In this document: in pieces, positions 1-64,000 of the stretch
How the letters are laid out: each line of letters begins with the position of its first letter
How positions within the stretch are numbered: the first letter of the stretch is position 1
Source of the DNA: Escherichia coli
GTDB lineage: Bacteria; Pseudomonadota; Gammaproteobacteria; Enterobacterales; Enterobacteriaceae
Direction: 5' to 3' (one strand)
Assembly (NCBI RefSeq): GCF_011045215.1
Contig: NZ_CP049201.1
Length of the DNA stretch: 64,000 nt
The notes under the pieces: model-generated
What the model was told of the DNA's origin: nothing
Seen by the model: only the letters and a program-made list of their open reading frames with translations
Databases searched by the model: none
Translations under genes and position numbers: made by a program

Positions 1-209
1 TGAACAGGCTGATGGCATGGTTATCATCAAAACCAAGCTGATGGGTGAGATAGAGAATGAGTAAGGCACGCATGCCGTAAAAACTGAAGTACTCCCAGAT
101 TTGGATCGCCACGATATAGTATATCGCGCGCGGCTGTGAGGGTGTTTTCATGTGTTCTCCTTATGAGCAAAAAAGGGAAGTGGCAAGCCACTTCCCTTGT
201 ACGAGCTAA

Positions 210-2357
210 TTATTTTTTGCTTTCTTCTTTCAATACCTTAACGGTATAGCGGCCATCAGCCTGACGGTATGCACCGTGAATATCGGTTTCAAAGCCCGGA
301 TAGTGAGCGCCGATTTCACACAGCATCTGCAGGAACTCCAGAACCGGACGGCTTTCTTCGGTGATCATTTCACCCGGCATTACCAGAGGAACTCCCGGCG
401 GATATGGAAGGATCATATTGGCGTTAATACGACCTACCATTTCGTCGAGGTAAACTTCTTCGATCATACCGTGCAGCTCTTTCTGGAACGCAGCATACGG
501 AGTCATTACCATTGTCGGCAGCACTTCAAATGCGCGATACATCAGATCCGGCAGATTGTGGTGAACAATCCGTTTGTGGATATTCTGAGCCAGTTCCTGA
601 ATACGCATGTTTTCATAGAATTCAGGATCTTCACGATACAGAGACGGCAGCATGTTTTTCACACGCAGGTTCAGGTCGAACGCACGTTTGAAGTCAGTCA
701 GAGCACGCAGCAGGCTCAGTGCTTTGGTCTTATCGATACCGATGCTGAACAGGAACAGCAGGTTATACGGACCGGTTTTCTCAACAACGATGCCATGTTC
801 GTCGAGGTATTTCGCCACGATGCTGGCCGGAATACCAAAGTCGCTCATGGTGCCGTCTTTTTCCATCCCCGGAGTCAGCAGGGTGACTTTGATCGGGTCA
901 AGATACATGTGCTCGTTATCGATGTTTTTGAAGCCGTGCCAGGTGCTGTCAGAACGCAGCGGCCAGCATTCAGTCGTATCGATATGATCCGGCTGCCAAA
1001 CATCAAAGAACCAGCCATCAGATTCCGTTCTCAGACGTTTGATCTCTTTACGGAATTTGATCGCACGTTCAATGGAACCGTTGATCAGACGCTTACCAGC
1101 ATTACCTTTCATCATCGCCGCAGCGGTTTCAGTGGACGCCACGATACCGTAGTGTGGAGAAGTGGTGGTGTGCATCATGTAGGCTTCGTTAAAGGTTTCT
1201 TCGTTTACGTCACCTTTAACGTGGATCATGGAAGCCTGAGAGAACGCCGCCAGCAGTTTGTGAGTAGACTGGGTTTCGTAAATCACTTTCCCTTCTACAC
1301 GGCCACCGCTCATACCGCATTTACCTTCGTAAATCGGTGAGAAGTTGGTGTAAGGCACCCACGCGGAGTCAAAGTGGATGGATTTCACATCCAGTGTTTT
1401 CTTGATGAAGTCGGTGTTGTACAGCAGACCATCATAGGTAGAGTTAGTAATTACAGCATGTACCGGCCAGGTTGCGTTTGGTGTTTCCTTCACGCGCTTA
1501 GCAATGGTAGCGTGCTGGAATTCACTCTGTGGGATACCACCAAGAATACCGTAAGCGTTACGGGTCGGGCGGAAATAGATTGGCGTAACATCGCTCATCA
1601 TCATCAGGTGGGTCAGCGATTTGTGGCAGTTACGGTCAATCAGAATGGTGCTGCCTGCTGGAGCAGAGTACATACCAACAATTTTGTTCGCAGTGGAAGT
1701 ACCGTTGGTCACCATGTAGCTGCGGTCTGCGTTAAAGACGCGAGCGATATACTGTTCTGCTTCTTTGTGTGGACCACTGTGATCCAGCAGAGAACCCAGT
1801 TCAGATACTGAAATGGAAATATCAGATTTCATGGTATTCGGACCAAAGAAATCATAGAACAGGCTACCTACCGGGCTTTTCTGGAATGCAGTACCGCCCA
1901 TGTGACCAGGAGTACAGAAAGTATATTTACCTTCACGAACATATTTAAACAGTGCTTTAGTCAGCGGAGGCAGAATAGTGTTGATATATTCGTCAGTGGT
2001 CTGCTTGATCTTGTTAGCAATATCTTCAGCAGCACCTAGCGCATATTCAAAGAAGCTAATCTGTAAACGCAGGTCATTCAGGCTTACATCGAGAGTGGAA
2101 TACGTATTAGCGAACGCGTACAACGGCAGGTTCTCGTTCATTTTGCTAATTTCTTCGCACAGCTCGAGATTATATTTATCCCAGTCAAAAATAACGCCGC
2201 ACAGACGCGCATTGTTTTCGATCAGTTTTAATAAGTCGTCACGGTCGTTCGGGTAAACAATCTGGAAGTTCAGACGTTCAAGCGCGCGATGAAGTTCACG
2301 GATGGGTTCTTCTTTAAAATAAACCCCCATGTGATTCAATATTGCAATAACGTTCAT
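210..2357 (-). CDS. cadA: inducible lysine decarboxylase CadA (PLP-dependent)
   Basis: 715-aa ORF whose N-terminus MNVIAILNHMGVYFKEEPIRELHRALERLNF and overall sequence I recognise as E. coli CadA. GGAG sits 8 nt upstream of the ATG at 2357; the ORF-track start at 2396 is an upstream in-frame ATG adding 13 aa. Confidence 0.93.
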   Translation of the reverse strand: MNVIAILNHMGVYFKEEPIRELHRALERLNFQIVYPNDRDDLLKLIENNARLCGVIFDWDKYNLELCEEISKMNENLPLYAFANTYSTLDVSLNDLRLQISFFEYALGAAEDIANKIKQTTDEYINTILPPLTKALFKYVREGKYTFCTPGHMGGTAFQKSPVGSLFYDFFGPNTMKSDISISVSELGSLLDHSGPHKEAEQYIARVFNADRSYMVTNGTSTANKIVGMYSAPAGSTILIDRNCHKSLTHLMMMSDVTPIYFRPTRNAYGILGGIPQSEFQHATIAKRVKETPNATWPVHAVITNSTYDGLLYNTDFIKKTLDVKSIHFDSAWVPYTNFSPIYEGKCGMSGGRVEGKVIYETQSTHKLLAAFSQASMIHVKGDVNEETFNEAYMMHTTTSPHYGIVASTETAAAMMKGNAGKRLINGSIERAIKFRKEIKRLRTESDGWFFDVWQPDHIDTTECWPLRSDSTWHGFKNIDNEHMYLDPIKVTLLTPGMEKDGTMSDFGIPASIVAKYLDEHGIVVEKTGPYNLLFLFSIGIDKTKALSLLRALTDFKRAFDLNLRVKNMLPSLYREDPEFYENMRIQELAQNIHKRIVHHNLPDLMYRAFEVLPTMVMTPYAAFQKELHGMIEEVYLDEMVGRINANMILPYPPGVPLVMPGEMITEESRPVLEFLQMLCEIGAHYPGFETDIHGAYRQADGRYTVKVLKEESKK

Positions 2358-2436
2358 AGTCATATCTCCAGGTAAAAAAGGCCCCTCCCAACACATGGGA
2401 CAAAATGAAAGGAGGAGCCTCGGAAAATACTTTTAA

Positions 2437-3771
2437 TTAATGTGCGTTAGACGCTGTTTGGTTATCCATTGAGTGGCTCTGGCGCTCGTGCATTTTGCGA
2501 GCGTAGAACATCAGGATAATCAGGCTGACGATGAAGGTACCTGCCAGCTCGAAGGAGCTTGCGCCCATCAGCGCGATGAAGCAGAACACGCAACCCAGTA
2601 CAGAGCAGATCAGGCTGACAAAGTTGCGGATGTTAACGCCTTCAAAACGAATCAGGTCAACGCAAGAGTAGAAGTACGGCAGCATAGTCAGCAGTACTGC
2701 GATACCGGTCAGTTCACCGAACAGGTCAGATGCTTTACCACCGGCAGAGTTCATCAGAGTGATGAGGATCATCAGGGCAGTCATTTTCACTGCAGCCAGC
2801 AGCAGACCTTTTTTCGGAATACCGTTGCTGTCGACTTCACCATAAACTTTCGGGAAGTTACCGTCGTTAGCGGCACGTACACCTGCCTGGCCTACCAACA
2901 TCATCCAGGAGCCCAGAGAAGTCAGGCACGCAAAGGCGGTGAATGCAGAAACCAGCGGCGCAGCCCAGTTACCGAGGATAGTTGAAGCACTGATTGCAAA
3001 CGGAGCACCGGAAGCCGCCATTACAGAAGACGGATACATACCGGAAAGCACCTGAGTCGCAGCGATGTAAACAATACCTGCTAAACCAGTACCCAGCATG
3101 GTTGCCAGCGGAACGGTACGTTTCGGGTTTTTAACCATACCAGTACTTACAGCTGCGGATTCAACACCCACGAAGGCCCACAGGCAGAGCAGAATACTTT
3201 TAATGATCGCATGACCATCAGTGGTATCCGCAGTATTCCAGTTAGCTGCATAAGTTGCCGCATCAAACCAATGCCAGCCAACAATAGCAGTCATCACCAC
3301 AGGAATAAGAACCAGCACCAGACCAATAGTGGTTAAACGGCTTACCCAGGTACCGCCGAGCATATTTACAAAGGTAAATACCCAGACGATAGCAATACAG
3401 GCGATACCCGCCGGAACAGGATCATTTAATACTGGGAAGAAGGTGGAAAGATAAGATACAGCGGTAATACCAATCGCCAGGTTACCAATCCAGTTAGCAT
3501 GGTAATAAAGAACACCTGTCTGAAAACCAAATGCAGGGGAAATTTCTCCGGCATAAGCAATTGGGCCACCTTGTTGCGGGTTTTTTGTTGCCAGTCGGGC
3601 ATATACATACGCCAGCGACATTGCACCAATAATAGAGATAATCCAACCCCAGATAGCAATACCACCGATACTTGCTAGGTTCGCAGGTAATAATGCAATA
3701 CCGCTCCCCATCATATTACCGGCAACAACACCGGTACAGGCAAATAGCCCGATCTTCTTGGCAGAACTCAT
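2437..3771 (-). CDS. cadB: lysine/cadaverine antiporter CadB
   Basis: 444-aa polytopic membrane protein (MSSAKKIGLFACTGVVAGNMMGSGIALLPANLA...), APC-family permease, directly upstream of cadA in the canonical cadBA arrangement. AGGAG RBS before the ATG. Confidence 0.93.
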   Translation of the reverse strand: MSSAKKIGLFACTGVVAGNMMGSGIALLPANLASIGGIAIWGWIISIIGAMSLAYVYARLATKNPQQGGPIAYAGEISPAFGFQTGVLYYHANWIGNLAIGITAVSYLSTFFPVLNDPVPAGIACIAIVWVFTFVNMLGGTWVSRLTTIGLVLVLIPVVMTAIVGWHWFDAATYAANWNTADTTDGHAIIKSILLCLWAFVGVESAAVSTGMVKNPKRTVPLATMLGTGLAGIVYIAATQVLSGMYPSSVMAASGAPFAISASTILGNWAAPLVSAFTAFACLTSLGSWMMLVGQAGVRAANDGNFPKVYGEVDSNGIPKKGLLLAAVKMTALMILITLMNSAGGKASDLFGELTGIAVLLTMLPYFYSCVDLIRFEGVNIRNFVSLICSVLGCVFCFIALMGASSFELAGTFIVSLIILMFYARKMHERQSHSMDNQTASNAH

Positions 3772-4136
3772 GCTCTTCTCCTAATTTCATTTTTGAATTT
3801 GGAGTCCGGGTCATGATGTATAACTATTTCCTGACCAGACCAAACTGGCGATAAGATTACTCACGAAAAAAGGATTAATCCTAAAGATTAGGTGAAATAA
3901 CACAAAAGTTTCTGTAAGTGAGAACTTGAGGTTTTTTATTAACACATCAGGATCGCAAGTTGATATCATGAAAAGATAAACATTCAATGTTTACAATGGA
4001 TTGCGTGACATTGTCTGGTTAAATTTATGTAATAAAAATTATGCGGCAAATAAATTGCCGCAACATATTATACCAACAGGAACATACAAAAACTCAACAA
4101 CAAATATTCCCTGGCATGAATCAACCCGGGAGTTAC
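3772..4136 (-). promoter_or_regulatory. cadBA promoter/operator region (expected CadC-binding sites)
   Basis: 365-bp AT-rich intergenic region between cadC and cadB. From established knowledge this interval carries Pcad and the CadC target sites; individual sites were not mapped here. Confidence 0.45.
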
Positions 4137-5675
4137 TTATTCTGAAGCGAGAAATTTGTCGAGATAAGGTACAACATAAGGAACAGAAGTCTGGAATATA
4201 CCATTTTCAATCCAGTAAAGGGTGTTTGCCCCTGGGCGTAAATTAAAGGCGGTGAGATATGCATCAGCTGCTTCCCGATTCATCCCCTTCATTTCATAAA
4301 CCTTGCCAAGCAATACATAATTTAGCCAGGACATTTCAAGATCAATGCCAGTATTTATCGCCTGGTAAGACTCATCTGTTTTACCTTTTACCAGAGCACT
4401 GACCGCTTTTATTTGATATATAATGGACAGGTTATTCAATTCCGGTAGTGTAACAATGTTATCTATTTCTGTGTTCAGTGCTGCTAATTGTTTTTCATCT
4501 AAAGGATGTTGAGAATGGCGCACGATATCAACTAATGCTTTTTCTGCTCTCGCGTAGGTAAATTCTGGAGATGATTGAACAATCTCACCTAATAATTCAC
4601 TGGCACGGTTCAATGATTTATCATCGCCATGCAGTAAATAATCATGTGCCTGATAAAAATTAGTTAATAACGCACCACGATGAGGCAAAATTTGCTGGAG
4701 CGTCTCCTGCATTCGTTGTGGCCACGGTTGGTTTAACGCTTTTGATAAACTCTCCAGTAAATCATTTTGAATCGCCAGCTGATTACCGTTAGTGATGACA
4801 TAACGTTTATCCAGCATGGTTGAACCATCTGCATTGTCTACCAATTTTATCGACATAAAGCATTGTTGAGCACGGTATTGGCGCTGATTAACAAACGCAA
4901 TAGATAATGTTTTACCGGAACTGCTCGGTTCATCAATGTTGTAGTTGATTTTGTCATGCACCATAAAGGTGGAGAAGGTGTTAAGTGATGTCGCCACCAA
5001 ATCACCCACGCCTATCGCGTAAGAGAGCTGATACGGGGAACTCCAGCTGTTACAACTTTTATTTACCATATTAATGTCAATATCGCGTGGATTGAGCAAA
5101 ATACGCGATTTGCTCATCGGAAGACGTGTATCAAGACTTGAAAACGCTACCAGTGCTACACAGATACCTAAGGACAACAGGAAAAAAAACCATACCCAAA
5201 AGGTAGTGAATCGTTTGCTTTTAACTGGGGATTGTTCAGGTGGCGTTGCGGTGTTTTGAATGTTAAGGCTGTGGGAGGGAGAATCTGTGGCAGGAACCGC
5301 CTCTGGTATAGGGGGAGGCGAAGATAGCATTATTTCCTCTCCCTCTTCTTCGCTGTACCAGATAACCGGCACCATTAATTTATAGCCGCGCTTTGGTACA
5401 GTAGCGATATAGACAGGACTATCTTCATCATTATCTTTTAATGACTTACGTAGTTCTGAGATACTCTGCGTCACAACGTGATTGGTGACAATACTTCTCT
5501 TCCAGACATTATCGATAAGTTCATCCCTGCTAAGTACTTCGCCACTGTGTTGAGCAAAGAAAACCAGAAGATCGATTAATCTCGGCTCAAGGGTAAGTTG
5601 ACGCCCATTGCGGCTAATTTGGTTTATGGACGGAGTAACAAGCCATTCGCCAACGCGAACTACAGGTTGTTGCAT
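4137..5675 (-). CDS. cadC: ToxR-like membrane-integrated transcriptional activator CadC
   Basis: 512-aa ORF with an N-terminal winged-helix DNA-binding region (MQQPVVRVGEWLVTPSINQISRNGRQLTLEPRLIDLL), a central TM segment (FWVWFFFLLSLGICVALVAF) and a periplasmic sensor domain; matches E. coli CadC. Confidence 0.93.
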   Translation of the reverse strand: MQQPVVRVGEWLVTPSINQISRNGRQLTLEPRLIDLLVFFAQHSGEVLSRDELIDNVWKRSIVTNHVVTQSISELRKSLKDNDEDSPVYIATVPKRGYKLMVPVIWYSEEEGEEIMLSSPPPIPEAVPATDSPSHSLNIQNTATPPEQSPVKSKRFTTFWVWFFFLLSLGICVALVAFSSLDTRLPMSKSRILLNPRDIDINMVNKSCNSWSSPYQLSYAIGVGDLVATSLNTFSTFMVHDKINYNIDEPSSSGKTLSIAFVNQRQYRAQQCFMSIKLVDNADGSTMLDKRYVITNGNQLAIQNDLLESLSKALNQPWPQRMQETLQQILPHRGALLTNFYQAHDYLLHGDDKSLNRASELLGEIVQSSPEFTYARAEKALVDIVRHSQHPLDEKQLAALNTEIDNIVTLPELNNLSIIYQIKAVSALVKGKTDESYQAINTGIDLEMSWLNYVLLGKVYEMKGMNREAADAYLTAFNLRPGANTLYWIENGIFQTSVPYVVPYLDKFLASE

Positions 5676-6254
5676 AATAGAAACTCATTCGAAAAGGGAA
5701 TGATGCAATGATAATTGCCACAACCTATTTTTACCATCTATAGATGGGTTTATTTACATATTATTGGTGAATGCAAGACGTTATTTTTACCAGCCATAAA
5801 CTTCTTGATTACATGGTATTAAGAAAGGATTTTACTGAGAACCAGAAGTAATATTCCTTACCATCAAAATTCATCATCTTTGCCAAAGAAAAATGTTCAG
5901 AAAATAATCCATGGAAAATTGTCCGGAGCGCTTACTATTTTAATGGATTGTTAGTCTTTGCATGAGCAAGCGGACTGATACATTTCTCTTTGTTCTCATT
6001 CAGAAAATCTCATCAGTCGCCGTTCAGACCGGTGTTGTGCTTTATGGATGCGTTACGCTCCTGATGACGTCATTTGACGTTCAACAGCATCACGGGGTCG
6101 CACGACATTTCACGTCAGTTAGTGCTATAGCTCAGGAACAAATTTTCCCGAATTGGGATATGCCCGCAAATTGCTGGTGATGTGGGGAGAATCTGGTTGA
6201 GTTCGGTAGAATTGATTTGGCGGCAGAACGCTTAAATCGTGGCGTCCTGAAACG

Positions 6255-6282
6255 AAAAACGGACCTCCGTGGAGGTCCGTTT
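6255..6282 (-). terminator. GC-rich hairpin immediately 3' of the tRNA-Phe remnant (likely pheU terminator)
   Basis: Perfect inverted repeat aaaaacGGACCTCCgtGGAGGTCCgttt; T/A runs on both sides so it could act bidirectionally. Confidence 0.6.
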
Positions 6283-6291
6283 ATATGAATT

Positions 6292-6340
6292 TGGTGCCCG
6301 GACTCGGAATCGAACCAAGGACACGGGGATTTTCAATCCC
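6292..6340 (-). repeat. pheU: 3' 49-nt fragment of tRNA-Phe (pheU-type); candidate attachment-site direct repeat at the island junction
   Basis: The reverse complement of TGGTGCCCGGACTCGGAATCGAACCAAGGACACGGGGATTTTCAATCCC equals the 3' 49 nt of E. coli tRNA-Phe including CCA. Identity stops abruptly at 6341 (the tRNA would continue CTGCTCT; the window has ATGGCAA). Not a functional tRNA. Confidence 0.8.
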
Positions 6341-6439
6341 ATGGCAATGAGCTTCTGATAATTAAGAGTTCGTCAAGTAGTTAAAAGAGTTTTTTCATGT
6401 GCATCCAGTCTCAACTTATAAATGAGAAGGATGTGCGTA

Positions 6440-7315
6440 ATGAACATTCTGCCCGTTGTGTCCACCAAAGGTGGCGAAGGAAAATCAACCCAGTCTGCTA
6501 ACCTTGCCGGTTTTCTGGCGGATGCCGGCCTCCGTACCCTGCTGATAGACGGAGACCATGCCCAGCCCACGGCAAGCAATATCTTTCCGCTGACGTATGA
6601 AGCGCCGGCCGGTCTTTTTGAATTACTGATGCGCACGGCTGACCTCAGTCATCCCGACAACATCATTTCCCGCACGGCTATCGACGGCCTTGACCTGATA
6701 GTCTCCAATGACCCCCATGAACAACTGAAAACGGCCATGCTTCATGCGCCGGATGGTCGTCTCCGTCTGCGTAATGTGCTCCAGCATCCGCTTTTCCAGA
6801 GCTATGACGTCATTGTGGTGGATTCACAGGGCGCGCGTTCCGTCATGCTGGAAATGATTGTGCTGTCTGCCACGGAGTCTGTGGTGGGGATGGTGAATCC
6901 GGTTCTGCCGGATGTGCGTGAGTTCATTCGCGGCACAGTCAATGTCATGGAAAACCTGTTGCCCTACCGTGAACTGGGTATCCCCCTGCCGAAAGTCCGC
7001 ACCCTGGTTAACTGCATGGATTATACGGCGCTGGCCAGACAAACACTGGCGGAGCTGACCGACATTATTAACTCCGGTCGCTACAGCAAAGTGCTTCCGG
7101 AAGGCGCGGTCACCCTGCTTTCAACACAGATTTATGACCTGAATATTTACAAACAGGGACACGCAGCCGGCCAGCCGGTGCACCGCCTTGAAAAAGCGTC
7201 TGCCCGTCGCAGTGATTCTGCGCTGGTCACCATGCACAGCCTGGCCTGTGAGTTGTTGCCGGAGTGGAGTGAGTTTTTTGATGTACTGCTGGAAAACGGA
7301 GGTGAAAGCCTGTGA
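6440..7315 (+). CDS. ParA/Soj-family partition ATPase
   Basis: Deviant Walker A KGGEGKST near the N-terminus (MNILPVVSTKGGEGKSTQSANLA), then LLIDGDHAQ. AAGGA RBS 9 nt before the ATG at 6440. First gene inside the island, as in soj-terminal ICEs. Confidence 0.85.
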   Translation: MNILPVVSTKGGEGKSTQSANLAGFLADAGLRTLLIDGDHAQPTASNIFPLTYEAPAGLFELLMRTADLSHPDNIISRTAIDGLDLIVSNDPHEQLKTAMLHAPDGRLRLRNVLQHPLFQSYDVIVVDSQGARSVMLEMIVLSATESVVGMVNPVLPDVREFIRGTVNVMENLLPYRELGIPLPKVRTLVNCMDYTALARQTLAELTDIINSGRYSKVLPEGAVTLLSTQIYDLNIYKQGHAAGQPVHRLEKASARRSDSALVTMHSLACELLPEWSEFFDVLLENGGESL

Positions 7316-7701
7316 ACAGAAAACTGATATGGCGTGCTGTGGCTTCAGCTTCAGTTTCCTGCCCCGGACACGATGAAGTGCATGTGTTTGTTGAGGCTGC
7401 AGATTACGAAGAAGCGAAAAAACATTTGTATGACCGTCTGGAGGAGGAATGGCAGCTTCCTGTGAGCCACATAACTTTCCACAACGTGTGGAATGAAAAC
7501 GAGCTATGTGAAATGTCTGCAGGTCCGAAGGTGCCTTCAGGCCTTCCCCTGCTTGAGTCGGGTGGGGGAAATGGTGAGGTCTTTTATGACCATAATCCGC
7601 TGCTCCTCATTGCTTCTCAGCGTCTCAGGGCTGTGATTGAAGGGGTGCTGAGTGTCCTGCCAGAGCGTGGTGAACAGGATGAGTGTGGTCGTGGAATTTA
7701 A
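7312..7701 (+). CDS. hypothetical protein (129 aa)
   Basis: ORF overlapping the parA stop (possible translational coupling). No recognisable motif. Confidence 0.4.
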   Translation: MNRKLIWRAVASASVSCPGHDEVHVFVEAADYEEAKKHLYDRLEEEWQLPVSHITFHNVWNENELCEMSAGPKVPSGLPLLESGGGNGEVFYDHNPLLLIASQRLRAVIEGVLSVLPERGEQDECGRGI

Positions 7702-7942
7702 GTCTCTGACAGGTCGCAGCCGGACAGTATGTGTCGGGTGTGGTTATTCCGGTGTTCGGTTTGGTGATGCTGCAGGCCAGGACACCCGGCAGTGGGTGAA
7801 GGTGAATCATGAGAGCGGGCTGGGGCTGTGCTCCGGCTGTGATGCCTTTCTTTTGCAGGAACGCCTGCGTCGTCAGCGGCATGACCCGCTTTTTTCATGT
7901 GGTGTTTCCGGCAAACATCGAAAAACAGAGGGGGCGATATGA
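7679..7942 (+). CDS. hypothetical small protein with two CxxC pairs (putative zinc ribbon)
   Basis: ORF with CVGC...CSGC spacing; start chosen at an internal ATG. Weak RBS, so low confidence. Confidence 0.25.
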   Translation: MSVVVEFKSLTGRSRTVCVGCGYSGVRFGDAAGQDTRQWVKVNHESGLGLCSGCDAFLLQERLRRQRHDPLFSCGVSGKHRKTEGAI

Positions 7943-8016
7943 CAGTTTTTGTAATGCATATCCCTGTCGGTACCGGGGACAGCGGACATGTGTGGTGTCC
8001 GCTGCATGCTGATGAA

Positions 8017-8445
8017 TCAGCCTTTACCCGTGAACGGGTCATCCAGCTTATCCAGACGTCTTTCTGCGTTGCGCAACACGTCCTGTGCTCCCGGGGTGGA
8101 TGCATATGCCTCCAGTTCAGCAGCAAGAGCCTGTTCCATTTCTGTTGCTGTCATGGCAGCAACATCGGCCGCAGAGCGGTTGTCGCGAATAATGAGGTAG
8201 CTGTGCAGGATATTAAGTGGTGCCACATTTTTATTGATGTTTTTCAGCCCCTGCTGAACCGCCAGCCAGTCGCCCAGCCACTGCAGGCGATACAGTTTGT
8301 GACGGTTGTAAGTTTCATTCGTTGTGTTACAGGCCATACGCCAGAACTCCTCAGACATGTTGATGAGCGTATTTTCACCTTCCGGCAGACTGAACGCAGC
8401 GAAGTCATCAATGCCGGACGGCAGTTGTTGATGATTTGTATTCAT
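8017..8445 (-). CDS. hypothetical protein (142 aa); first of three paralogous leaders MNT..QLPSGID
   Basis: AAGGA RBS 6-7 nt upstream. Its first 12 codons lie inside the repeated ~200-bp module. The overlapping plus-strand ORF 7897..8649 has no RBS and looks like an antisense artefact. Confidence 0.45.
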   Translation of the reverse strand: MNTNHQQLPSGIDDFAAFSLPEGENTLINMSEEFWRMACNTTNETYNRHKLYRLQWLGDWLAVQQGLKNINKNVAPLNILHSYLIIRDNRSAADVAAMTATEMEQALAAELEAYASTPGAQDVLRNAERRLDKLDDPFTGKG

Positions 8446-8649
8446 GTTTTTTCCTTACTAAGTCAGAGTGTTATGAATATAAAGATGCTGTCCGTACCTT
8501 CTGACCGGGGTCGCCAAACTTGCCGGTCTGAAAACGTACAGACAGTTACCGGGATTTTACTCCCGACAGCTGTACGTCCGGCACCCTTTTTTCTTTTTTT
8601 ACATAGTCCGGTTTCTGGCCCTGTGGGTCGGTATACCTGTTCCCGTTAA
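8446..8649. repeat. copy A of a ~200-bp repeated divergent-promoter module
   Basis: Near-identical to 9440-9660 and 10561-10750. Conserved core tgctgtccgtaccttctgaccgggg..ccggtctgaaaacgtacagacagttaccgggatttta.tcccgacagctgtacgtccggcaccc with internal inverted repeats (CTGTCCGTAC/GTACrGACAG; ACAGCTGT). Confidence 0.8.
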
Positions 8650-8667
8650 ATGAGAAGGAGTGGAATC

Positions 8668-9165
8668 ATGAACCGTAATCCGTCTGAAAATCTGTCTGAA
8701 AACGCGTCCCGCCAGTTCCTGTCCCTGGCCTCGCCAGCAGAGGCTGCATGCCATGCACTGCTTCGTTTCATTGAACGTGAGATTCTTGAGAAAAATGCGC
8801 CTGAAGAGCAGGTCCGGGAACGTTGCAGGGTATTCACCACACTGCTTAATGAGGGATTTACTGCCCTGTCTGATAAGGCTGGGCAGAATTTAGCTGACCT
8901 CCGGGAACAGTGCCGGCAACTGGAGCATCACATCACCAGACTTGGAGATGAATGCAACGATGTTAATCGCAGAAGCGCAGAGATTACCCGCAACATCAAT
9001 CGGGCTTTCGATATGAACATAGCGCTTGATATTGCCAGTCGGTCATATAATTCAACGCCTTCTGGCTCGTCCAGTACTCACTCCAGTAGTCCGTCAGAGC
9101 AAGAGATATCTCAGCAGGTGTCATCTGCTCAACCGTTGCCGGGAGCCAGTGATGCTGATGAATAA
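8668..9165 (+). CDS. hypothetical protein (165 aa), Ser-rich acidic C-terminus
   Basis: Strong RBS (gagaAGGAGtggaatcATG). Downstream of repeat copy A. Confidence 0.5.
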   Translation: MNRNPSENLSENASRQFLSLASPAEAACHALLRFIEREILEKNAPEEQVRERCRVFTTLLNEGFTALSDKAGQNLADLREQCRQLEHHITRLGDECNDVNRRSAEITRNINRAFDMNIALDIASRSYNSTPSGSSSTHSSSPSEQEISQQVSSAQPLPGASDADE

Positions 9166-9439
9166 GCGCAAACTTAACGGCTTCCGGAATGCTGATGAAG
9201 CCATCATCCCGGAAAAACCAGTGGCGGCTGTGAATCAGCCAGTGTCTGAGCCAGCAGAGTCGGTAGGCGAGCTTATGGTCTGCGCCGGGAAAGATTTCAG
9301 TTCCCTGGTCAAAGAAGGTTTTACAACGTTCCACATCGTCGGGGGCCATGCGTCCGGCTTTCCAGTCTTCAAAGTATTTTTCATTGCTGTCAGTGACATA
9401 AGGACAGTTGTTATCAATGCCGGACGGCAGTTGTTTTTC
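8996..9439 (-). pseudogene. paralog of the MNT..QLPSGID leader gene with ATG replaced by ATA at the conserved start
   Basis: Conserved RBS AAAGGAG is followed by ATAAATACAGAAAAACAACTGCCGTCCGGCATTGAT (INTEKQLPSGID) where copies A and C have ATG. The reading frame stays open to 8996; an internal ATG at 9349 may still give a 117-aa product. Confidence 0.3.
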
Positions 9440-9675
9440 TGTATTTATAAAAATTCTCCTTTAAAACAATCTGTTATGAGTATGCGAATGCTGTCCGTAC
9501 CTTCTGACCGGGGTTGCCAGACTTGCCGGTCTGAAAACGTACAGACAGTTACCGGGATTTTATTCCCGACAGCTGTACGTCCGGCACCCTTTTTCCTTTT
9601 TTTACACAGCCAGGTTTCCGGTTATCTGCGGGGAAGTGACGCACCTGGCGGGCTGAGAGATATGGAGGTGAAAGT
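9420..9675. repeat. copy B of the ~200-bp repeated divergent-promoter module
   Basis: Direct alignment with copies A and C (seen in sequence). Confidence 0.8.
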
Positions 9676-10413
9676 ATGTCTTCCTCAGTGAAATATTCTC
9701 CGGTTCCGGCGGTCTTAACCCGCCCTGAATCGCTGGCTGAACTGAACCTGCTGATGACCCGGATTGCCAGTGGGTGTCGTGTGGGGCTTCCGGCGTCAGG
9801 TCGTCCGGTCATTGCGGTGCACGGTGGTTATGTTTCATACAGTTCTCCACGCACCGGACATGTTTTTCAGGACGGTTTCCGCCCGGAGACAGTGATGACC
9901 GTCAGTAACCGGGAACGGATGTGTGAATGGTTCAGTCAGGTCTGGCTTCCGTTGCATCTGGCTGCCCTTGAAGGCGATGAGAACGCTTTTTTCAGTGCGG
10001 AGGTCAACATGGTGCGCCGGGAGCTGCAGCGCGTTCCGGGGGATTCAGTGAACTGCATGTGCTGGGCAAGCCTTGCTGCACTGGCATTTGATGCTGAAGA
10101 GCGGGTGGAACGGCAGAAAGGCAATAATGAGAACATCGCAACATATGATGAGAGCATCGCGACATATGCATTCCGTGCTGCCTGCACTGTGAGTCGCTGT
10201 CTGAGCCGGAATGCTTCCGGAGGTATTCCGCGCTCATACCCTGAATGGAAAGCGATTTTGTTTCCCCGTGATGGTGCTGACATTTTCCCCGACGGGTGGC
10301 TGGAAAATATGACCCGTCGGGCTGAACGTGTTTTTACGAGTGCGAAACGTCAGTGTGGAATGCTCTCAGCCAGTCAGGCAGCGCTTTTTTCTCAACGTGT
10401 TGAAACGGAGTAA
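9676..10413 (+). CDS. hypothetical protein (245 aa)
   Basis: Strong RBS (GGAGGTGaaagtATG). Downstream of repeat copy B. Confidence 0.5.
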   Translation: MSSSVKYSPVPAVLTRPESLAELNLLMTRIASGCRVGLPASGRPVIAVHGGYVSYSSPRTGHVFQDGFRPETVMTVSNRERMCEWFSQVWLPLHLAALEGDENAFFSAEVNMVRRELQRVPGDSVNCMCWASLAALAFDAEERVERQKGNNENIATYDESIATYAFRAACTVSRCLSRNASGGIPRSYPEWKAILFPRDGADIFPDGWLENMTRRAERVFTSAKRQCGMLSASQAALFSQRVETE

Positions 10414-10564
10414 AAGGATGAGCCGATTCAATACAGTTCGGGGGAAAGGGGTTACAGAGCCCGTCTTTTTCCGTCATGACCTTTCCGTTACTCAACAGCC
10501 AGAACTGCAGGGGGTATTTCACTTCAGATTCAATGCCGGACGGCAGTTGTTTTTCTGTATTCAT
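10334..10564 (-). CDS. hypothetical small protein (76 aa), third MNTEKQLPSGIE paralog
   Basis: RBS AAAGGA and conserved N-terminal codons inside repeat copy C. Its 3' end overlaps the plus-strand gene 9676..10413 by 80 bp, so one of the two calls may be wrong. Confidence 0.3.
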   Translation of the reverse strand: MNTEKQLPSGIESEVKYPLQFWLLSNGKVMTEKDGLCNPFPPNCIESAHPFTPFQHVEKKALPDWLRAFHTDVSHS

Positions 10565-10760
10565 AAATTTTTTCCTTTAAAACAACTTGTTATGAATGAA
10601 CGAATGCTGTCCGTATCTTCTGACCGGGGGCGGCAAACTCACCGGTCTGAAAACGTACGGACAGTTACCGGGATTTTATTCCCGACAACTGTACGTCCGG
10701 CACCCTTTTTCCTTTTTTCACATAGCCAGGTTTCCGGCAGTCAGAGGGGGAGGGGACACC
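10545..10760. repeat. copy C of the ~200-bp repeated divergent-promoter module
   Basis: Direct alignment with copies A and B; lies immediately upstream of the helicase gene. Confidence 0.8.
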
Positions 10761-12128
10761 ATGGCTGAAATGTCTGTTCTCTGTGCATACGAAGCAGAGC
10801 AGGCCGTTCTGGGCGGTCTGATGCTGGAGAATGAACGCTGGGATGAAGTGGTGCTGATGCTGAGTCCTGACGATTTTTATGTGGCTCCGCACCGGGTCAT
10901 TTTTCGTGCCATGTCTGAACTGGCGGTGAATGGCCAGCCTCTGGACCTGATTACACTGTCAGAACTCCTGGAACATCAGGGCAGGCTGGACGTACTGGGC
11001 GGTTTTGCTTATCTGGCAGAGCTCAGCAAGAACACACCTTCTGCGGCCAACATCATGGCCTATGCAGGCATTGTGGTGGAGAAAAGCGTTCTGCGTCAGT
11101 TACAGGCCACCGGAAACACCCTGATTGCTGATGTGGCGGCACCGAACGCCACATCACGGGACGTGCTGGATACTGCAGAGCGGCGTCTGTTTGCTCTTGC
11201 GCAGAACAGGACGCTCCGGGAGCGCACGGAAGCCTCTCTTTCATCCGCGCTCGATACCGTTCTGCAGCAACTGGAAAGTGTGCTCGGTTCCGGCGGTGTG
11301 ACCGGTACCCCCACGGGATTTGACTGTCTGGATGAAATGACCTGTGGCCTGCAGCCAGGTGACCTGGTCCTGCTGGCTGCCCGTCCGTCAATGGGGAAAA
11401 CCTCTCTGGCACTGTCCATGTGTCTCAGTGCCGCCCTGCGGCGGACGGAAGAGAGCGTTCTGGTATTCAGCATCGAGATGCCGAAGGAGCAACTGATTCT
11501 GCGCATGCTTTCCATGCTGGGACGTGTGGAACTGAATCATCTGCGCAGTGGCAACATGGATGATGAGGACTGGACGAGGGTGTCATCTGCGGTTGGCATG
11601 GCGCTGGGTGACGGAGGCATGGATGCGCTGGGTGAGCGCCTGATAATTGATGACTGCAGCCAGCAGACACCGTCATCGCTGCGTGCCAGTGCCCGCCGTT
11701 ATACCCGCCTGTACGGTAAACCCGCTCTGATTATGGTGGATTATCTGCAGCTGATTCGTGCGCCGGAGCTGGAGAACCGCACCCAGGAAATTGCTGAAAT
11801 TTCCCGTTCCCTGAAAGCGCTGGGGAAGGAGCTGGGATGTCCGGTGCTGGCCCTCTCCCAGCTTAATCGTCAGGTGGAACAGCGTGCAGATAAACGCCCC
11901 AATAACGGTGACCTGCGTGATTCCGGGGCACTGGAGCAGGATGCTGACCTGATTATGTTTATTTACCGCGACGAGGTCTATAACCCCGATTCACTGGCAA
12001 AGGGGGAGGCTGAAATTATTGTCAGCAAGCAGCGTCAGGGGCCCACAGGCACGGTGCGGGTCAGGTTCGACGGTCGTTACACACTGTTTACGCCCTCTGA
12101 AAATGACGGACAGGGAGGATATGCGTGA
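10761..12128 (+). CDS. DnaB-like replicative DNA helicase (ICE-encoded)
   Basis: DnaB N-terminal signature (MAEMSVLCAYEAEQAVLGGLMLENERWDEV...), RecA-like core with Walker A AARPSMGKTSLALS and Walker B LIMVDYLQL. GGGAGG RBS. The ORF-track start at 10596 lies inside the repeat and is unlikely. Confidence 0.85.
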   Translation: MAEMSVLCAYEAEQAVLGGLMLENERWDEVVLMLSPDDFYVAPHRVIFRAMSELAVNGQPLDLITLSELLEHQGRLDVLGGFAYLAELSKNTPSAANIMAYAGIVVEKSVLRQLQATGNTLIADVAAPNATSRDVLDTAERRLFALAQNRTLRERTEASLSSALDTVLQQLESVLGSGGVTGTPTGFDCLDEMTCGLQPGDLVLLAARPSMGKTSLALSMCLSAALRRTEESVLVFSIEMPKEQLILRMLSMLGRVELNHLRSGNMDDEDWTRVSSAVGMALGDGGMDALGERLIIDDCSQQTPSSLRASARRYTRLYGKPALIMVDYLQLIRAPELENRTQEIAEISRSLKALGKELGCPVLALSQLNRQVEQRADKRPNNGDLRDSGALEQDADLIMFIYRDEVYNPDSLAKGEAEIIVSKQRQGPTGTVRVRFDGRYTLFTPSENDGQGGYA

Positions 12129-13804
12129 TGGCACACAAACCACTGAATCTCGGGGCTGCCATTATGCAGCCCGGTCGTCAGGCCAGTGCCGCCGGTAATG
12201 TGGTGGCGCTGGGGGAAACCCCCATGATTCTGACGCTGGACCAGTTGCGTCCGAATCCGGATAACCCGCGCACCACGCGCAATCCGCGTTATGACGACAT
12301 CAAAAACTCCATTCACGCCCGCGGGCTGGATACAGTGCCCAAAGTCACCCGTATGCCGGACAGTGAGCCGGATGTGTATATCTTCAGTGACGGGGGAAAC
12401 ACCCGTTACCAGATACTGACGGAACTCTGGAAAGAAACGGGGGACCCGCGTTTTTACCGTATTCATGTGCTGTTCAAACCCTGGCCGGGACGGCTTCAGT
12501 GTGTGATTGGTCATCTGGCGGAAAATGAAGTTCGCGGTGAACTGACCTTTATTGAGAAGGCACAGGGCATTCACAAGGCAAGACAAATTCATGAGGAACA
12601 ACTCGGCAGAAAAGTTTCCCTTCGTGAACTGGCGGATTTGTTAACCCATGAAGGGTTGCCGGTACACAACTCCACGATCAGCAGAATGGAGGATGCCCTG
12701 AAATATCTGTACCCCTGGATCCCCGACCTGATGGAGTCAGGACTGGGGCGACATCAGATTACGGCACTGCTGGCACTTCGTCAGGACGCAGAGCGTGTCT
12801 GGGGACAGTTTGCGCTGACGTCCGGCACGGACGCGGAATTTGACCGCGTGTTCGGGGAAAGCTGCCGGAAGTTTAATTCGCCGGAGCTGTGGTCACTGGA
12901 GATGTTTCGGGATGAGCTGATTGGAGATTTGTTGCAGGCGCTGCCACATCCCTCCCTGGACTATGACCGGTGGCTGTTGGAGCTGGATCCGAAAGAGCGG
13001 AACCGTCGTCACCATTTTGGTGAGCCGGAACCGGTGGTGGTACCGCCGTCAGTCCGTGACAGTGGCACAGGGCAGTCCGGTGCACCGGTATCCCGTATCC
13101 GGCCGGAGGTACCGGAAATCTCTGCCCCTGATACTGAGCCCGGACAGCATGATGTTGCCCGACCGGAGAACGCTGTTTCTGACACAGGCCTCACTGAAAA
13201 ATGCGGGTTTCCTTCCCCGGAGGAGACTGCAGACAGAGCGCCTTCTTCTGCCGGGAAAGTCCGGCGTTCAGAGATGCAGCCGGATATGTACGGCGGTGAG
13301 CCGGTCTTCAGCGGTGATGCTGTGGACGCGGGGATTGCCGGGGCCGCTGTGCCATCCGTTATGACCGGCGATACAGTGCCGTCCGGAACACCTGATGTAC
13401 TTCCCGTGTCTGTGACGCATTTTGCTGAAGGACGGGATGATATCGAGCATCTGCAGAATGAGGCCTTCCGGCTGGCATGGGAACTGGCTGAATCTGCCGG
13501 CTGTGCTGAAGAAATTGCCATGGACAGAGAAAGTGACCTGTCGGCTGGTTTCGGGACTGCAGAGGAGAAATGTTCGCCGGTGACGGCATTTCTGATGGGG
13601 CTGACCGGCGATGCGCCGCTGACAGTGTCTCCCGTCAGTCTGACAGACCTGCTGACAGGCGGCAGTGCGCCGGAAGCATGGCCACTGCTGGATGATGAAC
13701 ATGCCGTGAAGCTGCTGCGTCTTCTGAGTGTGCTGCGCCGTCTGCGCGCCCTGCAGCGCAGTGTGTTACCCGAAGATGATGAGGAGGATGAAAGTGATGA
13801 GTGA
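12128..13804 (+). CDS. ParB-like nuclease-domain protein with long low-complexity C-terminus
   Basis: N-terminal ParB/Srx-like region (LDQLRPNPDNPRTTRNPRYDDIKNSI...DGGNTRYQIL). Start overlaps the helicase stop (ATGA), suggesting coupling. Confidence 0.75.
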   Translation: MAHKPLNLGAAIMQPGRQASAAGNVVALGETPMILTLDQLRPNPDNPRTTRNPRYDDIKNSIHARGLDTVPKVTRMPDSEPDVYIFSDGGNTRYQILTELWKETGDPRFYRIHVLFKPWPGRLQCVIGHLAENEVRGELTFIEKAQGIHKARQIHEEQLGRKVSLRELADLLTHEGLPVHNSTISRMEDALKYLYPWIPDLMESGLGRHQITALLALRQDAERVWGQFALTSGTDAEFDRVFGESCRKFNSPELWSLEMFRDELIGDLLQALPHPSLDYDRWLLELDPKERNRRHHFGEPEPVVVPPSVRDSGTGQSGAPVSRIRPEVPEISAPDTEPGQHDVARPENAVSDTGLTEKCGFPSPEETADRAPSSAGKVRRSEMQPDMYGGEPVFSGDAVDAGIAGAAVPSVMTGDTVPSGTPDVLPVSVTHFAEGRDDIEHLQNEAFRLAWELAESAGCAEEIAMDRESDLSAGFGTAEEKCSPVTAFLMGLTGDAPLTVSPVSLTDLLTGGSAPEAWPLLDDEHAVKLLRLLSVLRRLRALQRSVLPEDDEEDESDE

Positions 13805-14522
13805 TATGCCGCATCAGGAGCGTCTGGTCAGACGGGTCAGGAAACTGCTGGAGCTGAGTCGCAATAACAGTAATGCCCATGAGGCCGGGCTGGCGCTTGC
13901 AAGGGCGCAACAGCTGATGGCGAAACACGGTATCACGGAGCAGGATGCCGGACTTTCTTCGGTGCAGACGTCTTCATCACAGGGGGCACCTTCTGAGGCT
14001 GAAAAAGTTCCGGCGTGGATGTTTCGTCTGGTCATGGTGGTGTCACAGACATTTGGCTGCAGGGCGTATTACGACTGGCGGTTGATGCCCGGTGGCAGGT
14101 ATCGCCGGTGTGTGACGTTTTACGGTTTCAGTGAACGTCCTCAGGTGGCGGCTTATGCGTTTGATGTTCTGTGCCGCCAGTTGAGGGACGCAACGGATGC
14201 GTATCTCCGTACACAGAGCCGGCGGCTGAAACTGAGCACCCGCCGCGCCCGGGCCGCTCAGTTCCGCGATGGCTGGGTTCAGGGCGTTCGTCAGGTGGTG
14301 ATGCCATTCAGTGTGACAGAAGAGGAAAGCCGGCTGATGCGCCTCTGGCTGGAGCAGCAGGAGATGGAGACGGTGGACCCCCGGGAGGTGAAAGCCTGTC
14401 GCGGCGGTGACCAGGCCCGCTGGCAGGGGTATGAGGCCGGGAAAAATGCCTTACTGCATCATGGTGTGGGGGGAACAGCCCGCCAGATGGTGCCGGGGCT
14501 GATGATACGGGAGGCGTCATGA
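13797..14522 (+). CDS. conserved ICE protein (DUF2786-like N-terminal motif)
   Basis: GAGGAGGA RBS 8 nt upstream; overlaps the ParB-like stop. Motif KLLELSRNNSNAHEAGLALARAQQLMAKHG. Family assignment is from memory. Confidence 0.55.
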   Translation: MSDMPHQERLVRRVRKLLELSRNNSNAHEAGLALARAQQLMAKHGITEQDAGLSSVQTSSSQGAPSEAEKVPAWMFRLVMVVSQTFGCRAYYDWRLMPGGRYRRCVTFYGFSERPQVAAYAFDVLCRQLRDATDAYLRTQSRRLKLSTRRARAAQFRDGWVQGVRQVVMPFSVTEEESRLMRLWLEQQEMETVDPREVKACRGGDQARWQGYEAGKNALLHHGVGGTARQMVPGLMIREAS

Positions 14523-15097
14523 ATAACAGCTTATCTCAGGCAACCAACGGTCTGCTGATGCAACTGGTGATGGACCTCAGGAGCGGCTATCTGCGTCGCT
14601 GTGAATCTCTGGGACTGGCCCGGGAGGAAATGCAGATGCTGCAGGGACTGACCATTGAGGAAATCCATTACCTGTCTAACTCGGAAGTGTCGGTTATCCG
14701 GCTGGACATTAATCATGAAAACCTGCTGCGAATGCTGCAGCAGGCCCGGACGGAGCAGAAACGTCTGCAGCGCATTGACCGTGCCCTGGCGCTGGGTGGT
14801 TCCATTGAGCTGATGGCGTTTTACTTTGGACTTTCCAGTGTGGATGTTGCGGCGCGCCGGCGCATTGCCGGTATTGATGTTCGTCCGGGACGTGGTGTCA
14901 CGCTGAGCGATGAGGAAAGTGCAGAGCTGTGGCGGTTATGGCAGAAGGCGGGCATCACGGATGTGGAGAGTGCGGACGGACTGGATGTCATGATGCTGGC
15001 TGCGGAGCAGATGAATATCCCGCTGACGGCTATCTGGCATGCAGTAAGGGGTTGGTGCGCTGACCGGCAGACGGAGCCGGTAAGGAATGCGTCATGA
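14519..15097 (+). CDS. conserved ICE protein (192 aa); resembles SPI-7/PAPI-1 replication-region proteins
   Basis: Overlaps the upstream stop. Synteny with the helicase/ParB block. Confidence 0.5.
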   Translation: MNNSLSQATNGLLMQLVMDLRSGYLRRCESLGLAREEMQMLQGLTIEEIHYLSNSEVSVIRLDINHENLLRMLQQARTEQKRLQRIDRALALGGSIELMAFYFGLSSVDVAARRRIAGIDVRPGRGVTLSDEESAELWRLWQKAGITDVESADGLDVMMLAAEQMNIPLTAIWHAVRGWCADRQTEPVRNAS

Positions 15098-15342
15098 AAA
15101 TGACAGAGCTGGCACCGGGCATTCTGGCCAGCCCGTGCGTTCCGCCGGCCTGCTGTCGTAAGGCGGTTCAGATGGTCATTCTGTTCCGGCAGGGTGTGCG
15201 TAATTACCGGCAACTGAATGACCGGGGGACCCGTTATTACAAGATAAACGTCGGACGTGCCTGGCGTCTGCTGAGCCGTAACCGGGGAGAGACCTGGGAA
15301 CTGCTCAGTCATGAGCGTTACAACAGCGCCAGACGTAAATGA
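15094..15342 (+). CDS. hypothetical small protein (82 aa)
   Basis: Translationally coupled ORF in the same operon. Confidence 0.4.
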   Translation: MKMTELAPGILASPCVPPACCRKAVQMVILFRQGVRNYRQLNDRGTRYYKINVGRAWRLLSRNRGETWELLSHERYNSARRK

Positions 15343-15415
15343 AGCGTGCAGGCCGGACCGGAGTATCGGGGCCGGCCCTGTTGACGACAGGGTATTGCAC
15401 AGGAAATTGATTCCC

Positions 15416-15691
15416 ATGAATGAGCTTAGCTGGAAGGCGTTAAGTAAGGCGGTAAAAAGATATCAGGATGTGCTGTCGTGGAGTCGTTCAGACAGACACA
15501 GTCCGGGCGCTGAGCGGGAATTAGCTGCTGCAGCCGGAAATATCAGGAAGGCCATTGGTGATCAGGAAATTGACGTGATTGTGGAACTGGTGACGGAACT
15601 GGAAGATGCAGAATGGAGAATTACAGTATACGGCACCCTCTTATTATGGACGTGGGCATTAATCGCCCTGTACATCCTGTATTACCGGTGA
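15416..15691 (+). CDS. hypothetical small protein (91 aa), paralog of the next gene
   Basis: Shares the motif YQALREVAQNYQSTLAW / WKALSKAVKRYQDVLSW with 15706..16134. Hydrophobic C-terminus. Confidence 0.45.
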   Translation: MNELSWKALSKAVKRYQDVLSWSRSDRHSPGAERELAAAAGNIRKAIGDQEIDVIVELVTELEDAEWRITVYGTLLLWTWALIALYILYYR

Positions 15692-15705
15692 ACAGGAGAC
15701 AACCA

Positions 15706-16134
15706 ATGAACAGTATTCATTATCAGGCACTGCGTGAAGTTGCACAAAACTATCAGTCGACGCTGGCGTGGTATCAGGCTATCCCGGATAGCCCAAACGC
15801 TGAGGTTGATTGTGATGAGGCTTTGGCTGCGTTTAAGCGTCAAATCCGTCACAGGGAAGTGGATATTATCGCCGATCTGCTGGATGAACTGGAAGCCGCA
15901 AAAAAGCGTATTGCGGAACTGGAGGAAGAGAAAGAAACGTTGCGTCCGGTTGGTGTTATGAGCAGGAGAGCATTTTGGCGGCTTGAGAATAGAGGACCAC
16001 GATTTATTGCACTCTGGCCCGGACCGGGAATATACCTGCTGCGTAAACGTCCTGATGATGGCGTTATTGTTTACGCCAGAACTGACGCCGGCATTGGCGT
16101 GAAGCAGCAAAATGACGCAGGGATTAAGGATTAA
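15706..16134 (+). CDS. hypothetical protein (142 aa), paralog of the previous gene
   Basis: AGGAG RBS; coiled-coil-like segment ELEAAKKRIAELEEEKE. Confidence 0.5.
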   Translation: MNSIHYQALREVAQNYQSTLAWYQAIPDSPNAEVDCDEALAAFKRQIRHREVDIIADLLDELEAAKKRIAELEEEKETLRPVGVMSRRAFWRLENRGPRFIALWPGPGIYLLRKRPDDGVIVYARTDAGIGVKQQNDAGIKD

Positions 16135-16237
16135 TCGAAAGTGTTCAGCCAGCCCCCTGCATCCAGCAGGGGGCTGTAATAAGCATTTTTGTACCGGATA
16201 AAAAGCGGCGATATTGCCGCTACTGAATGAGGTGATT

Positions 16238-17482
16238 ATGGCGTTACCTGCGGAAAGCCTGATTGCGTATACCCTGGAAAAAATGAAGCACCGTATGACC
16301 ACCGGAGCCCGGAAGGAGGAGGGGCGAATACGCAGCGGACTGTTGTTCACCGGCAATGTGCACGATGCCATTCCGCGTCGTCTGTTGCTGGATACGCGTC
16401 TTTCACCGCTGGACAAGATGGCATGGATGATGATCCGGCTGTATGCGCAGAATAATGAGGGGGCCATTTTTCCTACTTACGATGAACTGCAACTGCAGCT
16501 GGCATCGCCGGGAAAGGGAAAAGCTTCCAGAGAAACCGTCAGCCGGGTATTGCTGATGTTGCGGATCACGGGCTGGCTGAGCCTGTGTAAACGGGTACGT
16601 GATGATAAAGGCCGGGTTCGGGGAAACATTTACGCCCAGCATGACGAGCCCCTGACGTTCTGCGATGCAGAGGCGATGGATCCGCGTTATCTGGATATAG
16701 TGGCAGAAGCCTGTATGAGCCGGAACCGGACCATCAGTCAGACGGCACGGGATATTCTTTGTGAAATAAAAAATGATCCGGGAATGCGTCACTATCACAG
16801 CCATATCAGTCAGCTGGAAGCCCGGATAGGAAGTGCCCAGACACCGGGGCAGATGGCTGCCCGTCAGCGGGTGACAGAGGACAGAATGCGGCCGGGTTCG
16901 GAAACCGAACCAGTGGTGAGAACACTGAGTTCGGCACCGGAAAAGCTGAGTTCGGAAACCGAACCGGGTAAAAAAATGGGGCAAAAAAGACAGAGTTCGG
17001 ATCCCGAACCATCAGGAAAATCAGCAGGTTATCACAGAGTCCGGGAACCGAACCATTACGTACGTAATATCACACACAGTGTGATTAAAAACACGTACGT
17101 ACTGCCGGCGTCGCTGACGGGGCAAATCAGGGAGGAAGATGCCATCATGCTGACTAGTCAGTTGCAGGCGTTGCCGGAAGCGCTGGCACAGGGGGTGCTG
17201 GAAAGCCTGTCAGGGATGCTGGGCAGTCAGTCACTGCAGAACCCGGTGGGCTGGCTGCTTGCAGTGCTGAAGCGTGCCCGGGAGGGAAATTTTTATCCAC
17301 CGAAACAGAAACAGCGCGTCGCTGCATCAGCCACCATACAGGCGGGAGCGGGAGGGCGCACCACTTCGCAGCCTGTTGTCACCCGGAAACGTACAGAACC
17401 CATTTCAGCAGAACGTCTGAGTGGCATTGTGGCAGGACTACGGGCCTCCCTTCGCAACCGTCCTGCGATGAGAGCCCGGTGA
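16238..17482 (+). CDS. putative ICE replication-initiation-associated protein (414 aa)
   Basis: GAGGTG RBS. Large conserved ORF immediately upstream of the iteron array; basic Gly/Ser/Pro-rich C-terminal half. Function inferred from synteny. Confidence 0.5.
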   Translation: MALPAESLIAYTLEKMKHRMTTGARKEEGRIRSGLLFTGNVHDAIPRRLLLDTRLSPLDKMAWMMIRLYAQNNEGAIFPTYDELQLQLASPGKGKASRETVSRVLLMLRITGWLSLCKRVRDDKGRVRGNIYAQHDEPLTFCDAEAMDPRYLDIVAEACMSRNRTISQTARDILCEIKNDPGMRHYHSHISQLEARIGSAQTPGQMAARQRVTEDRMRPGSETEPVVRTLSSAPEKLSSETEPGKKMGQKRQSSDPEPSGKSAGYHRVREPNHYVRNITHSVIKNTYVLPASLTGQIREEDAIMLTSQLQALPEALAQGVLESLSGMLGSQSLQNPVGWLLAVLKRAREGNFYPPKQKQRVAASATIQAGAGGRTTSQPVVTRKRTEPISAERLSGIVAGLRASLRNRPAMRAR

Positions 17483-17502
17483 TGGCGTTGTGATTCACGT
17501 TC

Positions 17503-18090
17503 ACAGAGAGCAAAAATCAACCAGTGCTGCCAGTGGCAGCATAGAGCAAAAATTAGCCAGTGCTGCTCGGGGCAGCATAGAGCAAAAATTAGCCAGTGCT
17601 GCCCGGGGCAGCATAGAGCAAAAATCAGCCAGTGCTGCCCGGGGCAGCATAGAGCAAAAATCAGCCAGTGCTGCCCGGAGCAGCATAGAGCAAAAATTAG
17701 CCAGTGCTGCCCGGGGCAGCATAGAGCAAAAATTAAGCAGTGCTGCCCGGGGCAGCATAGAGCAAAAATTAGCCAGTGCTGCCCGGGGCAGCATAGAGCA
17801 AAAATCAGCCAGTGCTGCCCGGGGCAGCATAGAGCAAAAATTAAGCAGTGCTGCCCGGGGCAGCATAGAGCAAAAATTAGCCAGTGCTGCCCGGGGCAGC
17901 ATAGAGCAAAAATCAGCCAGTGCTGCCCGGGGCAGCATAGAGCAAAAATCAGCCAGTACTGCCCGGAGCAGCATAGAGGAAAAATTAGTCAGTGCTGCCC
18001 GGGGCAGCATAGAGCAAAAATTAGGCAGTGCAGCCCGGGACAGCATAGAGTGAAAATTAGCCAGTGCTGCCAGTGTCACCAAAGAACAAA
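17503..18090. repeat. tandem array of about 15-16 copies of a 36-bp unit (iteron-like; candidate vegetative origin)
   Basis: Unit GCAGCATAGAGCAAAAATTAGCCAGTGCTGCCCGGG repeated head-to-tail with few substitutions (TTAGCC/TCAGCC/TTAAGC). Each unit holds a 7-bp palindrome GCTGCCC-G-GGGCAGC. The periodicity creates artefactual repetitive ORFs on both strands. Confidence 0.85.
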
Positions 18091-18354
18091 AATTATGCTG
18101 CGTCAGCAGCATGGAAGGCGGCGGCACTGAATATCCTGAAACATCTGACGGTAAACCGCCGAAGCCCGGCGTCAGCCGGAAACGTCCTGACAGGATGCAG
18201 TGCTCTCCCCGGCCCTGCCAGACCCTGTTTGTTTCAGGAAAAAGCCTGTGTCACATAAAAGAACCGGAGTACAGAGGTAAAACAGAATACTTGCCGCCGT
18301 TTTTTCCGTCAGTATACTTTTTCGTGCTGAAATTCTGGCTAAGGAAAGATTTTT

Positions 18355-19101
18355 ATGACAAATATTAAAATTCTGGCATTCAGTGTGCTGGCAGCCTTTT
18401 CAGTGGGTGCCGCGCATGCGGAAAGTACGCTGACAGTGGGGGCCGGGGTCGGCGTTGTTGAACAATCCTATAAAGGGTATGACGCAAAGGCTTACCTGAT
18501 CCCTGCGGTTTCTTATGACAGTGATTATTTCTGGTTCCGGGGGCTGGGCGGGGGCTTTTATCTGTGGAATGACAGTGCGGATACGCTTTCTGTGACGGCA
18601 TACTGGGCACCGATGTATTTTAAACCGGATGACAGTAATGACCATCAGTTACGTCTGCTGGATGAGCGTAAAAGCACACTGATGGCGGGGATATCCTGGT
18701 CTCATAATACGCCATATGGTTTCCTGCGCACGGGGCTTGCTGCGGATGTACTGGATAACAGTAATGGTGTTGTTGGTGATGTGGCGTGGTTATACCGTTA
18801 TGTGAATGGTGGATTCACCCTGACACCGGGGATTGGTGTGGAGTGGAGCAGCCAGAAACAGAACGACTATTATTATGGCGTATCGCGTCGTGAATCTGCG
18901 CGCAGCGGTCTGGAGCGGTATAAAGCGGATAATGGCTGGTCACCTTACCTTGAAATCAGTGCAAATTACACCTTTGCCGGCAACTGGGGGATCTACGGAA
19001 CCGCACGTTACAGCCGCTTATCTGATGAAGTTAAAAACTCTCCCATGGTGGATAAGTCATGGGATGGACTGTTTTCCACCGGGATCACTTATCGTTTCTG
19101 A
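18355..19101 (+). CDS. MipA/OmpV-family outer-membrane protein
   Basis: Signal peptide (MTNIKILAFSVLAAFSVGAAHA), beta-barrel-like alternating pattern, C-terminal aromatic residue (ITYRF). Confidence 0.75.
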   Translation: MTNIKILAFSVLAAFSVGAAHAESTLTVGAGVGVVEQSYKGYDAKAYLIPAVSYDSDYFWFRGLGGGFYLWNDSADTLSVTAYWAPMYFKPDDSNDHQLRLLDERKSTLMAGISWSHNTPYGFLRTGLAADVLDNSNGVVGDVAWLYRYVNGGFTLTPGIGVEWSSQKQNDYYYGVSRRESARSGLERYKADNGWSPYLEISANYTFAGNWGIYGTARYSRLSDEVKNSPMVDKSWDGLFSTGITYRF

Positions 19102-19265
19102 TATCGGTATGATCTGATGCTCACCGGTGCCGGATCATGGGCACCGGTGTACTGAACTTCCCTTTCTTCCCCATTTTTCTGTGGCCTGAATCTGGTTTTC
19201 TGTTGTTCCTTCTGCGCTTCGTCCTGACGATCTCACTTTATCCCTGATTGTTATAAGGAACTGAT

Positions 19266-19964
19266 ATGAGTGAAGATAAACTGAACCAGAAAGATGTCCG
19301 GGCCGGCGCATTGCAGTCCTCGCTGTCCATTCTGTTACATACCCATTATGCCATTCGTCTTTGGGAAGGACGTTTACCCGGACGAAAGCCCGGGAATATG
19401 CCCTGGATTATGAGTATGCCGCAGGCAATAAAACGTGCCGGGGGGATTTACCGGGATTCCCTGGCGGATAATCCCTATGCCGATGAAGCGATGTGGAAGG
19501 TGGAAAATGCAATTAATGCTGCCAGTGAAAAAGTACATGCTCTGGTTGGCTGGCTGGAGCAGGTTCTGTGTGCCGTGCCGGCGAATATTACCATGACTGA
19601 TGTTGTATCCCGTTCTCCATTAAATATTGGGGTTTACAGTAGTTCTCCGCTGGGGTATCGCTGTGTCTGGCTGCTTGTGGGATATGATCAGATGGCTCTG
19701 AAAGCGTTTCAGGCATCCCACTTTGGCCTGATTTCCCGGCAGAAACGGGACGAGTTACTCTCACATGGCGGGTATCTTATCCGGAAAATTTACGGCATTT
19801 TAAGGGGTTATTATGCCATCCCTGTCACACGACAGGATCTTGAAGAAAAAACACCGGCGGGAGAACAGGCGATGGCACGCCTGGGGCTCCCTGATGCTGA
19901 GATTATGAATGGGCAGTTGCGATCATCATTTTCTCCTCCGCTGAAGAAAAAGAAGAATAAATAG
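19266..19964 (+). CDS. conserved ICE protein (232 aa), Lys-rich C-terminus
   Basis: ORF directly upstream of topB, as in PAPI-1-type elements. No catalytic motif recognised. Confidence 0.5.
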   Translation: MSEDKLNQKDVRAGALQSSLSILLHTHYAIRLWEGRLPGRKPGNMPWIMSMPQAIKRAGGIYRDSLADNPYADEAMWKVENAINAASEKVHALVGWLEQVLCAVPANITMTDVVSRSPLNIGVYSSSPLGYRCVWLLVGYDQMALKAFQASHFGLISRQKRDELLSHGGYLIRKIYGILRGYYAIPVTRQDLEEKTPAGEQAMARLGLPDAEIMNGQLRSSFSPPLKKKKNK

Positions 19965-19974
19965 TGGGGGATAA

Positions 19975-21984
19975 ATGCAACTTTACTTGTGTGAAAAACC
20001 GTCACAGGCGCGGGATATTGCCCGGGTGCTGGGGCTCAGCGGGCGGGGAGAGGGCTGTATTGAAGGTGATACTGTCACGGTCACCTGGGCTGTGGGGCAT
20101 CTGCTGGAGCTGGCCGCCCCGGAAGCGTACGGGGAACAGTTCGGGGTTCCCTGGCGTATGGAGTCGCTTCCCGTTCTGCCTGAAAAGTGGCAGATGACGG
20201 TTAAACCGCAGACGAAATCCCAGTTTACGGTGATCAGCCGCCTGCTGAAGCGTGCGTCTGAAGTGGTGATTGCCACGGATGCGGACAGGGAAGGAGAAGT
20301 CATCGCCCGGGAACTGCTGACGTACTGCCGGTACCGGGGGCCAGTCCGTCGGCTGTGGCTGTCTGCCCTGGATGAGGCCAGCGTCCGGGAGGCGCTGGCA
20401 AATATTCTGCCCGGTGAGCAGACGGCCCGTCTGTATGATGCCGGCCTGGCCCGTGGTCAGGCTGACTGGCTGATCGGGATGAACCTGACGCGTCTGTATA
20501 CCCTTAAGGCCCGGGCGTCGGGGATCCAGGATGTGTTGTCCGTCGGAAGGGTACAGACGCCGACACTTGCCATGGTGGTCAGACGGGATCAGGAGATTGC
20601 CGGTTTTGTGCCACGCCCCTGGTGGCAGGTGTTTGTCGGGCTGGAGAAAGACGGGATCCGGTTCCGGGTCGTCTGGGTGGCGGCAGAGCAGTACTGCGAT
20701 GAAGAGAAACGGTGCGTGAACGTTCAGGCGGCCCGGGCTGTTCTTCAGTTGTGTCAGCAGACACCGTCAGCGGTGGTGCATGAGGTGACCCGGAAGTGTG
20801 AAAAAACACCGGCTCCGCTCTGTTTTTCGCTGGGTACACTGCAGGAGGCCTGCTCCCGGAAATTTGGTATGGGAGCGCAGACTGTGCTGAATATCGCGCA
20901 GTCCCTGTATGAGACGCACAAAGCCACGACGTATCCCCGGACGGACTGTGGCTATCTGCCTGAATCCATGCAACAGGAAAGCCGGGAGGTACTGGCGGCG
21001 ATGGCGCGTTCAGACCCGGCCCTGACGCCGGTTCTGGCACAGCTCGATCCCGGTTTTGTTTCACGTATCTGGAATGACAAAAAGATTACGGCACACCATG
21101 CCATTATTCCGACCCGGCAGGTCTTTGATATCAGGGCACTGAGTGAAGATGAACTGAAGGTGTATCAGCTTATCCGCCAGCATTATCTGGCCCAGTTTCT
21201 GCCCCTGCAGGAGTCTGATATTACTGATGCAACACTGACACTCGGCGGGCAACGGTTCAGGGCCCGCGGGAAAGTGAATGTGGTGACGGGCTGGCGAAGC
21301 CTGTTTTCCGGGGAGGCTGCAGAAGTTGCTGAAGGTGAAGATGAACAGACGACGGAAATGGCGTTGCCGGCGCTTGAACGGGGAGAGCACTGCCGGATTA
21401 GCGGTTCAGAACTGAAGGACCGGATGACGTCACCTCCGGCACCTTTTACGGAAGGAACCCTGATTGCCGCCATGAAGAATGCTGCCAGTCAGGTCAGCGA
21501 CCCGAAGCTGAAAAAAGTGCTGCGGGAGAATGCCGGTCTGGGGACGGAGGCCACGCGGGCCGGTGTGCTGGAGGTGTTATTTGCCCGGCAGTATCTGGAG
21601 AAGAGCGGGAAGCATATCCGGTCAACGCAACGGGGCAGGGAACTGACGGCCGCCCTGCCGGAAGCCCTGACCAGTCCGGGCATGACGGCGCTGTGGGAGC
21701 AGGCTCTGGATGATATTGCACAGGGCAGAATGTCACTGGATACCTTTATGGGCAGACAGCAGCAGTGGGTGCGTCATCTGGTCTCATCCGGGCGGGAACA
21801 GCCCTTCAGTATGACGGTTCCGGTGACGCCGCCGTGCCCGCTTTGTCAGGGGCCGACCCGGCAGCGAAAGGGAAAGCACGGACTGTTCCGGAGCTGTCAG
21901 CGGTATCCTGAGTGTAAGGGCGTGGTGAACACGCAGAAAAAGGCCGGGCGACGAAAAAACGCGGGAAAAACTAAAACGGAGTAA
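19975..21984 (+). CDS. topB: DNA topoisomerase III (TopB-like)
   Basis: TOPRIM N-terminus (MQLYLCEKPSQARDIARVLGL...VVIATDADREGEVIAREL), type IA core, C-terminal zinc-ribbon cysteines (CPLCQG...CQRYPEC). Confidence 0.9.
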   Translation: MQLYLCEKPSQARDIARVLGLSGRGEGCIEGDTVTVTWAVGHLLELAAPEAYGEQFGVPWRMESLPVLPEKWQMTVKPQTKSQFTVISRLLKRASEVVIATDADREGEVIARELLTYCRYRGPVRRLWLSALDEASVREALANILPGEQTARLYDAGLARGQADWLIGMNLTRLYTLKARASGIQDVLSVGRVQTPTLAMVVRRDQEIAGFVPRPWWQVFVGLEKDGIRFRVVWVAAEQYCDEEKRCVNVQAARAVLQLCQQTPSAVVHEVTRKCEKTPAPLCFSLGTLQEACSRKFGMGAQTVLNIAQSLYETHKATTYPRTDCGYLPESMQQESREVLAAMARSDPALTPVLAQLDPGFVSRIWNDKKITAHHAIIPTRQVFDIRALSEDELKVYQLIRQHYLAQFLPLQESDITDATLTLGGQRFRARGKVNVVTGWRSLFSGEAAEVAEGEDEQTTEMALPALERGEHCRISGSELKDRMTSPPAPFTEGTLIAAMKNAASQVSDPKLKKVLRENAGLGTEATRAGVLEVLFARQYLEKSGKHIRSTQRGRELTAALPEALTSPGMTALWEQALDDIAQGRMSLDTFMGRQQQWVRHLVSSGREQPFSMTVPVTPPCPLCQGPTRQRKGKHGLFRSCQRYPECKGVVNTQKKAGRRKNAGKTKTE

Positions 21985-22220
21985 TCTTAATTTCTCCCTG
22001 TTCAGGATCGGGTAGTGTGGTTAAGCTTTGATGTATACCCCCGTTATCAGCGGGAGGCTGGCTCAACGAAAACACAACGGCGTTCAGTCAGCTACTGATA
22101 CCACAACCGGCCATCGCACATCCTGTCGGGTTGTAAGGCGCATGCCCTCCGTGAAAAACGCGCCGGGATTTATCCCCGGAGACAAGTGAGATAACCACCG
22201 GGCTGGTACCCCCCTGTAAC

Positions 22221-22248
22221 GGCGCTGTATTTGCAGCGCCGTTTTTTA
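22221..22248 (+). terminator. rho-independent terminator downstream of topB
   Basis: GGCGCTGtatttgCAGCGCC followed by TTTTTTA. Confidence 0.65.
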
Positions 22249-22312
22249 TTCCGGGTTGACTTTCCATGGATGTGTTTTAAAAATAACCGGGCTTATTTGC
22301 TGCATCTGCAGC

Positions 22313-22496
22313 CAGCCAATGTTTCAGCAGTCTGAGAGAAACGCCTTCGGGTGACTGCCAGCCAACGTTTCACCGGCCTGAGAGAAACACCTTCGGGTGG
22401 CCGGAATATCCTCGTAGCCTGAAAGAGGATGCCTGTGGGCGGTACATCCGTTTAACCTCTGGAAACGGATATCACTGTTCAGTGATTGAGGTCTTT
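22313..22496 (+). ncRNA. structured repeat element R1 (two pseudoknot-like units plus terminal hairpin domain); candidate sRNA or single-strand structural element
   Basis: Units CCAGCCAAyGTTTCa-stem-TGAGAGAAACrCCTTCGGGTG-stem, then ..GGTACATCCGTTTAACCTCTGGAAACGGATATCACTGTTCAGTGATTGAGGTC followed by TTTTT. Homologous to R2 and R3 with compensatory stem changes. Confidence 0.45.
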
Positions 22497-22614
22497 TTAC
22501 TTCTCAGACAGCCGGAATTCAGCTGATCCGGCATCCCCGACGGGAACATTCACTTCCGTCAGGGATGGTGATGTTCTCCGTCATCACATTTTTTAACTCC
22601 ATGGAGAAATCATC

Positions 22615-23070
22615 ATGTCTGTAAATACTGCTAAAACTGAATACTTTAATCTGACCCTGAAAGGTCTGGGGTATCTCAGTAATGTACGTCAGGTGAATCA
22701 CCAGAACGGCTCGTTTCTCAGCTGTGTGGTGAATGCGCTGAGCGGACCCACGGACAGCCCGTCCTACGTCCGTTTTGATGTCACGGTTGCCGGTAAAGAG
22801 GCGACTGCCCTGATTGCCCGCTGCCAGAAGGCGGTGGATGAAGATCGCAAGGTGCTGCTTGGCTTCACGCTGAGCAACCTGTCCACTGACATCTTCACTC
22901 TGAACAAGGGAGAGCATGCCGGTGAACAACGCGTCAGCCTGAAGGCCCGCCTGATCAAGGTGGACTGGATCAAGATAGGCCAGGAGATGGTTTACAAGGC
23001 TGAAAAATCAGACTCCCAGCCGCCGCAAAACGGCACCATGCAACAGCAATACGCAGAAAACTCTTTCTGA
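22615..23070 (+). CDS. conserved ICE protein upstream of ssb (151 aa; DUF3577-like)
   Basis: GGAG RBS; position between topB and ssb is typical for this ICE family. Family name is from memory. Confidence 0.55.
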   Translation: MSVNTAKTEYFNLTLKGLGYLSNVRQVNHQNGSFLSCVVNALSGPTDSPSYVRFDVTVAGKEATALIARCQKAVDEDRKVLLGFTLSNLSTDIFTLNKGEHAGEQRVSLKARLIKVDWIKIGQEMVYKAEKSDSQPPQNGTMQQQYAENSF

Positions 23071-23160
23071 TCGTACTTTTCTCAACCGTCCTGATGAAAA
23101 CAGACTGCCTCATCAGGGCGGTCTGTTTTCTTATTGTCTTTATCTTTAAGGAAACTTCTT

Positions 23161-23364
23161 ATGCAACAGCCAAATGGCATGCTGGCCGCACAGGCCGGCT
23201 ATACGTTACCCCTTCAGGTTCTCCGCAGCGTACGTGGTTATTATATTGGTACTCAGTGTGATGAGGGACCGGTGTCCCGCGAATCCGTGGAGTATTACAG
23301 AGACCATGAGCAGGCGGCACAGGCGCTGGAAAGCGGCACCTGGACGCAGCGGACGTGTGCGTGA
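23161..23364 (+). CDS. hypothetical small protein (67 aa)
   Basis: Short ORF with AGGAA-like RBS between the DUF3577-like gene and ssb. Confidence 0.35.
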   Translation: MQQPNGMLAAQAGYTLPLQVLRSVRGYYIGTQCDEGPVSRESVEYYRDHEQAAQALESGTWTQRTCA

Positions 23365-23379
23365 GGATGAGGAGGCTAT

Positions 23380-23913
23380 ATGGCATCACGCGGTATTAAT
23401 AAGGTGATACTGATAGGACATCTTGGACAGGATCCGGAGATTCGTTATCTTCCCAATGGCGGAGCCGTGGCGAACCTGACCCTGGCCACCAGTGAATCCT
23501 GGCGTGATAAACAGAGCGGTGAAATGAAGGAGCAGACCGAGTGGCACCGCGTGGTGATTTTCGGAAAACTGGCGGAGATAGCCGGTGAATACCTGCGTAA
23601 GGGTTCACAGGTGTACATCGAGGGCCAGTTAAAGACCCGGAAGTGGTTCGATCAGCAGAATGGTGTTGATCGCTACGCAACGGAAGTGGTGGTGAGTGTC
23701 AACGGCACCCTGCAGATGCTGGGCTCTCCGCGCCAGCAGGCCAGTGGTGCCGCACCCGTACACAGCGGTCAGGGAACTGCCGGTGCGCCGGCGGGTAACT
23801 CACCGTCACCGGCTTCCGGGAACGGCGGGGGAATGCCGATGGATTTTGACGACGACATTCCCTTCAGTGGACCGGGATATGGCGCTGAACGGCGGATTAT
23901 CCATGCCATGTAA
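23380..23913 (+). CDS. ssb: single-stranded DNA-binding protein with a 15-aa extension beyond the DDDIPF tip
   Basis: OB-fold N-terminus ([44 protein letters not shown]...), Gly/Pro/Gln-rich linker and acidic MDFDDDIPF motif, but the frame continues [15 protein letters not shown] before the stop. Confidence 0.85.
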
Positions 23914-23961
23914 TGTTAACCCCGGGGGCATCACTGCCCCCATTTTTACCAAGGAGGTATC

Positions 23962-24894
23962 GTGAGTGAAAAAAATCATACCACCCCCACGCCACACGAT
24001 GCGGCGTTCAGGGCGATGATGGAAACCCCTTCGGTTGCAAGGGATTTTCTGGAGGCTGCGTTGCCGCCGGCACAGTTACAGCGGTGCGATATGAACACCC
24101 TGAAGCTGGAGCCGGCCACGTTTGTGGATCCGGATTTGCGTCAGTATGCCAGTGACGTTCTGTGGAGCATGAAAACCACCGACGGGCGTGATGGTTACAT
24201 CTACGCGCTGACGGAACATCAGAGCTCTGCGGATCGTTTTATGGCCCTGCGCATGATGCATTATGTGCTGGCGATAATGTATCGTCACCTGAAAACGCAT
24301 AATCAGGCCCCCGTTGTGATCCCGGTGCTTTTTTATCACGGTGAACCCAGTCCGTATCCGTACAGCCTGAACTGGCTGGACTGTCTGGACGATCCGGCGC
24401 TTGGTCGTGAGCTTTACGGCGAAGGAAAGCCGCCCCGCGTCATTGATGTGGGTCTTCTTGATGATGAGGGTATCCGTCACTATCAGCAGATGGCGGCCCT
24501 GATGCTTCTGATGAAGGTCCGTCAGCGGAAGGGCGATCTGATGACGCAGCTTGACTTTCTGTCACAGTTGCTTCAGATACAGGGAACACACGATCAGGTG
24601 GTGGTTCTGTTAAACTATATGGTGAAGGCGTGCGATTCGGCTTCACCGGAATTTATACGGGTGATGGCAGAACATCTGCCCCGGTATGAGGATGATATTA
24701 TGACTATCGCTGAACGACTTGAACTGGCGGGTATCGAAAAAGGTATCGAAAAAGGCCGTCAGGAAGAGAGAGAAAAGGCGCTTGAGAAGACGCTTGAGGC
24801 TGCCCGTCGGATGCAGAAGATGGGGATGTCGCCTGAGAGTATTCAGGAGATCCTGCAGCTTTCTGATGACGAGCTGCGGAAAGCGCTCGGTTAA
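23962..24894 (+). CDS. Rpn-family recombination-promoting nuclease / putative transposase (YhgA-like)
   Basis: N-terminal hallmark TPHDAAFRAMMETPSVARDFLEAALP and PD-(D/E)XK-like core (YIYALTEHQS). AAGGAGG RBS. Confidence 0.75.
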   Translation: MSEKNHTTPTPHDAAFRAMMETPSVARDFLEAALPPAQLQRCDMNTLKLEPATFVDPDLRQYASDVLWSMKTTDGRDGYIYALTEHQSSADRFMALRMMHYVLAIMYRHLKTHNQAPVVIPVLFYHGEPSPYPYSLNWLDCLDDPALGRELYGEGKPPRVIDVGLLDDEGIRHYQQMAALMLLMKVRQRKGDLMTQLDFLSQLLQIQGTHDQVVVLLNYMVKACDSASPEFIRVMAEHLPRYEDDIMTIAERLELAGIEKGIEKGRQEEREKALEKTLEAARRMQKMGMSPESIQEILQLSDDELRKALG

Positions 24895-25079
24895 TCCGTT
24901 TCCGTGTTATCACGGGGCGGGGTGTGGCTGATATGAGAGGCCACTTTCCGCATAATCAACATCACGCCAGCTTTTACGCTGGCGTTTTTTTTGTTTACTG
25001 ATAATGAGTTGTTCGTTGAGCCTGCCGGCGCTTCTTTGCACAGTGACCGCTGTTTTATCACTGCAGAGGAGTTATCCGG

Positions 25080-25682
25080 ATGAAGATGCAACCCGGGATC
25101 TTATTTTCCCTGGTTACCCTGGCCCTGCTGGCCGGGTGTAACAGCCCACAAAAACTTCAGCAACGTGCGCCGGCCACGCCGGTACCTTCCGTCAGCGTTT
25201 CCCGCAATGTACAGCCGGTGTCACAGGATATTTATGCGCAGCCGGCACCGGAGGTGGTGCGTTACGACCGTTACCTGCTGGTCAGCACGGCACCGCAGGC
25301 CGCGCAGCGTGACCCGCTTTCCCAGGTGATTGATATCCGTATTCCGGCGTCGTTAAAGCCCACCGTGGCTGATGCCATGCGTTATGCCCTGAAACAGTCC
25401 GGTTACACGCTGTGTGTCACCGGGCCGGCCAATGGTGTGTTGTACCGCCAGCCCCTGCCCGCCGTGCAGTATCAGCAGGGACCGGTGCGACTGCGTACGG
25501 CCCTGCAGGTGATGGCGGGACCGGCCTGGCAACTGGAGGTGGATGACGTTCAGCGTGTGGTCTGCCACAGCCTGCGGGCGGGGTATCAGTTACCGGCAGG
25601 CCAGCTGGCACCCGTGTCGGTTTCCCCGGTAATCACGGCCCCGGTGGTGCAACCGGTTAAGGGAGGCTTCCTGAAAAAATGA
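25080..25682 (+). CDS. pilL: PilL-like conjugative type IV pilus lipoprotein
   Basis: Lipobox LLAGC after a signal peptide; first gene of the long plus-strand transfer cluster, as in SPI-7/PAPI-1-type ICEs. Confidence 0.65.
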   Translation: MKMQPGILFSLVTLALLAGCNSPQKLQQRAPATPVPSVSVSRNVQPVSQDIYAQPAPEVVRYDRYLLVSTAPQAAQRDPLSQVIDIRIPASLKPTVADAMRYALKQSGYTLCVTGPANGVLYRQPLPAVQYQQGPVRLRTALQVMAGPAWQLEVDDVQRVVCHSLRAGYQLPAGQLAPVSVSPVITAPVVQPVKGGFLKK

Positions 25683-26452
25683 GCAAACAACAGGAGATGA
25701 TGACACCTGTTCCGGCAGATAACCCCACAACACGCCGGTGTTCACTTCTGCGGGGTGTGGCAGTCGGCTCCCTGATCCTGCTGGTTATGGTGGCGGGCAT
25801 GGCGCTGTATCTGACAGGGCGCGGCATGCTGGCGATGGATACCCGCCTGGCAACACTGGAACAACAGCAGGGGGAGCGTCTGACACCGGCGGCGCTGGCC
25901 CCGTTACAGTCACGACTGAGTGAACTGGAGACGAAGCTGCAGACGGAGAGTGCGCGTCTGGCGCAGCTGGCCCGGCAGCCCGTTCTGACGGAGGTTCAGC
26001 AGACGCAGCTTAATGGACTGCCGGCGTCCCTTGAGCAGATTCAGGCGGCACAGAAGGCCCTTTTCCTGCGGCTGGACACACTGGCGGCACTGGCAGAGAA
26101 GTCACAGTCCCGGGCGGTTCAGTCCGAATCCCCCTCTGCTTCCGGTACTGAGAAAAAGGACGTATCCGGAACGAAAGAACCCTCTCCGGTGGTACAGAAA
26201 ATCGCCCGCCCTGCAACGGCACGCTCAGGTACGTCACACACCTCCCGTTACGCACCGTTTGTGCTGACCGGCACCGAGCGCCGGGGGGCGCTGTCATATG
26301 CGGCGGTGGCACCCCGGGGATATACCAGCCTGTCGCAGGTGGCACTGCTCGGGGAAGGTGAGAGTGTGGCCGGCTGGACACTGATTCATGCCGGTCACGA
26401 ACAGGCGACGTTCCGGGTGAACGGACGTCCGGTACAGGTCAGGGTGGAGTGA
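25679..26452 (+). CDS. conserved ICE transfer protein (TM anchor, coiled-coil, C-terminal beta domain)
   Basis: Overlaps the pilL stop; TM helix VAVGSLILLVMVAGMALYL. Confidence 0.55.
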   Translation: MSKQQEMMTPVPADNPTTRRCSLLRGVAVGSLILLVMVAGMALYLTGRGMLAMDTRLATLEQQQGERLTPAALAPLQSRLSELETKLQTESARLAQLARQPVLTEVQQTQLNGLPASLEQIQAAQKALFLRLDTLAALAEKSQSRAVQSESPSASGTEKKDVSGTKEPSPVVQKIARPATARSGTSHTSRYAPFVLTGTERRGALSYAAVAPRGYTSLSQVALLGEGESVAGWTLIHAGHEQATFRVNGRPVQVRVE

Positions 26453-27178
26453 GTGAAGATGAGACTGAAATCCCTGTTACTGGTGATGCTGATACCTGCA
26501 CTGGCGCAGGCTGCAGACCAGAACACGACCGGGACGGACGCGTCCCGCACGGATACGTCACAGCATACGCAGAGCACCACGCAGTCGCTGCAACAGCAGG
26601 CTGGCCGGTGGGGACTGAGTGAGGAGGACTGGGGGCGTTATCAGGAACTGATGGCGGGACCCCGCGGGATACAGTCGCCGGGTCTGGACCCGCTGACAGC
26701 ACTGGGTATTGAGGCCCGTACACCGGCTGAACGCCGTGCATATGCCGAAAAGTGGGTGAAGGAAGAGTATGCCCGTACGGAGAAGGAGCTGGCTTTTCAG
26801 CGGGAGGTTGATGCGGCATGGCAGCGTCTTTATCCCGGAAAGCTGCCGGTCAGTATGGGCAATACCGGTATTCTGACCGGGGACACCGGAGGCAGACTGG
26901 CGCTGTTTGTGAAGGCGAAGGACTGTGCGTCCTGTGATATCCGCCTGAGTAAGGTGCTGGCATCCGGTAAGCCGGTGGATATTTATCTGGTGGACAGTCA
27001 GGGGAAAGACGGAGTGCTTCGTCAGTGGGCACGTGAGCACAACATCCCACCAGAGAAGGTCCGCAGCCGGCATATCACCCTGAACCATGATGCGGGGCGC
27101 TGGCTGCGTTTTGGTGAGGGACAGATGCCGGTGGTACTGCAGCAGGGGGCAGACGGATGGCGCGTGGCTGCATTCTGA
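26453..27178 (+). CDS. conserved ICE periplasmic protein (signal peptide; CxxC pair)
   Basis: Signal peptide MKMRLKSLLLVMLIPALAQA; KDCASCD motif. Confidence 0.55.
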   Translation: MKMRLKSLLLVMLIPALAQAADQNTTGTDASRTDTSQHTQSTTQSLQQQAGRWGLSEEDWGRYQELMAGPRGIQSPGLDPLTALGIEARTPAERRAYAEKWVKEEYARTEKELAFQREVDAAWQRLYPGKLPVSMGNTGILTGDTGGRLALFVKAKDCASCDIRLSKVLASGKPVDIYLVDSQGKDGVLRQWAREHNIPPEKVRSRHITLNHDAGRWLRFGEGQMPVVLQQGADGWRVAAF

Positions 27179-27819
27179 GTCTTCTGCTGATGACGGGCAT
27201 GTGTCAGGCCGTTGCGCAGACCATTCCGGACGGCTATGTGCAGGTGGCCCGTGCACATGGGATTCCGGCAGAAGTGCTGTATGCCGTCTCCCTGACAGAG
27301 ACCGCCATGGCACCCGGGGATGTGGCCGGCGTCATGCAGTATTCCCGCCGCGACGGGCGTCTGCCGGATGTCTCCCGCCCCTGGCCCTGGACACTCAATG
27401 TGGCCGGGAAGGGGTACCGTTATGCCAGCCGTCTGGAGGCCTGGCAGGCACTGCAGGTGTTTCTGAAACGTTATCCGGCCAGACGCATTGATGTCGGGAT
27501 AGCGCAGGTCAATCTGGGGTGGAATGGTCATCGCTTCCCGTCAACATGGGCGGCCTTTGACCCGTACATCAGTCTTGAGACGGCGGCGGTCATTCTGCAG
27601 GAGTGCCGTCAGCGCCATCCCGACAGCTGGCTGAAGACAGCCGGTTGTTATCACCATCCTGCCGGTGGAAAGCCGGCCGCCCGTTACACCGCTGTGGTCA
27701 GACGTCATCTGGACCGGCTGTATGTCCGGTCAGCAACAACAGGTATGACGTCACGGCAGACAGCCATGCTGGCACCGGCTGCGGATTATATCTGGACAGA
27801 GCCCCGGAGGCGCGAATGA
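27157..27819 (+). CDS. lytic transglycosylase (SLT-domain), T4SS-associated
   Basis: Signal peptide, then SLT-like motifs (AVSLTETA; IDVGIAQVNLGWNG). Confidence 0.65.
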   Translation: MARGCILSLLLMTGMCQAVAQTIPDGYVQVARAHGIPAEVLYAVSLTETAMAPGDVAGVMQYSRRDGRLPDVSRPWPWTLNVAGKGYRYASRLEAWQALQVFLKRYPARRIDVGIAQVNLGWNGHRFPSTWAAFDPYISLETAAVILQECRQRHPDSWLKTAGCYHHPAGGKPAARYTAVVRRHLDRLYVRSATTGMTSRQTAMLAPAADYIWTEPRRRE

Positions 27820-28343
27820 ACAGACTGAAACGGATTATCCCTTTTACTTTTCCTGTATGGCTTCTGTTTTCAGCGAACGTCAGTGCTGAACTGACGGTGA
27901 TTGCTGACCTGGGCGGCAGGGATGCTGCTCCTTTTTTTGAGGGTATCAACCGGCAGGCACCGGCTTCTGCTCCGGTTGTTTCACCACCGCCTCTTCTGCA
28001 GGGGGAAGCCGCGATGCTGCCGGTCAGCACACCTGAAATGTCACCCGGCGAGGTGACACCACGCCCGCTTCAGCTACCGGGCATCGGTGCACTTTTCCTT
28101 GTGGGGGATGATGCGTATTCCCGCGAGTGGCTGCAGAAAAATGCTGCTGCGCTCCGGGCGCGCCATGCCGTCGGGATGGTGGTGAATGTGGCTGATGAAA
28201 ACGGCCTGCGCACGCTGCGTGAACTGGCCCCCGGCGTGGCGATGGCACCGGCATCCGGTTCTGCGCTGGCCCGCCGGTTACAGCTGAAGTCTTACCCGGT
28301 ACTGATAACGGACAACGGGCTGTCACAGGAGGTGGTGCCATGA
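27816..28343 (+). CDS. conserved ICE periplasmic protein (signal peptide)
   Basis: Start overlaps the previous stop; signal peptide MNRLKRIIPFTFPVWLLFSANVSA. Confidence 0.55.
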   Translation: MNRLKRIIPFTFPVWLLFSANVSAELTVIADLGGRDAAPFFEGINRQAPASAPVVSPPPLLQGEAAMLPVSTPEMSPGEVTPRPLQLPGIGALFLVGDDAYSREWLQKNAAALRARHAVGMVVNVADENGLRTLRELAPGVAMAPASGSALARRLQLKSYPVLITDNGLSQEVVP

Positions 28344-28945
28344 TGCCGGCACCAGTGATAACCGCAGCCCTGCTGGTCAGCCCGGTGCTGATGGCCTGTC
28401 TGATGCTCTGCCTGCTGACCGTGTTGCTGATGCTCATTCTGCGGGAATGTCGACGGAAACGGGGAGGTGTCCGGAACCGTCGCCATCAGCGTTACCGTGC
28501 CACCGCCGCCCGGGTACTGGGCAGACTGAAGACGCTGCCGGGGGATGCGCATCGTCTGAAGTATCTGCGCAAAATCAACCCGTATGTCTTCGAAGAATTG
28601 CTGTTACTGGCCCTGAAGCAGCAGGGGATGACGGTTATCCACAATCCCTGCTACAGCGGTGATGGTGGTCTGGACGGACAGGTGATGATTAACGGTGAGC
28701 GCTGGCTGATACAGGCAAAGCGCTACGGACGGACCATCCGCCCGGCACATATTGATGCCTTCGGGGAACTGCTGCGCCGGGAGGGCTGCCGGGGGTTTTT
28801 TATTCATACCGGCCGTACGGGGCCGGCCAGCCGGGCCAGGCTGACACTGTGGCCGGATATCGAACTGGTCAGCGGGCAGCGTCTGCTGAAACTGCTGAAC
28901 GGAACATTACTGACAGATGAACTTACCAGAGGGGAGCGGAGATGA
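28340..28945 (+). CDS. membrane-anchored restriction-endonuclease-like protein (Mrr-cat-like PD-(D/E)XK domain)
   Basis: N-terminal TM segment, then FEELLLLALKQQGMTVIHNPCYSGDGGLDGQVMINGERWLIQAKRY, which resembles the D...(D/E)xK core of Mrr-type nucleases. Confidence 0.5.
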   Translation: MMPAPVITAALLVSPVLMACLMLCLLTVLLMLILRECRRKRGGVRNRRHQRYRATAARVLGRLKTLPGDAHRLKYLRKINPYVFEELLLLALKQQGMTVIHNPCYSGDGGLDGQVMINGERWLIQAKRYGRTIRPAHIDAFGELLRREGCRGFFIHTGRTGPASRARLTLWPDIELVSGQRLLKLLNGTLLTDELTRGERR

Positions 28946-39061: not shown

Positions 39062-40541
39062 ATCCAACACGCTGGTCAAATTTGTGGTGCCCGTTGTTGT
39101 GGTGGTCGGGGTATTCATCGGGCTTAAAGGCTGTGGTGATCCCGCGTCGTCATCAGGCCCGTCAGCACAGCAGACACAGGTTCCGGGGACGCTGTCTCAG
39201 GAGGAGCTGAAGGCGCTGGGTGTTGAGGGTGACACGCCGGAAGACACCCTGCGCACGCTTATCGGGCGTCTCAATCAGGTACGTGAACGTCAGCAGACGC
39301 TGGACGAACAGAACAGCAAACTGCTGAAGGAGAATGAACAACTGCGTAAACGCGGAACGGATGTGTCCGGTCAGCTGAACGATGCCGTGGCAGGACTGCA
39401 GAAAAGTTATGAGGAGAAACAGCGCCAGCTGCAGAACGAGCAGAACACCCTGATGGCAAAGGTGCAGTCCCTGACGGAGCAGCTGGCGCAGCAGGGTGGC
39501 ACCAGTAAGGCAAATACTGACAGCGATATTCCCCTCGGGCTGGGGCTTGACGGACTGAGTGGTTCTCCGGGAAGCGCGGTGTCACAGGGGGCCGATGGCC
39601 TGATGTGGGTGACGCCGGCTGACCAGTCACAGCCTGACCCACGGGATGTGGCAGGGGGTAAAAGTGGTCCCCGTTTCCCCACCTCCTTTCTGGATGATAA
39701 CCCGCTGACCCGTCAGAAGGCGGCGTATGAACAGCAGGTGAAGGGATACAGTAACGAGAAACAACAGGCCACCACACAGGCCGTCTACACCCTGCCGGAG
39801 AATGCCACCCTGGTCGGGAGCCGGGCAATGACGGCCCTGCTGGGGCGGGTGCCGGTCAACGGCACGGTGACAGACCCTTATCCGTTCAAGGTGCTTATCG
39901 GTAAGGACAACCTGACTGCCAACGGCATTGAACTGCCGGATGTGGAAGGGGCCGTGGTGTCCGGTACCGCCAGTGGTGACTGGACGCTCTCCTGTGTGCG
40001 GGGCCAGGTGAACAGTATCACCTTTGTGTTTGCTGACGGGCGGGTTCGCACGCTGCCGGCACCGGATGTGAACGGCACCACCAACAGCAATCAGCAGACG
40101 AAGAACGGGAATAACACCGGCGGCATTGGCTGGATTTCGGATGAGGATGGCATTCCGTGTATCAGTGGCACCCGTAAGTCCAATGCTGCCACATACCTGC
40201 CCACCATTTTCGGTCTGTCTGCCGCGGGGGCGGCCGGTGAGGCCCTGAGTCAGGGGCAGTACACCACGCAGAATAACGTCAACGGCCTTTCTTCTGCGCT
40301 GACCGGGAGTGCCGGGGAGGCGGCACTGGGTAAGGCGATTTCCGGCGGAATGAATGAGACAGCAGAGTGGGTGAAGCAGCGTTACGGGCAGACGTTTGAT
40401 GCCATTTATGTGCCACCGGGAAAAAGGCTGGCCGTTCACATCACCCGCCAGCTGGCGATTGATTACGAAGACCAGGGCCGTAAGGTGCGTTATGACTTCA
40501 CCCTGCCGGGAGAGGCGGACACACAGGGTGGTCTGGACTGA
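39051..40541 (+). CDS. conserved ICE protein with TM anchor, coiled-coil and beta-rich C-terminus (possible VirB10/TraB-like)
   Basis: Architecture only; no catalytic motif. Confidence 0.55.
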   Translation: MQIKSNTLVKFVVPVVVVVGVFIGLKGCGDPASSSGPSAQQTQVPGTLSQEELKALGVEGDTPEDTLRTLIGRLNQVRERQQTLDEQNSKLLKENEQLRKRGTDVSGQLNDAVAGLQKSYEEKQRQLQNEQNTLMAKVQSLTEQLAQQGGTSKANTDSDIPLGLGLDGLSGSPGSAVSQGADGLMWVTPADQSQPDPRDVAGGKSGPRFPTSFLDDNPLTRQKAAYEQQVKGYSNEKQQATTQAVYTLPENATLVGSRAMTALLGRVPVNGTVTDPYPFKVLIGKDNLTANGIELPDVEGAVVSGTASGDWTLSCVRGQVNSITFVFADGRVRTLPAPDVNGTTNSNQQTKNGNNTGGIGWISDEDGIPCISGTRKSNAATYLPTIFGLSAAGAAGEALSQGQYTTQNNVNGLSSALTGSAGEAALGKAISGGMNETAEWVKQRYGQTFDAIYVPPGKRLAVHITRQLAIDYEDQGRKVRYDFTLPGEADTQGGLD

Positions 40542-40552
40542 AGGAGAATGAG

Positions 40553-40996
40553 ATGAAACCAGATTGTTCACGCCTGCGTGTTTCAGGCAGAACGCTGTTA
40601 CCGTTACTGGTACTGACAGGGGCTGTGCTGGCCGGCGGCTGTTCCACGTCAAAAGAGGAACTGCTGCCCGCCGGGGAGCAGTCGATGCTGGAAATCTGGC
40701 AGGGGCAGTCTGGCGGCGGAAGTGCCCGTTCTGCTGCGGCAGCCCGTGACACACTGCGGCGTCCGCTGACAGAAACGGAACAGCAGGACGCTGCGCAGAC
40801 GGACCGCAGTTACAGCCGGACACAGGAGAGTGAAATCAGCCAGCAGTTTCCACGACTGCCCAACCCGGACATGGTGATGTATGTCTTTCCGCACCTTGCA
40901 GAGGGGAACTCACCGGTACCGGGCTACAGCACGGTGTTTTCATTTTACAGCCAGACGCAGTATGCGATGCCCGGTGAACGCACGGCAGCGTTCTGA
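40553..40996 (+). CDS. conjugal transfer lipoprotein
   Basis: Lipobox LAGGC after a signal peptide. Confidence 0.55.
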   Translation: MKPDCSRLRVSGRTLLPLLVLTGAVLAGGCSTSKEELLPAGEQSMLEIWQGQSGGGSARSAAAARDTLRRPLTETEQQDAAQTDRSYSRTQESEISQQFPRLPNPDMVMYVFPHLAEGNSPVPGYSTVFSFYSQTQYAMPGERTAAF

Positions 40997-41070
40997 CGGG
41001 GCGGATGAGCTGAGTGATGGTGCCGGCGTGATGCCGGCGGTTTATCAACGTATGTTAAGGGACAAGTAAA

Positions 41071-43899
41071 ATGGGTTTCCCGCTGTTTAAAAAGAAAGTG
41101 AAACCGGCAATATCTGCAGAGACGACCGTGTCAGCAGAATGCGCGCAGCATTCCGGAGGCGATGACGCCGGTACTCCCCGTAACCAGACCCGCCCCGGGC
41201 GAATGACCCGTCAGGAGGAGGCGAAGATTTACCATGCGGGCCCGTCCATTATTGATTTTCTGCCCTGGGTGGAATATCTGGATGAAGAGCAGTGCCTGCT
41301 GCTGGATGACGGAGTGTCGGTCGGTGCCGTGTATGAGGTGACACCTGCGGCCACGGAAGGGCGCACGGCAGAGCGTCTTGAGCAAATCCGTGACACGGTG
41401 GAGGATGCCCTGCAGGACAGCTTTGATGAATACGACACTCACCCCTGGGTGGTGCAGTTCTTCTGTCAGGATGAAAATGATGTGGATGCGTATCTTGACC
41501 ATCTGAGGGGGTATGTGAAGCCCCGTGCGCAGCACACCGCTTTTACAGAGGCCTGGCTGGGCGAGATGGAACGGCATCTGCGGGGAATTGCCCGCCCGGA
41601 AGGGCTTTTCACGGACACGCTGGTGACCGGTCAGCCCTGGCGTGGTCAGCAGCGACGGACCCGGATGGTGGTGTACCGCCGTATCGGGAAAAACAGCCAT
41701 GACCCGATGCCGCCGGTGGCGATGCTGAACCAGGTGTGTGAACGCGTGGTGGGGGCGCTGGGCGGGGCGGGGGTGCGCTGTACCCGTCTGAACGGTCTGC
41801 AGGTACATGGCTGGCTGCTCAGACTGTTCAATCCCCGGCCGGCGTGGGTGGACAGGGACACACTGTACCGTCTGGCCACCCGTGCAGCGCCGCAGGAGAC
41901 ACCGGAGGGCATGATGCCGGTGATGACCGACTTTGCAGAAAGTCTCTGGTTCACGCCGCCGGTGTCGGATCCGGAAAACGGCGTGTGGTGGCTGGACGGA
42001 CTTCCGCATGCCGCCGTGGTGGTGGAGAAACTGCGTACACCCCCGGAGGCAGGGACGCTGACCGGTGAGAAGGCCCGGGGCGAAAAGACGGTGAATGCCC
42101 TGATGGATACGTTCCCTGAAGGCACCATGCTGTGCATGACCATTGTGGTACAGCCGCAGGACACACTCGAGGAGCGTTTTACCCGTCTGTCAAAAAATGC
42201 GGTCGGGGAAAACACAGAGTCCATTCGTGCCCGTCAGGATGTGGCCACCGTGAAGGAATATCTGGGGAACCGCCACAAACTTTACCGGGCGGGGATCAGT
42301 TTTCTGTTACGGGCTGAGGATATGGACAGCCTGAAGCGTAAGCGGGTGGCCCTGACCACGGCACTGCTGGGCGCCGGCCTGCAGCCGGTACGCCCGGAGT
42401 TTGATGTGGGGCCACTGAACAGCTGGCTGCGCGCGCTGCCCATGTGTTTTGACCCGGATACGGACAGGAAGCAGTGGTACACGCGTCTGATGTGGGTGCA
42501 GCATCTGGCTGGTCTCCTGCCGGTGACCGGGCGGGAGACGGGCACCGGTCACCCCGGATTCAGTTTCTTTAACCGGGGTGGGGATGTGCTGACCTTTGAT
42601 CCGCTGAATAAACTGGACCGCACCCAGAATGCGCACCTGCTGCTGTTTGGTCCGACCGGCGCCGGGAAATCCGCCACGCTGTGCTCCTCGCTGTCGCAGA
42701 TCATGGCCGTACATCGCCCCCGTCTTTTTATTGCTGAAGCCGGGAACTCGTTCGGGCTGCTGGCGGATTATTTTGAGAGCCTCGGGCTGAGCGTCAACAA
42801 AATCAGCGTGAAACCGGGCACCGGTGTCAGCCTGCCACCGTTTGCGGATGCACATCACCTGGTGGCACAGGGACAGACCCTGCAGGATGTGGATGAACAG
42901 ACACTGCCGGATATTGATGATGACACGCAGGACGTGAATGAGGACCAGCGCGATATCCTGGGAGAAATGGAGATCTCTGCCCGCATGATGATCACCGGGG
43001 GGGATCCGAAGGAAGAGGCGGCACTCAAACGGGCGGACAGGGCGATGATCCGTGAAGCCCTGCTGATGGCCACGCACACCACATACCGGGAGGGACGCCA
43101 GATGCTGCCGGCGGATTTGCAGTCGGCACTGTGGGAAATCTCCCGGGACAGTCAGCGAAATGAACTCCGGCGGACGAAAGCGGCAGAGATGGCGGAAGCG
43201 CTGGGGATGTTCACTCAGCCGGGCAGTTTTGAAGCGGAGCTGTTTAACCGGGAGGGGGCGCTGTGGCCGGAAGCGGATGTGACGCTGATTGACCTGGGGC
43301 ATCTGGCCCGTGAAGGGTATGAAGCCCAGATGGCGCTGACCATGGTGTCGATGACCAACATGATTAACAACATCGCGGAGCGTGACCAGTATCTGGGGCG
43401 GGACATTCTGTTTGCGGTGGATGAGGCACACATTGTGACGGTGAATCCGTTGCTGTCCCCGTACATGACCAAGGTGGTGAAAATGTGGCGCAAGCTGGGC
43501 GCCTGGCTGTGGCTGGCCACGCAGAACCTGAAAGACTATCCGAATGTCGCCGAGAAGATGCTGAATATGGCCGAGTGGTGGGTGTGCCTGACCATGCCGC
43601 CGGAGGAGGTGAACAGCATTGCTCGTTTTAAGGCACTGACAGAGGAACAGAAAGCGGTGCTGCTGTCAGCCGGCAAACTGTCGGGGTGTTACACGGAAGG
43701 GGTGGTGCTGGCGAAGAAGGTGGAGGCGCTGTTCCGGGTGGTGCCCCCGAGTATTTACCTGGCGCTGGGGATGACGGAGAAGGAGGAGAAGGCGGAGCGC
43801 CGGGCGTTAATGAAAGCGCATCAGTGCAGCGAGCTGGAAGCCGCATTTCATGTGGCCCGGAAGCTGGACAGGCTGCGTGGGCTGGCTGACGGGGAGTAA
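41071..43899 (+). CDS. conjugative transfer ATPase (VirB4/TraC-like)
   Basis: 942 aa with Walker A LLLFGPTGAGKSAT and Walker B FAVDEAH. Confidence 0.85.
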   Translation: MGFPLFKKKVKPAISAETTVSAECAQHSGGDDAGTPRNQTRPGRMTRQEEAKIYHAGPSIIDFLPWVEYLDEEQCLLLDDGVSVGAVYEVTPAATEGRTAERLEQIRDTVEDALQDSFDEYDTHPWVVQFFCQDENDVDAYLDHLRGYVKPRAQHTAFTEAWLGEMERHLRGIARPEGLFTDTLVTGQPWRGQQRRTRMVVYRRIGKNSHDPMPPVAMLNQVCERVVGALGGAGVRCTRLNGLQVHGWLLRLFNPRPAWVDRDTLYRLATRAAPQETPEGMMPVMTDFAESLWFTPPVSDPENGVWWLDGLPHAAVVVEKLRTPPEAGTLTGEKARGEKTVNALMDTFPEGTMLCMTIVVQPQDTLEERFTRLSKNAVGENTESIRARQDVATVKEYLGNRHKLYRAGISFLLRAEDMDSLKRKRVALTTALLGAGLQPVRPEFDVGPLNSWLRALPMCFDPDTDRKQWYTRLMWVQHLAGLLPVTGRETGTGHPGFSFFNRGGDVLTFDPLNKLDRTQNAHLLLFGPTGAGKSATLCSSLSQIMAVHRPRLFIAEAGNSFGLLADYFESLGLSVNKISVKPGTGVSLPPFADAHHLVAQGQTLQDVDEQTLPDIDDDTQDVNEDQRDILGEMEISARMMITGGDPKEEAALKRADRAMIREALLMATHTTYREGRQMLPADLQSALWEISRDSQRNELRRTKAAEMAEALGMFTQPGSFEAELFNREGALWPEADVTLIDLGHLAREGYEAQMALTMVSMTNMINNIAERDQYLGRDILFAVDEAHIVTVNPLLSPYMTKVVKMWRKLGAWLWLATQNLKDYPNVAEKMLNMAEWWVCLTMPPEEVNSIARFKALTEEQKAVLLSAGKLSGCYTEGVVLAKKVEALFRVVPPSIYLALGMTEKEEKAERRALMKAHQCSELEAAFHVARKLDRLRGLADGE

Positions 43900-43902
43900 G
43901 AC

Positions 43903-44284
43903 GATGCTGTGCCTGAAATATCCGGAGCCGGAAGAGGTGTCACAGGGGCATCCTGCCGGAAGTGTGTTTGTGCTGCCGCCACAGGGGCAGCCCGGTGCCA
44001 GCCGTGCCACCCGGGATAATCTTGAGCGTCTGCGCGGACATCTGCAGAAGCAACTGGGGCTGGTGACGCGTATCTGTTGCCAGCCTCAGCGTGTGGGGGT
44101 GAACAGCAGCGTGGCGGTGGCACTGGAAGGGGGGACGGGGCAAAAGGTGCATCTTCTGCTGACGGTAAGTGGTCATGAGGGCTGGCCGTCGGAGGAGGAG
44201 TATGCGCATCCCCGCTGGTATATCCCGGTGACCGATGCTGCTGATTTGTGTTATCTGCTGCTGTGGCTGGCTGAGTTACAGTGA
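43903..44284 (+). CDS. hypothetical ICE protein (127 aa)
   Basis: ORF immediately after the ATPase gene. Confidence 0.45.
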
Positions 44285-44383
44285 GGGGATATGTGCACTG
44301 ATTTTAATGCTGCTCCGGGGCTCGCACTGACCGGGATGACAGTGATATATGGCGTATTGCAGATTAAGTAAAGAGGATGAAGT

Positions 44384-44626
44384 ATGAACTCTGGTTATGA
44401 TTTACCGGGAGGGTTGGGGCCGGTAAGGGAACGGATAATCGATGACCCATGGTTTTTTCTGTCTGTCGCACTGATTCTGTTGGTCGTGGTATATGTCGTG
44501 TCACTGGGGCTGAAAGAAGTCATTTTCAGTGTCAGAAAGGGTAAAGGGAAGAGAAATATGCTCAGGAAGGCGTACCGCTCCCGGGGCTCTGCTGAGGTGC
44601 GGGGGATGAAAAAGTCTGAGAAATGA
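44384..44626 (+). CDS. small membrane protein (80 aa)
   Basis: AGAGGA RBS; single TM helix, basic C-terminus. Confidence 0.45.
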   Translation: MNSGYDLPGGLGPVRERIIDDPWFFLSVALILLVVVYVVSLGLKEVIFSVRKGKGKRNMLRKAYRSRGSAEVRGMKKSEK

Positions 44627-44710
44627 ATCAGGTTATTATAAAAGGTGATATGTTTTTATTAGTATTACAGAACAGATATGTTATTTACAGCCTGATACAT
44701 TTTCCGTTTG

Positions 44711-44733
44711 CCGCACTCCGGTGCGGTTTTTTC
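44711..44733 (+). terminator. rho-independent terminator
   Basis: CCGCACtccgGTGCGG followed by TTTTTTCTT. Confidence 0.6.
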
Positions 44734-45608
44734 TTCCTGAATGTCTGTTTTTAACAGGGGCGCAGTGGCGGATGTGTATTCTGTGCTGCCCTGCGAGTAC
44801 CCGCAGAGTCATATCTGTTCATGAGCGATTCACATTGCTGCAGTTGAAATAACCCTGTACTTTTTGCAACAATATAAGGTGTTGGTAGTGTTTATTTTCC
44901 ATAATGACAAATCCGGAGTGATATTGCCTGCAGGTGGCGGGCATTTTTTTTAGTATATCTTCGCATGAGCCATTGCCATACCGCTGACTTTTTTTCGCGC
45001 TTACGTCACAGGTGATGGCTCAGCCGAAGATATACTGGTTGCAGAGATGAAGTATGGCTGTTCGTTATAAAATTACGGCAATAATAATGAAGCCCGGTAA
45101 TCCACCGGTGCTCTGGACCCGTTACTCCGGAAATAAAATGACCCGGGCTGAGTGTGAGAATATGTTTTCCATTCCAAAAGAGCCTGGTCGTTCTTTTGGC
45201 GATAAGGTAAAAGTACAGGATTTTCTGTGTGTGGCGGTTGAAGGTGAAAAAGTCTGAAAATGCCATGTTGCAATAAAAATGAATGTTATATGATGATAAC
45301 ATCCGGGTTGCCAGGTGAACTGGCTCATGATGATATGATGAGGCATGAACGCTAAACCTCCTTACATTGAGACGTAATTTTTCCGGGCCTGGTTGCCCGG
45401 TTTTTTTATTACGGAATACACAAAAATCCGAAATGCGATATATGAACGGAACTTACGGGCAGTAATATTCTGTGAGTTTTCCCGGTGGCATACCTGTGCC
45501 ATGAGCGCCTTGTTCTGATGCCTTGTGGGCTGACAGGCAATAACAATATAGTGTGAAAAATGCCTGATTTCAGCGTGCCGTGGTTCCTCCGGATAATACA
45601 CCGTTGAA

Positions 45609-45818
45609 TTATTTTCTGAAAAACTTTCTGAGCAGGGCGCCAGCGATTAATAAGCCACTGCATATCAGTATGAGCAGAATTGAGACGCCAAAAGCGGGAG
45701 GTGGGCATTCCCATTCATTCGGGCATTCCCCGTTCAGATAAACAATGTATGTGCTGGTTGCGATATAACCCGCAATCAGTATTATCAGCACCAGTATGGT
45801 GTTAAATATTTTATACAT
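45609..45818 (-). CDS. small two-TM membrane protein (69 aa) in an AT-rich insert
   Basis: GGAG RBS 7 nt upstream of the second ATG; two hydrophobic helices separated by CPNEWECPPP. Confidence 0.4.
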   Translation of the reverse strand: MYKIFNTILVLIILIAGYIATSTYIVYLNGECPNEWECPPPAFGVSILLILICSGLLIAGALLRKFFRK

Positions 45819-46002
45819 CGGCATACTCCGTGATTGTCCTGTGTCCTCTCCGGGATTCTGACAGCGCTCCGGGCTGATTGTTCATGAATTTTACCTGTTG
45901 CTCTTCCCGTTAATTTTCAGTATCCGGTTTTGAATTAATTGATGACCCTGCTTCCGGTTCTGCGCACGCTGTCAGGTATGTATTGCCTGACGGAGTCATT
46001 CC

Positions 46003-46398
46003 ATGTACCGGAAGCTGTTGTATTCCTTTCTTGCCCTGCCGGTGATATCAGTTGCCGGCACTGCCGTTTATACCGACTCGGCACATTTGCCGGTTAATCC
46101 GCCCCCTGATGTACAGGTTGTGTTGCTCGACGGGCCACAGCAACTGCAGGATGCTTTTTTCGGCCCGTTGCCGGCTGACCCTGAAGCTGCTGAGGTGGTT
46201 GTTCGTGAGCACATGCAGTCCCCTGAATGGCAGTCTGTACAGGCTGACCTTGCAGACCGTTACCGCCAGGTGACCCACGCCTGGTCGCTGGGGCTTAAAA
46301 AATACCCTGCGGTGGTGTTCGATGACCGGGAAGTGGTGTACGGCACCACCGATGTGGCACAGGCTGAACGACTCCGGAGTCAGGGAGGTCAGCCATGA
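46003..46398 (+). CDS. conserved ICE periplasmic protein (131 aa)
   Basis: Signal peptide MYRKLLYSFLALPVISVAGTA. Confidence 0.5.
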   Translation: MYRKLLYSFLALPVISVAGTAVYTDSAHLPVNPPPDVQVVLLDGPQQLQDAFFGPLPADPEAAEVVVREHMQSPEWQSVQADLADRYRQVTHAWSLGLKKYPAVVFDDREVVYGTTDVAQAERLRSQGGQP

Positions 46399-47369
46399 CG
46401 GGTCTGCGAACACGACGTTATGCTGGCGCATTTTTGTTGTGGACAGCGACTGTTTCTGTGGCTGACGCTTCCCTGAATACGGCACAGATAGTGGCCGGTG
46501 CCATTTCTCAGAGCTGCATCAGCTGGCGGGTCAGTGGTATCTGTTACTGGCTGCACTGCTCCTGGTCGGGGTGTCGGGTCAGAACGTCCGTGAAGGTCTC
46601 ACATTTTATTCCTGAAGCCGTGGTGTCCACCTATACCGCACCGGGTGGTAACCCCTGGCGGGAGATGGCTCTGGTCAGTCAGACATCCGGCGGTGTGGAG
46701 AACGCCATCAGCAGCGGGATTGCCGGGCTGTCTGCCGGCGGGGGAAACCCGGCAGATATGAAATCGCCGGGGCAGCGTAAATCTGCTATCCGTTTCAGAT
46801 ACGCGGATGCGCTGGGACATCCGGCCACGTTGCTTATCGGGGGCAGCATTCCCGGGTATTCGTGTGAATCAGCTGCCACACCACTGAGGCCTTATTTTCT
46901 CAGCACACTGGACAGTCTTGCCTGGCGCACCGGCATGCCTGAATCCCTTTATCCCGAAGCCATGATACCCGGCAGACGGGAGCTGGGAAGCCAGCGCAAT
47001 GCGGACATGTGGGGAAATATCTACCCCCGTTCCGGTTTTGTCAGCCAGACCGATGATGACAAAGCGGCTGCCCTGGTGGCCCAGCGGGTGGCGGATATTA
47101 TCACCCGCACCGGTGAGCCCCACGTCTATCAGTCTCTGCAGGGCCGAAAAAAAGATGGCTACTGGCCACCGGATGCGGTGGAAGAAAACACCGGCACCCG
47201 TAATCACAAGTGGCAGCGCCTGACCCCTTCTGTTTCTTCATCCTGCGCCGTGTTTCCGGATGGCAGCCATGCCGCGCCGGAGGACGGTAATGCCGCTTTT
47301 GCCCTGTGGCGTCCCTACAGTTGCTGTAAAAAGCGGGGCCAGAAATTCCTGGGCAGTACGAATTTTTAG
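46395..47369 (+). CDS. TraU-like conjugal transfer protein
   Basis: Signal peptide and Cys-rich pattern similar to F-type TraU (SQSCISWRVSGICYWLHCSWSGC). Confidence 0.6.
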   Translation: MTGLRTRRYAGAFLLWTATVSVADASLNTAQIVAGAISQSCISWRVSGICYWLHCSWSGCRVRTSVKVSHFIPEAVVSTYTAPGGNPWREMALVSQTSGGVENAISSGIAGLSAGGGNPADMKSPGQRKSAIRFRYADALGHPATLLIGGSIPGYSCESAATPLRPYFLSTLDSLAWRTGMPESLYPEAMIPGRRELGSQRNADMWGNIYPRSGFVSQTDDDKAAALVAQRVADIITRTGEPHVYQSLQGRKKDGYWPPDAVEENTGTRNHKWQRLTPSVSSSCAVFPDGSHAAPEDGNAAFALWRPYSCCKKRGQKFLGSTNF

Positions 47370-47382
47370 AGGAAAGCAAATC

Positions 47383-48837
47383 ATGAAGCATAAACCACAA
47401 CTGACAAACATCGTGGCACTGGCGGTCATGCTGGCCTGCAGCACCATGGCCGGTGCGGCGGAGAATGAACGCAGTACGTTCGGTCTCTCCCTGCCACAGG
47501 TGAATGACAGTGCCATCGGGTACGGAAAATCCATTGACGGTGCCATCTCGGACAAACTGTTTTACACCCTGGGGGGCGGTTCAGTGATATCGCAGCCGGC
47601 AACCCGGAGCAACATGAAGAAGCTCGGGGTGGATATTGGCTGGAGCAGTAACCTGATGTGCGGCAACTTTGACCTGAAAACCACGGTGAGTAATCAGCTG
47701 AACGGGGTGACGGACGGTTTTAAAAACCTGATGGGGGATGTGATACAGGGGGCGACGGGGGCGGTGGCCAGCCTGCCGGCGATGATTATCCAGCGGGCGA
47801 ATCCGGGACTGTATGATGCCCTGACCAACGGGGTACTGCAGGCGAATGTGGCGTTCGACAAGGCACAGCTGAACTGCCAGAACATGGCGAAGCGCATGAT
47901 GGAGTTCTCGGACAGCAGCAAGTGGACACAGGCTGCGGTTATGGAGGAGTACAAGTCACTGGTTAACAGTGGTGAGGCGGATGCTGTCAGTGCAGATAAT
48001 AAAGCACAGAAAATGACCGGAAAAAAAGGGAGTACCTGGATTGGTGGGCAGAGTCGTGGTGGTGCCGGACAGCCGGCTATTCGGCCCACGCATGATCTGG
48101 CCGCGGCGGGTTTTAACATGATGAATAACCTGCCGGTCACCAGTACATCCACGATCAGTGCGGCCAGTTGTACCGGAAGTGTCTGCAGTAAGTTCAGCAA
48201 TGCTGAAGAGGCGGCAAAGGCGGTGGTGAAAGTGCTGGGCGATCGTTCCATGCGGACCTGCGTGAATGCAACAGAGTGTACCAGCGGAGATGAAGATCAG
48301 CAGCCGGGGACGTCTGTTGCCGGAACGGGGTTTGCCCCGATGCTGGAGGAAGCGGTGAAAGTGAATACAGAGCAACTGGTGAAACTGGTTAATGGCACGG
48401 AAAAACCGACAGCCGCAAATCTGGCCAGACTCCGGTCAGGCAGTCTGACGGTAACGGCCGGAGTGATTAAGGCGCTGCAACGGGATCCGGATAATGCGGC
48501 GCTGACCGGACGTCTGGCTGGCGAACTGGCCATGGCAGATACGGTGGAGACGGCACTGCTGATGCGCAGGATGATTATGACGGGGATGTCGGAACCAAAT
48601 GCAACAGAGCAGCCTCGTGCTGTTGCTGACGGGGAGCGTCGTATTGAGGCGCTGGACCGGGAGATTGCCGCGCTGAAAAACGAGATGGAACTGAAGCGTG
48701 AACTGGCCCGTAACAGCGTACTGACCATTATTGAGCGTGAGAATCAGCGTGTTGGCGTTAACCCGCAGACGGAAAGTGCGGACAGCTCTGATACCCGAAT
48801 TAATCAACTGGAGCAGGGAACAGATGAAGATGAATAA
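47383..48837 (+). CDS. conserved ICE periplasmic protein (484 aa; possible mating-pair component)
   Basis: Signal peptide, Cys pairs, C-terminal coiled coil. Confidence 0.55.
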   Translation: MKHKPQLTNIVALAVMLACSTMAGAAENERSTFGLSLPQVNDSAIGYGKSIDGAISDKLFYTLGGGSVISQPATRSNMKKLGVDIGWSSNLMCGNFDLKTTVSNQLNGVTDGFKNLMGDVIQGATGAVASLPAMIIQRANPGLYDALTNGVLQANVAFDKAQLNCQNMAKRMMEFSDSSKWTQAAVMEEYKSLVNSGEADAVSADNKAQKMTGKKGSTWIGGQSRGGAGQPAIRPTHDLAAAGFNMMNNLPVTSTSTISAASCTGSVCSKFSNAEEAAKAVVKVLGDRSMRTCVNATECTSGDEDQQPGTSVAGTGFAPMLEEAVKVNTEQLVKLVNGTEKPTAANLARLRSGSLTVTAGVIKALQRDPDNAALTGRLAGELAMADTVETALLMRRMIMTGMSEPNATEQPRAVADGERRIEALDREIAALKNEMELKRELARNSVLTIIERENQRVGVNPQTESADSSDTRINQLEQGTDEDE

Positions 48838-49165
48838 ACGTAACGCCCGTCAGCGTCTGAAAGCGGTGCTGCTCACAGGCGGTATCCTGCTGGCATTTAT
48901 GGTGGTGGCGCTGTTCATTGCGGATGTGGCCATTCGTCATCCTGAAGGGACAGCTACGTTCAGTTCGTGGATGCGGGCTCACCGTTCTGGCTGGCTGCTC
49001 TGGCGTCTGTGCATTTATATCCTGCTGGGCTGGGGTATCTGGCGTATCGTGCATGCGCCGGGGTTCCGGGCGGAATACCGCCAGCCGTTGATGCGTATCT
49101 GTTGCGCCAGTGTGGCGTTTATTCTGGTCTGTGAATATGCGCTGCTGAAGGCGCAGGGAGGCTGA
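48824..49165 (+). CDS. small ICE membrane protein
   Basis: Overlaps the upstream stop; three hydrophobic segments. Confidence 0.45.
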   Translation: MKMNKRNARQRLKAVLLTGGILLAFMVVALFIADVAIRHPEGTATFSSWMRAHRSGWLLWRLCIYILLGWGIWRIVHAPGFRAEYRQPLMRICCASVAFILVCEYALLKAQGG

Positions 49166-50754
49166 TGATGACAACAAACAGCTATCTTGAATATTTTCTG
49201 ACCCTGCTGGGCTGGCTGATTAATAACGGCCTGTGGGATGTGCTGCTGGGGACCGGGTTGTTTGCACTGCCGCTGGTATTTAAGGTGATTGGGATTTGGC
49301 TGCGGGTCAGGGAAGAAGGGGAGGATGAGGGGAATAAGGGACTTCTCTCGCTGCCCCGTATTGAACATGCACTGTACATGGGTTTTTTTGTGATTATCAG
49401 TTGCTGCGTGCCGCTGGTTAATGTCAGTCTGGGGACTATTGAGTATGACGGCAGTCGTGCAAAGCAGTGCGGAACATGGACGCCGAAGGCACCGGATAAG
49501 ACCGGGTATGCAGGTGTGATTTCCAGTATGGACGGTAAAACGGCGCAGATCCCGCTGTGGTGGCTGATGGTGCACAAACTTTCAAAAGGGGTGACTCAGG
49601 CCGCAGTGGCATCCATTCCCTGTACACCGGATATGCGACAGATGCGTTTTGAGGTTCAGCATACCCGGATCAACAATAAGGCACTGATTGAAGAGCTGCA
49701 GGATTTTACCAATGACTGCTACTCACTGGCGCTGTACAGCTGGAAGCACCAGGATCAGGGAATGACAACGGATAAAAATACGCTGCGGGATATTGAGTGG
49801 ATTGGCAGCAGGACATTTCAGTCGCGTTATTACAATGAACTGCAGTCGAAGATGCCGAGAAGTGCGTTTCCGTGGAATGCATCCCGTGACAGTGGACGCC
49901 CAAACACCGGTCGGGGTGGTTACCCGACCTGTAATGAGTGGTGGAGTGAGGCGGATGTCGGGCTGAAAAGTCGGGTGATGAAGCAGGCTGACCCCGGTAT
50001 GTGGCTGCGTCTGTCAGCAACAATGAAAATGATCGGGAATACAGGCAAGGAGTATGAAGAAGCGGTGATACGCCGTCTGGTCAGTCCGGTGAATATGACA
50101 GTGTCACATGGTGGCAGAGCCTATGCCGGTTATGGCGGGAATGCGGATTTGTCGCTGGATAATGCGGTGACCCGCGTGTTCTCAACGGGGGGCGTGGCGC
50201 TGGGGAGTCTGGCGGCGTTTCCGGCCCTGGATGCGATGCGACAGGCATTACCCATGGTACAGGGGATCCTGTTGATGGCTATTTACGTGATGTTACCGCT
50301 GATTCTGGCGTTTGCGGCGTACGAGATAAAGACGGTGATTACACTGACGTTTGTGATTTTTGCGACTAATTTCCTGACGTTCTGGTGGGAGCTGGCACGA
50401 TGGCTGGATTCATGGATGTTTACAGCGCTGTACAGTTCGGGAACACACAGCCGTTTCAATATGGCAGGGTTTCAGAATACCTCAGATGACCTGATTATGA
50501 ATCTGGTGATGGGCAGTATGTTCCTGATTCTGCCAGCGGTCTGGATGGGGGCATTATCTTGGGCCGGGGTGTATATTGGAGGAGCGATGACTCAAAGTAT
50601 GGGAGATGGCACCAGACAAGCTCAGGCATCAGGAGGCAGTGCTGTTAATATGTTGCAGGATGCTGGGTTGCGGGGGATGTCTGGGGGCACGTCAGCAGGC
50701 TCAACAGGCCAAACAGTAGGCTCGGTAGGTCAAAAATTGAATAAGCAAAAATAA
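49165..50754 (+). CDS. TraG-like (F-type TraG N-terminal domain) polytopic membrane protein
   Basis: 529 aa with multiple TM helices flanking a large periplasmic domain, Gly/Ser-rich C-terminus. Last conserved transfer gene before the cargo. Confidence 0.6.
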   Translation: MMTTNSYLEYFLTLLGWLINNGLWDVLLGTGLFALPLVFKVIGIWLRVREEGEDEGNKGLLSLPRIEHALYMGFFVIISCCVPLVNVSLGTIEYDGSRAKQCGTWTPKAPDKTGYAGVISSMDGKTAQIPLWWLMVHKLSKGVTQAAVASIPCTPDMRQMRFEVQHTRINNKALIEELQDFTNDCYSLALYSWKHQDQGMTTDKNTLRDIEWIGSRTFQSRYYNELQSKMPRSAFPWNASRDSGRPNTGRGGYPTCNEWWSEADVGLKSRVMKQADPGMWLRLSATMKMIGNTGKEYEEAVIRRLVSPVNMTVSHGGRAYAGYGGNADLSLDNAVTRVFSTGGVALGSLAAFPALDAMRQALPMVQGILLMAIYVMLPLILAFAAYEIKTVITLTFVIFATNFLTFWWELARWLDSWMFTALYSSGTHSRFNMAGFQNTSDDLIMNLVMGSMFLILPAVWMGALSWAGVYIGGAMTQSMGDGTRQAQASGGSAVNMLQDAGLRGMSGGTSAGSTGQTVGSVGQKLNKQK

Positions 50755-50778
50755 TTCCAGCGCGGTAAATATTAAATC

Positions 50779-50820
50779 AGGGGATTGAAGGATGCTCTGA
50801 AATCCCCGATTTTATGTTTT
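50779..50820. terminator. bidirectional rho-independent terminator at the transfer-cluster/cargo boundary
   Basis: GGGGATTgaaggatgctctgaAATCCCC followed by a T-rich tract; sits between convergent genes. Confidence 0.6.
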
Positions 50821-50823
50821 TAA

Positions 50824-51231
50824 TTAATTTCCATCGCGCTCCCATTGTTCTCTCCATATAGGACGCTCCCATTCTTCTCTCCATATAGGACGCTTCCATT
50901 GTTCTCCTTCGTACTCAAAATTCAAGTCATGCCTCTTTTCAAGACTATCACATTGTGTATTAAATCCGGCACCAACACATCGAAGAATGTATGCAACAGC
51001 CCATGTAAACGCCAGACACCCGAGAACTGCCGTGATACTGAAGAGTGCACAAACCACAATTCCGGTTAATCCAATAGCCAGCGGAAGCCGTCCAGTCCAG
51101 GCTGGCAGATGCCTTTTTCTGGCCGCATGAATCCAGAAGTTGTCCCACCGACGAAGCGTTCTTACGAGTCGTTTCCACTGAATGGCAAACCGTTGTCCTC
51201 TGAGATAAGCGGCTTTGTTAGTCGTTTTCAT
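50824..51231 (-). CDS. membrane protein with C-terminal tandem WKRPIWRE-type repeats
   Basis: Two TM helices; the C-terminus contains EGEQWKRPIWREEWERPIWREQWERDGN, mirrored at DNA level by repeats at 50830-50900. Confidence 0.4.
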   Translation of the reverse strand: MKTTNKAAYLRGQRFAIQWKRLVRTLRRWDNFWIHAARKRHLPAWTGRLPLAIGLTGIVVCALFSITAVLGCLAFTWAVAYILRCVGAGFNTQCDSLEKRHDLNFEYEGEQWKRPIWREEWERPIWREQWERDGN

Positions 51232-51357
51232 AAGAAAAACTCCTAATTTTCAGTCCTATGTAATGAATTTAATGTTCAAACTATAAGCCATTTTTGTATA
51301 AATATAGGTGAAAAACCATACAGAATCTACCGATAAATGTCTCAAAAGGAGGTGTAA

Positions 51358-51921
51358 ATGTTGAGTAAAAAATTGTTATTGGTTTGTGTTTCATGCCTGG
51401 CGTTAACTGCCTGTTCTGTTGATGAAATTGCTTCGGTTAACAAGCAAATTAGTGATGGTGCTTTTGCTTTAACGGGGGCATTGCGTGGAAACTCATCGTC
51501 TGCGGATTCAAATGGAATGCCGGTTTTAAGTCAGGCGCAAAAACCGGCGACAAAATCCAGAACGCAGGAATATTCAGTACCCGTTGATGTTGATACAGCT
51601 GCTGCTCGCCTTAAACGTTATTACGAGTTTATATCTTTCGATGAAATTGAAGCTATCCGCAAAAAAAACACCAGTGGGGAATGGGCGGCATCAGCAATAC
51701 TTGAACAGAACCCTGTATGGGAGGTTATGCCCGGTAGTTATTATAAAATGGGTCAAAACTGGGACGATTATGATCATCTGACTATTGAAGTGGAAAAGAA
51801 TGGGGCGGGAAGTAAATTATATATTACGTTTAAATCGCCATCGGATAAAAGACTGAATAGTGAAAGTCTCAGGAAACTGATGTTGAATATTAAAGATGTT
51901 GCTGAAGGGAAAATTCGTTAA
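51358..51921 (+). CDS. AT-rich cargo lipoprotein (187 aa)
   Basis: Perfect AAGGAGG RBS; lipobox LALTAC; promoter-like TTCAAA-16-TATAAA upstream. Confidence 0.6.
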   Translation: MLSKKLLLVCVSCLALTACSVDEIASVNKQISDGAFALTGALRGNSSSADSNGMPVLSQAQKPATKSRTQEYSVPVDVDTAAARLKRYYEFISFDEIEAIRKKNTSGEWAASAILEQNPVWEVMPGSYYKMGQNWDDYDHLTIEVEKNGAGSKLYITFKSPSDKRLNSESLRKLMLNIKDVAEGKIR

Positions 51922-51941
51922 TTGATGATGAGATCGTGTTT

Positions 51942-52070
51942 ATGTTAAAGAAAATTGTGCTCGGATTGTTAATTGTTGCGCTGGTCGCTTTTTCTTTTGA
52001 TTTTGGTCGGCGGTGGGAGCTGTCTAAAACAGCAGAATATTGTTCTTCAATTGGCAAAAAAAATATCTGA
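51942..52070 (+). CDS. possible small membrane peptide (42 aa)
   Basis: Short ORF (MLKKIVLGLLIVALVAFSFDFGRRWELSKTAEYCSSIGKKNI) between the lipoprotein and DUF2726-like genes; weak RBS. Confidence 0.25.
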   Translation: MLKKIVLGLLIVALVAFSFDFGRRWELSKTAEYCSSIGKKNI

Positions 52071-52127
52071 TGCTGGTCCCGCATATTGCGTCGAAAAGTA
52101 ATCTGTAAATGGAGATGGTTTGATTTT

Positions 52128-52772
52128 ATGGACTATATTGTTATTTTCGTAGTAGGTTTTTTTATCGGTCTTGTATATGGTAGCGGTAAAAAATATGTAA
52201 AAGATAAACATGTGAGTTATTACCGTGAAAATCGTAATAACGATTTCCAGAAAGCAAATAGTAATATTGAAAAATATGAAAGAGATAATAAGGTATACAG
52301 AAATCCCCGCTGGGAGGGAAAAGATGAAATATTCTGGGGGATGATGAATTCGCAAATTTGCCTTGAAAGAAAACGTGGGCCATATTTATGCACTGATCCT
52401 GAAAATAAGTATTTGTTGAAATTAACTGAGTGGTTTGGTGACATTTGTTACATAAATTGTCAGGTGTCTTTAGGGCAATTGGTTGATTTTAAGGCTAAAA
52501 ATAATAAGCAATTTACTGAGGAGGAAAGAAGGCGGTTTTTTAGTATCTATGCTTCGATGGCAATGGATTATGTACTTGTGTACAAAAAAACAAAAAGAAT
52601 TGTTTGTGTCATAGAGCTTAATGATGGTTCACATAATAAAGAGGAACGAATCGAACGAGACAGAAAAGTTGCTGAGTTATTGAAACGTTGCGATATTTCA
52701 TTTCTCCCGGTGTCTATTGATAAAATGGATATTAAACCCGACATATGGAAAGACAGGGGAAATAGAGAATAA
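52128..52772 (+). CDS. membrane-anchored DUF2726-like nuclease-fold protein
   Basis: GGAG RBS; N-terminal TM helix; C-terminal motif MDYVLVYKKTKRIVCVIELNDGSHNKEERIERDRKVAELLKRCDISFLPV, matching the D..(I/V)E.DG.H...D..R pattern of DUF2726/DUF559-type endonuclease folds (recalled). Confidence 0.55.
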   Translation: MDYIVIFVVGFFIGLVYGSGKKYVKDKHVSYYRENRNNDFQKANSNIEKYERDNKVYRNPRWEGKDEIFWGMMNSQICLERKRGPYLCTDPENKYLLKLTEWFGDICYINCQVSLGQLVDFKAKNNKQFTEEERRRFFSIYASMAMDYVLVYKKTKRIVCVIELNDGSHNKEERIERDRKVAELLKRCDISFLPVSIDKMDIKPDIWKDRGNRE

Positions 52773-52914
52773 ATAATTAATTTGTATCTACAGAATATTA
52801 ATGCTCAGGCTGGTTAACCCCGGCCTTTTTATTTTATATACAGACGTTCCTGTGAGACTATTGACATATAAAAGCCCGTCTTGCTAATCTTTTCCCGCTT
52901 TAATGTCGCTGTAT

Positions 52915-53101
52915 GCGACCATCCAAATCCCCAGTAGTCTGAGAGGGGAGCCTTCGGGCGGCTACCAGCCAATGCTTTAACGATCTGAGAGAAGCGCCTT
53001 CGGGTGATCGTAATGTTCTCGTAGCCTGGAAGAGAACGCCTTACGTGGCGGTACATCCGTTTAACCTCTGGGAACGGATATCACGGAACCGTGATTGAGG
53101 T
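52915..53101 (+). ncRNA. structured repeat element R2 (homolog of R1 and R3)
   Basis: Same unit architecture as R1 with compensatory stem substitutions (TCCCC/GGGGA in place of GTTTC/GAAAC; ACGATC/GATCGT in place of GCAGTC/GACTGC) and the conserved 3' domain GGTACATCCGTTTAACCTCTGGGAACGGATATCACGGAACCGTGATTGAGGTC. Confidence 0.45.
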
Positions 53102-53763
53102 CGTGCTGGCCTGAGGCCAGTTGTTCTATGCAGGCATCCTGCAGATGCCATGATTCTTTACTTACAGGCTTATCACGCCTGCATATCAATACGTTAAGTC
53201 TTTCAGAGACATGTCTGAACGAACTGACGTCTTTAATCTGTTCGGGCATTCGCCCCGGGCTTCTTACGACTGTACGCACTGCATAAGGCCATCTGAAATC
53301 TGGCCGCTTGCGTGCGTATGTGGAGTTTGAAGCTGCGCGGCGTCACTTTTGTCGGCGTGTAACGATGACAAAGTGACGCATGCGCGTCTGCTTTACGAAC
53401 CCGCACAAACCGTCGCGTCACGGGATGTTTTTTAACATTTGAAGAAGTGACCAGACGTGAGAGTGTTTTTTCAACCTTCTCTGCAAACGTACAGACGATA
53501 CCGTGAATAACGTTCATCGACCGTTCTTCTTGCAGAATTTTATTGTTTTTTAAGGAGTTTTATGTAGTGAGATGCCGAACCGGCGATACCACTTATTAGG
53601 GGTGGTATCGGGGGCGACCTGGAAACAGGTACAGCGAATGCTGCAGTCGGTGTGCAACACCGGTTTGTTACCCCTCAATACCTAAACAGTCTGCGCTACC
53701 CTGGCGCTCAGGCACTCATTACCCGAAGGATCGCAACGCTTAACCGTGTCGCCAGGGAGAATG

Positions 53764-53812
53764 CAGATGAATTTTGCTGTTGTGTTCACGGCACAACAGC
53801 AAAATTCATCTG
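53764..53812. promoter_or_regulatory. perfect 21-7-21 palindrome upstream of the recombinase gene (candidate operator or recombination site)
   Basis: CAGATGAATTTTGCTGTTGTG-ttcacgg-CACAACAGCAAAATTCATCTG, followed directly by the 14-bp palindrome GCTGTACGTACAGC at 53812-53825, 25 bp upstream of the GAGGAGG RBS. Confidence 0.5.
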
Positions 53813-53850
53813 CTGTACGTACAGCTGTTTAAGACAAAGAGGAGGTATCT

Positions 53851-54753
53851 GTGTCCAGACGTGAAAAATTACTGAAACAGGATTTGGTTGCTCATATCCG
53901 GAAAGACCGGGGGAGTTTCAAGAAGCTGAGTGACTATTCCCGGATCATGCACCGGTTTGCGGAAAGACTGGCTAAACTGAATATACAGATCAGTTCTGCT
54001 GCGCAGGTAAAAGTGCGGCATATTGAATTATATATGAACAGCAGGAGTGATGTTTCAAAGCGAACCAGAGAAAATGAAATGTCTGCAATACGGGTTATGT
54101 TACGTCAGGCCGGTAAACATAAAATGGCAGATCCTGAACATCCCCGTCTCAGCAATAAGGCGTTAGGTATTTCAGGAGGAAGCCGTAAAGGGACAAAGAA
54201 ATTAATTACGGATGAGCGTTTCCGGGAAATTCTTCAGCGCGTGGAAGCAAAAGATAAAGGGGTGGCAGCTGTTGTTAAACTGTCACGTTATCTCGGTCTG
54301 AGAAATGAAGAAGCTGTCCAGTCGGCCAAATCGTTACGGACGTGGAAAAAAGCGTTACAACGGGGAGATGAAAAAATAAGGGTGATTTTTGGTACGAAAG
54401 GGGGACGGGAAAGAATGACGACGGTTGTTGACCGGGATAAAGTTCTTGATGCTGTTAATTACGCACTCAAATATGCCAGTGAGCATAATGAACGTCTGAT
54501 AGACAGAGATAATCTTAAGTCGGCAATGGATTATTATCTTAATACGTTACGACGTTATGGAGAACTGAAAGGCGGAGATGAAACCGCACACAGTTTTCGG
54601 TACAGTTACGCCGCAAGTGCCATGAAATATCATATTATGAATGGTTACAGTTATAAGGAGGCACTTGCACTGACATCAATTGATCTTGGTCATGGTGATG
54701 GCAGAGGTCGATATATTGAACAGGTTTATTGTCAGTTATTAGGCTATGAGTAA
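53851..54753 (+). CDS. tyrosine site-specific recombinase (phage-integrase/Xer-like catalytic domain)
   Basis: GTG start with GAGGAGG RBS. Catalytic-domain boxes: LSRYLGLRNEEAVQ (box I Arg), HSFRYSYAASAM (H-x-x-R), GHGDGRGRYIEQVY (catalytic Tyr). Confidence 0.65.
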   Translation: MSRREKLLKQDLVAHIRKDRGSFKKLSDYSRIMHRFAERLAKLNIQISSAAQVKVRHIELYMNSRSDVSKRTRENEMSAIRVMLRQAGKHKMADPEHPRLSNKALGISGGSRKGTKKLITDERFREILQRVEAKDKGVAAVVKLSRYLGLRNEEAVQSAKSLRTWKKALQRGDEKIRVIFGTKGGRERMTTVVDRDKVLDAVNYALKYASEHNERLIDRDNLKSAMDYYLNTLRRYGELKGGDETAHSFRYSYAASAMKYHIMNGYSYKEALALTSIDLGHGDGRGRYIEQVYCQLLGYE

Positions 54754-54785
54754 TAATTTATATCGATTTTGTGTGGGTAAATATC

Positions 54786-55109
54786 ATGGATTGTACTATT
54801 TTAATGAAAATAATCTCTGTAAAGGAGATTACAAAAGATTCGCCTTTGTGGTCACACTACCTGGTGCGATATATTGATTCCGGATATCAGGCTGAGTTTG
54901 AATGTGAAGGAACAGCAGATAAATGGGGCATCTATGATGAATGGGACATCTGTGAGTCGATTGCGGATTATTTTGACGTGGTGGGAGATTTTGACTGTGA
55001 TGTCAGACGGACGGGAAGAATAATACTGATGAAAGGTACCTGTGTTTTTCCTCCAGGAGAACCGGTTAAGGGAACACATAATATTCCTTTTTGGATCGAT
55101 GTTGAATAG
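54786..55109 (+). CDS. small strongly acidic protein (107 aa); candidate DNA-mimic or anti-restriction-like protein
   Basis: Very high Asp/Glu content (for example DEWDICESIADYFDVVGDFDCD); AT-rich codon usage. Confidence 0.4.
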   Translation: MDCTILMKIISVKEITKDSPLWSHYLVRYIDSGYQAEFECEGTADKWGIYDEWDICESIADYFDVVGDFDCDVRRTGRIILMKGTCVFPPGEPVKGTHNIPFWIDVE

Positions 55110-55157
55110 CTTGACATCCATCTTTTGTGCCTTAAAAATATACAGGCTAACTTTGTT

Positions 55158-55414
55158 ACCTTCGGGTGACCATCCAATGTTTCGGTAGTCTGAGAGAAAC
55201 GCCTTCGGGTGACTACAGTTATCTTCGGATAACCATCCAAATCCCCGGTAGTCTGAGAGGGGAGCCTTCGGGCGACTACCAGCCAATGCTTTGACGATCT
55301 GAGAAAAGCGCCTTCGGGTGATCGTAATGTCTCCGTAGCCTGAAAGGGGACGCCTTAGAGGGTGGTACATCCGTTTAACCTCTGGAAACGGATATCACGG
55401 AACAGTGATCGAGG
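55158..55414 (+). ncRNA. structured repeat element R3 (three units plus terminal domain)
   Basis: Largest copy: a partial unit, then GTAGTC/GACTAC, GGTAGTC/GACTACC and ACGATC/GATCGT units, and the conserved 3' domain ending ..GATCGAGGTC followed by TTTTAT. Confidence 0.45.
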
Positions 55415-55488
55415 TCTTTTATACTTAACCCGTGCGGGAGATACATTCCCGTATGGTGATTGTATCTCCGGTTTTACTGTGGAGGTAC

Positions 55489-55839
55489 ATGATGCCGTTA
55501 TCTTCTTTTGTTCAGGAGTTGCTGGCTCCCTGGTATTCTTTTCGTTCTGTCTGTTGGCGCATTTTTGTGGCTTTTCCGCAACTGCGGGCAACTGTATTGC
55601 GTACCCGCTGGTATCTGTCGTTGACAGGACAACGAGAATATTGCCCCAATGTCTGGTTTGATGGCAGTGTGTACCATTGTGCTGTGTTGGTGCGGGAGTG
55701 TCATGATGCCCGTAAATCAGTACCAAAGGTGCAGTACTATATCCCTGGATACTTTTCTTCATATCGTTCAGCATACCGGACAGCCAGGAGAACGGCGATT
55801 GCGCTGGCGACGATAAAAGTGTCGTGCAGGGCTGTCTGA
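55489..55839 (+). CDS. hypothetical basic protein (116 aa)
   Basis: GGAGG RBS; first gene downstream of R3. Confidence 0.4.
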   Translation: MMPLSSFVQELLAPWYSFRSVCWRIFVAFPQLRATVLRTRWYLSLTGQREYCPNVWFDGSVYHCAVLVRECHDARKSVPKVQYYIPGYFSSYRSAYRTARRTAIALATIKVSCRAV

Positions 55840-55948
55840 TTCATTATTACCGAACCGGAGCATCAGCGTTGTTGTGATGCCTCCATCCCCTGACGGGTGT
55901 TTTTGTCCGTCGGGGCGAAGACTCCCGTTTCTTTTTACAGGAGTCTTT

Positions 55949-56323
55949 ATGTCAACGTTTATTTTGTGCCCTGAACCGGGCATCTCTTCTTTTTTCCGGC
56001 GAATGACGGCTCAGTTGCGGGTGTTTTTTTCACGCAATAACCTGTCATATTACAGTCGCTGGTACACCAATCCGGCCGGCAATCTGAGTGTGCGGGTCTG
56101 TATGTTTCGTCGTGGCGGTGTCTGGACACCCTGTCTGTATTACCGGCAGGGAATGCACCGCAACGCGTACACAGGCTGGTATCAGCCGTTACCGCGTGAG
56201 GTCATTTGTCTGAACCGGTTTACCGGGCGGATATCCCGTCGCAGGACCTGGCATGCTGCCTGCCGTATGGCGGAACAACTGACCACCCTGCGTTACCGGT
56301 TTGGTCTGCAGGCTGATGGATGA
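55949..56323 (+). CDS. hypothetical protein (124 aa), Arg/Tyr-rich
   Basis: AGGAG RBS. Confidence 0.4.
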   Translation: MSTFILCPEPGISSFFRRMTAQLRVFFSRNNLSYYSRWYTNPAGNLSVRVCMFRRGGVWTPCLYYRQGMHRNAYTGWYQPLPREVICLNRFTGRISRRRTWHAACRMAEQLTTLRYRFGLQADG

Positions 56324-56427
56324 AAGCGTCGTACAGCCCTGCTGATTTATCATTTATTACCCTGTCGGGAACACGCTTCCCGCAGGGGAGATGTGTTCCC
56401 GTGATTTTTTGTCTCTGAGGTGAACAC

Positions 56428-56907
56428 ATGAATAGTCTGTTAATACTCCTTTACGTTGTTGTATGGCGTGTCTGCACCATTCTTCGGGTAATCACACCAG
56501 TGTCGGCTGTCCGTGCGTGGTGTGAGTATCAACTGGAAGGTATGACGATACTTCGTGATGCGTACAGCTCGCTGGCAAAGGCGGCTGGAATGCAGAATGA
56601 AGCATTTGAATATCTTAAAGGTATTGCACGTCATCTGGGCTACGAAAGCGGTGGTGACCAGCTGAAATCAGGACTTTTCCGGCCGTTTCTGTGGCATATA
56701 CGTGCGAAAGGCCACAGGCTGGGGGCTGTCATGGAGATGGAGGTATGGAAGACATGGAAGAACGGCTGTAACGATGTCTGCAATCCATGGAAGGATATCT
56801 ACAATCCATGGGAGCGTGGATGGAACGATGGCTGGACTGAATGTCTGAATCAACGTGTAGCCGGCATCCTGAAGCAGGCCTGTGTTGACTTTTCCGACGC
56901 AGACTGA
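56428..56907 (+). CDS. hypothetical protein (159 aa) with N-terminal hydrophobic segment and Trp-rich C-terminus
   Basis: GAGGTG RBS; repeated NPW motifs (CNPWKDIYNPWERGWNDGW). Confidence 0.4.
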   Translation: MNSLLILLYVVVWRVCTILRVITPVSAVRAWCEYQLEGMTILRDAYSSLAKAAGMQNEAFEYLKGIARHLGYESGGDQLKSGLFRPFLWHIRAKGHRLGAVMEMEVWKTWKNGCNDVCNPWKDIYNPWERGWNDGWTECLNQRVAGILKQACVDFSDAD

Positions 56908-57012
56908 AGGGTTTTTCTTTTACTTACTGCACCGTGTGTCTGCGCCGGTGCTTTCCCTGGCGGGAGTTTTGTTCCGTCAGGGACAGGACTTCCTGAACAG
57001 ACGGAGGTCATT

Positions 57013-57390
57013 ATGTATTCACCCTTACTTGTTCATTATTCAGCACTGCAGACGCAGTCTGCTCTGCTGGCGCATATCAGCCAGCTGGAAGGTGAGCTGA
57101 TGCGGTTACGCGCCTGGCAACGGCTGGGGATTACTCCGGAGCCGGATGATGAGACGGAGCCTTCACTGGTATACGTGCAACTGTGGGATACCGGTGAGGC
57201 GCTGGGCTGGCTGCTGTATGACCTGGAGCAGGAGAACATTCCTGCTCCGGGAGTTCAGGCCCGTCAGGCGCTTGACAGTCTGATGGCGCTGGGGCGTGAA
57301 ATTAATCATGAAATCTGGACTGACAGTATCAGTACCGGAAAGCTGACGGCCGGGGCGGATGCCTGTTTTGCCCGCCACGACATGATGTAG
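57013..57390 (+). CDS. hypothetical acidic protein (125 aa)
   Basis: GGAGG RBS. Confidence 0.4.
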   Translation: MYSPLLVHYSALQTQSALLAHISQLEGELMRLRAWQRLGITPEPDDETEPSLVYVQLWDTGEALGWLLYDLEQENIPAPGVQARQALDSLMALGREINHEIWTDSISTGKLTAGADACFARHDMM

Positions 57391-57477
57391 TTAATAACCT
57401 GACCCTGACGGGGCGTGCTCTCCGTCAGGAAGGCATTCCCCGTAGTTTATTTTTAATCTGACCATGAGGAATGTTCC

Positions 57478-58107
57478 ATGTCTGAATTATCTTCACGTCC
57501 GGCCCGTGAGCCGGTGGTATATACCCTTGAGCAGGTTGCCACAATACCGGAAAAGCAGTGGCATGCTTTTGTTCTGGCCGTAACTGAAACCTTCTGGCAG
57601 TTGCCGGAGGCGTTACGGCCGCAGAATGCGTATTTCGGCTCCCTGACCCGGGCATCTGAGTTGTTTCCGGTAACGGATACACTGGCGTTTTACAGCCGGT
57701 CTGCAGACGGGTTGTGGTCGGTGAATGTCACCATTGAACGGGAACATCGTCAGAACATTCTGGTGCTTAAGGAGCTGAATTTCGGACGCCAGCCGGGGGA
57801 TTTCTTTGCCCGTACGGTGTTTGTGCTGTTGCACAATCTGTGTCCGGATTGTTTCCACATTCATTCCACTGCCGGTGGTGCCAGCTGGTCACTGCCGCTG
57901 AAATGGATAAAACGGTTCCTGGGGCATGAGAATTTTTCTGCTCCGGAGTCTGTATTAACCACCCCGGTAAGGGGAGATGCGTTTGACTGTTTACTGCTGC
58001 AGTTTCTGTCCGGTCAGGGGCGACAGTTATCCCCGGATGACTGGTCAGCGCTGGAAGAGGCTGAACATCAGCTTTACTGGCTGCGGGCACTTGCCGGTGG
58101 ACACTGA
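57478..58107 (+). CDS. hypothetical protein (209 aa)
   Basis: AGGAA-type RBS; CPDC pair; no recognised domain. Confidence 0.4.
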   Translation: MSELSSRPAREPVVYTLEQVATIPEKQWHAFVLAVTETFWQLPEALRPQNAYFGSLTRASELFPVTDTLAFYSRSADGLWSVNVTIEREHRQNILVLKELNFGRQPGDFFARTVFVLLHNLCPDCFHIHSTAGGASWSLPLKWIKRFLGHENFSAPESVLTTPVRGDAFDCLLLQFLSGQGRQLSPDDWSALEEAEHQLYWLRALAGGH

Positions 58108-58229
58108 CAGAACACCGTTGTTTCTTTTCATTTACCCGGAATAACGCCATCGCGTATTCCGTCATTCATATAACCCGGCAGGGAGATATCCCTGTGGGGA
58201 GAGTCCCTGCGTTATTCAGGAGAATTGTT

Positions 58230-58613
58230 ATGGGACTCGATATTTACTTTATGGCTCGTGATAACCATCAGAATGGTGCCGTTGTGGAAACACAGGAACA
58301 TCAGGAAGTGGGGGCTTTCCGTAAGGTGATGCCGCTTCTGACATGGTTCCGTAACCATACTGGTGCTTCGGATGAGCAGCATACTTTCCCTGTAACACGC
58401 CGGTCACTGGCTGCATTATTGCGTGACCTCAGTATGCTGATGCCGGGAAACTGCCACAGCCTGTTTCCTTATGTCAGAAACTCGCGTTTACGGGGTGAAG
58501 ACTATGCTGATGATTACTGGTATGACGTGAATGACGTAAAAGCGTGGGTCAGCGATACGCTGAAGACGTTTGATTTTGAGCGTCGTTCACTGGTGATGCT
58601 GGCGTTGTGGTAA
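58230..58613 (+). CDS. hypothetical protein (127 aa)
   Basis: GGAGA RBS before the internal ATG. Confidence 0.4.
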   Translation: MGLDIYFMARDNHQNGAVVETQEHQEVGAFRKVMPLLTWFRNHTGASDEQHTFPVTRRSLAALLRDLSMLMPGNCHSLFPYVRNSRLRGEDYADDYWYDVNDVKAWVSDTLKTFDFERRSLVMLALW

Positions 58614-58742
58614 GTCTGAGACCGCATAATATGAACCGCTGGCGGAGGGGGTAACCTGACCGCCATTCATCCCGTGAGGGCATTGTTCCTCACGGGACAG
58701 TGCCCTCTTTTTACATCTGATACAAAAAGAGGAGCGTAAACC

Positions 58743-59690
58743 ATGTCTGAATGGTGCCAGAATCGTTTTGAAATTACCGGTAAGTCAGTCTGTCTGGATG
58801 TGCTGACGCAGTGGATTGAAGGATGTGAGATACCGCGTTACCGCCATGCCATACAGCAGAGTATACAGCTGTTTCTGGCCGGTTGTGCAGGGCTGGTGAA
58901 ACCCACCCGGACGACGCAGTATCCGCCATATCCGGCGCTGGTTCGTCACGGTACTGGGATGTCATCTCCGGCTAACCAGGCATTTGAACAGTGGCTGGGG
59001 CTGCTGGTAAAAGATGCCGTACTGGATGAAGAGACGATAAAGACCATTGACCGCCTTTATCACCAGACATGTATTGGCGCAGTCCGCTGGGGGAATCTGC
59101 CGGATAATGCCCGGGAGATAATCACCGCGTTAATGCGTTGTCAGTATTCTGACTGGTTTGGCCTGGTCGGACTGAGCGAACACATTGATGCCGGAGCCTG
59201 CTGGAGCCGGCTGTCGGATTACCCGGAGCAGGCGCAGCCCTGTGACATGCTGATGGTCATACCCTCCCGTCTGGCCACAGAGCTGAATGGTTCAGGTGGA
59301 CTGCTGCAGGGTATTTCCACCACGACCAGCCTTTACAGCCGGATATACGGTGTGGAGTGGCCATCAGGTCACAATGTCCGCTGGGTGCGTGATGAGATGA
59401 GCAGTCTGGTGCTTCTGACGGATACGCCCTGGTATCCGCCTTCAGGTGAGCTGGTTGGTGAAATCTCGAAGGTGTTCGACTGTGAGATACGGCACTGGTA
59501 CAGCGAACCTGTCCGGGGCATACAGGGTTACAACTGTTATGACGGTGGTGAACATACGGACAGTGACCCGCAGGCTGAATGGCCGGGGAGGGAAACACTT
59601 CCTCAGCCCCGGCTGTATCTGGTGGAGGAGCGCGCTGAAGAACAGACAGAAGCCGCACCTTTACCGGTTCCGCTGGCTTCAGGCCAGTAA
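58743..59690 (+). CDS. hypothetical protein (315 aa), Cys-rich N-terminal half, acidic C-terminus
   Basis: GAGGAG RBS. Confidence 0.45.
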   Translation: MSEWCQNRFEITGKSVCLDVLTQWIEGCEIPRYRHAIQQSIQLFLAGCAGLVKPTRTTQYPPYPALVRHGTGMSSPANQAFEQWLGLLVKDAVLDEETIKTIDRLYHQTCIGAVRWGNLPDNAREIITALMRCQYSDWFGLVGLSEHIDAGACWSRLSDYPEQAQPCDMLMVIPSRLATELNGSGGLLQGISTTTSLYSRIYGVEWPSGHNVRWVRDEMSSLVLLTDTPWYPPSGELVGEISKVFDCEIRHWYSEPVRGIQGYNCYDGGEHTDSDPQAEWPGRETLPQPRLYLVEERAEEQTEAAPLPVPLASGQ

Positions 59691-59811
59691 TTAACCTCAG
59701 GGTGTCACATTCGTGGCACCCGTTTTTTCCTGTCATCTTTCATTTCAGCCCGAAGGGGAACACCTGTTCCTCCCCGGGGCCATGTGTTCCCTGTTTTTTA
59801 CGGAGAAACAC

Positions 59812-60504
59812 ATGGCCACCTTTATCGACCATCAGAAGGCCTTCATTTCGCTGTTTAATCAGACCGCCCGTTATCACAAACGCCATAAGGTGTTTGAAGA
59901 CTTTGTCAGCTGCAGTGTGATTGCCCTGGAGAACCGGCTTCAGTTCAGTGAGGCACGGGAGCAGAAGTACCTGCGAATCGTCAGTGGTTATGAAAAGCAG
60001 GATGTTATCAACATGGCGCATTTGCTTGCTCATGTCATTGAGGGACTGGAGCAGGGATTCTGTGACTTTCTGGGCAGCGTGTTCATGCAACTGGAGCTGG
60101 GGGATAAATACCGGGGCCAGTTTTTCACGCCCTGGAGTGTGGCCAGAATGATGGCACAGATGCAGCTGGGGAATGTGACGACGCTGTTTGAGAACAAGCC
60201 CTTTATCACGCTCCGTGAACCGGCCTGTGGTGCCGGCAGTATGATACTGGCTATGGCTGACACCCTGAACCATTCGGGATATCCGGCATATCGCAGGATG
60301 TGGGTGTCGGCAACGGATATTGACCCGCTGGCAGCCGGCATGGCGTATATACAACTGTCGCTGTGTGGTGTGGCCGGTGAAGTGGTGATTGGCAACTCAT
60401 TGTGTAATGAGCGACGCCGGGTACTGCTGACGCCCGGGCATTACCTCGGGAACTGGTCATATCGTCTGCGTCATTCTCAGGAACAGGTCACAGCTGATGC
60501 CTGA
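59812..60504 (+). CDS. short methyltransferase-like protein: HsdM-type SAM-binding motif without the NPPF/Y catalytic motif
   Basis: REPACGAGSMILA (motif I-like) and ..ATDIDPLAAGMAYIQLSLCGVAGEVVIGNSL, but the ORF ends about 30 aa later and is followed by a clean terminator. Confidence 0.45.
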   Translation: MATFIDHQKAFISLFNQTARYHKRHKVFEDFVSCSVIALENRLQFSEAREQKYLRIVSGYEKQDVINMAHLLAHVIEGLEQGFCDFLGSVFMQLELGDKYRGQFFTPWSVARMMAQMQLGNVTTLFENKPFITLREPACGAGSMILAMADTLNHSGYPAYRRMWVSATDIDPLAAGMAYIQLSLCGVAGEVVIGNSLCNERRRVLLTPGHYLGNWSYRLRHSQEQVTADA

Positions 60505-60517
60505 TTTTTTATCACTA

Positions 60518-60549
60518 CGCCAGTCTTCGGGCTGGCGTTATTATATTTG
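60518..60549 (+). terminator. rho-independent terminator
   Basis: CGCCAGtcttcgggCTGGCG followed by TTATTATATTTG. Confidence 0.6.
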
Positions 60550-60863
60550 CGTTGCTTGTTATTGGGGGCGGTTTCTATGTACGTCAGGAGCATTTTTAAA
60601 CCGATGTGGATAAGTAACTGATTGATTCATCGTGATCAGCTATCGCTTCTAAGTTATTGCTTTTCTCTTATCGCATTTAGGTTATCTCATGTCCCTAAAG
60701 GTCTGCCAAACACCGTATAGCGTGGGAGTACACCCTACCGCGATAACGTAACCGTACAATATTGTACGTTTCCCAAACGCAGCTCTGTGGGGGAAATTTG
60801 GGTTAAGTATCGACCGGTGTATGATAGGGCAATATTTAACCAGAGAAATTAAAAGGATTTGTT

Positions 60864-63089
60864 ATGTCTAAGCCGGAAAACGGCCAACAGCTGCCCGCCA
60901 TCTGTTGGCCGGTGCCTAAAAATAACCGGGGCGGGGAGTTCAGTAATCTCGAGGAGATGTTGGCGCATCTGGAGGGCGAGGCCACCGGGCACTGGCTGAT
61001 TGGCCGTAATGGTATGTGGCACGGGGGAATTCATATCACGGATATCACGACTCCGTGGTGTGCGCTCAGCGGTCAGTCGATGAATGAGGCGGTGGATTTT
61101 CCTGTGCCGTTTAAGGGAGAGCAGCCCGTGCGCTGCATGGCGGATGGTGAGGTGGTGGCGTACCGGATAAACCGGGATTCTCTCAGCGTGCCGTGGTACT
61201 GGGGGGATTTACACTACTCCGGGTCTTTTGTACTCATTCGCCATCGTATTCAGCCAGGGGAAACGGCAGAGAGCGGGCTGACCTTTTACACCCTGTATAT
61301 GCACCTCGCGCCCTGGCTGGCTTACCCGGAGCAGGACAGTACGGCGTTTAAGGTCGCAGACAGACAGTATCTGAATGCGTATGCGGACGCGTCCCGGCAG
61401 TGGGTGGTGGCAGAGTTGCCACCCGGTACACGTGTGATATGGGACAAAGCGGTAAGTGCAGACACCATGACAGGGAGCAACGGTCGGCAGTATGCGCGCG
61501 TTACGCTGGCGGAGCCGGTGACGGGCAGGATGAACCTGAACGCCGGAGACCGGGTATGGACAGTATGCGATAAAGGGAATCTGGTTCCGGTTCGTGACAG
61601 TATCATCCGTCCGGCGTGGTGGTCGCCGTTCCTGCCGCCGTCACGCGAAACGGTACAGTTTGATACGGTGGTGTGTCCGACACCTTACCCGATTAAAGCC
61701 GGTGCCCCGGTGGGGCATCTGGGCTATTTTCAGGTACCCACGGATAACGGGCATGAAAAACGCTATCAGGTGCATATCGAATGCCTGACAACGGACGACC
61801 TGCCGCGCTTCCTGAGCAACCCGGAAGGTGTGGGGCGTGACACTCCCGCCTTTGCCCGTTGTCCGAAGGATATACCGGTGTATCTGAAATATACGGACGG
61901 AGAAATACACAAGAGCCTGGTAACCACGGAGAGCGAAACGGTGATGGCGCTGTCAGGTCAGGTGGTGACGGACAAAGAGGGTAAACGCTACTGGTCGGGG
62001 GGAGGGGTATCACGCGGACTGCTGGCGGAGTCAGATGTGCAGTTGTTATCCAGGTATGACCTGGCTGACCGGGGTTTTGAGGCCACGGAGGATAACCCGG
62101 TGAGCTTTGACCATCTCGACGGAAAGAGACAGCCGAAGGGGCTGGTGAGGACGATTTTTGAGCGTTTTTTCAACGTGGCGGATAATGACGGTAAGCTCTA
62201 CAGCAAAATAGTGGCATTCAACTACCGGCAGCTGCTGGACCAGATTGATGACGCCAAATCCCCCCGGTATAACCCGGAACTGTACCGGCGCGCGGTACAG
62301 AACCCGTCAATGCGTGAGCATCTGTATCGTTTGTGCGTGAAACATCCCAGCGAGTGGTATTACTCGTCGGAGTCTTCGGTATGGAAAGCATTTTTTACGC
62401 CCCAACTGAAAAGAGACGCCACGGAGTGGTACGCCTACAGTATGAAATTTTTGACGGATCTCCGCTGGATGTACCGTGTGGCCGGAATGGTGGAAAATCC
62501 GTGGCATATGCACCCACTGGTATTTCTTGATGCTATTAATGATATAGGTATGACTCTCGATGAAGCCAGAGTTCGGGCATTTATGAGAATGATTCGAGTT
62601 GGCGAAGGGACTGTTGGTGAGGTTGGGTATGAAACATTGTTTGGTAAGCAGTCATTCATAAAAGATTATCATAAAGATTTTAGTGATCACCCGAACATAA
62701 TAATTACTAGAGGTACATTAAAGTCTTCTGCGGCTGGAGCATATCAAGTAATGGGTTATACATGGAATGATCCTAACATGTTGTTTTATCGCAAAAAATA
62801 TGGGATCGTGGATTTTTCTCCGAAATCACAAGATGAGTTTTGTGTGCTAATCCTTAAATATAAAAGGAAAGGGGCTTTAAAACTTATCATTGATGGTGAC
62901 ATTGATGGGGCTTTAGATATTTTGAGTTACGAATGGGCAAGTCTTCCCCCTGCCAGATACCCTCAACCAACCAAGAGTAAGAGTGAGGTTATGTCCTTAT
63001 ACAATAAGTATTTATTAGAAGAGCTCTTAGGGGAGACAGATCTTCACCTGCCAATCGGCTACATAAAACAAGTTTATAATGGTGTGTAA
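60864..63089 (+). CDS. two-part protein (741 aa): GC-rich N-terminal region fused to an AT-rich C-terminal lambda-lysozyme-R-like lytic transglycosylase domain; candidate peptidoglycan-targeting toxin or bacteriocin
   Basis: The C-terminal ~170 aa align with recalled phage lambda R: GEGT (catalytic Glu), FSDHP, KSSAAGAYQ, DFSPKSQD, KGALKLIIDGDIDGALD, WASLP. Base composition changes sharply near 62550. The N-terminus has HxH-type motifs (WHGGIHIT; YMHL) of uncertain meaning. Confidence 0.6.
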   Translation: MSKPENGQQLPAICWPVPKNNRGGEFSNLEEMLAHLEGEATGHWLIGRNGMWHGGIHITDITTPWCALSGQSMNEAVDFPVPFKGEQPVRCMADGEVVAYRINRDSLSVPWYWGDLHYSGSFVLIRHRIQPGETAESGLTFYTLYMHLAPWLAYPEQDSTAFKVADRQYLNAYADASRQWVVAELPPGTRVIWDKAVSADTMTGSNGRQYARVTLAEPVTGRMNLNAGDRVWTVCDKGNLVPVRDSIIRPAWWSPFLPPSRETVQFDTVVCPTPYPIKAGAPVGHLGYFQVPTDNGHEKRYQVHIECLTTDDLPRFLSNPEGVGRDTPAFARCPKDIPVYLKYTDGEIHKSLVTTESETVMALSGQVVTDKEGKRYWSGGGVSRGLLAESDVQLLSRYDLADRGFEATEDNPVSFDHLDGKRQPKGLVRTIFERFFNVADNDGKLYSKIVAFNYRQLLDQIDDAKSPRYNPELYRRAVQNPSMREHLYRLCVKHPSEWYYSSESSVWKAFFTPQLKRDATEWYAYSMKFLTDLRWMYRVAGMVENPWHMHPLVFLDAINDIGMTLDEARVRAFMRMIRVGEGTVGEVGYETLFGKQSFIKDYHKDFSDHPNIIITRGTLKSSAAGAYQVMGYTWNDPNMLFYRKKYGIVDFSPKSQDEFCVLILKYKRKGALKLIIDGDIDGALDILSYEWASLPPARYPQPTKSKSEVMSLYNKYLLEELLGETDLHLPIGYIKQVYNGV

Positions 63090-63527
63090 ATGAAAAATAT
63101 ATTCCTTATATTGATATTTGTATCATCATTTACTTATGCTGGTTCTGATTTTGGAACTTGGGGAACATCATGTGATGATAATGGGTTCATTCTTTCATTA
63201 AAAGAAGATTCATCTCCATTTGTTGTTAGTGATAATCAGATAGTTGTATCCATACATTCAAGAAGGATTAACCATAAAGTTATTGATGTTTTTTTTGATG
63301 ATACATTAGATCTTGGGATAGGAGGCATGGGGTTTAACTGGGGGGATGTTGATAAAACCAAAAAAATAGCCGAGTTAACATATTCTGAAAATAATAAATG
63401 GCTGATGAAATGGTTTGGTTTTTGGGATGCAAAAAAAAAGACACGTTTTTGGGTGAAAGAGCCTGATTTTATCCAAACATACGCAAAAAATAACGTCATA
63501 ACATTGATTAAATGCGAAGAACAGTGA
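63090..63527 (+). CDS. AT-rich secreted small protein (145 aa); candidate cognate immunity protein
   Basis: ATG overlaps the upstream stop (TAAATG); signal peptide MKNIFLILIFVSSFTYAG; same low-GC composition as the lysozyme-like domain. Confidence 0.5.
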   Translation: MKNIFLILIFVSSFTYAGSDFGTWGTSCDDNGFILSLKEDSSPFVVSDNQIVVSIHSRRINHKVIDVFFDDTLDLGIGGMGFNWGDVDKTKKIAELTYSENNKWLMKWFGFWDAKKKTRFWVKEPDFIQTYAKNNVITLIKCEEQ

Positions 63528-64000
63528 TGGTTTGACTGCAATGGCTAAATTGAGGCAGCAATAATTTCAGGAAAACAAAAATGATCTTCTTGAGATCCTT
63601 TTTTCTGAGAGTAGTTTCTTGTCCTGTAAATGAAAAAACGCCGGAAGGCGGGTTGGTTCGGGTTCGTTGATCTACCAAATCTTTGAAGCTGGGCGGTAAC
63701 AGGACTCTATGTGGGAGACAGTTACCAATACATTATAGTACTTCCCAGTAATCTGCTGATCAGACCGGGCCAGCCAGAGATGCAGGTCGGTGATGATCAA
63801 CCGTCGTATACGAATCTGTATGGTGTTGAGCTGCTGTCCCGATTTAGTATCAGACTGGATGTAGTGAATCTGTTTTTCCGGACGAGCATTTCATGGTGAA
63901 TTGTCGTGGTGTTATATTAAAGTGTTGTCTGAAAAGATAGACAAAGTAGGATGTACTGGAATAGCCACATTTTTCAGCAACGTGTTTCACTGAGTATTTC

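Follow-up and report, generated by a model that had tools for sequence, protein, structure and literature searches.

ICEEc2 was reportedly described by Roche et al. in 2010, from E. coli BEN374, as an element of the pKLC102/PAGI-2 family. It belongs to the pKLC102/PAGI-2/SPI-7 family of ICEs (PMC6761156, PMC8138268), with the two tRNA-Phe genes of E. coli, pheU and pheV, as its insertion hotspots (PMC11537424). Integration into tRNA-Phe is shared by ICEEc2 and ICEKp2, and the latter carries two integrase genes, only one of which is needed for excision (PMC6761156). PAPI-1, ICESb2 and ICEEc2 are all listed under IntKX, a group of 'simple' Xer-related recombinases (Smyshlyaev et al., PMC8138268). 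In Salmonella enterica serovar Typhi, SPI-7 is flanked by direct repeats, with a complete pheU on one side and a partial copy on the other, and its excision is precise (PMC4100779). Here, we examined a 64,000-nt stretch of E. coli DNA (hereafter 'the window', always the whole stretch) in which chromosomal sequence beside cadC gives way, at a 49-nt fragment of tRNA-Phe, to the genes of a conjugative element. We put the probability that this fragment is the attR of an integrated ICE of the pKLC102/PAGI-2/SPI-7 (ICEEc2) family at roughly 92%.

The chromosomal side and the tRNA-Phe fragment

Left of the junction, minus-strand ORFs of 728, 444 and 512 aa correspond to cadA, cadB and cadC by the annotation of relatives. 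BLAST aligned window positions 2740-6343 collinearly with cadB-cadC-yjdQ-pheU of K-12 at 99.25% identity, and the 619 nt left of the fragment differ from K-12 by just six mismatches, with no gaps. The features on this side are as follows.

4137-5675, minus strand: cadC (512 aa), the last chromosomal gene before the junction; collinear with K-12 and with the annotated cadC of relatives
5676-6256, no strand assigned: native spacer between cadC and pheU, the upstream region of cadC; also present in strains without the ICE
About 5934-6093, minus strand: yjdQ-type relic of a P4-like integrase; a pseudogene in K-12, cM8a and RM13745, with coordinates mapped via alignment
6257-6282, minus strand: intrinsic terminator hairpin of pheU; 11-pair stem with 6 GC pairs and the tail TTCGTTT, identical in K-12
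6292-6340, minus strand: putative attR core, the 3' 49 nt of tRNA-Phe; 49/49 to K-12 pheU and unique in the window

The initial annotation described the DNA before the fragment as native sequence downstream of cadC. Collinearity with K-12 upholds the first half of that description but not the second: cadC lies on the minus strand with its start codon pointing toward the spacer, and positions 5676-6291 are therefore upstream of the gene; 'downstream' is right for the order of coordinates only. The terminator hairpin that had been reported beside the tRNA fragment is indeed there, on the minus strand (6282-6257), and its position directly 3' of the tRNA end identifies it as the terminator of pheU itself.

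The fragment at window positions 6292-6340 reads TGGTGCCCGGACTCGGAATCGAACCAAGGACACGGGGATTTTCAATCCC and is identical at 49 of 49 positions to the plus strand of K-12 MG1655 pheU, starting from the CCA end. In RNA sense, which is that of the minus strand, it comprises positions 28-76 of the 76-nt tRNA-Phe(GAA), from G28 to CCA76 when numbered on the printed sequence, and contains the anticodon stem-loop except its first base, the variable loop, the T arm, the 3' acceptor strand and CCA. Position 6341 is A in the window against C in the tRNA gene, and identity is gone from there on; the claim that exactly the 3' 49 nt of tRNA-Phe are present, with identity ending at 6341, was thus accurate to the base. 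Chance was ruled out as the origin of this match by a shuffled-sequence control, in which the 49-mer found matches in 0 of 100 shuffles. Even with up to three mismatches allowed, the 49-mer occurs a single time in the 64-kb window; no second copy was found within it, and ARAGORN, run over the whole window, returned no tRNA gene. Two traits of an attR are therefore present at this locus, namely a copy of the 3' part of a tRNA gene lacking the 5' part, and collinearity with the empty site up to the repeat with foreign DNA directly after it.

The spacer had also been regarded as native chromosome, a view that agrees with its collinearity with K-12 but has to accommodate the degraded P4-like integrase pseudogene inside it. 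RefSeq labels this relic in cM8a and RM13745 as a frameshifted, N-terminally truncated tyrosine recombinase, and in a tblastn search with an intact P4-like integrase, residues 359-391 matched window positions 6011-6094 on the minus strand (E=4e-4), in a reading frame broken by a stop codon. The relic sits between the pheU terminator and cadC, and it is a scar of an older island at pheU; as ICE-free K-12 has it too, an island of another class must have made use of pheU before. The proximity of the relic, 200 nt from the fragment, and the fact that phe tRNA genes are also targets of P4-type islands (PMC11537424) raise the idea that the fragment is a leftover repeat of the yjdQ island and that the ICE merely lies beside it. 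We consider this extremely improbable, because the repeats of P4-type islands at pheV measure 19-23 bp rather than 49 (PMC11537424), and because the 49-nt fragment accompanies the ParA end of related elements at other loci and in other genera where there is no yjdQ spacer. An origin from the yjdQ island was rejected on the evidence of K-12, which has the relic plus a whole pheU and no extra fragment; the relic therefore did not create the fragment.

Gene content of the element right of the fragment

K-12 lacks the DNA that starts at position 6341, and the ICE extends from there to beyond position 64,000. Its features within the window are listed below.

6341-6439, plus strand: ICE-side spacer between the core and parA ('variant A'); not in K-12, shared with cM8a
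6341-60543, plus strand: ICE backbone; NCBIfam matches above curated cut-offs, collinear with the RM13745 ICE at 87-98% identity
6440-7315, plus strand: parA (Soj-like partition ATPase, 291 aa), the first ICE gene; NCBIfam ParA-type matches
10596-12128, plus strand: dnaB-PI, the SPI-7-type island DnaB helicase; NF040583, 689.6 bits (cut-off 655)
12125-13804, plus strand: parB, PFGI-1-type; TIGR03764, 379 bits (cut-off 143.75)
16214-17482, plus strand: STY4528-family replication protein; NF040582, 404.6 bits (cut-off 130)
19975-21984, plus strand: topB, topoisomerase III; 858.6 bits (cut-off 597)
29493-32130, plus strand: IS21-family insertion, 2.6 kb; alignment gap against RM13745, IstA-like transposase NF033546 (E=1.7e-85)
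32768-34975, plus strand: traD coupling protein; TIGR03754, 1090 bits
41071-43899, plus strand: traC-like conjugative ATPase, PFL_4706-type; TIGR03744, 1395 bits
49165-50754, plus strand: TraG N-terminal-domain protein
53851-54753, plus strand: internal integrase-family gene; PF12834 + PF12835 (Pfam Integrase_1 + Phage_int_SAM_2), E=1.6e-53 and 9.3e-23
60544-64000, plus strand: start of the variable cargo zone, with the ICE running on past the window end; homology to relatives ends at 60543
60864-63527 and on to 64000, plus strand: cargo; a protein of 741 aa whose C-terminal domain is an M23 peptidase, and an ORF of 145 aa

NCBIfam matches for ParA at 6440-7315 bear out the earlier statement that ParA is the first gene of the ICE DNA. 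Its ORF spans 6422-7315 (297 aa), with the start that agrees with database gene calls at 6440, 99 nt past the 49-nt core at the tRNA-distal end of the element. The exact 291-aa protein was found in 766 blocks of the public collection, representing hundreds of assemblies, and the 297-aa version had no exact match in that collection. The intervening stretch (6341-6439) is a probable attP-derived arm and a probable promoter of parA. Further along, DnaB-PI, ParB, the STY4528-family protein and TopB make up an island-type replication and maintenance module, to which an ssb gene would be added going by collinearity with the annotated RM13745 element. Conjugation genes of the GI type (MPF-G) were found in the window, and the TIGR03749, TIGR03752 and TIGR03755 proteins each score above their NCBIfam cut-off. 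By this gene content, the element is predicted to be an ICE of the pKLC102/PAGI-2/SPI-7 family, of the E. coli lineage ICEEc2.

Two further observations concern the backbone. Within the parA-dnaB module are three direct repeats of about 223 nt (8411-8633, 9414-9636 and 10530-10752), 75-88% identical, spaced by about 1 kb and each close to where a small ORF begins. Separately, a 17.8-kb 'plasmid' record of E. coli AH19B041 (NZ_CP196319.1) consists mostly of ICE backbone matching the window at about 45.9-60.4 kb, from the TraG N-domain protein through the methylase-like gene, and could be either an assembly artefact or a real sub-circle.

The integrase-family gene at 53851-54753 is internal rather than at an end of the element, and relatives have an 'integrase domain-containing protein' annotated at the same place. 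It comes in addition to the terminal recombinase that is expected past the window and, judging from ICEKp2, probably does not encode the enzyme responsible for excision. Grouped around this gene and after topB are RNA motifs scoring above the Rfam gathering scores, three of them STAXI (86-135 bits; 22298-22448, 52904-53057 and 55154-55279) and one EFASI (55 bits; 53564-53721), all on the plus strand.

This copy of the element has been altered in two places. The IS21-family element, with an IstA-like ORF of 555 aa, is absent from RM13745 and splits the hypothetical gene that directly precedes traD; through polarity, the insertion may impair conjugation and transfer of this copy. The second departure from RM13745 comes after the methylase-like gene, where relatives have variable cargo. 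A small plasmid of E. coli EC14 (5.9 kb, encoding Rop) contains a stretch with 93% identity to this cargo. Outside the window, the exact 741-aa protein was found only in one 3.3-kb Logan contig (one SRA assembly), and neither the M23-peptidase cargo nor the IS21 element was seen in related complete genomes. Together with the 145-aa ORF, the M23 protein is possibly a bacteriocin-like toxin/immunity pair from a small plasmid. Despite the ColE1-like look of this region, Rfam at a permissive threshold found no plasmid-origin RNA at 60400-64000.

The far end and the fragment in related elements

A search of 5,426 complete E. coli genomes for a single match over at least 80% of window positions 5676-7400 found the same cadC-spacer-fragment-ParA junction in 27 of them, with a best identity over the junction of 98.4%. 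All nine of the closest junction-sharing records (cM8a, UMNK88, ETEC1749, RM11911, RM13745, RM13752 and three of strain 8178) have the gene of a 330-aa tyrosine recombinase at the other end, together with dicD and an intact tRNA-Phe, 56-70 kb from the junction and on the expected side and in the expected orientation. The RM13745 element starts at the cadC-fragment-ParA junction, measures 64.4 kb and ends with genes for a UvrD-like helicase, a TraI-domain protein and a tyrosine recombinase of 330 aa, next to a minus-strand intact tRNA-Phe, past which dicD, dsbD and cutA follow as in K-12. Exactly the same 49 bp form the direct repeat at both of its ends; at its attL, the element-side flank reads '...gatgtaagg' and the tRNA goes on '...ctgctctacc'. 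The terminal recombinase has a PF00589 catalytic domain (E=2e-18), a weak SAM-like N-domain and no arm-binding domain, a domain composition that fits the IntKX group. Empty sites are found in K-12 and most E. coli. A synthetic attP, built from the integrase end, the core and the parA end, found no place covering at least 80% of it either among the 5,426 complete E. coli genomes or among PLSDB plasmids, so a circular or tandem form left no trace in silico. A rare circle would not normally be present in assemblies, and the result weighs neither for nor against activity of the element.

The window element is collinear with that of RM13745 from 6341 to 60543, at 87-98% identity and one IS21 insertion apart. 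The point matching 60543 lies 11.4 kb from the tRNA in RM13745, so the end of the window element is expected beyond position 64,000. The three terminal genes (UvrD-like, TraI and recombinase) alone take up about 4.3 kb, and the cargo zone of NC101 is much longer. A 45-nt tag taken at the window end had no match in two contig collections, genome_contigs and metagenome_contigs.

Beyond the cadC junction, ten loci returned with the exact 291-aa ParA are at most 97.5% identical to the window. At six of them (L005, L008 and L010-L013) the left flank is not cadC, and still the same 49 nt precede the element, with homology to the window beginning at 6288 or 6292, at the fragment or 4 nt before it. 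Most related elements have an identical fragment at their ParA end, and two of the loci show small changes in it. Scanning the truncated end in one genome per species gave six loci, of which the sixth was too short to contain the gene. The other five (L017-L021, from Superficieibacter sp., Citrobacter braakii, Kluyvera georgiana, Pantoea sp. and a Pluralibacter MAG) have the 49-nt fragment about 90-100 nt ahead of a ParA homologue of 56-65% identity, the Pantoea copy of the fragment with small changes. Because the point of truncation is the same across species, the G28 boundary is a family trait and not an accident of this genome. From these comparisons, the att boundary is conserved across Enterobacterales, and the fragment is a part of the ICE and not of the locus.

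Variation was also seen on both sides of the boundary. At 9861-9909 of the cadC-flanked locus L014, the attR fragment lacks one C of the acceptor-stem run, a 1-nt deletion which shows that the fragment, unlike the intact gene, is free to decay. The core and parA are separated by either of two unrelated spacers of about 100 nt with an identical ParA, variant A in the window and cM8a and variant B in L005-L014 (9910-10000), which suggests modular exchange of the att-adjacent arm.

The comparison with relatives also bears on the completeness of this copy. An ICE could have made the fragment and then lost its far end through deletion, rearrangement or separation by further islands, leaving an orphan junction with no usable partner. 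Three points are compatible with such a history: the far end is not inside the window; F2_407_2_2 and W13-16 have a recombinase-pheU-dicD end and are not among the cadC-ParA junction matches listed, which suggests that rearrangement of such elements can happen; and this copy has already been altered by an IS21 insertion and an unusual plasmid-like cargo. We nevertheless regard it as quite improbable, given that the far end is canonical in nine of the nine closest junction-sharing records, that the backbone is collinear, one IS apart, up to the usual cargo site, and that the fragment is free of mutations, unlike the decayed copies found at other loci such as L014. It is likewise unlikely, if somewhat less so, that this copy is an unsequenced variant of the ICEEc2 family whose non-canonical far end is fused to further islands or stranded without an integrase, and which captured a small-plasmid bacteriocin-like M23-peptidase module as cargo. 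If true, such a variant would show two recombinase classes using one tRNA gene, IntKX at the anticodon arm and P4-like at the 3' tip.

The reading of the fragment as the attR of an integrated ICE is carried by the exact fragment, the break against the empty site and the ICE gene content, all observed in the window, and by the two-ended structure observed in close relatives. Going by those relatives, the far end of this copy would be the canonical one. The initial annotation had taken the fragment to be the distal repeat of an element at the 3' end of pheU, and this is substantiated by the break from K-12 at the end of the fragment and by the ICE with ParA that follows. Its conclusion that the fragment fixes the orientation also stands, with the ParA end as the tRNA-distal attR and the integrase end as attL.

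Integration model and comparison with known systems

In the mechanism that we propose, the circular element would have an attP containing a copy of tRNA-Phe positions 28-76, and a short Xer-like tyrosine recombinase of the IntKX group, coded at the opposite end, would join this attP with the 3' part of pheU. Because the identity block begins at G28, the crossover would most likely lie in or next to the anticodon stem-loop. Identity blocks running from the anticodon stem to the 3' end are said, after Williams in 2002, to indicate crossover in or near the anticodon loop, with the two halves of the stem acting as inverted core binding sites. Integration would duplicate the 49 bp. One copy would complete an intact pheU, with its 3' part supplied by the element, beside the integrase (attL, past the window). 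The other would be the displaced, promoter-less 3' part, left by the original terminator of pheU on the cadC side (attR, 6292-6340) and followed by the parA end. Excision would reverse integration, and this copy is presumably still competent for it; both SPI-7 (PMC4100779) and ICEKp2 (PMC6761156) have been shown to excise with precision.

The junction provides a precise left boundary (6340/6341) and an orientation for a conjugative element of more than about 60 kb. For annotation, everything from parA rightwards can be treated as mobile DNA, and cadCBA as core chromosome. The feature is the usual attR of an ICE family that is already known, at a hotspot that is known as well; it holds no new biology, because the same architecture has been described for ICEEc2, SPI-7 and ICEKp2 and is found in 27 complete E. 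coli genomes.

P4-like islands at pheV and pheU (GI-pheV, LEE, SHI-2/3 and PAI types) use the same tRNA targets and also leave a partial tRNA as a distal repeat (PMC11537424). Their repeats are 19-23 bp at the extreme 3' end of the tRNA, with a P4-type integrase of 400 aa or more directly after the tRNA, whereas the repeat in the window is 49 bp and extends into the anticodon stem, and of the P4-like gene no more than a relic of about 160 nt with a stop is left. The marks of a P4-like island are thus lacking at this junction. ICEKp2 of Klebsiella pneumoniae and PAPI-1 and pKLC102 of Pseudomonas aeruginosa follow the same plan as the window element, with a partition gene at one end, an integrase by the tRNA at the other, and direct repeats; the two integrases of ICEKp2 parallel the internal integrase-like gene at 53851-54753. 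The two Pseudomonas elements differ in that they target tRNA-Lys, and the cargo of this group is unrelated to that of the window. The likeness to SPI-7 extends to names, since NCBIfam calls the helicase and the replication protein of the window after SPI-7 and STY4528. SPI-7 has a repeat of about 52 bp; it differs in belonging to another species, in its size of 133.5 kb and in its cargo of Vi capsule, SopE phage and pilus. ICEEc2, which inserts into a phe tRNA gene (pheU/pheV) and has an IntKX integrase (PMC11537424, PMC6761156, PMC8138268), has the same family of mobility genes, and is matched by the window in the gene families of its backbone. The ICEs of RM13745, UMNK88, cM8a, ETEC1749 and 8178 share with the window the same junction (97-98%), the order of the backbone and the recombinase-pheU-dicD end, and differ from it in the cargo after the methylase-like gene, in having no IS21 at this position and in a backbone of 87-98% identity.

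Follow-up and report, generated by a model that had tools for sequence, protein, structure and literature searches.

The window (the whole 64-kb stretch of DNA that was analysed) is an E. coli ICE of the SPI-7 type, with the features by which such elements are recognised: a dnaB-PI gene, an ICE-type ParB, an STY4528 replication protein and PFL_4706-type TraD/TraC (profile matches to NF040583, TIGR03764, NF040582, TIGR03754 and TIGR03744). Its genes follow the order parA-dnaB-parB, as in annotated relatives. The first gene of the ICE is parA (6422–7315, plus strand). To its right, also on the plus strand, lie orf165 (8668–9165), orf245 (9676–10413), shortened by deletion relative to a 300-aa gene that relatives carry, and dnaB-PI (10761–12128), the replicative helicase of SPI-7-type islands (NF040583, 690 bits with the cut-off at 655). 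The start of the next gene overlaps the dnaB stop; it encodes an ICE-type ParB-family protein (12125–13804, plus strand; TIGR03764) in a BisD-like position (for BisD, PMC12409273).

Between parA and dnaB-PI are three copies of a module of about 215–223 bp: copy A (8411–8633) between the minus-strand gene F1 and orf165, copy B (9414–9636) between the minus-strand gene F2 and orf245, and copy C (10530–10752) between the minus-strand gene F3-delta and dnaB-PI, all three given as intervals without strand. The initial annotation had described three tandem copies. There are indeed three, but they are direct repeats dispersed around gene pairs rather than a head-to-tail array, with start-to-start distances of 1003 and 1116 nt, and the profile search in which they score E = 1e-74 to 1e-78 finds no fourth copy in the 64-kb window. 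Over 223 gapless nucleotides the copies are 75–88% identical; column identity averages 79%, and a core of ~150 nt is almost invariant. Homology ends at sharp boundaries. The module termini are ATCAATGCC ... GGCACCC, and the conserved block starts 12 codons inside F and ends ~10 nt beyond a -10-like CATAG(C/T). A MITE or ERIC-type repeat was considered and rejected, as the element is confined to the parA-dnaB-PI interval.

As had been pointed out, a plus-strand gene with a strong ribosome-binding site lies opposite each copy; the Shine-Dalgarno sequences are rich in purines (AAGGAG for the gene at 8668, GGAGGTG for 9676 and GGGGGAGGGG for 10761). On its other side each copy provides an F gene on the minus strand with its Shine-Dalgarno sequence and its first 12 codons, start codon included, MNT(NHQ/EK)QLPSGI. 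F1 (8017–8445, minus strand) encodes 142 aa and has homologues of 52–60% identity at the equivalent position in Serratia and Pantoea. F2 (8996–9448, minus strand) has 150 codons, and F3-delta (10334–10564, minus strand), of 76 aa, derives by in-frame deletion from an ORF that has 131 aa in relatives. The term paralogous, applied earlier to all three, is right for F1 and F2 (33% identity) but not for F3, which shares only the 12 module-encoded codons. The changed start codon of the middle copy is real: F2 begins with ATA (9448–9446) where the other two copies have ATG, its 150-codon frame is still open, and in the relatives L004, L091 and P0002 it begins with ATG. F3 was compared with the overlapping end of orf300 by a synonymous/non-synonymous test and is treated here as a candidate gene. 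Searches of NCBIfam, PHROGs, Pfam and PADLOC returned nothing solid for F1, F2, F3, orf129, orf96, orf165 or orf300, the matches of F1 being limited to weak ones to DUF4007/SspB. The AlphaFold model of F2 (pLDDT 66) is all-helical, with residues 1–22 disordered, and finds no significant match in the PDB; its AFDB matches are uncharacterised enterobacterial proteins.

A portable unit upstream of dnaB-PI

The module was found in E. coli (138 of 5426 genomes), Edwardsiella, Serratia and Pantoea, always between parA and dnaB-PI, in arrays of 1–6 copies (up to six in E. coli) of which the last abuts the dnaB ribosome-binding site. A homologue of orf165 lies between two module copies at locus L124. 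The module is thus a portable unit upstream of dnaB-PI, and its flanking genes are laid out back to back. The claim that each copy heads a minus-strand gene holds for those related ICEs that have intact genes of 131–158 aa but not for others, which have a single copy with no more than a remnant ORF of 27–64 aa (L002, L005, L006, L008). Where F is only a remnant (L002, L005, L006, Serratia copy 1) the module fold described below is retained, which argues that the constraint on the module is not only that on F. ICE lineages without F have no module, and in these parA, some small ORFs and dnaB run closely coupled in a single direction, indicating that rightward transcription across the site is the ancestral state.

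Outside this setting the module was not encountered. There was no match in the phage collection or, at blastn sensitivity, among 72,556 plasmid records, and Rfam covariance models gave no hit at E up to 1 in window positions 6000–14000, nor any at the Serratia, Pantoea, Edwardsiella and L005 loci. A pattern scan of metagenomes recovered E. coli-like copies only, and a scan of genome contigs with the DnaB protein, which was dominated by chromosomal dnaB, yielded three ICE loci.

The flanking genes have been reassorted around the module: the F1 left flank is found with orf165, orf300 and dnaB right flanks, and remnant MNT.. ORFs occur beside intact ones. Together with the variable copy number and the sharp homology boundaries, this might suggest that the module is mainly a recombination joint, either as a conserved stretch or as a folded recombinase site of the integron attC kind that serves the gain and swapping of cargo cassettes. 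We consider this improbable, since plain homologous recombination in any conserved 200 bp accounts for the mosaics and the module ends, read from the sequence, contain no attC-type R boxes (RYYYAAC / GTTRRRY). Furthermore, the fold is under compensatory change in single-copy ICEs as well, which points to a function apart from cassette exchange.

A long-range fold on the plus strand

The inverted repeats quoted in the initial annotation are present, CTGTCCGTAC (8488–8497) with GTACAGACAG (8536–8545) and ACAGCTGT at 8566–8573, but they are the arms of one 172-nt single-strand fold and not simple operators. In copy A the core fold (8412–8583) is a four-way junction composed of a closing helix, P1, and three hairpins, H0, H1 and H2. 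P1 pairs the 5' arm TGCCGGACGGCAGTTGT (8412–8428, plus strand; 9418–9434 in copy B, 10534–10550 in copy C) with the 3' arm ACAGCTGTACGTCCGGCA (8566–8583, plus strand; 9569–9586 and 10685–10702) over 16–17 bp; ~98% of its cells are paired, and six pairs have changed on both sides. The 5' arm is the complement of F1 codons 6–12 (QLPSGI), and it is because this arm is protein-coding on the other strand that unrelated proteins share identical first 12 residues. In the stem of H0 (8439–8479, plus strand; 9442–9482 and 10558–10598), TATTCAT, which is complementary to the F start codon, pairs with ATGAATA, and the H0 loop includes the complement of the F Shine-Dalgarno sequence. H1 (8488–8545, plus strand; 9491–9548 and 10607–10664) consists of two 10-bp helices with an asymmetric internal loop and conserved C.A and T.T mismatches; when a target for its conserved loop, GGTCGCCAAACTTG at 8509–8522, was sought across the window, the modules alone were matched. 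H2 (8550–8565, plus strand; 9553–9568 and 10669–10684), a 5-bp hairpin CGGGA-TTTTAC-TCCCG, is preserved by four different stem sequences across lineages despite a register shift.

As RNA, the minimum-energy structure of 8405–8606 (plus strand) is this four-way junction, at -70.4 kcal/mol (z = -5.8), and none of 200 shuffled sequences is as stable. RNAalifold independently gives the same helices, and the Serratia and Pantoea copies individually fold likewise. When the P1 5' arm is excluded (8440–8640), the fold is not significant, with z = -1.4 and -1.2 on the two strands. DNA parameters also predict the fold (-31.5 kcal/mol, z = -4.5). Two other classes of structured element were rejected, a riboswitch because the junction strands are variable and carry indels, and a retron ncRNA because no reverse transcriptase gene adjoins the module (dnaB follows).

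Comparison among copies points the same way. In a first alignment 94.1% of cells are paired. Changes on both sides are seen in 14 pairs, where shuffles give 6.3 (0/500), and the covariation score is 0.121 against at most 0.057 with partners slid. In a more diverse set the corresponding values are 92.8%, 15 of 48 pairs against 7.8, and 0.164 against at most 0.081, all of these counts including many closely related E. coli copies and therefore overstating the number of independent events. Since its covariation extends over at least five genera and Rfam has no family for it, the module is a candidate for an undescribed structured nucleic-acid motif.

The fold lies on the plus strand, the one with the sense of parA, dnaB and parB. 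Single transitions that leave a plus-strand G.T are seen at 29 of 46 arm positions and minus-strand-only wobble at 11 of 46 (Fisher p = 3e-4), again with many closely related E. coli copies included. In H0, 100% of cells are paired on the plus strand, with 45 G.T cells and 0 A.C cells. At several positions G.U is the majority state, which would be odd as G.T in a DNA hairpin and fits RNA better than DNA. The wobble asymmetry as such is equally compatible with single-stranded DNA of the same strand.

These observations bear directly on whether the module works as duplex DNA only, as a bidirectional promoter with operators for an ICE regulator such as a ParB/BisD-like protein, a DUF2857/BisC-like protein or F itself, in which case the fold would be a by-product of symmetric sites. 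The genes are back to back and the conserved block is what would be expected of a portable promoter cassette; in addition, H1 has no strand preference (10 vs 7 positions) and so could still double as an operator. Nevertheless, we think the duplex reading rather unlikely. It does not predict the wobble asymmetry of P1, H0 and H2 (about 19 vs 4 positions together), the survival of H2 through its register shift and four unrelated stem sequences, or the covariation of the P1 arms across 137 nt, for a long-range, strand-specific fold with compensatory changes is not the pattern predicted by duplex protein-binding palindromes. Known bisS and parS sites are compact, and no near-perfect palindrome of their type (14–23 bp) was found in or near the modules. 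The only perfect palindromes in the window with arms of at least 9 bp are at 173–198 and 6257–6282, and the module arms lie 14–137 nt apart.

Expression signals and a possible role for the module

The proposal of a shared operator with divergent promoters gained no clear support from promoter scans. Between 7800 and 11000 there are no sigma-70 promoters with 9/12 matches on either strand, against 2.0 sites expected, and further scans at the same threshold likewise gave none, leaving weak candidates only. One of these, a sigma-70-like candidate for F1 (8476–8507, minus strand; 8/12), has a -35 GTCAGA (8507–8502), an 18-nt spacer and a -10 TATATT (8481–8476), and recurs in the same place with the same hexamers in Edwardsiella L008; its -35 hexamer lies inside H1. 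On the other side, Pantoea has a weak candidate, TGCTATAAT, just right of the module and P1, and L005 has an 8/12 candidate at the equivalent place, so that dnaB mRNA in these lineages may start downstream of the fold. Left of P1, where a discrete antisense RNA of the FinP, Sok or RNA-OUT kind would need its own promoter, no conserved one is present, and the left flanks differ between classes. Weak candidates on both sides would be in keeping with a duplex promoter region, as would the finding that ICEclc promoters need BisDC and not a consensus -35 (PMC12409273).

The main rival to the explanation that we prefer, though itself unlikely, is that the fold acts as plus-strand single-stranded DNA, during rolling-circle replication or after conjugative entry, as a single-strand origin, a priming site or a promoter for early F expression in the style of sso, ssi or Frpo. 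The fold is strand-specific and predicted with DNA parameters too. The folded strand is the template of the F genes, which lie on the 5' side of the fold, where they would be expected, and the -35 hexamer of the weak F promoter falls within a helix. Dispersed copies before small, fast-changing genes recall plasmid leading regions with several Frpo (PMC11541004), and single-strand origins are known in ICEs (PMC5812530). Yet no helix reconstitutes a -35/-10 pair at 9/12; 8/12 is reached only in duplex form, and the hexamers of the best such pair are in different helices. The F ribosome-binding site and start codon are inside the fold rather than past it, the module resembles no plasmid sequence at blastn sensitivity, and family and structure searches find no recognisable anti-defence or SOS-inhibitor fold among the F proteins. 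It is a more doubtful proposition still that the module is a new strand-specific element acting as single-stranded DNA on whichever ICE strand is transferred or displaced, where the four-way junction would serve for priming and as a promoter that activates the attached F genes on entry into a cell. If the single-stranded promoter reading were true, the 5' arm within the first 12 codons would be a plug-in point, offering early expression and a recombination handle at once.

Other signals relate to rightward transcription. Directly after P1 there is a pyrimidine tract, CCCTTTTTTCTTTTTTTACATAG (8584–8606, plus strand; 9587–9609 in copy B, 10703–10725 in copy C), which neither the L005-type lineage nor Serratia copy 1 has. 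In P1 a G+C-rich stem precedes T6CT7, with a 3-nt spacer between them; its "loop" of 137 nt is branched, so that it departs from a canonical terminator, and a terminator scan reported nothing at P1 and the U tract. Upstream, a hairpin at 7875–7890 followed by T5 could already end parA transcripts. The beginning of the copy C tract (10703–10715) is predicted to pair with the dnaB-PI Shine-Dalgarno sequence (10743–10755) in a hairpin at 10703–10755 (plus strand). The dnaB Shine-Dalgarno sequence is predicted to be paired in every lineage, the pyrimidine-purine pairing having no informative covariation.

The most likely reading, which we hold tentatively and at somewhat less than an even chance, is that the module acts in cis as RNA, insulating the dnaB-parB operon, and is antisense to the start of F. 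The fold would be made within rightward transcripts, with P1 and the following CCC-U6CU7 stopping or slowing transcription that arrives from upstream. In E. coli, pairing of the tract with the Shine-Dalgarno sequence of the next rightward gene may additionally hold down dnaB and, through translational coupling, the ParB/BisD-like regulator. Complementarity to the F start is given by the geometry, with the H0 loop as an anti-Shine-Dalgarno sequence, and since the folded RNA would be exactly antisense to the F start region, we propose that rightward transcription and F translation are mutually exclusive. As duplex DNA, H1 might also have a role around the weak F promoter. Recombination within the conserved module, adding or exchanging pairs of one rightward and one leftward gene, could have produced the three copies. 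The ATA of copy B would correspond to a C-to-U change that leaves H0 with a G.U pair at this position, a change neutral for the fold that would weaken or silence F2.

Relation to known systems

It is unusual for one arm of a long-range helix to be protein-coding on the other strand, but several known elements share other properties with the module. Countertranscript control regions, such as prgQ/prgX of pCF10 (with Anti-Q) and FinP/traJ of F, resemble it in length (~200 nt) and in lying at the head of a transfer or replication operon; like them, the module would be read in both directions and give a structured RNA complementary to the start of the opposing gene, and its U-rich, terminator-like end could set read-through into the operon. 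It differs from them in that its genes are back to back and not facing, in its closed four-way junction, and in that no separate small-RNA promoter was found in it. A second parallel is the early mRNA of phage T7, in which intercistronic RNase III signals place similar hairpins before successive genes of one transcript, and H1 is like these in that an asymmetric internal loop divides its two 10-bp helices. The T7 signals, however, are single ~60-nt hairpins that have neither a long-range closing helix nor an overlap with a gene on the opposite strand.

Among elements that act as single-stranded DNA, Frpo and ssi are single-strand promoters in the leading regions of plasmids such as F and ColIb-P9 (PMC11541004). 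Like them, the module is present in a conjugative element as several dispersed, folded, strand-specific copies (~200–300 nt) before small genes, and its folded strand is the template of the attached genes. Unlike them, it has no reconstituted hexamers and no similarity to plasmids, forms a four-way junction instead of the one long hairpin of Frpo, and holds the ribosome-binding site and first 12 codons of the gene within its fold. The single-strand origins of ICEBs1 and Tn916 are also strand-specific folded DNA, in rolling-circle ICEs (cited in PMC5812530), but these are Gram-positive ICEs, and their sso families have RNA-polymerase-binding motifs.

In its context the module can be compared with ICEclc, of the same ICE superfamily, whose operon comprises parA, shi, the ParB-like bisD and bisC (PMC12409273, PMC7423338); the position in the operon is the same, with dnaB in place of shi, and the module lies just upstream of this homologous operon. 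The module corresponds neither to bisS, an 11-bp inverted repeat inside genes, nor to the BisC sites, which are 15-bp motifs, and neither PMC12409273 nor PMC7423338 describes a structured element of this kind in ICEclc. Members of the SPI-7 / PAPI-1 / ICEclc superfamily of ICEs disseminate virulence and resistance genes, and in ICEclc the operon that follows parA encodes a ParB-like clamp and its partner, BisD and BisC, which are the master activators (PMC12409273) and decide whether a cell becomes transfer-competent. Expression of the ICEclc operon is both decisive and tightly limited (PMC12409273, PMC7423338), and the module, as a conserved, strand-specific structured element exactly where such an operon begins, could be the missing layer of control that silences it in most cells.

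Three module copies and one fold

The window spans cadBA-cadC and then enters an SPI-7-type ICE that includes dnaB-PI (an NF040583 match, 690 bits against a cut-off of 655), an ICE-type ParB (TIGR03764 match), the STY4528 replication protein, topoisomerase III, TraD and TraC. A repeat search identified a single family of direct repeats, three copies of 223 nt at 8411-8633 (copy A), 9414-9636 (copy B) and 10530-10752 (copy C), which are 75-88% identical without gaps, are spaced by 1003 and 1116 nt and share a central ~150 nt that is nearly invariant in their alignment; a profile made from them matches exactly three sites in the 64-kb window (E = 1e-74 to 1e-78). The initial annotation was thus right about the number of copies of this module, but not in calling them tandem, as they are dispersed and bracket gene pairs instead of forming a head-to-tail array. 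It was also right that each copy supplies the ribosome-binding site and first 12 codons of a minus-strand gene (AAGGA/AGGAG, a start codon and codons for MNT(NHQ/EK)QLPSGI), the resulting ORFs being F1 at 8017-8445 (142 aa), F2 at 8996-9448 (150 codons) and F3 at 10334-10564 (76 aa), and that each copy is followed on its right by a plus-strand gene whose Shine-Dalgarno sequence is purine-rich: orf165 at 8668, orf245 at 9676 (orf300 in relatives) and dnaB at 10761.

The inverted repeats described within the module exist, but as parts of one larger fold rather than as standalone elements. In copy A, 8412-8428 (TGCCGGACGGCAGTTGT), which encodes QLPSGI on the opposite strand, is complementary to 8566-8583 (ACAGCTGTACGTCCGGCA), and the plus-strand RNA 8405-8606 folds as a four-way junction (-70.4 kcal/mol, z = -5.8, equalled by none of 200 shuffles) in which this closing helix, P1, encloses the hairpins H0 (8439-8445 with 8473-8479), H1 (8488-8508 with 8523-8545) and H2 (8550-8554 with 8561-8565). 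Initial folds missed the junction because the P1 5' arm had been omitted. RNAalifold gives identical helices for 50 distinct copies, Serratia and Pantoea sequences folded singly adopt the same structure, and no Rfam family matches the module. A conserved four-way junction lies on the dnaB-sense strand at the entry of the dnaB-parB operon, overlapping the start of the opposing gene.

Covariation and strand asymmetry

In an alignment of 50 sequences (A2), 94.1% of cells are paired and 14 of 48 pairs have changed on both sides, against 6.3 in shuffles (0 of 500 reach 14), with a covariation score of 0.121 compared with at most 0.057 when partners are slid. With Serratia and Pantoea added (A4, 36 sequences), the corresponding values are 92.8%, 15 of 48 against 7.8 (0 of 500), and 0.164 compared with at most 0.081; as many rows are closely related E. 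coli copies, these counts exceed the number of independent events, and most of the signal comes from divergent lineages. P1 is ~98% paired and contributes six doubly changed pairs, its first nine pairs reading TGCCGGACG/CGTCCGGCA in most E. coli, TGTCGGACG/CGTCCGACA in the L005 type (a minimal ICE) and GCCAGGCA/TGCCTGGC in Edwardsiella. H2 is kept with four unrelated stems (CGGGA/TCCCG, GGGCA/TGCCC, CAGGGA/TCTCTG and CAGGG/CCCTG), one of them register-shifted, and in H1 conservation extends to two mismatches (C.A and T.T) and to the loop GTCGCCAAAC. One related locus, L090, carries at 3649-3931 a natural deletion variant that begins at GTTATGAG; with H0 and the 5' arm of P1 missing, the closing helix cannot form in it.

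When a transition hits one arm of a helix, one strand is left with a G.T(U) wobble and the other with an A.C mismatch. Plus-strand wobbles are preserved by changes at 29 of 46 arm positions, compared with 11 of 46 for changes that would preserve a wobble on the minus strand only (Fisher p = 3e-4; 25 and 10 on A2, p = 2e-3); H0 has 45 G.T cells and zero A.C cells, H1 alone is without strand preference (10 and 7), and several pairs of the fold are G.U in the majority of sequences. Because this asymmetry favours the plus strand, the fold is selected on the strand with the sense of parA, dnaB and parB. Such asymmetry is unlike what is predicted for duplex binding sites, and it is mainly for this reason that we no longer favour a pure operator, such as the one shared by divergent promoters that had been proposed. 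The gene layout and H1 would suit a purely duplex promoter or operator, but neither the strand asymmetry nor the register-shifted H2 does, and we regard that explanation as unlikely.

Minus-strand genes and the probable growth of the array

The minus-strand genes had been taken as paralogous, which holds for F1 and F2 (33% identity, with an RLxWLGxWL motif in common), members of a family of uncharacterised all-helical Enterobacterales proteins of ~140 aa, but not for F3, which has only the 12 module codons in common with them and whose ORF overlaps the terminal part of the adjacent plus gene. F1 residues 32-108 show weak, concordant similarity to DUF4007/SspB (Pfam E = 0.038; PADLOC E = 0.005). 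Because indel lengths within the module's coding portion are multiples of three and the F ribosome-binding site is kept despite sequence difference (GAGGAG in L124, from a divergent lineage), F is probably translated, at least where intact. In the F2 model the N-terminal 22 residues, the 12 module-encoded ones among them, are disordered; the common N-terminus of otherwise unrelated F proteins is a consequence of the P1 5' arm, which must be retained irrespective of the gene fused to it. The cassette that separates copies B and C has an in-frame deletion (window 9676-10564 against L001 10297-11353), by which the plus gene is cut from 300 to 245 aa and F3 from 131 to 76 aa; because the two ORFs overlap by 80 nt in the window and 245 nt in relatives, one of the two may be spurious.

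The start codon of F2 does read ATA (9448-9446), through a C to T change at 9446 on the plus strand that converts a C-G pair of H0 to U.G and leaves the fold untouched. AUA is a very poor translation start in E. coli. Since the same gene starts with ATG in relatives (L004, L091 and P0002, a cluster of 202 database sequences), the F2 of the window, whose frame is still open, is a start-codon mutant of a gene intact elsewhere; an F2 remnant of L003 likewise carries ATA.

Of 5426 complete E. coli genomes, 138 have the module, each at 1-6 places, and none of the plasmids and phages searched carry it or anything similar. All loci examined have it between parA and dnaB-PI, with the last copy adjoining the dnaB ribosome-binding site. 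Relatives with a single copy and no minus-strand ORF were found in part: minimal ICEs (L002, L005, L006 and the Edwardsiella L008) have one copy with the ORF reduced to 27-64 aa, but in other relatives the gene is intact at 131-158 aa. F1 homologues in Serratia and Pantoea (52-60% identity) occupy the same place, back to back with dnaB-PI and with the module between. Serratia has an additional copy at the far side of F, past its 3' end (L129 3940-4164, L131 3931-4155), with the fold intact, an MNT.. remnant of only 39-41 aa, no pyrimidine tract and no plus gene behind. Salmonella, Erwinia, Cedecea and two metagenomic ICE relatives have neither F nor module; in these, parA, one or two small ORFs and dnaB follow in series with overlapping or adjacent stops and starts. 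The module and F thus together constitute an accessory unit set in an operon otherwise read through from parA to dnaB. An orf96-type ORF directly precedes dnaB-PI in module-less ICEs (L007 2560-2800, L127 2750-2990); orf96 itself (window 7652-7942), upstream of F1, has a conserved Cys-rich motif, CxGCG...C...CxxC.

The left and right neighbours of the module are reassorted among loci: the F1 flank is paired with orf165, orf300 or dnaB and F2 with orf300 or dnaB, the same flanks are seen with either length variant of the module, and in L123 and L124, a divergent lineage represented by short assemblies only, two copies enclose a plus gene resembling orf165 and a minus gene resembling F2. As flanks are reassorted and remnant MNT.. 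ORFs adjoin intact ones, the array is best read as gene pairs that would have been accreted and exchanged by recombination inside the conserved module. An IS21-family transposase ORF (29592-31259) and a second ORF overlapping it (31033-32031) lie among the transfer genes, as an insertion at 29592-32031.

Transcription, the right edge and possible function

A consensus promoter scan of 7800-11000 found zero sites where 2.0 are expected by chance, and zero in the Serratia, Pantoea and L005 loci. A laxer rule yields one recurrent minus-strand candidate for F, GTCAGA-18 nt-TATATT (8/12 matches, 8507-8476), with identical hexamers at the same place in Edwardsiella and a -10 that has decayed in the L005 type and in copies B and C. 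On the other side, right of P1, Pantoea carries TGCTATAAT, directed toward dnaB, and L005 an 8/12 candidate, where E. coli shows nothing but T-rich sequence and then CATAG(C/T); ~10 nt past this the conserved block stops and splits by downstream-gene class. Promoters at both module edges are, on these motifs, possible but weakly supported.

The T-rich tract, which follows P1 and CCC in E. coli, Serratia copy 2 and L124 and is absent from the L005 type and Serratia copy 1, looks like the tail of an intrinsic terminator with the whole junction as 'hairpin'. Predictions for the dnaB leader pair the tract with the Shine-Dalgarno sequence over 13 positions, and this sequence (window 10743-10755) is predicted to be paired in every lineage compared (the window, L002, L004, L005, L008, L129 and L130), its partner being the upstream pyrimidine tract, an upstream anti-SD or the early coding region. 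Within the last 20 codons of orf96, a terminator-like plus-strand hairpin (7875-7900, AGCGGCATGACCCGCT, then TTTTT) could end parA transcripts ahead of F1 and copy A.

We tentatively favour, at somewhat less than an even chance, a fold that acts as RNA inside rightward transcripts. P1 and the U tract would insulate or attenuate the dnaB-parB operon, masking of the Shine-Dalgarno sequence would add to the attenuation, and the fold, being antisense to the start of F, would couple F translation inversely to rightward transcription. The main alternative is that the same strand serves as single-stranded DNA, as a priming site or a single-strand promoter for F; the geometry, which is shared with Frpo elements, fits, but the promoter test of those elements fails here, and this too seems improbable.

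The related element ICEclc has, as its master activators of transfer competence, the ParB-like BisD and its partner BisC, both encoded downstream of parA (PMC12409273). Near the left end of the ICE studied here, between cadC and parA, a perfect palindrome with 12-bp arms (6257-6282, AAACGGACCTCCGTGGAGGTCCGTTT) could be a bidirectional terminator, belong to the attachment site or load ParB/BisD-type proteins. An ARAGORN scan of the window gave no tRNA gene; in the related ICEs L001, L004 and L087, a tRNA or tRNA-like feature is annotated immediately upstream of parA. The ICEclc papers examined mention no structured element of the module's kind, and we rate the module as belonging with the structured cis-regulatory/antisense or single-strand elements of conjugative elements.

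Follow-up and report, generated by a model that had tools for sequence, protein, structure and literature searches.

Since 2004, a block of tandem repeats has been labeled as the presumed replication origin of pKLC102, PAPI-1-like islands, PFGI-1, SPI-7 and ICEHin1056-type islands. These conjugative islands disseminate genes for virulence and resistance in Pseudomonas, Salmonella, E. coli, Klebsiella and plant pathogens. For the repeats of pKLC102 and PFGI-1, the label comes from sequence alone; as late as 2020, the origin was named "postulated". pKLC102 reaches about 30 copies, and the description of PFGI-1 treats two classes of repeats, those inside the STY4528 gene and those of the array behind it, as the halves of a single oriV. 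ICEclc is the only family member that has been tested, and its excised form needs the TraI relaxase and oriT1 to replicate.

ICEclc belongs to the same ICE superfamily, and its gene order is bisD-bisC(DUF2857)-orf96323-...-inrR (PMC7423338). The BisD protein binds two 11+1+11 palindromes, named bisS, in a syntenic region downstream of the gene in the STY4528 position; it has CTPase activity and spreads across some 50 kb (Antar et al., NAR 2025, PMC12409273). Here we analyzed a window of 64,000 nt of E. coli DNA that harbors an ICE of the SPI-7/PFGI-1/pKLC102 type, and compared its repeat array to about 60 related elements. The origin label of this family, now 20 years old, would be revised by the reading as ParB sites that we put forward.

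The 36-bp repeat array and its genetic context

Tandem Repeats Finder reported one array (17507..18095, unstranded) with a period of 36 bp, 16.4 copies, 92% matches and no indels. The unit-by-unit listing showed 16 units in register with palindrome centers at 17533 + 36n (n = 0 to 15), in agreement with the about 15-16 tandem units counted in a sequence-only reading of the same DNA. Each 36-bp unit consists of a 17-bp palindrome, TGCTGCCC-g-GGGCAGCA, and a 19-bp spacer, TAGAGCAAAAATTAGCCAG. The palindrome is a perfect 8+1+8 repeat, TGCTGCCCgGGGCAGCA, in 10 of the 16 units, and this contains the GCTGCCC-G-GGGCAGC core described earlier. Five units have 1-3 palindrome mismatches, and unit 1 reads TGCTGCCAgTGGCAGCA. 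The copies are contiguous, with the segment between the palindromes conserved, and the array was rightly described as head-to-tail and spacer-less; since unique spacers are lacking, it is not a CRISPR array. The motif TGNTGN7CANCA occurred 18 times in the window compared to 2.05 expected occurrences, and 14 of the 18 were within the array. Every spacer has a conserved A-tract, which the ParB reading does not account for.

A degenerate unit 0, TGTGATTCaCGTTCACA (17489..17505, unstranded), precedes the array in the 36-bp register, and relatives have TGTGGTCCaCGTTCACA at this position. The downstream flank harbors a terminal hairpin, ATGCTGCgtcaGCAGCAT (18095..18112, unstranded), that is related to the array palindromes. 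Owing to a T-run that follows it on the minus strand, the hairpin resembles a terminator, and it was the sole terminator-like feature in a scan for promoters and terminators. The array units themselves were ruled out as terminators, since the T-run is located 9 nt away from the stem. An Rfam scan of 15-20 kb at an E-value threshold of 1 gave no match. A duplication of the 3' end of the STY4528 gene beyond the array was rejected, as there was only a 31-nt match at 77%.

The array starts 25 bp past the stop codon of a gene for a STY4528-family "pathogenicity island replication protein" (16238..17482, + strand; NF040582, 405 bits), the large replication-associated gene of the earlier reading. Its ORF opens with TTG at 16214, while the ATG at 16238 agrees with the database proteins. 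The genes for an SPI-7-type DnaB (10596-12128), for the ParB-family protein and for a ParA/Soj-type ATPase (6422..7315, + strand) are in the same block, as had been noted. The latter is annotated as "ParA family protein" in relatives and has partial matches to the ParA, SopA and MinD families, as expected for a partner ParA. A DUF2857 protein (14519..15097, + strand), which is identical across all E. coli relatives examined, is by its PGAP names in relatives a BisC-like partner of ParB; BisC carries DUF2857 (PMC7423338). The first conserved gene 3' of the array is of the PFL_4669 family (19266..19964, + strand) and has the InrR position by synteny, with a MipA/OmpV cargo gene (18355-19101) inserted between it and the array. 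Genes for DnaB, TopoIII, Ssb and STY4534 ("ICE replication protein") surround the array region. Between parB and the array downstream of it there are 3.7 kb and six ORFs, compared to 25 bp between the STY4528 gene and the array, which is a counterpoint to the assignment of the array to ParB.

The order parA ... parB/bisD, DUF2857/bisC, STY4528-position gene, sites, PFL_4669/inrR, ssb is shared with ICEclc. GNTR and ENxxR motifs occur in BisD as well as in the ParB protein of the present element, and both proteins have a long linker and a domain at the C-terminus. Like the array palindromes, bisS consists of long perfect inverted repeats with one central nucleotide just 3' of the STY4528-position gene. 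In contrast, bisS (GAGCTATCCCCnGGGGATAGCTC) is unrelated in sequence (TGYTGsCm-n-kGsCARCA here, GAGCTATCCCC-n-GGGGATAGCTC there), and ICEclc has two single sites within the inrR and ssb genes, whereas 16 tandem intergenic copies are present here. Binding, spreading and CTPase activity were shown for BisD and are presumably shared by the ParB protein of this element. A bisS-like site, GGCTATCCcGGATAGCC (15777-15793), was rejected: it shares GCTATCC with bisS of ICEclc but its spacing differs, and just four E. coli-type loci have it, inside a cargo-like ead/Ea22 gene.

The arrays are homologous throughout the family. The 57-bp "oriV" repeats of pKLC102 and the 46-bp repeats of PFGI-1 occupy the same slot between the STY4528 and PFL_4669 homologs and have the palindrome core in common (GTGGTGCCAcTGGCACCAC; TGTTGCCAcTGGCAACA in edge units); they differ from the 36-bp units in length, and the Pseudomonas units have no A-tract. 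Tandem Repeats Finder gave 15.2 copies for the 57-bp array, which the 2004 pKLC102 paper reportedly words as "16 x 57 bp".

Tandem ParB sites are known from the sopC centromere of F, which has 12 units of 43 bp, each with a 7-bp inverted repeat that is bound by SopB. As in sopC, every unit of the array has one ParB-type palindrome, a ParA/ParB system is present, the element is conjugative and copy number is not critical. Unlike sopC, which directly follows the gene for the type Ia protein SopB, the tandem array is not located directly behind parB, and the protein in question is a BisD-type hybrid ParB with a probable second role in activating transcription. The half-sites resemble parS (TGTTnCAC) and the Noc site NBS (TATTTCCC), and one relative (L036) has TGTTGCAC-g-GTGCAACA; parS and NBS are 16 bp long, while the palindromes here have 17 bp with an extra central base.

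Co-variation of the palindromes with residues of ParB

We consider it likely that parS/bisS-like sites for the ParB-family protein of the ICE itself were amplified to form the array. The parB gene (12125..13804, + strand; NCBIfam TIGR03764, 379 bits) encodes a BisD-like protein of the PFGI-1/ICE type, a homolog of BisD from ICEclc. In its translation, GNTR (about residues 91-94) and ENEVR (about residues 134-138) are the motifs of the CTP pocket. An HTH (residues 166-195; codons 12620..12709, + strand) follows, and behind it are a long linker, which is disordered, and a helical domain at the C-terminus. Foldseek with the AF2 model (pLDDT 85.7) gave a probability of 1.00 to the Noc (Noc-DNA), KorB and ParB (ParB-CTP) clamps. 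Thus, a protein with the ParB/Srx fold, a GxxR and ENxxR pocket and an HTH, as needed for a loading site, is encoded in cis. In the model, residue 182 caps the recognition helix of the HTH, and residues 209-214 are the N-terminus of helix 209-233.

Co-variation was analyzed for 41 loci and 527 well-occupied ParB columns, with 1,914 columns from five other proteins of the same loci as null. N182, the first residue of the recognition helix (codon 12668-12670, + strand), tracked base 3 of the half-site, and residues 209-214 (RHQITA; codons 12749..12766, + strand) tracked the inner bases 6-8. Residue 182 was the best ParB predictor of base 3 (normalized MI of 0.70, null maximum 0.49), and H210 paired with C at base 8 (MI of 0.92, null maximum 0.63). 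Base 3 was C in 14 of 17 loci with N or D at 182 and in none of the 24 loci with other residues (Fisher p = 2e-8), and base 6 was G in 20 of 23 loci with R213 and in 0 of 18 with other residues (p = 7e-9); both p-values overstate independence because the loci are phylogenetically related, an effect that is mitigated by the control proteins and by the factorial pattern among close relatives. The rule for residue 182 was broken at three loci (L054, L007, L060).

The factorial pattern was seen among E. coli relatives with Rep proteins of 92-98% identity. The combination of N182 with RHQ.TA goes along with the half-site TGCTGCCC (L048, the window), N182 with [GS]PQVRN with TGCTGGCA (L046, L049, L056), and A182 with [GS]PQVRN with TGTTGGCA (L047, L051-53). 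For A182 with RHQ.TA, the majority half-site of L055 is TGTTGCCC, while L050 has TGTTGCCA and TGTTGCCC in equal number and its majority inner triplet is scored CCA. The pattern fitted 10 of the 12 E. coli relatives and three of the four cells, with the A182/RHQ.TA cell depending on L055 alone and with L054 violating the residue-182 rule. Xenorhabdus made the same switches independently, SDGH occurring with TGCTG and SASH with TGTTG. As a point against the ParB reading, minority non-cognate variants are present inside arrays, mostly at the edges. Hybrid units occupy the borders between variant blocks.

STY4528 behaved differently. None of its columns changed along with the sites in both test clades. 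Its winged helix (residues 86-146) does not vary among the E. coli-type loci, although these have four types of site. By alignment, the palindrome bases co-vary with the predicted DNA-reading residues of ParB and not with STY4528. If this reading is true, the recognition code would be N or D at 182 for C and A, Y or F for T, R213 for G, and H210 for C or P210 for A. A switch of specificity by few residues in or just after the HTH is also known from the change from ParB to Noc; the residues here are candidates from co-variation.

The size of the palindromes is consistent with clamp loading sites (about 16-23 bp): they are perfect over 17 bp in the window and reach up to 15+1+15 bp in relatives. 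Xenorhabdus, Cedecea and Serratia have 1-3 isolated copies with arms of 11-15 bp and a second identical copy 1-3 kb away. Three loci have the sites within parB, and the arc-parB operon of one locus has a site copy at its 5' end. Second, distant copies within one element are of the same variant.

That the protein physically binds the sites, is loaded as a CTP clamp and has the roles described below is inferred from these data and by analogy. One ParB dimer would bind per 17-bp palindrome, with the HTH recognition helix, starting at residue 182, reading the outer half-site (TG-N3-TG) and residues 209-214, at the start of the long helix that follows, reading the inner three bases. By analogy to ParB, KorB, Noc and BisD, CTP-bound ParB would close into a sliding clamp upon binding to a site, and the clamp would spread into the co-directional transfer genes downstream. 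Together with the BisC-like protein the clamp may activate these genes, and together with ParA it may position or segregate the excised element. Sixteen tandem sites could act like sopC of F by allowing more loading events or a larger partition complex. Probably one site is enough for function, which may be why the unit number drifts from 1 to 26 in relatives; it would change by slippage and unequal exchange, with interior units being homogenized to the cognate variant.

Other readings of the array

The array had been proposed as a candidate iteron origin. The term origin agrees with the literature label in pKLC102, PFGI-1, SPI-7 and ICEHin1056, while the part that makes the units iterons for the upstream protein was not supported. 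In this alternative, which we regard as unlikely, the STY4528-family initiator would bind the array either for melting or for copy control by handcuffing as in P1 incA. Tandem repeats right behind an initiator-like gene, the oriV annotation of the homologous arrays in pKLC102 (57 bp x 15) and PFGI-1, the many relatives that are free, autonomous plasmids, with pKLC102 at about 30 copies, and lambda O, which binds dyad-symmetric iterons, all speak for it. The co-variation data stand against it, as no STY4528 column tracked the sites in both clades and its winged helix did not vary among the E. coli-type loci. The units are also palindromic and 36 bp apart, whereas typical iterons are non-dyad, about 17-22 bp long, spaced by roughly two turns and constrained in number. 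The comparison of unit numbers that the earlier reading had suggested gave 1-3 in several free plasmids and 3-26 among near-identical ICEs. In three loci (L023, L024, L031) the repeats are within parB and none are near rep. No AT-rich unwinding region or DnaA-box cluster was found adjoining the array: GC content was 45-63% over the array and its flanks with the MipA start as sole low-GC stretch, and the only DnaA box within 200 bp was a single-mismatch box, not above chance. GC skew was monotonic across the island and gave no origin signal. The dependence of ICEclc replication on TraI and oriT1 also disfavors iterons at this position.

Better candidate sites for the initiator are present inside the STY4528 gene and are found throughout the family. 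Its linker-coding DNA harbors five GTTCGGnnnCCGAAC palindromes (starts at 16895, 16928, 16949, 16994 and 17038), followed by ATTACGTACGTAAT and ATCACACacaGTGTGAT (16895..17085 in total, unstranded), and is only mildly AT-rich (about 43% GC). The GTTCGGnnnCCGAAC sites are also present in the pKLC102, P. veronii, Pantoea and Citrobacter loci. The N-terminal winged helix of the protein resembles DnaD, RepA_N and RctB; it is followed by a disordered linker (residues 217-286) and by a helical domain at the C-terminus. In lambda (O/ori-lambda) and RepA_N plasmids the origin is located within the initiator gene, and STY4528, not the array, is similar to these systems in its initiator-like winged helix, its disordered linker and its C-terminal domain, and in the five dyad repeats plus further short palindromes of the linker-coding DNA. 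The GTTCGGnnnCCGAAC set is thus a likelier candidate for an initiator-bound origin than the array; the assignment is by sequence, and the equivalent ICEclc site was shown just not to bind BisD.

It is rather improbable that the ParB-bound array belongs to the vegetative origin together with the STY4528-internal palindromes, in the way that parS clusters flank oriC. The description of PFGI-1 joins both repeat classes in one oriV, both adjoin in nearly all loci, and the DnaB, TopoIII, Ssb and STY4534 genes are nearby. However, cargo insertions can part the array from rep, or the array can move into parB, and the element lineage persists.

We rate it as very improbable that the array is neutral hairpin or cruciform DNA that persists through slippage and template-switch "palindrome correction" and has no binding protein of its own, or that it might be a single-strand signal for priming or processing after transfer. 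Three units as single-stranded DNA fold with -28 kcal/mol (z = -5.1), and the palindromes stay perfect through many variant changes, even inside one array; the hybrid units at the block borders would also fit. In contrast, the symmetry extends to the base beside the 1-nt center, which is unable to pair in a hairpin, the distant second copies have the same variant, and the variant identity is predicted by ParB residues.

A translated repeat protein, for which 36 bp as 12 codons, two to three open frames in the window (among them 17490-18053 on the + and 17501-18127 on the - strand), PGAP ORFs named "saposin" or "hypothetical protein", ATGA-coupled ORFs over the pKLC102 and pSGI4 arrays and the true translation as ParB linker in L023, L024 and L031 could be cited, is hardly credible: L047 has 17 stops in the +B frame, the three + frames are shut in Mixta and all six in pEB102, some periods (46 bp in PFGI-1, 106 bp and 250 bp) are not divisible by 3, the PGAP strand flips between near-identical elements, and correlated V..N, G..T and D..I changes follow DNA symmetry and not protein chemistry. 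Since every frame has stops in some relatives, the array is not a conserved coding repeat, as the sequence-only reading had held, with the copies inside parB as exception, and the RefSeq genes called over these arrays are a recurrent mis-annotation. The frame that is open past the STY4528 TGA in the window is the frame of STY4528 itself, and close relatives break it (1-nt offset in L049, 3 stops in L047). Third-position variability (entropy of 9.4 compared to 3.1 and 4.3) was rejected as a sign of coding, as it is largely forced by symmetry about position 9.

Possible separation of origin and ParB sites

Assignment of the array to ParB leads to a wider proposal, which we make tentatively. SPI-7/pKLC102-type elements may have two separate cis systems that were lumped as "oriV": an origin inside STY4528 (GTTCGGnnnCCGAAC) in the style of lambda O/RepA_N and a private, rapidly diversifying ParB-clamp array. 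The specificity of the array would come from two recombinable modules (residue 182 for base 3, residues 209-214 for bases 6-8). Shuffling of these modules and concerted evolution could generate orthogonal centromere/activation sites by which co-resident ICEs of one family could escape cross-talk or incompatibility, and the length of the array could serve to tune the threshold at which the BisDC bistable switch responds.

If the array consists of ParB sites, the search for the vegetative origin moves elsewhere, with the STY4528-internal palindromes as obvious candidate. The clamp mechanism of ICEclc BisD would then also hold for the enterobacterial SPI-7 branch, in which the sites can be identified, and the natural 2x2 allele series would be a ready-made recognition code for a ParB-family CTP switch. 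As a point against the ParB reading, the many relatives that are free plasmids must hold a vegetative origin somewhere in the replication/partition module. The 23-bp repeats at 29.5 kb, which were considered as true iterons, turned out to be the terminal repeats of an IS21-family element.

The tandem array and its genetic context

The window contains an integrative conjugative element of the SPI-7/PFGI-1/pKLC102 type. The chromosomal flank carries cadC (4137-5675, minus strand), and the first island gene encodes ParA (6422-7315). Further genes encode a SPI-7-type DnaB (10596-12128), a PFGI-1-type ParB (12125-13804; NCBIfam TIGR03764, 379 bits), DUF2786 (13728-14522) and BisC-like DUF2857 (14519-15097) proteins and the STY4528-family 'pathogenicity island replication protein' (16214/16238-17482). 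Beyond the array (17507-18095) lie a MipA/OmpV cargo gene (18355-19101), a PFL_4669-family gene (19266-19964) and the genes for topoisomerase III (19975-21984), the STY4534 'ICE replication protein' (22615-23070) and Ssb (23380-23913). ARAGORN detected no tRNA gene in the whole window. An IS21-family insertion sequence is located at 29500-32031 (IstA 29592-31259, IstB 31033-32031); the 23-bp direct repeats (TTTGGCAT..CGATCA) at 29500-29623 were rejected as iterons, as they represent its multi-repeat left end. The sequence CTGAGAGAAACGCCTTCGGGTGACT occurred five times in the window (0.01 expected), always on the plus strand (22332, 22378, 52985, 55190, 55253). It includes a GCC-TTCG-GGT hairpin, and some copies lie within 46-bp and 63-bp tandem duplications.

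Tandem Repeats Finder called a single array at 17507-18095 with a period of 36, 16.4 copies, 92% matches and no indels. In register, the array comprises 16 units, each consisting of a 17-bp palindrome and the 19-bp spacer TAGAGCAAAAATTAGCCAG. The palindrome is a perfect TGCTGCCC-g-GGGCAGCA in 10 of the 16 units and shows 1-3 mismatches in five; unit 1 is TGCTGCCA-g-TGGCAGCA. A degenerate unit that keeps the register precedes the array (17489-17505), and a related hairpin follows it (18095-18112). The motif TGNTGN7CANCA was found 18 times in the window versus 2 expected, and 14 of these copies were inside the array. Since the repeat call, the in-register units and the motif excess agree, the description and position of the array in the sequence-only reading were correct.

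Every spacer of the array harbors a conserved A-tract, GAGCAAAAATTA, in a fixed phase relative to the palindrome. The tract is TTAAAAA in Kluyvera, Mixta, Erwinia and pEB102 (loci L004, L009, L035, L059), and is missing from the 57-bp units of Pseudomonas and from copies located within parB. A 31-nt stretch of the STY4528 gene 3' end (17367-17397) is repeated directly after the array (18160-18190, 77% identity) and may be a trace of a flanking duplication.

ParB and the half-sites of the palindrome

In the ParB protein, GNTR and ENEVR occupy the places of the BisD motifs G92NTR95 and E136NELR140 (PMC12409273). In the AF2 model, which is of high confidence (pLDDT 85.7), a helix (166-175) and a turn are followed by the recognition helix (182-195), which starts with residue 182; residues 209-214 begin the next long helix. 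Foldseek matched the model to the Noc-DNA complex, KorB and ParB-CTP/CDP clamps with a probability of 1.00. A Pfam scan of ParB gave no match even at E <= 10; we treated this blank as unreliable, given the TIGR03764 score and the Foldseek result. Motifs and model predict that ParB is a BisD-type CTP clamp.

The half-sites differ between elements yet remain symmetric, with variants including TGCTGCCC, TGTTGCCC, TGCTGGCA, TGTTGGCA, TGTTGCCA, TGTTGCGG, TGGTGCCA, TGTTGCAC, TGCTGTCA and TGTTGGAG. For 41 loci, we took the majority base of every half-site position that varied (numbered from the outer end, base 8 beside the centre) and compared it to each alignment column of six proteins, ParB and the five controls STY4528, PFL_4669, TopoIII, DUF2857 and DnaB (1,914 control columns). 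The best ParB column was residue 182 for base 3 (normalised MI 0.70, control maximum 0.49) and residue 210 for base 8 (0.92, control maximum 0.63). For base 6, residues 214 and 213 scored best (0.80 and 0.74, control maximum 0.68). Of the 17 loci with N or D at residue 182, 14 had C at base 3, versus none of the 24 loci with other residues (p = 2e-8). Of the 23 loci with R213, 20 had G at base 6, versus none of the other 18 (p = 7e-9). As the loci share ancestry, these p-values serve only as a guide. H210 went along with C at base 8 in five of six loci, otherwise in 2 of 35. ParB columns 182 and 190 were the only ones to separate the site types in the E. coli and Xenorhabdus clades alike. No STY4528 column did so, and the STY4528 winged helix (residues 86-146) was invariant across all E. 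coli-type loci. The pairings Arg-G, Asn/Asp-C (or its paired G) and small/aromatic-T are chemically sensible.

Among the E. coli relatives, residue 182 and segment 209-214 occurred in all four combinations, and the sites largely followed both. The majority half-site was TGCTGCCC for N182 with RHQ.TA (window, L048), TGTTGCCC for A182 with RHQ.TA (L055; a tie of TGTTGCCA and TGTTGCCC in L050), TGCTGGCA for N182 with [GS]PQVRN (L046, L049, L056) and TGTTGGCA for A182 with [GS]PQVRN (L047, L051, L052, L053). As an exception, L054 has N182 and GPQVRN yet T at base 3 (TGTTGGCA); together with L007 and L060, three loci break the residue-182 rule. Minority variants are tolerated within arrays. The array lies 4.8 kb from parB, and the 17-bp site with bases 3 and 6-8 is repeated throughout. 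Because these bases share one repeated site, the sequences argue that protein-site co-evolution could produce the factorial pattern and that clonal linkage could not.

The DUF2857 protein (WP_001065818.1) was identical across the E. coli elements examined (L046-L056), unlike the neighboring ParB, DUF2786 and STY4528 proteins, which differed. The ParB HTH region of these elements looks mosaic, with recombinant alleles.

Interior units of the arrays were homogenised to the cognate variant, and edge units retained other, still perfectly palindromic variants. Boundaries between blocks of variants were marked by hybrid units, whose left and right arms belonged to different variants. The pattern is consistent with slippage and unequal exchange acting together with selection for cognate sites, and template-switch 'correction' of the palindrome may help to maintain perfect arms. 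The symmetry reaches the base adjoining the single central nucleotide. Since this base is unable to pair in a hairpin, symmetric recognition by a protein is favored over a purely structural role.

Probable ParB loading sites and alternative readings of the array

BisC of ICEclc has DUF2857, and bisD was formerly named parB; the gene order alpA-parA-shi-bisD-bisC-orf96323-orf95213-inrR (PMC7423338) matches the window element. The BisD foci of ICEclc form on an 11+1+11 palindrome that is present twice, in inrR and ssb. BisD spreads over about 50 kb along the transcription direction, has CTPase activity and, with BisC, activates transfer promoters (PMC12409273). Because ParB is BisD-like, the gene order is shared and ICEclc BisD provides a precedent, the array is most plausibly the counterpart of bisS in the SPI-7 branch. 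The tandem amplification of sites resembles F sopC. Judged by the co-varying residues, ParB probably binds the array palindromes. By analogy to BisD, we also consider it likely, with somewhat less confidence, that they are tandem ParB/BisD loading sites that also serve as a centromere and in activation. Within an ead/Ea22-like ORF, the perfect 8+1+8 palindrome GGCTATCCcGGATAGCC at 15777-15793 has the 7-mer GCTATCC in common with ICEclc bisS at a different spacing; it was found in L050, L053 and L054 and not in distant relatives.

The sequence-only reading had proposed an iteron origin and thereby independently arrived at the label used in the literature. The array is shared across the family. 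The region was present in 92 E. coli genomes, and a one-genome-per-species scan gave 40 further loci (Kluyvera, Erwinia, Mixta, Pectobacterium, Xenorhabdus, Serratia, Pantoea and others). The STY4528 gene was found on 35 plasmids including pKLC102, which has a 57-bp array (15.2 copies) between its STY4528 and PFL_4669 homologues, the same position as in the window. Its units hold GTGGTGCCA-c-TGGCACCAC, and some edge units the enterobacterial sequence TGTTGCCA-c-TGGCAACA. In PFGI-1, the putative oriV was placed 'immediately upstream of PFL_4669', with four 46-bp repeats with AGTGTTGTGGGCCACACCACT preceded by four CTGAGTTCGGAATCCGAACTCAGT palindromes (PMC2647930). ICEHin1056, SPI-7 and PAPI-1 were given the oriV label too (PMC2258188), and it was still 'postulated' in 2020 (PMC7685784). 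These assignments were made from sequence alone.

The iteron-origin reading received partial support only; iterons of STY4528 were not supported by copy number, co-variation or origin hallmarks. Comparison between strains spoke against them: 12 E. coli elements whose Rep proteins are 92-98% identical had 3, 4, 5, 7, 10, 11, 12, 13, 16, 21 or 26 units. Free plasmids of Pantoea, Duffyella and Citrobacter had 1-2 units, and pEB102 about three imperfect copies. The copy number is unconstrained. In place of arrays, Xenorhabdus, Cedecea and Serratia have 1-3 isolated palindromes whose arms are 11-15 bp long, and a second identical palindrome 1-3 kb away, directly upstream of PFL_4669. Neither an AT-rich unwinding region nor a DnaA-box cluster was found beside the array. 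Replication of excised ICEclc requires the relaxase TraI and oriT1 (PMC6561031), a different route in the one tested relative. The array could nevertheless contribute to replication, e.g., as an origin-proximal centromere. The proposed assignment of the array to ParB matters since an 'oriV' annotation of long standing is reassigned and the allele series provides a natural code of ParB recognition that can be tested.

A repeat-protein gene is suggested by several frames that are open across the window array because 36 bp equal 12 codons. PGAP ORFs over the arrays of relatives (e.g., L001/L046 8029-8773, L047 7912-8859, L048 7901-8248) are annotated as 'hypothetical protein' or 'saposin', on the plus strand in some and on the minus strand in others. 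Since the strand flips between near-identical elements, they are very likely artefacts of stop-free units. When frames were compared by position relative to the palindrome, none was open across all relatives' arrays. The frame of the window's plus-strand ORF is interrupted by 17 stops in L047, a close relative; in Mixta all three plus frames are closed, and in pEB102 all six. Periods of 46, 106 and 250 bp occur among relatives. The array is thus not a conserved repeat-protein gene, in line with what was already stated from the sequence. Relatives offer one exception: in three Pantoea and Enterobacter ludwigii loci (L023, L024, L031), four 36-bp units (TGTTGCCAnTGGCAACA) within parB, at about 3530-3657, are translated as a ParB linker (VATGNTSEPNST repeats), and no palindrome copies were found beside or downstream of rep. 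A CRISPR array, likewise dismissed before, does not apply, as the units lack unique spacers and Rfam gave no match.

A candidate initiator site within the STY4528 gene

Within the STY4528 ORF, the DNA coding for the disordered linker holds five GTTCGGnnnCCGAAC palindromes (16895-17054) and, after them, ATTACGTACGTAAT and ATCACACacaGTGTGAT up to 17085. These palindromes are conserved in the pKLC102, P. veronii, Pantoea, Citrobacter, Salmonella and E. coli loci. In lambda O/ori-lambda and RepA_N systems the origin is located within the initiator gene, a layout which these palindromes resemble. By this analogy, the initiator probably acts at the internal palindromes as a candidate origin, which we regard as a lead rather than a result. 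The 'first half' of the PFGI-1 oriV corresponds to these palindromes, and so does the CTTCGGAtTCCGAAG palindrome in orf96323 of ICEclc, to which BisD does not bind (PMC12409273).

Follow-up and report, generated by a model that had tools for sequence, protein, structure and literature searches.

The STAXI motif (RF01728) is a family of tandem pseudoknots with UUCG loops known from the Enterobacterales, where it lies among Ssb, topoisomerase, antirestriction and integrase genes. Whether it works as DNA or as RNA was debated in 2010, when the single-stranded-DNA idea was raised and the UUCG loops were taken to favour RNA (Weinberg et al. 2010, Genome Biol 11:R31; PMC2864571). RT-qPCR has detected STAXI RNA in vesicle preparations from E. 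coli, and it was reported to rank among the more abundant vesicle RNAs (PMC12370729); a link between STAXI, c4 RNAs and phages has been published. A second system that invites comparison is the Frpo/ssi element of F-like and IncI plasmids, a structured non-coding sequence that immediately precedes ssb and genes of anti-restriction type; its template (transferred) strand forms a long hairpin whose paired part includes both promoter hexamers, -35 and -10 (Masai & Arai 1997; Samuel et al. 2024, PMC11541004). An earlier note on the DNA analyzed here had suggested that three repeats, R1, R2 and R3, might fold in the transferred single strand and act as promoters or priming sites, with a cis-acting RNA leader or sRNA as the alternative. 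It is this alternative that the sense-strand fold and the position-conserved promoter described below favour, and R1 is probably an RNA leader of the sense strand and not a single-stranded-DNA element.

The window, the whole 64-kb stretch that was analyzed, is 97-98% identical to E. coli chromosomes, and the host element of R1-R3 is an SPI-7/ICEclc-type integrative conjugative element (ICE) of E. coli, whose genes are all read in the same direction across tens of kilobases. No relaxase gene, oriT or tRNA was found in the window; in the relative UMNK88 a traI-like relaxase gene is located some 50 kb downstream of R1. The three repeats were mutually linked in a repeat search, with a 61-nt tail that is 85-92% identical between them (22437-22497, 53046-53106 and 55360-55420), and a scan at the Rfam gathering score (40.5) matched all of them to STAXI on the + strand: R1 at 22298-22448 (135.2 bits, E 5e-29), R2 at 52904-53057 (109.7 bits) and R3 at 55154-55279 (85.8 bits). 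The match of R1 covers the full-length model (positions 1-153); that of R3 spans just part of the repeat, within whose canonical-unit array an extra hairpin lies at 55218-55233. R1, R2 and R3 are genuine copies of the STAXI RNA motif, a family already known, and their surroundings hold the gene types in which it usually lies; a permissive Rfam scan of the R1 region gave no other family. The placing of R1 between the topB terminator and the ssb block is confirmed, with the hairpin and T-run on one side and the DUF3577 gene, a small open reading frame and ssb on the other (table 1).

Table 1. Coordinates of STAXI copies, leader elements and neighbouring genes in the 64-kb window (terminators, promoters and pairings are predictions)
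Feature	Position	Strand	Details
topB	19975-21984		Upstream of R1; TIGR01056, 818 bits
Terminator-like hairpin	22218-22243	+	11 pairs, then TTTTTT; downstream of topB
Sigma-70-type promoter of R1	22256-22284	+	TTGACT, 17 nt, AAAAAT; consensus-based, position conserved
5'-terminal hairpin of R1	22299-22312	+	GCUGC-AUCU-GCAGC
Canonical pseudoknot unit 1 of R1	22312-22358	+
Canonical pseudoknot unit 2 of R1	22358-22404	+	46-nt period
Variant pseudoknot unit of R1	22405-22445	+	AUCCU pairs AGGAU; loop UGUG
3' tail domain of R1	22446-22492	+	Outside RF01728; hairpin A 22446-22470, hairpin B 22471-22486
Rest of R1 5' leader	22493-22614	+	Hairpins, anti-SD arm, U-run, SD
Leader hairpin	22511-22532	+
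Leader hairpin	22534-22566	+	CCCCGACGGGAA...UUCCGUCAGGG
Anti-SD arm	22568-22579	+
U-run	22589-22594	+	Also gives terminator-like hairpin 22566-22586
SD	22603-22606	+	GGAG
DUF3577/STY4534-family gene	22615-23070	+	Pfam PF12101, E 1e-57; NF040584, 196 bits
Strong terminator-like hairpin	23096-23130	+	15 pairs; between DUF3577 gene and small ORF
Small ORF	23161-23364	+	67 aa; 'hypothetical protein' in E. coli UMNK88
ssb	23380-23913	+	TIGR00621, 183 bits
R2	52862-53102	+	Promoter TTGACA, 18 nt, TAATCT, TG upstream; 5' hairpin; two canonical units; variant unit; tail
EFASI RNA (RF02957)	53564-53721	+	55 bits vs gathering score 51.2; between R2 and integrase-domain gene
'Integrase domain' gene	53851-54753	+	Downstream of R2 and EFASI RNA
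R3	55111-55416	+	Promoter TTGACA, 17 nt, AAAAAT; 5' hairpin; three canonical units; variant unit; tail

Across about 120 related copies the order of the STAXI module is constant: the sigma-70 promoter comes first and is followed by the 5' hairpin, by between one and four canonical pseudoknots, by one variant pseudoknot and, last, by a 3' tail that is pseudoknotted and covaries. R1 has two canonical units and one variant, R3 three and one, with a period of 46 nt, and a hairpin occupies the 5'-terminal place in all STAXI families compared. Canonical unit 1 of R1 runs from the linker CCAGCCAAU through the 5' arm of P1 (the pseudoknot arm), the 5' arm of S1, UGAGA, the 3' arm of P1 and S2 with its UUCG loop to the 3' arm of S1; the conserved single-stranded segments of the module are CCAAU and UGAGAG, and the UUCG loop is present in 62 of the 64 distinct units. 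The tail of R1 is closed by pairing of the loop of hairpin A (ACCUC, 22455-22459) with GAGGU at 22488-22492. Covariation bears this architecture out: 97.4% of cells were paired in the 64 distinct canonical units, against 33-51% in slid controls, a value that none of 500 shuffles matched, two-sided changes were seen at 11 of 14 pairs, and covariation at all five pairs of the pseudoknot helix, which also surpassed 500 of 500 shuffles. For the variant unit and tail, 91.5% of cells were paired (38-47% in slid controls), 22 pairs had changed on both sides, and again 0/500 shuffles reached the observed value. Thermodynamic folding, tried on R1 as RNA and as DNA of either strand, was set aside as non-discriminating because pseudoknots are outside the folding model; nested MFE folding as RNA was no better than shuffles (z = -0.46), and as DNA both the sense strand (z = -3.0) and the complement (z = -2.7) fold better than shuffles.

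The promoter is conserved in position. With a match of at least 8/12 and a -10 ending 24-36 nt before the first unit as the criterion, it was found in 69 of 80 non-redundant STAXI copies, at 23 times the background density, and upstream of the -35 the similarity between copies disappears. A promoter in this position makes the STAXI repeat the beginning of a transcript. For R1 the start would be near 22290, with 6-8 nt between it and the 5' hairpin; no promoter-like site was found from there to ssb, including after the hairpin that follows the DUF3577 gene. At the other end of the leader, start codons lie 96-135 nt past the tail, for DUF3577 genes and unrelated small genes alike, and the leader design is similar. 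Same-strand genes lie downstream of STAXI in 64 of 70 contexts, and at all 18 loci with several arrays a single strand is common to every array. The SD is predicted to be sequestered in R1-type leaders: in that of the 97%-identical UMNK88 copy (L001) the SD region has a predicted pairing of 0.86, compared with 0.55 when the upstream part is shuffled (z = 3.6), and by this crude pairing measure sequestration was not significant in several non-DUF3577 leaders, R3 among them. Two further candidates were rejected, namely a leader peptide, the upstream AUG of the anti-SD arm being in frame in some leaders and not in R1, and the RfaH ops-like string GGCGGTAC (22439-22446), which fails at the required G position and varies in R3. 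New beyond the RF01728 model are the promoter with its conserved position, the pseudoknotted tail at the 3' end and a leader design common down to the start codon; what was a vague motif thereby becomes a defined module, which runs from the promoter through the pseudoknot array and the tail along the leader to the SD and is open to standard reporters.

R2 and R3 likewise precede genes on their own strand (+), as had been noted earlier, although the label of cargo given to those genes is loose. Downstream of R3 the + strand carries small unknown genes, to which neither NCBIfam nor PHROGs assigned a function, followed by a DUF1281 gene and a methylase-like gene. Because ArdC lies within the same run in relatives (UMNK88), the R3-led genes look like an establishment or anti-restriction module. 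Beyond the ICE, STAXI accompanies EFASI on 3-kb rolling-circle plasmids and persists as relics in O157 islands, in both cases with no SSB-like gene behind it, so that a purely operon-specific role is too narrow. The phage collection gave no match, and a single one of the viral contigs matched. It should be noted that the contig scan with CTGAGAGN5CCTTCGGG was unspecific, with about 15 real STAXI loci among the matches listed; the Rhodobacteraceae matches proved to be one multi-copy element in a transposase-like open reading frame with no Rfam match, and were rejected as STAXI.

Which strand folds can be read from the wobble pairs. In sense orientation G·U exceeds A·C by 87:11 in the canonical units, 115:27 in the variant unit and tail and 202:38 overall, about fivefold among non-Watson-Crick pairs, and 52 of 64 units keep G32·U41; the fold is accordingly one of the mRNA-sense strand, and this strand is not one that could serve as template for ssb. 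For the -35 and -10 hexamers of R1, neither a complementary partner nor an inverted repeat was found within 21990-22900, and therefore they cannot be rebuilt as a duplex in single-stranded DNA. The choice made in 2010 rested on the UUCG loops alone; wobble asymmetry, promoter and leader design settle it for RNA, within the bounds of sequence analysis.

These observations bear on two single-stranded-DNA readings. Were R1 an Frpo-type promoter, the transferred strand would fold and host RNA polymerase would transcribe ssb and its neighbours before complementary-strand synthesis. Its complement strand does fold as DNA better than shuffles, and the complement of the UUCG hairpin is C-GAA-G, a stable DNA mini-hairpin motif. 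The setting also suits such a role, in that the element is conjugative, ssb, a methylase-like gene and (in relatives) ArdC stand behind STAXI copies, and known Frpo elements lie upstream of ssb in leading regions (PMC11541004). However, an Frpo needs its fold in the ssb template strand, the complement of STAXI, where the conserved G·U turns into an A·C mismatch in the same 52 of 64 units, and overall G·U exceeds A·C about fivefold in sense orientation; both of its hexamers are paired (PMC11541004), whereas those of R1 lack a partner and form a promoter outside the folded part that reads as a normal duplex one. The distant position of the UMNK88 relaxase gene also speaks against it. Already contradicted on two defining features, the paired hexamers and the template-strand fold, this early-promoter role, attractive as it is for ICEs of this type, is extremely unlikely, and the earlier suggestion of a promoter formed in folded single-stranded DNA is unsupported. 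A single-strand initiation site (ssi/sso) would instead have the sense strand, if transferred or displaced, fold and recruit primase or the primosome at several sites of the ICE. CTG, the primase start triplet, is present in each unit, the ICE carries three co-oriented copies, the sense strand of R1 folds better than shuffles as DNA, STAXI occurs on small Rep_1 rolling-circle plasmids, which require an sso, and single-stranded DNA was already considered when the motif was described. Yet the C of CTG covaries with its partner (C-G 55, U-A 6, U-G 3), so it is the pairing that is kept and not the triplet, and priming leaves unexplained the conserved promoter, the near-invariant UUCG loops, the conserved G·U, the start-codon spacing and the co-orientation of the genes. 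On the Rep_1 plasmid L123, moreover, STAXI lies on the strand opposite rep, and the dso-like CTTGTATTTATACTTAAGGGATAACT reads on the rep strand; given the polarity of pC194-type origins, which we assume here in assigning the nicked and displaced strands, the displaced strand would carry the complement of STAXI. ICEs have to make duplex DNA of the strand that they transfer, and an sso is present in ICEBs1 (reviewed in PMC5812530), but where leading regions are known it is the transferred strand that serves as template for ssb, methylase and anti-restriction genes (PMC11541004), and by that analogy the transferred strand of this ICE would be the - strand and not the STAXI strand. A sense-strand priming site is very unlikely; the strand and promoter evidence gives the priming part of the earlier suggestion no support.

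Other readings accept the RNA and differ in what it does. As a separate trans-acting sRNA or protein sponge, the STAXI transcript would end near the tail and act elsewhere, which is in keeping with its Rfam type ('Gene; sRNA'), its near-consensus promoters, its reported abundance among vesicle RNAs, the small-plasmid copies without an adjacent gene and the U-run after the tail in R1 (22493-22498) and R3. Tandem repeats with conserved unpaired motifs are also found in sponge RNAs such as CsrB. No terminator is conserved past the tail across families, however, R2 and most other lineages having no U-run, and both the conserved start-codon spacing and the leader features running from tail to SD count against a transcript that ends there; we consider this role unlikely, and it and a cis-acting leader do not exclude each other. 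A processive antitermination RNA like HK022 put would be a promoter-proximal structure that modifies its own RNA polymerase and allows read-through in long ICE operons. The inferred transcription start is no more than about 10 nt away from the beginning of STAXI, terminator-like hairpins (22566-22586 and 23096-23130) follow in the R1 transcription unit with no promoter-like site before ssb, and the genes of the ICE are unidirectional over tens of kilobases, but the argument is one of analogy, the terminators are predicted from consensus matches, the number of STAXI units varies from one to four and the permissive Rfam scan brought up no other family at R1, so that we regard antitermination as decidedly improbable.

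The RNA leader that we prefer would work as follows. STAXI R1 would be the structured beginning (~200 nt) of a 5' leader of ~325 nt, transcribed from its own double-stranded sigma-70 promoter and heading the DUF3577(SSB-like)-orf-ssb operon, and R2 and R3 would be the same module set before other ICE genes. The module would fold in RNA and act in cis post-transcriptionally, its pseudoknot array presumably being the multivalent platform to which a trans-acting factor attaches so as to set how well the genes behind it are translated or how stable their message is. The first gene of the operon points to a candidate. DUF3577 was modelled from an 84-sequence alignment at a pLDDT of 91.8 (an earlier model from 8 sequences was poor, at 44), and the best structural neighbours of this model in the PDB are almost all SSBs (Foldseek E 2e-4, probability 1.0), with no similarity to SSB or to any PDB chain found at the sequence level. 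DUF3577 is thus predicted to have an SSB-like OB fold, which would make this core 'ICE replication protein' a probable SSB-like protein. By analogy this suggests autoregulation as in phage T4, whose gene 32 protein reportedly represses its own mRNA, beginning at a pseudoknot in the 5' leader. The element's own SSB-like proteins are accordingly named as candidate factor with some reserve, this specific sub-mechanism being of low probability. Still more doubtful is a form in which STAXI and the leader would be an RNA sensor of single-stranded-DNA status, with DUF3577 and Ssb binding the tandem pseudoknots and their conserved single-stranded linkers when single-stranded DNA is absent and released once it appears on excision, replication or entry into a new cell. 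If true, the sensor would switch on a STAXI-led regulon of SSB-like genes, an integrase-like gene and the anti-restriction-type gene run, a multi-operon version of gene 32 autoregulation serving establishment of the ICE.

Compared with the known systems, R1-R3 show no difference in kind from the STAXI motif, sharing its full model, tandem pseudoknots, UUCG loops, host order and neighbours. R1 resembles Frpo in being structured, non-coding and directly upstream of ssb in a conjugative element, and differs in that its hexamers are unpaired and lie upstream of a fold in the non-template strand. The sso of ICEBs1 and of rolling-circle plasmids is likewise a folded sequence of mobile elements with a single-stranded stage, and STAXI shares the Rep_1 plasmids with it, but sso function needs neither an upstream duplex promoter nor a link to a start codon, and the STAXI strand on the Rep_1 plasmid is apparently the wrong one. 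HK022 put RNA is, like R1, a structured RNA of a mobile element that lies close to its promoter and is followed by terminators; it has no similarity to STAXI in sequence or structure. The leader of T4 gene 32 shares with R1 a pseudoknot before a gene for a single-strand-DNA-binding protein and could similarly couple expression to free single-stranded DNA; the R1 operon has two such genes, ssb and DUF3577 (by its modelled OB fold), which R2, R3 and other copies do not have. Gene 32, however, has one pseudoknot and an unstructured A/U-rich ribosome-binding region, whereas STAXI has three to five pseudoknots and an SD that is predicted to be paired (in R1 together with the AUG, with a U-rich loop nearby), and, unlike the gene 32 leader, STAXI also precedes genes that do not encode SSB proteins.

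The repeats R1, R2 and R3, for which the earlier note had proposed a role as single-strand promoters or priming sites, match the STAXI RNA model over all or nearly all of its length, and their tails and neighborhoods are listed in the table below. Weinberg et al. first described STAXI in 2010, as pseudoknots that come two or three in a row and lie close to genes for Ssb, topoisomerase, antirestriction and integrase (PMC2864571). R1 is a real feature, and ordinary in kind because it belongs to this family. The same authors had already raised the possibility of single-stranded DNA and preferred RNA because UUCG tetraloops stabilize RNA, whereas TTCG does not stabilize DNA (PMC2864571). The proposal of the earlier note therefore restates a question already raised for a known motif. 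More recently, STAXI and EFASI RNAs were detected by RT-qPCR in E. coli outer-membrane vesicles (2025 study; PMC12370729).

Features of the window around the three STAXI copies
Feature	Position	Strand	Remarks
223-nt direct repeats	8411-8633, 9414-9636, 10530-10752		parA-dnaB part
36-nt tandem units	17396-18187
topB	19975-21984		upstream of R1
Hairpin and T-run ending topB	22218-22243
R1, STAXI (RF01728)	22298-22448	+	Rfam scan, 135 bits
Pseudoknotted 3' tail of R1	22446-22497
DUF3577/STY4534-family gene	22615-23070		3' of R1
Terminator-like hairpin (15 bp)	23096-23130		between DUF3577 gene and small ORF + ssb
Small ORF	23161-23364		between DUF3577 gene and ssb
ssb	23380-23913
R2, STAXI (RF01728)	52904-53057	+	Rfam scan, 110 bits
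Pseudoknotted 3' tail of R2	53055-53102
GCATAAGGCCATCTGAAATCTGGCC...GCGGCGTCAC block	~53250-53340		between STAXI tail and EFASI
EFASI RNA	53564-53721		Rfam scan, 55 bits, just above gathering score
Near-perfect hairpin (51 nt)	53763-53813		after EFASI, directly before SD of next gene
Integrase-domain gene	53851-54753		no NCBIfam or PHROG family match
R3, STAXI (RF01728)	55154-55279	+	Rfam scan, 86 bits; element extends to 55416
Pseudoknotted 3' tail of R3	55369-55416

The placement of R1 between the topB terminator and the DUF3577/ssb block was confirmed, with the gene order as first reported. No promoter-like site was seen between the hairpin behind the DUF3577 gene and ssb, so that ssb expression would need read-through or an unrecognized promoter. 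Chromosomal islands in E. coli strains such as UMNK88 share 97-98% identity with this region, and in these relatives the annotation shows an SPI-7/PAPI-1/ICEclc-type integrative conjugative element (ICE) inserted between cadC and tRNA-Phe. A single strand there carries, in order, parA, dnaB-PI and parB to topB; STAXI, STY4534 and ssb; pilL, traD and type IV secretion genes to TraG; STAXI, EFASI and the integrase-domain gene; STAXI, six small genes, (ArdC), DUF1281 and a methylase; and cargo, a UvrD-like helicase, TraI and integrase. Neither a relaxase nor a tRNA was found in the window. The 223-nt direct repeats (75-88% identical, ~1-1.1 kb spacing) may be marks of paralogous small genes, and the 36-nt units (at least 15 copies, 93-95% identical in the center) presumably encode 12-residue repeats in the STY4528-family island replication protein gene annotated in the relatives.

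Direct-repeat analysis showed that R1, R2 and R3 share a further 61-nt stretch directly 3' of the Rfam match (85-92% identity). The comparative set held ~120 STAXI arrays, recovered from genome, metagenome, viral and plasmid scans with profile HMMs of unit and tail and reduced to distinct sequences. The fold proposed for the canonical 47-nt unit is an H-type pseudoknot, with 97.4% of positions paired across 64 distinct units as against 33-51% when partners are slid; 11 of 14 pairs have changed on both sides, all five pseudoknot-helix pairs covary, and none of 500 shuffles reached the observed values. For the last, variant unit and the 3' tail, pairing is 91.5% versus 38-47% in slid controls, and 22 pairs have changed on both sides. 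The tail, which lies outside the RF01728 model, comprises hairpins A and B and a pseudoknot in which the loop of A pairs with a GAGGU-like segment; it stands behind every STAXI copy, with covariation among copies from Escherichia, Photorhabdus, Erwinia, Serratia and metagenomes. A permissive Rfam scan returned no other family in tail or leader.

The strand under selection can be read from the wobble pairs: one transition from a Watson-Crick pair yields G·U and the other A·C, in about equal numbers if no strand is favored. The canonical units hold 87 G·U versus 11 A·C, the variant unit and tail 115 versus 27. This excess, the G·U kept at unit positions 32 and 41 (52/64 units) and the UUCG loops (62/64) indicate selection on the strand that reads in the same sense as the downstream mRNAs.

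All three copies carry a TTGAC(A/T) hexamer ~42 nt before the Rfam start and a -10-like hexamer 17-18 nt further on. Among 80 non-redundant copies, 69 have a promoter match of this kind (at least 8/12, -10 ending 24-36 nt before the first unit), at 23 times the density found in the rest of the upstream 150 nt, and similarity between families ends at the -35. From R1 to ssb no other promoter-like site was seen. Most simply read, this is an ordinary duplex promoter, with a transcript starting at ~22290 and beginning with the STAXI fold. Downstream genes lie on the same strand in 64 of 70 non-redundant contexts, and arrays are co-oriented in all 18 loci with several. The partners fall into three classes: DUF3577 genes, with starts 107-123 nt behind the tail, unrelated small genes (96-135 nt), and an integrase-domain gene (~650-750 nt, EFASI lying between). 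In the first two classes the leaders are built alike: a variable hairpin is followed by a second, CCCnnnCGGGAA-loop-UUCCCGnnnGGG, and then by a stretch complementary to the SD/start-codon region, with a U-rich loop between. SD sequestration is predicted best for R1-type leaders (pairing 0.86 versus 0.55 with shuffled upstream sequence, z = 3.6); by this crude measure it is not significant for several others, including R3.

The best-supported reading of R1 is a 5' leader RNA that acts in cis and that several ICE cassettes reuse as a front end; the earlier note had kept a cis-acting RNA leader or sRNA as its alternative. The sense-strand fold, the conserved promoter and the co-orientation favor such a leader, as does the finding of no conserved terminator after the tail in the comparative set, which makes a leader likelier than a small RNA on its own, although the two are compatible. 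A promoter in folded single-stranded DNA, as first proposed, lacks two defining features of the Frpo type of conjugative plasmids (summarized in PMC11541004). Such a promoter must fold in the template strand because polymerase copies that strand, but here the fold is selected on the mRNA-sense strand, and the template strand would carry an A·C mismatch in a 3-bp stem of each unit. Further, 21990-22900 holds no segment complementary to the R1 hexamers, so the paired promoter that defines Frpo cannot form. In known leading regions the transferred strand templates ssb, methylase and anti-defense genes (PMC11541004), which by analogy would make the - strand the transferred one here; the + strand, if transferred, would be able to fold but would be no template for ssb. 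A sense-strand priming site is unlikely: it would account neither for the promoter and the conserved G·U nor for the UUCG loops and the start-codon link.

STAXI and EFASI also occur together on 3.1-5.3-kb plasmids, L123 (NZ_CP059920.1, 3140 bp) and L124 (NZ_CP100506.1, 5319 bp). L123 encodes a Rep_1 rolling-circle initiator (E 4e-89) and little else; the STAXI-EFASI module is opposite in strand to rep, and a dso-like sequence lies on the rep strand. Judged by pC194-type origins, its displaced strand presumably carries the complement of STAXI, which speaks, with little weight, against a sense-strand DNA role. The conserved GCATAAGGCCATCTGAAATCTGGCC...GCGGCGTCAC block is common to the ICE and the small rolling-circle plasmids (L123 ~2640-2720, - strand), and could be a third RNA element or be tied to the plasmids' 56-66-aa ORF (MTPQQSALKAAS...). 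A lone STAXI copy with 87% identity to R1 lies beside IS66 fragments in the urease/tellurite island of ~640 E. coli genomes, most of them from O157:H7 or other Shiga-toxin producers (e.g., L204, O157:H7 RIMD 0509939, 5001-5180); no gene is obvious behind it, and it looks like a relic. A ~130-nt multi-copy element of Rhodobacteraceae, often at contig ends (L006-L009, L048, L050, L057, L060, L065-L068, L076, L080), has CTGAGAG-N5-CCTTCGGG and an AGCCAAT-like string; since it is contained in a transposase-like ORF and matched no Rfam family, its likeness to a STAXI unit is probably chance, and it was rejected.

For DUF3577, no sequence-level similarity to SSB or any solved structure was found. 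An AlphaFold model from an 84-sequence alignment, drawn from 760 family representatives, was confident (pLDDT 91.8), and nearly all of its best PDB neighbors were SSBs of bacteria or mitochondria (Foldseek probability 1.0, E from 2e-4, TM 0.5-0.6 on target). The high-confidence prediction for the DUF3577/STY4534 "ICE replication protein" is thus an OB fold, structurally closest to bacterial SSBs; in some family members the domain is present twice (two matched stretches). With ssb, R1 would then head an operon with two SSB-like genes. Our preferred guess is that the STAXI leader acts as a multivalent protein-binding operator, possibly for SSB-like proteins; control by antitermination and an additional trans-acting role are alternatives. 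Starting at a pseudoknot in the 5' leader, T4 gene 32 protein represses the mRNA that encodes it, coupling its synthesis to the amount of free single-stranded DNA, and the pseudoknots of R1 likewise lead putative SSB-like genes, although the ribosome-binding region at R1 is predicted to be structured and non-SSB genes also stand behind STAXI copies. If the operator followed gene 32-like logic, this would explain the company of DNA-handling genes that STAXI keeps, and would move the early expression envisaged in the earlier note to the RNA level.

Follow-up and report, generated by a model that had tools for sequence, protein, structure and literature searches.

SNIPE is a single-gene system: its product spans the membrane once, with the N terminus outside and the nuclease in the cytoplasm. 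It cuts phage DNA during injection, becomes toxic when its anchor is removed, and depends on DUF4041 for engaging the phage tape-measure protein and DNA (bioRxiv 10.1101/2025.11.03.685801). The fertility-inhibition proteins Osa and PifC are plasmid proteins described as acting against rival coupling proteins (PMC5696584). Closer in sequence to the protein described here is Orf16 of the resistance plasmid pOXA-48, which a published gene table lists under "Restriction nuclease / Host defense" (PMC12365149). Transposon sequencing (Tn-seq) found orf16 to be nonessential, with a conjugation log2 fold change of +0.71 (adjusted P, 0.25; PMC12365149 supplement), and its neighbors to be nonessential as well (PMC12365149). 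Our survey of the literature on the ICEclc type IV secretion system (T4SS), SPI-7, membrane nucleases in conjugation, Tn-seq and CRISPRi of pOXA-48, SNIPE, and anti-plasmid immunity found no published characterization of the family to which Orf16 and the protein described here belong.

The window that we analyzed is a 64,000-nucleotide stretch of Escherichia coli DNA (contig NZ_CP049201.1) in which a gene for a predicted membrane-tethered, Mrr-type nuclease lies within a transfer operon (Table 1). Coding sequences of identical length (606 nucleotides) in E. coli integrative and conjugative elements (ICEs) carry the RefSeq label "restriction endonuclease," the 201-residue product has homologs (best E value, 1e-124), and its catalytic part is under purifying selection (omega of ~0.13 relative to the closest relative). 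Together, these observations confirmed that the open reading frame is a real gene and not a chance ORF. We also asked whether the N-terminal region, like that of SNIPE, is subject to diversifying selection and rejected this idea: omega was 0.89 between the window and the related locus L001 but 0.14 to 0.37 in other pairs (8 pairs), so there was no consistent signal.

Table 1. Features of the nuclease gene and of the surrounding transfer operon, in window coordinates
Feature	Position	Strand	Basis
pilL, first gene of the nuclease-containing operon	25080..25682	+	NCBIfam TIGR03748, E=1.8e-38
DUF2859/TIGR03765 (PFL_4695 family) ICE protein gene, upstream	27816..28343	+	Pfam DUF2859, E=1.4e-49; NCBIfam TIGR03765, E=8.6e-40; coordinates mapped from the RefSeq CDS in L001
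Membrane-tethered Mrr-type nuclease gene (predicted)	28340..28945	+	ORF list; ATG start, 201 aa, stop codon included
Single N-terminal transmembrane helix (predicted signal anchor), residues 6-34	28355..28441	+	Kyte-Doolittle; AlphaFold2; family conservation
Arginine-rich juxtamembrane stalk (RECRRKRGGVRNRRHQRYR...), residues 35-60	28442..28519	+	Residue composition and conservation
Mrr_cat PD-(D/E)XK nuclease domain, residues 76-186	28565..28897	+	Pfam match
E85-E86, acidic catalytic-site residues in helix alpha1	28592..28597	+	Invariant in alignments A1 and A2; E in 148/149 and 149/149, respectively
D108-G-G-L-D112, GDGGxD loop before beta2, metal-binding Asp	28661..28675	+	D108 in 147/149, D112 in 148/149; strand 114-117 follows (AlphaFold2)
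Q125-A126-K127, Mrr-type QxK variant of the (D/E)xK motif	28712..28720	+	Q in 147/149, K in 147/149; codons cag-gca-aag; end of strand 120-127
Hypothetical 170-aa membrane protein gene, downstream	28942..29454	+	ORF list; two hydrophobic segments
IS21-family insertion (istA, istB)	29492..32130	+	Collinearity break relative to L001, 4-bp TTCC duplication; NCBIfam IS21 transposase, E=1.7e-85, and IstB, E=1.3e-74
traD, type IV coupling protein gene, same operon	32879..34975	+	NCBIfam TIGR03754, 1,090 bits; start mapped from RefSeq traD in L001

The predicted protein matched the Pfam Mrr_cat profile (PF04471) over its entire length (residues 76 to 186; profile positions 1 to 115 of 115; E = 7.5e-18; 65.2 bits against a cutoff of 21), and Mrr_cat was matched by all 46 of 46 diverse family members. 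An AlphaFold2 model (pLDDT, 83) contained the alpha-beta-beta-beta-alpha-beta core, with E85 and E86 in alpha1 (residues 81 to 94), D112 just before beta2, and Q125-A-K127 ending beta3. In an alignment of 149 sequences, made up of the query and 148 representatives of the family chosen at 50% identity, E85, E86, D108, D112, Q125, and K127 were each kept in at least 147 sequences. The profile match, the modeled fold, and the motifs bear out the Mrr-like PD-(D/E)XK restriction-endonuclease-like domain proposed in the first-pass annotation, which had named a lack of catalytic residues among the observations that would count against it; since these residues are present and nearly invariant across the family, that objection falls away. 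From the motifs, we infer that the nuclease domain is probably catalytically competent. The structurally closest solved nuclease domains were those of AF1548 (1y88), the type ISP enzyme LlaBIII (4xqk), VC1899 (1xmx), Can2, and NucS, with identities of 9 to 14%, and neither phmmer nor the family profile detected any PDB sequence. No second Pfam domain was found besides Mrr_cat in the query, and none beyond matches to the nuclease domain was found in the 46 diverse members.

Conservation of the catalytic residues bears on a nonenzymatic or suicide role, under which the protein would be either a membrane-bound DNA anchor or sensor that does not cut or a latent toxin that stress or infection would release or activate, so that the cell dies in abortive infection or post-segregational killing. 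Such a role would fit the observation that 32 of the 46 family members matched NA-iREase1, the Pfam family of NACHT-associated inactive restriction endonucleases, at an E value of ≤1e-3, and it would also fit the toxicity of the analogous SNIPE once its anchor is removed. The tether is, moreover, the only visible protection of host DNA. However, the near invariance of the catalytic residues would be hard to explain if the protein were noncatalytic, and the query itself scored below the NA-iREase1 cutoff (17 bits against 27) and retains its catalytic residues. A latent toxin would also have to be reconciled with the lack of a conserved antitoxin-like partner gene and with the tolerance of pOXA-48 orf16 and its nonessential neighbors for insertions. 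We consider this role improbable.

Ahead of the nuclease domain, hydropathy reached a 19-residue Kyte-Doolittle maximum of 3.1 at residues 16 to 34, which are preceded by uncharged residues. Residues 36 to 60 include 10 K/R but only 1 D/E, there is no K/R ahead of the helix, and AlphaFold2 modeled residues 15 to 65 as a single long helix. A comparable N-terminal hydrophobic segment was found in 127 of the 149 family representatives, with a median K/R count of 0 before the helix and 9 after it. Within the stalk, R47, R48, H49, and R51 are nearly invariant in the Enterobacterales, and residues 36 to 46 differ between near-identical ICEs. Since no K/R precedes the helix and 10 follow it, the positive-inside rule predicts an N-out/C-in topology with a cytoplasmic nuclease, a placement that suits access to DNA.

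These N-terminal features also allowed us to weigh whether the protein is instead an ordinary soluble type IV (Mrr-like) restriction enzyme whose membrane helix is an artifact of annotation or start codon choice. Its RefSeq name is in keeping with such an enzyme, it shares the catalytic domain family and the D...QxK active site of E. coli Mrr and other type IV modification-dependent enzymes (PADLOC mREase_IV), and the PADLOC model for type IV methyl-directed enzymes matched its C-terminal domain (E = 1.2e-5). That match, however, was confined to positions 166 to 291 of a 317-position model, and the window protein is small (~200 residues). Where E. coli Mrr has an N-terminal DNA-recognition domain, the window protein has a transmembrane helix and a basic stalk instead, and neither Pfam nor PADLOC revealed Mrr_N, another DNA-binding domain, or any N-terminal DNA-recognition domain fused to Mrr_cat. 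An erroneous start codon is also at odds with the retention of the hydrophobic segment and basic stalk across the family representatives, with the ATGA (28340 to 28343) in which the nuclease start codon overlaps the stop codon (TGA) of the DUF2859/TIGR03765 gene upstream, and with an AGGAGG ribosome-binding site ~7 nucleotides upstream of the start. Finally, unlike type IV restriction enzymes, the window nuclease is embedded in a transfer operon. A soluble type IV enzyme is thus very improbable indeed.

A second ATGA overlap joins the nuclease TGA to the ATG of the downstream 170-residue ORF (28942 to 28945). The two overlaps, in their operon context, agree with the translational coupling within a pilus/T4SS gene set that had been claimed for this gene, and the conserved hydrophobic segment at residues 6 to 34 likewise supports the accompanying claim that an N-terminal helix tethers the nuclease to the membrane. 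The gene context is an MPF_G ICE transfer operon, with pilL, a TIGR03759 gene, a lytic transglycosylase gene, and the DUF2859 gene upstream and traD (TIGR03754) and a TIGR03747 gene downstream. When positions 24500 to 33000 were scanned, the sole promoter-like site was at 24928 to 24956, none lay beside the nuclease gene, and the nearest terminator-like matches were inside upstream coding sequence. The 170-residue downstream protein had no match in Pfam, NCBIfam, or PADLOC and was detected in only a few related ICEs. The IS21-family insertion interrupts the operon's next gene, just upstream of traD.

Despite this position, the nuclease gene is an accessory gene and not a core transfer gene. 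In ICEclc, the DUF2859 gene (orf71178) is followed directly by traD (PMC10018362, Table 1), so this functional element, in which single deletions were tested for 22 of the region's 24 genes, lacks the nuclease gene (PMC10018362). The ICEs of E. coli LF82 and D7 also lack it, and the NC101 ICE retains only a 94-residue remnant from which the catalytic core has been deleted. Among complete E. coli genomes, 119 carry a relative of the gene, compared with 204 that carry an MPF_G traD; the gene is therefore not present in all systems, as a core component of the MPF_G (ICEclc/SPI-7 type) T4SS would be. An essential role in processing outgoing DNA seems unlikely, because disruption of pOXA-48 Orf16 was neutral both for plasmid maintenance and for E. 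coli-to-E. coli conjugation. In ICEclc, the transfer operon is expressed only in rare transfer-competent cells. Since the window gene lies in a transfer operon, classical entry exclusion is not favored either.

The family is a large one, with 419 clusters at 50% identity. Members were found in 2,607 plasmid records, 78% of which are typed as conjugative, and in none of 50,697 phage records; carriers include IncL/M and IncN plasmids, ICEs, and plasmids of sphingomonads and Xanthomonas. In related ICEs, the interval between the DUF2859 gene and traD holds variable cargo. This distribution is typical of element-borne accessory or defense cargo. In the metagenomic contexts of three distant representatives, which were short contigs, no conjugation genes were visible. 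The window gene does not lie in a recognizable defense island. Membership in a known defense system was rejected, as PADLOC-DB v2 gave only partial, domain-level matches and no full-length ones; besides mREase_IV, the best were PDC-S02 (8e-6), ZorD (9e-3), and LmuA (0.03), all through the shared nuclease domain.

Orf16 of pOXA-48 and pCTX-M3 (IncL/M; WP_004187392.1) and a backbone gene of IncN plasmids annotated as "restriction endonuclease" belong to the same family, share the architecture of the window protein, and are, like it, borne by conjugative elements. The 195-residue pOXA-48 Orf16 has an N-terminal hydrophobic helix, an RRRRRRH stalk, and EE...GDGGID...QAKRY...HTGKT motifs; it is ~47% identical to the window protein over residues 54 to 181 and falls in a separate clade. 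Unlike the window gene in its transfer operon, the pOXA-48 homolog lies after an HTH-XRE gene and before resD-parAB-nuc, and the homolog on an IncN-like plasmid is near kikA. The idea that the essential XRE regulator orf20 is a neighbor of Orf16 that represses a toxic nuclease was rejected, as Table S1 of the pOXA-48 study places Orf15 before Orf16 and orf20 beyond nuc.

In several conjugation systems that are unrelated to one another, family members have a type IV coupling protein (T4CP) or relaxase gene as a neighbor, unlike those in IncN and IncL/M backbones. Of 36 MPF_G loci in Enterobacterales, 35 have the nuclease gene upstream of traD at a distance of no more than 2.4 kb, and in divergent MPF_G elements of Shewanella and Photobacterium, where other genes separate it from the DUF2859 gene, it lies 14 to 45 bp upstream of traD. 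Approximately 22 sphingomonad loci have the order trwA-like RHH gene, TrwB-like T4CP gene, TrwC relaxase gene, and transmembrane Mrr gene; copies in Bacteroidota and Micavibrio directly abut T4CP genes, and those in Serratia and Rhizobium are 1.6 to 3.2 kb from one. In the family tree, the T4CP-adjacent copies belong to different clades, so this adjacency has recurred. Conserved partner or immunity genes were also sought, and this possibility was rejected, as the genes downstream of the nuclease gene (the 170-residue ORF here, Orf17 in pOXA-48, and a 178-residue ORF in sphingomonads) are mutually unrelated. The sphingomonad gene resembles a VirB1-type transglycosylase.

The recurrent adjacency, together with translational coupling within the traD operon of the window, makes a helper role beside TraD a serious rival explanation. 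Such a nuclease would act on the element's own DNA, clearing or trimming it at the coupling protein, ending a round of transfer, or resolving stalled or double-stranded intermediates, and would help only in certain hosts or conditions. Even so, functional ICEclc does without the gene, as do other MPF_G ICEs of E. coli; conjugation is not reduced when pOXA-48 orf16 carries insertions; and the IncN, IncL/M, Xanthomonas, and IncP-like copies have no adjoining T4CP gene. Moreover, nicking and termination are already carried out by the relaxase, and cargo hotspots in tra operons would yield the same gene order. On balance, we regard the helper role as unlikely, although it deserves serious weight.

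Another use of this location would be competition between elements, with the nuclease acting in fertility inhibition or in an exclusion-like manner by cutting DNA of rival or mobilizable elements at the coupling protein, or a second incoming copy of the element. The location would be right for DNA that docks at or enters through the membrane, the gene is found almost only on conjugative elements, and the neutrality of pOXA-48 orf16 for its own plasmid's transfer is what such a role would lead one to expect. PifC and Osa offer precedents as conceptual analogs, being plasmid-borne accessory proteins that act at the coupling protein step, but we found no sequence or fold relationship between either of them and the window protein, and the ParB/Srx-type fold of Osa is unrelated. 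The window protein also has no element-specific recognition module that would separate rival from self DNA, and the transferred strand is single stranded and piloted by a relaxase, whereas Mrr-type enzymes are known to cut double-stranded DNA. We know of no characterized exclusion system that is a nuclease, and a gene situated in the transfer operon is less likely to be expressed in ordinary, nontransferring recipient cells. A role in competition alone therefore appears distinctly unlikely, if a shade less so than the nonenzymatic or suicide role.

Our best explanation, which we hold tentatively and at somewhat less than an even chance, is that the gene encodes a location-gated nuclease whose reach is limited to DNA at the inner membrane; its substrate would probably be foreign or competing DNA on its way in. 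The protein would span the inner membrane once with a very short N terminus in the periplasm, and its helical, arginine-rich stalk would keep the Mrr-type nuclease a few nanometers beneath the cytoplasmic face. Since no DNA-recognition domain, methylase, or conserved partner gene was found, target choice would come from location, with the tether keeping the nuclease off the nucleoid. Given its translational coupling within the pilL...traD operon, the nuclease would be made while the transfer apparatus is being assembled. Its likely job would be to cut foreign or competing DNA entering or docking at the membrane; candidate targets are rival plasmids, DNA returning via mating junctions, and phage genomes, where the phage makes use of the pilus or T4SS. 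The element's host would thereby be protected, and the element's own transfer would not depend on the nuclease. It is from the features described above that we infer enzymatic activity, location-based specificity, and the identity of the target DNA.

Several observations sit less easily with a location-gated nuclease directed at incoming DNA. The PADLOC defense models match the shared nuclease domain only (best E = 8e-6, partial). In many lineages the gene lies beside a coupling protein or relaxase gene, which fits a transfer-linked role at least equally well. Expression in rare transfer-competent cells only, as in ICEclc, would limit protection to those cells. The 32 members that match NA-iREase1 match a family that is named as inactive.

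The proposed mechanism is close to that of SNIPE. Both proteins have the same predicted topology (a short periplasmic N terminus, one transmembrane helix, and a cytoplasmic nuclease), both are single-gene systems, and both are proposed to discriminate self from nonself by location. In contrast, the SNIPE nuclease is a GIY-YIG domain unrelated to the PD-(D/E)XK domain of the window protein, which has no DUF4041; with only Mrr_cat detected, the basic stalk is the sole possible equivalent. SNIPE has, furthermore, been tested experimentally. We propose that the resemblance to SNIPE lies in mechanism and not in ancestry. A more specific form of the location-gated reading, which we consider rather doubtful though possible, is that the family is the PD-(D/E)XK counterpart of SNIPE on conjugative elements. 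Its members would be single-gene, location-gated nucleases posted where the envelope opens into the cytoplasm, perhaps docked by the coupling protein. They would destroy DNA entering at the membrane, whether from pilus- or T4SS-dependent phages, from retrotransfer, or from rival plasmids, and spare the nucleoid and the element's own outgoing strand.

If this is true, ~2,600 of the plasmids sequenced to date, among them pOXA-48 and IncN-type plasmids, and SPI-7-type ICEs as well, would carry an overlooked immunity or competition function, and location-based self/nonself discrimination would have evolved a second time, independently and with an Mrr-type fold. For pOXA-48, genetic tools and Tn-seq baselines are already in place. 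Should the family prove active, major resistance plasmids (pOXA-48 IncL/M and IncN-type) and SPI-7-type ICEs would carry a nuclease where DNA crosses the inner membrane. Such a nuclease may affect which plasmids and phages enter carrier cells, or how efficiently the elements transfer in their natural hosts, and these effects would matter for phage therapy and for how resistance spreads.

The ORF of the TM-Mrr gene is genuine, and the protein it encodes matches the Pfam Mrr_cat profile end to end over residues 76 to 186 (E=7.5e-18; 65.2 bits, cut-off 21). When it was modeled with AlphaFold2 using 24 homologues as input (pLDDT 83), residues 15 to 65 formed a single long helix (anchor plus stalk) followed by a canonical alpha-beta-beta-beta-alpha-beta core, with E85 and E86 in alpha1, D112 directly ahead of beta2, and Q125-A-K127 at the end of beta3. 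The modeled active site is of the Mrr-type D...QxK configuration. All sequence- and model-based criteria place the protein in Pfam Mrr_cat and the PD-(D/E)XK superfamily, and the end-to-end match and canonical core bear out the Mrr-like domain proposed in the first-pass annotation. Among 24 close homologues, and likewise among 148 sequences that each represent a cluster at 50% identity, E85, E86, Y105, D108, D112, Q125, K127, R128, Y129, H156, T157, G158, T160, S178, and G179 were invariant or nearly so. Against the copy in the 97%-identical ICE of E. coli F2_407_2_2, omega was ~0.13 in the catalytic part of the gene. Given these values, the loss of catalytic residues that the same annotation had named as grounds for doubt is not what we observe. 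We consider it very unlikely that the protein is a non-catalytic anchor or a latent toxin.

The hydrophobicity of the protein peaks at 3.1 over residues 16 to 34 (19-residue window), which upholds the N-terminal membrane helix noted earlier. No charged residues precede this helix, and ten K/R residues lie within residues 36 to 60; by the positive-inside rule, the segment is probably an N-out/C-in signal anchor, which would put the nuclease domain on the cytoplasmic side. The juxtamembrane residues 36 to 46 (window 28445-28477) differ at 8 of 11 positions (ECRRKRGGVRN versus GGGRKQKCART) between two integrative elements that are ~97% identical in DNA, and 13 of the 16 amino acid differences between these copies fall in residues 1 to 46. 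This patch may have arisen by a compensated frameshift, or it may be locally hypervariable.

An exhaustive profile search with a cut-off of E<=1e-30 recovered 419 clusters (50% identity); almost every member is 170 to 250 aa long. A strongly hydrophobic N-terminal segment was present in 127 of the top 149 members, with a median of 0 K/R residues before it and 9 after it, while Mrr_cat was matched in 46/46 diverse members (alignment A2), which carried no domain of any other kind. Since the tether, basic stalk, and bare Mrr domain are common across the family, this architecture is conserved rather than a quirk of the window locus. Pfam NA-iREase1, named as an inactive restriction-endonuclease domain, also matches 32 of the 46 aligned members (best E=3e-11); the family retains all catalytic residues despite these matches, and the way these models overlap may merit a curator's attention. 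No partner gene is conserved alongside the family.

NCBIfam holds no model for the family, and among PADLOC models of known defense systems the TM-Mrr protein matched only the shared nuclease domain, with no full-length match to a known system. Because it lacks a recognition domain, whereas the E. coli Mrr-type type IV enzyme has one, it is not such an enzyme, and that it is a mis-called soluble type IV enzyme seems to us extremely improbable. The protein shares its predicted topology with SNIPE; however, SNIPE combines a GIY-YIG nuclease with DUF4041, and since the nuclease fold differs and DUF4041 is absent, TM-Mrr is no homologue of SNIPE. Databases already label the gene "restriction endonuclease," so it is not new in itself. 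We found no paper characterizing any family member; what appears to be undescribed so far is the conserved tethering to the membrane, the confinement of the family to conjugative elements, and its repeated linkage to coupling protein genes.

Features of the window at and downstream of the TM-Mrr gene
Feature	Coordinates	Strand	Details
TM-Mrr gene	28340..28945	+	ORF, 201 aa
170-aa ORF	28942..29454	+	
IS21-family element	29492-32130		istA ~29592-31259, istB to 32031; 4-bp TTCC target duplication

Translational coupling within the transfer operon, another early proposal, is supported by overlaps at both ends of the gene and by T4SS-type flanking genes: its ATG shares ATGA (28340-28343) with the TGA of the upstream gene, and its TGA shares ATGA (28942-28945) with the ATG of the 170-aa ORF. 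AGGAGG lies ~7 nt 5' of the start. Pfam and NCBIfam profiles identified pilL (TIGR03748), TIGR03759, a lytic transglycosylase, and DUF2859/TIGR03765 on the 5' side, and NCBIfam profiles identified TraD (TIGR03754) and TIGR03747 on the 3' side. Since the sole promoter-like site within 24500-33000 lies 5' of pilL, the gene sits inside a pilL...traD operon. The host element is an SPI-7/ICEclc-type (MPF_G) ICE; the stretch as a whole shares 97% identity with the chromosomal ICE of E. coli F2_407_2_2 (L001), where RefSeq labels the same CDS "restriction endonuclease."

The nuclease gene of the window is intact, and the operon is broken directly downstream. The IS21-family element has landed 41 nt inside a hypothetical gene of 262 aa, which overlaps its neighbors at both ends (its start with the stop of the 170-aa ORF, its stop with the start of traD). 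A polar effect of this insertion on traD is likely, and the window ICE, which may therefore be impaired in traD expression and transfer, is not the best copy for experiments. A second indel separates the two ICEs: at 35843/35844, downstream of the TIGR03747 gene, the window lacks ~1.7 kb of small hypothetical genes (L001 18202-19919).

Genomic context was surveyed at the best 80 loci of a genome scan. All 36 loci from Enterobacterales MPF_G ICEs showed the order DUF2859, TM-Mrr gene, and 0 to 2 small genes, with TraD <=2.4 kb after the TM-Mrr gene in 35 of them. In two divergent MPF_G elements, of Shewanella and Photobacterium, the gene lies 14 to 45 bp 5' of traD; their DUF2859-to-TM-Mrr intervals (L063 7485-10004; L075 8241-9905) hold other cargo, namely, an 839-aa HATPase_c_3 protein and a 554-aa PcfJ-like protein, which points to an insertion hotspot between DUF2859 and traD. 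Sphingomonads and other alphaproteobacteria (~22 loci) carry, in this order, genes for an RHH protein, a TrwB-like T4CP, a TrwC relaxase, TM-Mrr, and a VirB1-like protein; this five-gene module, with a TrwA-like RHH gene, is conserved at L061 4487-10944 and ~20 similar loci (L043-L079). The last product, a secreted protein of 170 to 180 aa with GPLQIN...YHSPT motifs, looks like a VirB1-type lytic transglycosylase and had no Pfam match. Bacteroidota and Micavibrio copies adjoin T4CP genes, Serratia and Rhizobium copies lie 1.6 to 3.2 kb from one, and some copies adjoin KorB or KfrA plasmid backbone genes; 13 of the 80 loci had no T4CP within their flanks.

PLSDB holds a homologue on 2,607 plasmid records (78% typed conjugative), including IncL/M pOXA-48 and an IncN-like plasmid, both with the gene apart from the T4CP; in a Serratia plasmid MPF_G region it is immediately 5' of traD. 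An IncN-derived fragment of K. pneumoniae IncR plasmid pM169-3.2 (L085 4980-8766), abutted by IS26 on its 5' side, carries a member directly 5' of an EcoRII-like cytosine methyltransferase/type II endonuclease pair, so in IncN backbones the family gene neighbors a classical R-M system. No homologue was found in 50,697 phage records. In a neighbor-joining tree of the catalytic domain, Enterobacterales ICE copies formed one clade, and separate clades contained the IncN copies, the IncL/M copy, and the remaining groups that adjoin a T4CP. These contexts and clades imply that T4CP/relaxase adjacency has recurred, yet is not universal. Together with the translational coupling at the window locus, this recurrence is real evidence for the main rival explanation, a helper beside TraD acting on the element's own DNA, a serious rival that we still regard as rather unlikely.

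TM-Mrr is not a core MPF_G component. In ICEclc, the element on which experiments with this T4SS type are modeled, DUF2859 (orf71178) is followed directly by traD (orf68987), the coordinates leaving no room for a further gene, and 22 of 24 genes of the region were singly deleted and tested (PMC10018362). The E. coli LF82 ICE (L090) has PilL...DUF2859-TraD without the nuclease gene, and the D7 ICE (L091) lacks it together with DUF2859 and the gene after pilL; as further E. coli MPF_G lineages that share the operon order, both are useful natural comparators. Among 5,426 complete E. coli genomes, 119 had a DNA relative of the gene and 204 an MPF_G traD. The ICE of E. coli NC101 (L092; NZ_CP072787.1 500449-500733) carries an in-frame deletion allele encoding 94 aa: the anchor, the stalk, and the C-terminal tail remain, and residues ~64 to 165, the whole catalytic core, are gone. 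The deletion is bounded by short peptide or DNA motifs that resemble each other (RLKTLPGD, RLTLWPD); the 170-aa downstream gene is also missing, and the flanking T4SS genes are intact. Table S1 of PMC12365149 gives the pOXA-48 homologue, Orf16, the purely predicted label "Restriction nuclease / Host defense"; in the Tn-seq of that paper, orf16 (18 TA sites) was non-essential in both libraries, and conjugation did not deplete its insertions (log2FC +0.71; adjusted p 0.25). As a narrower reading, a role in fertility inhibition or exclusion appears quite unlikely.

The Mrr domain is conserved and apparently catalytic; a stalk, basic and helical, links it to the membrane anchor, and it has no recognition domain. 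The simplest mechanism would be location-gating, in which the tether would keep the nuclease off the nucleoid and restrict its action to DNA lying at the inner membrane on the cytoplasmic side. By analogy, SNIPE, which cuts phage DNA during injection and is toxic once its anchor is removed (bioRxiv 10.1101/2025.11.03.685801), offers an experimentally supported precedent. Since the gene is absent or deleted in some ICEs, neutral as orf16, and without a partner, TM-Mrr is an optional single-gene accessory of conjugative elements. Three points lead to its best reading, which we advance tentatively, a function in defense or competition: neither maintenance nor transfer required the gene where this was tested, ICEs that are otherwise alike differ in whether they carry it, and the interval it occupies houses other variable genes as well.
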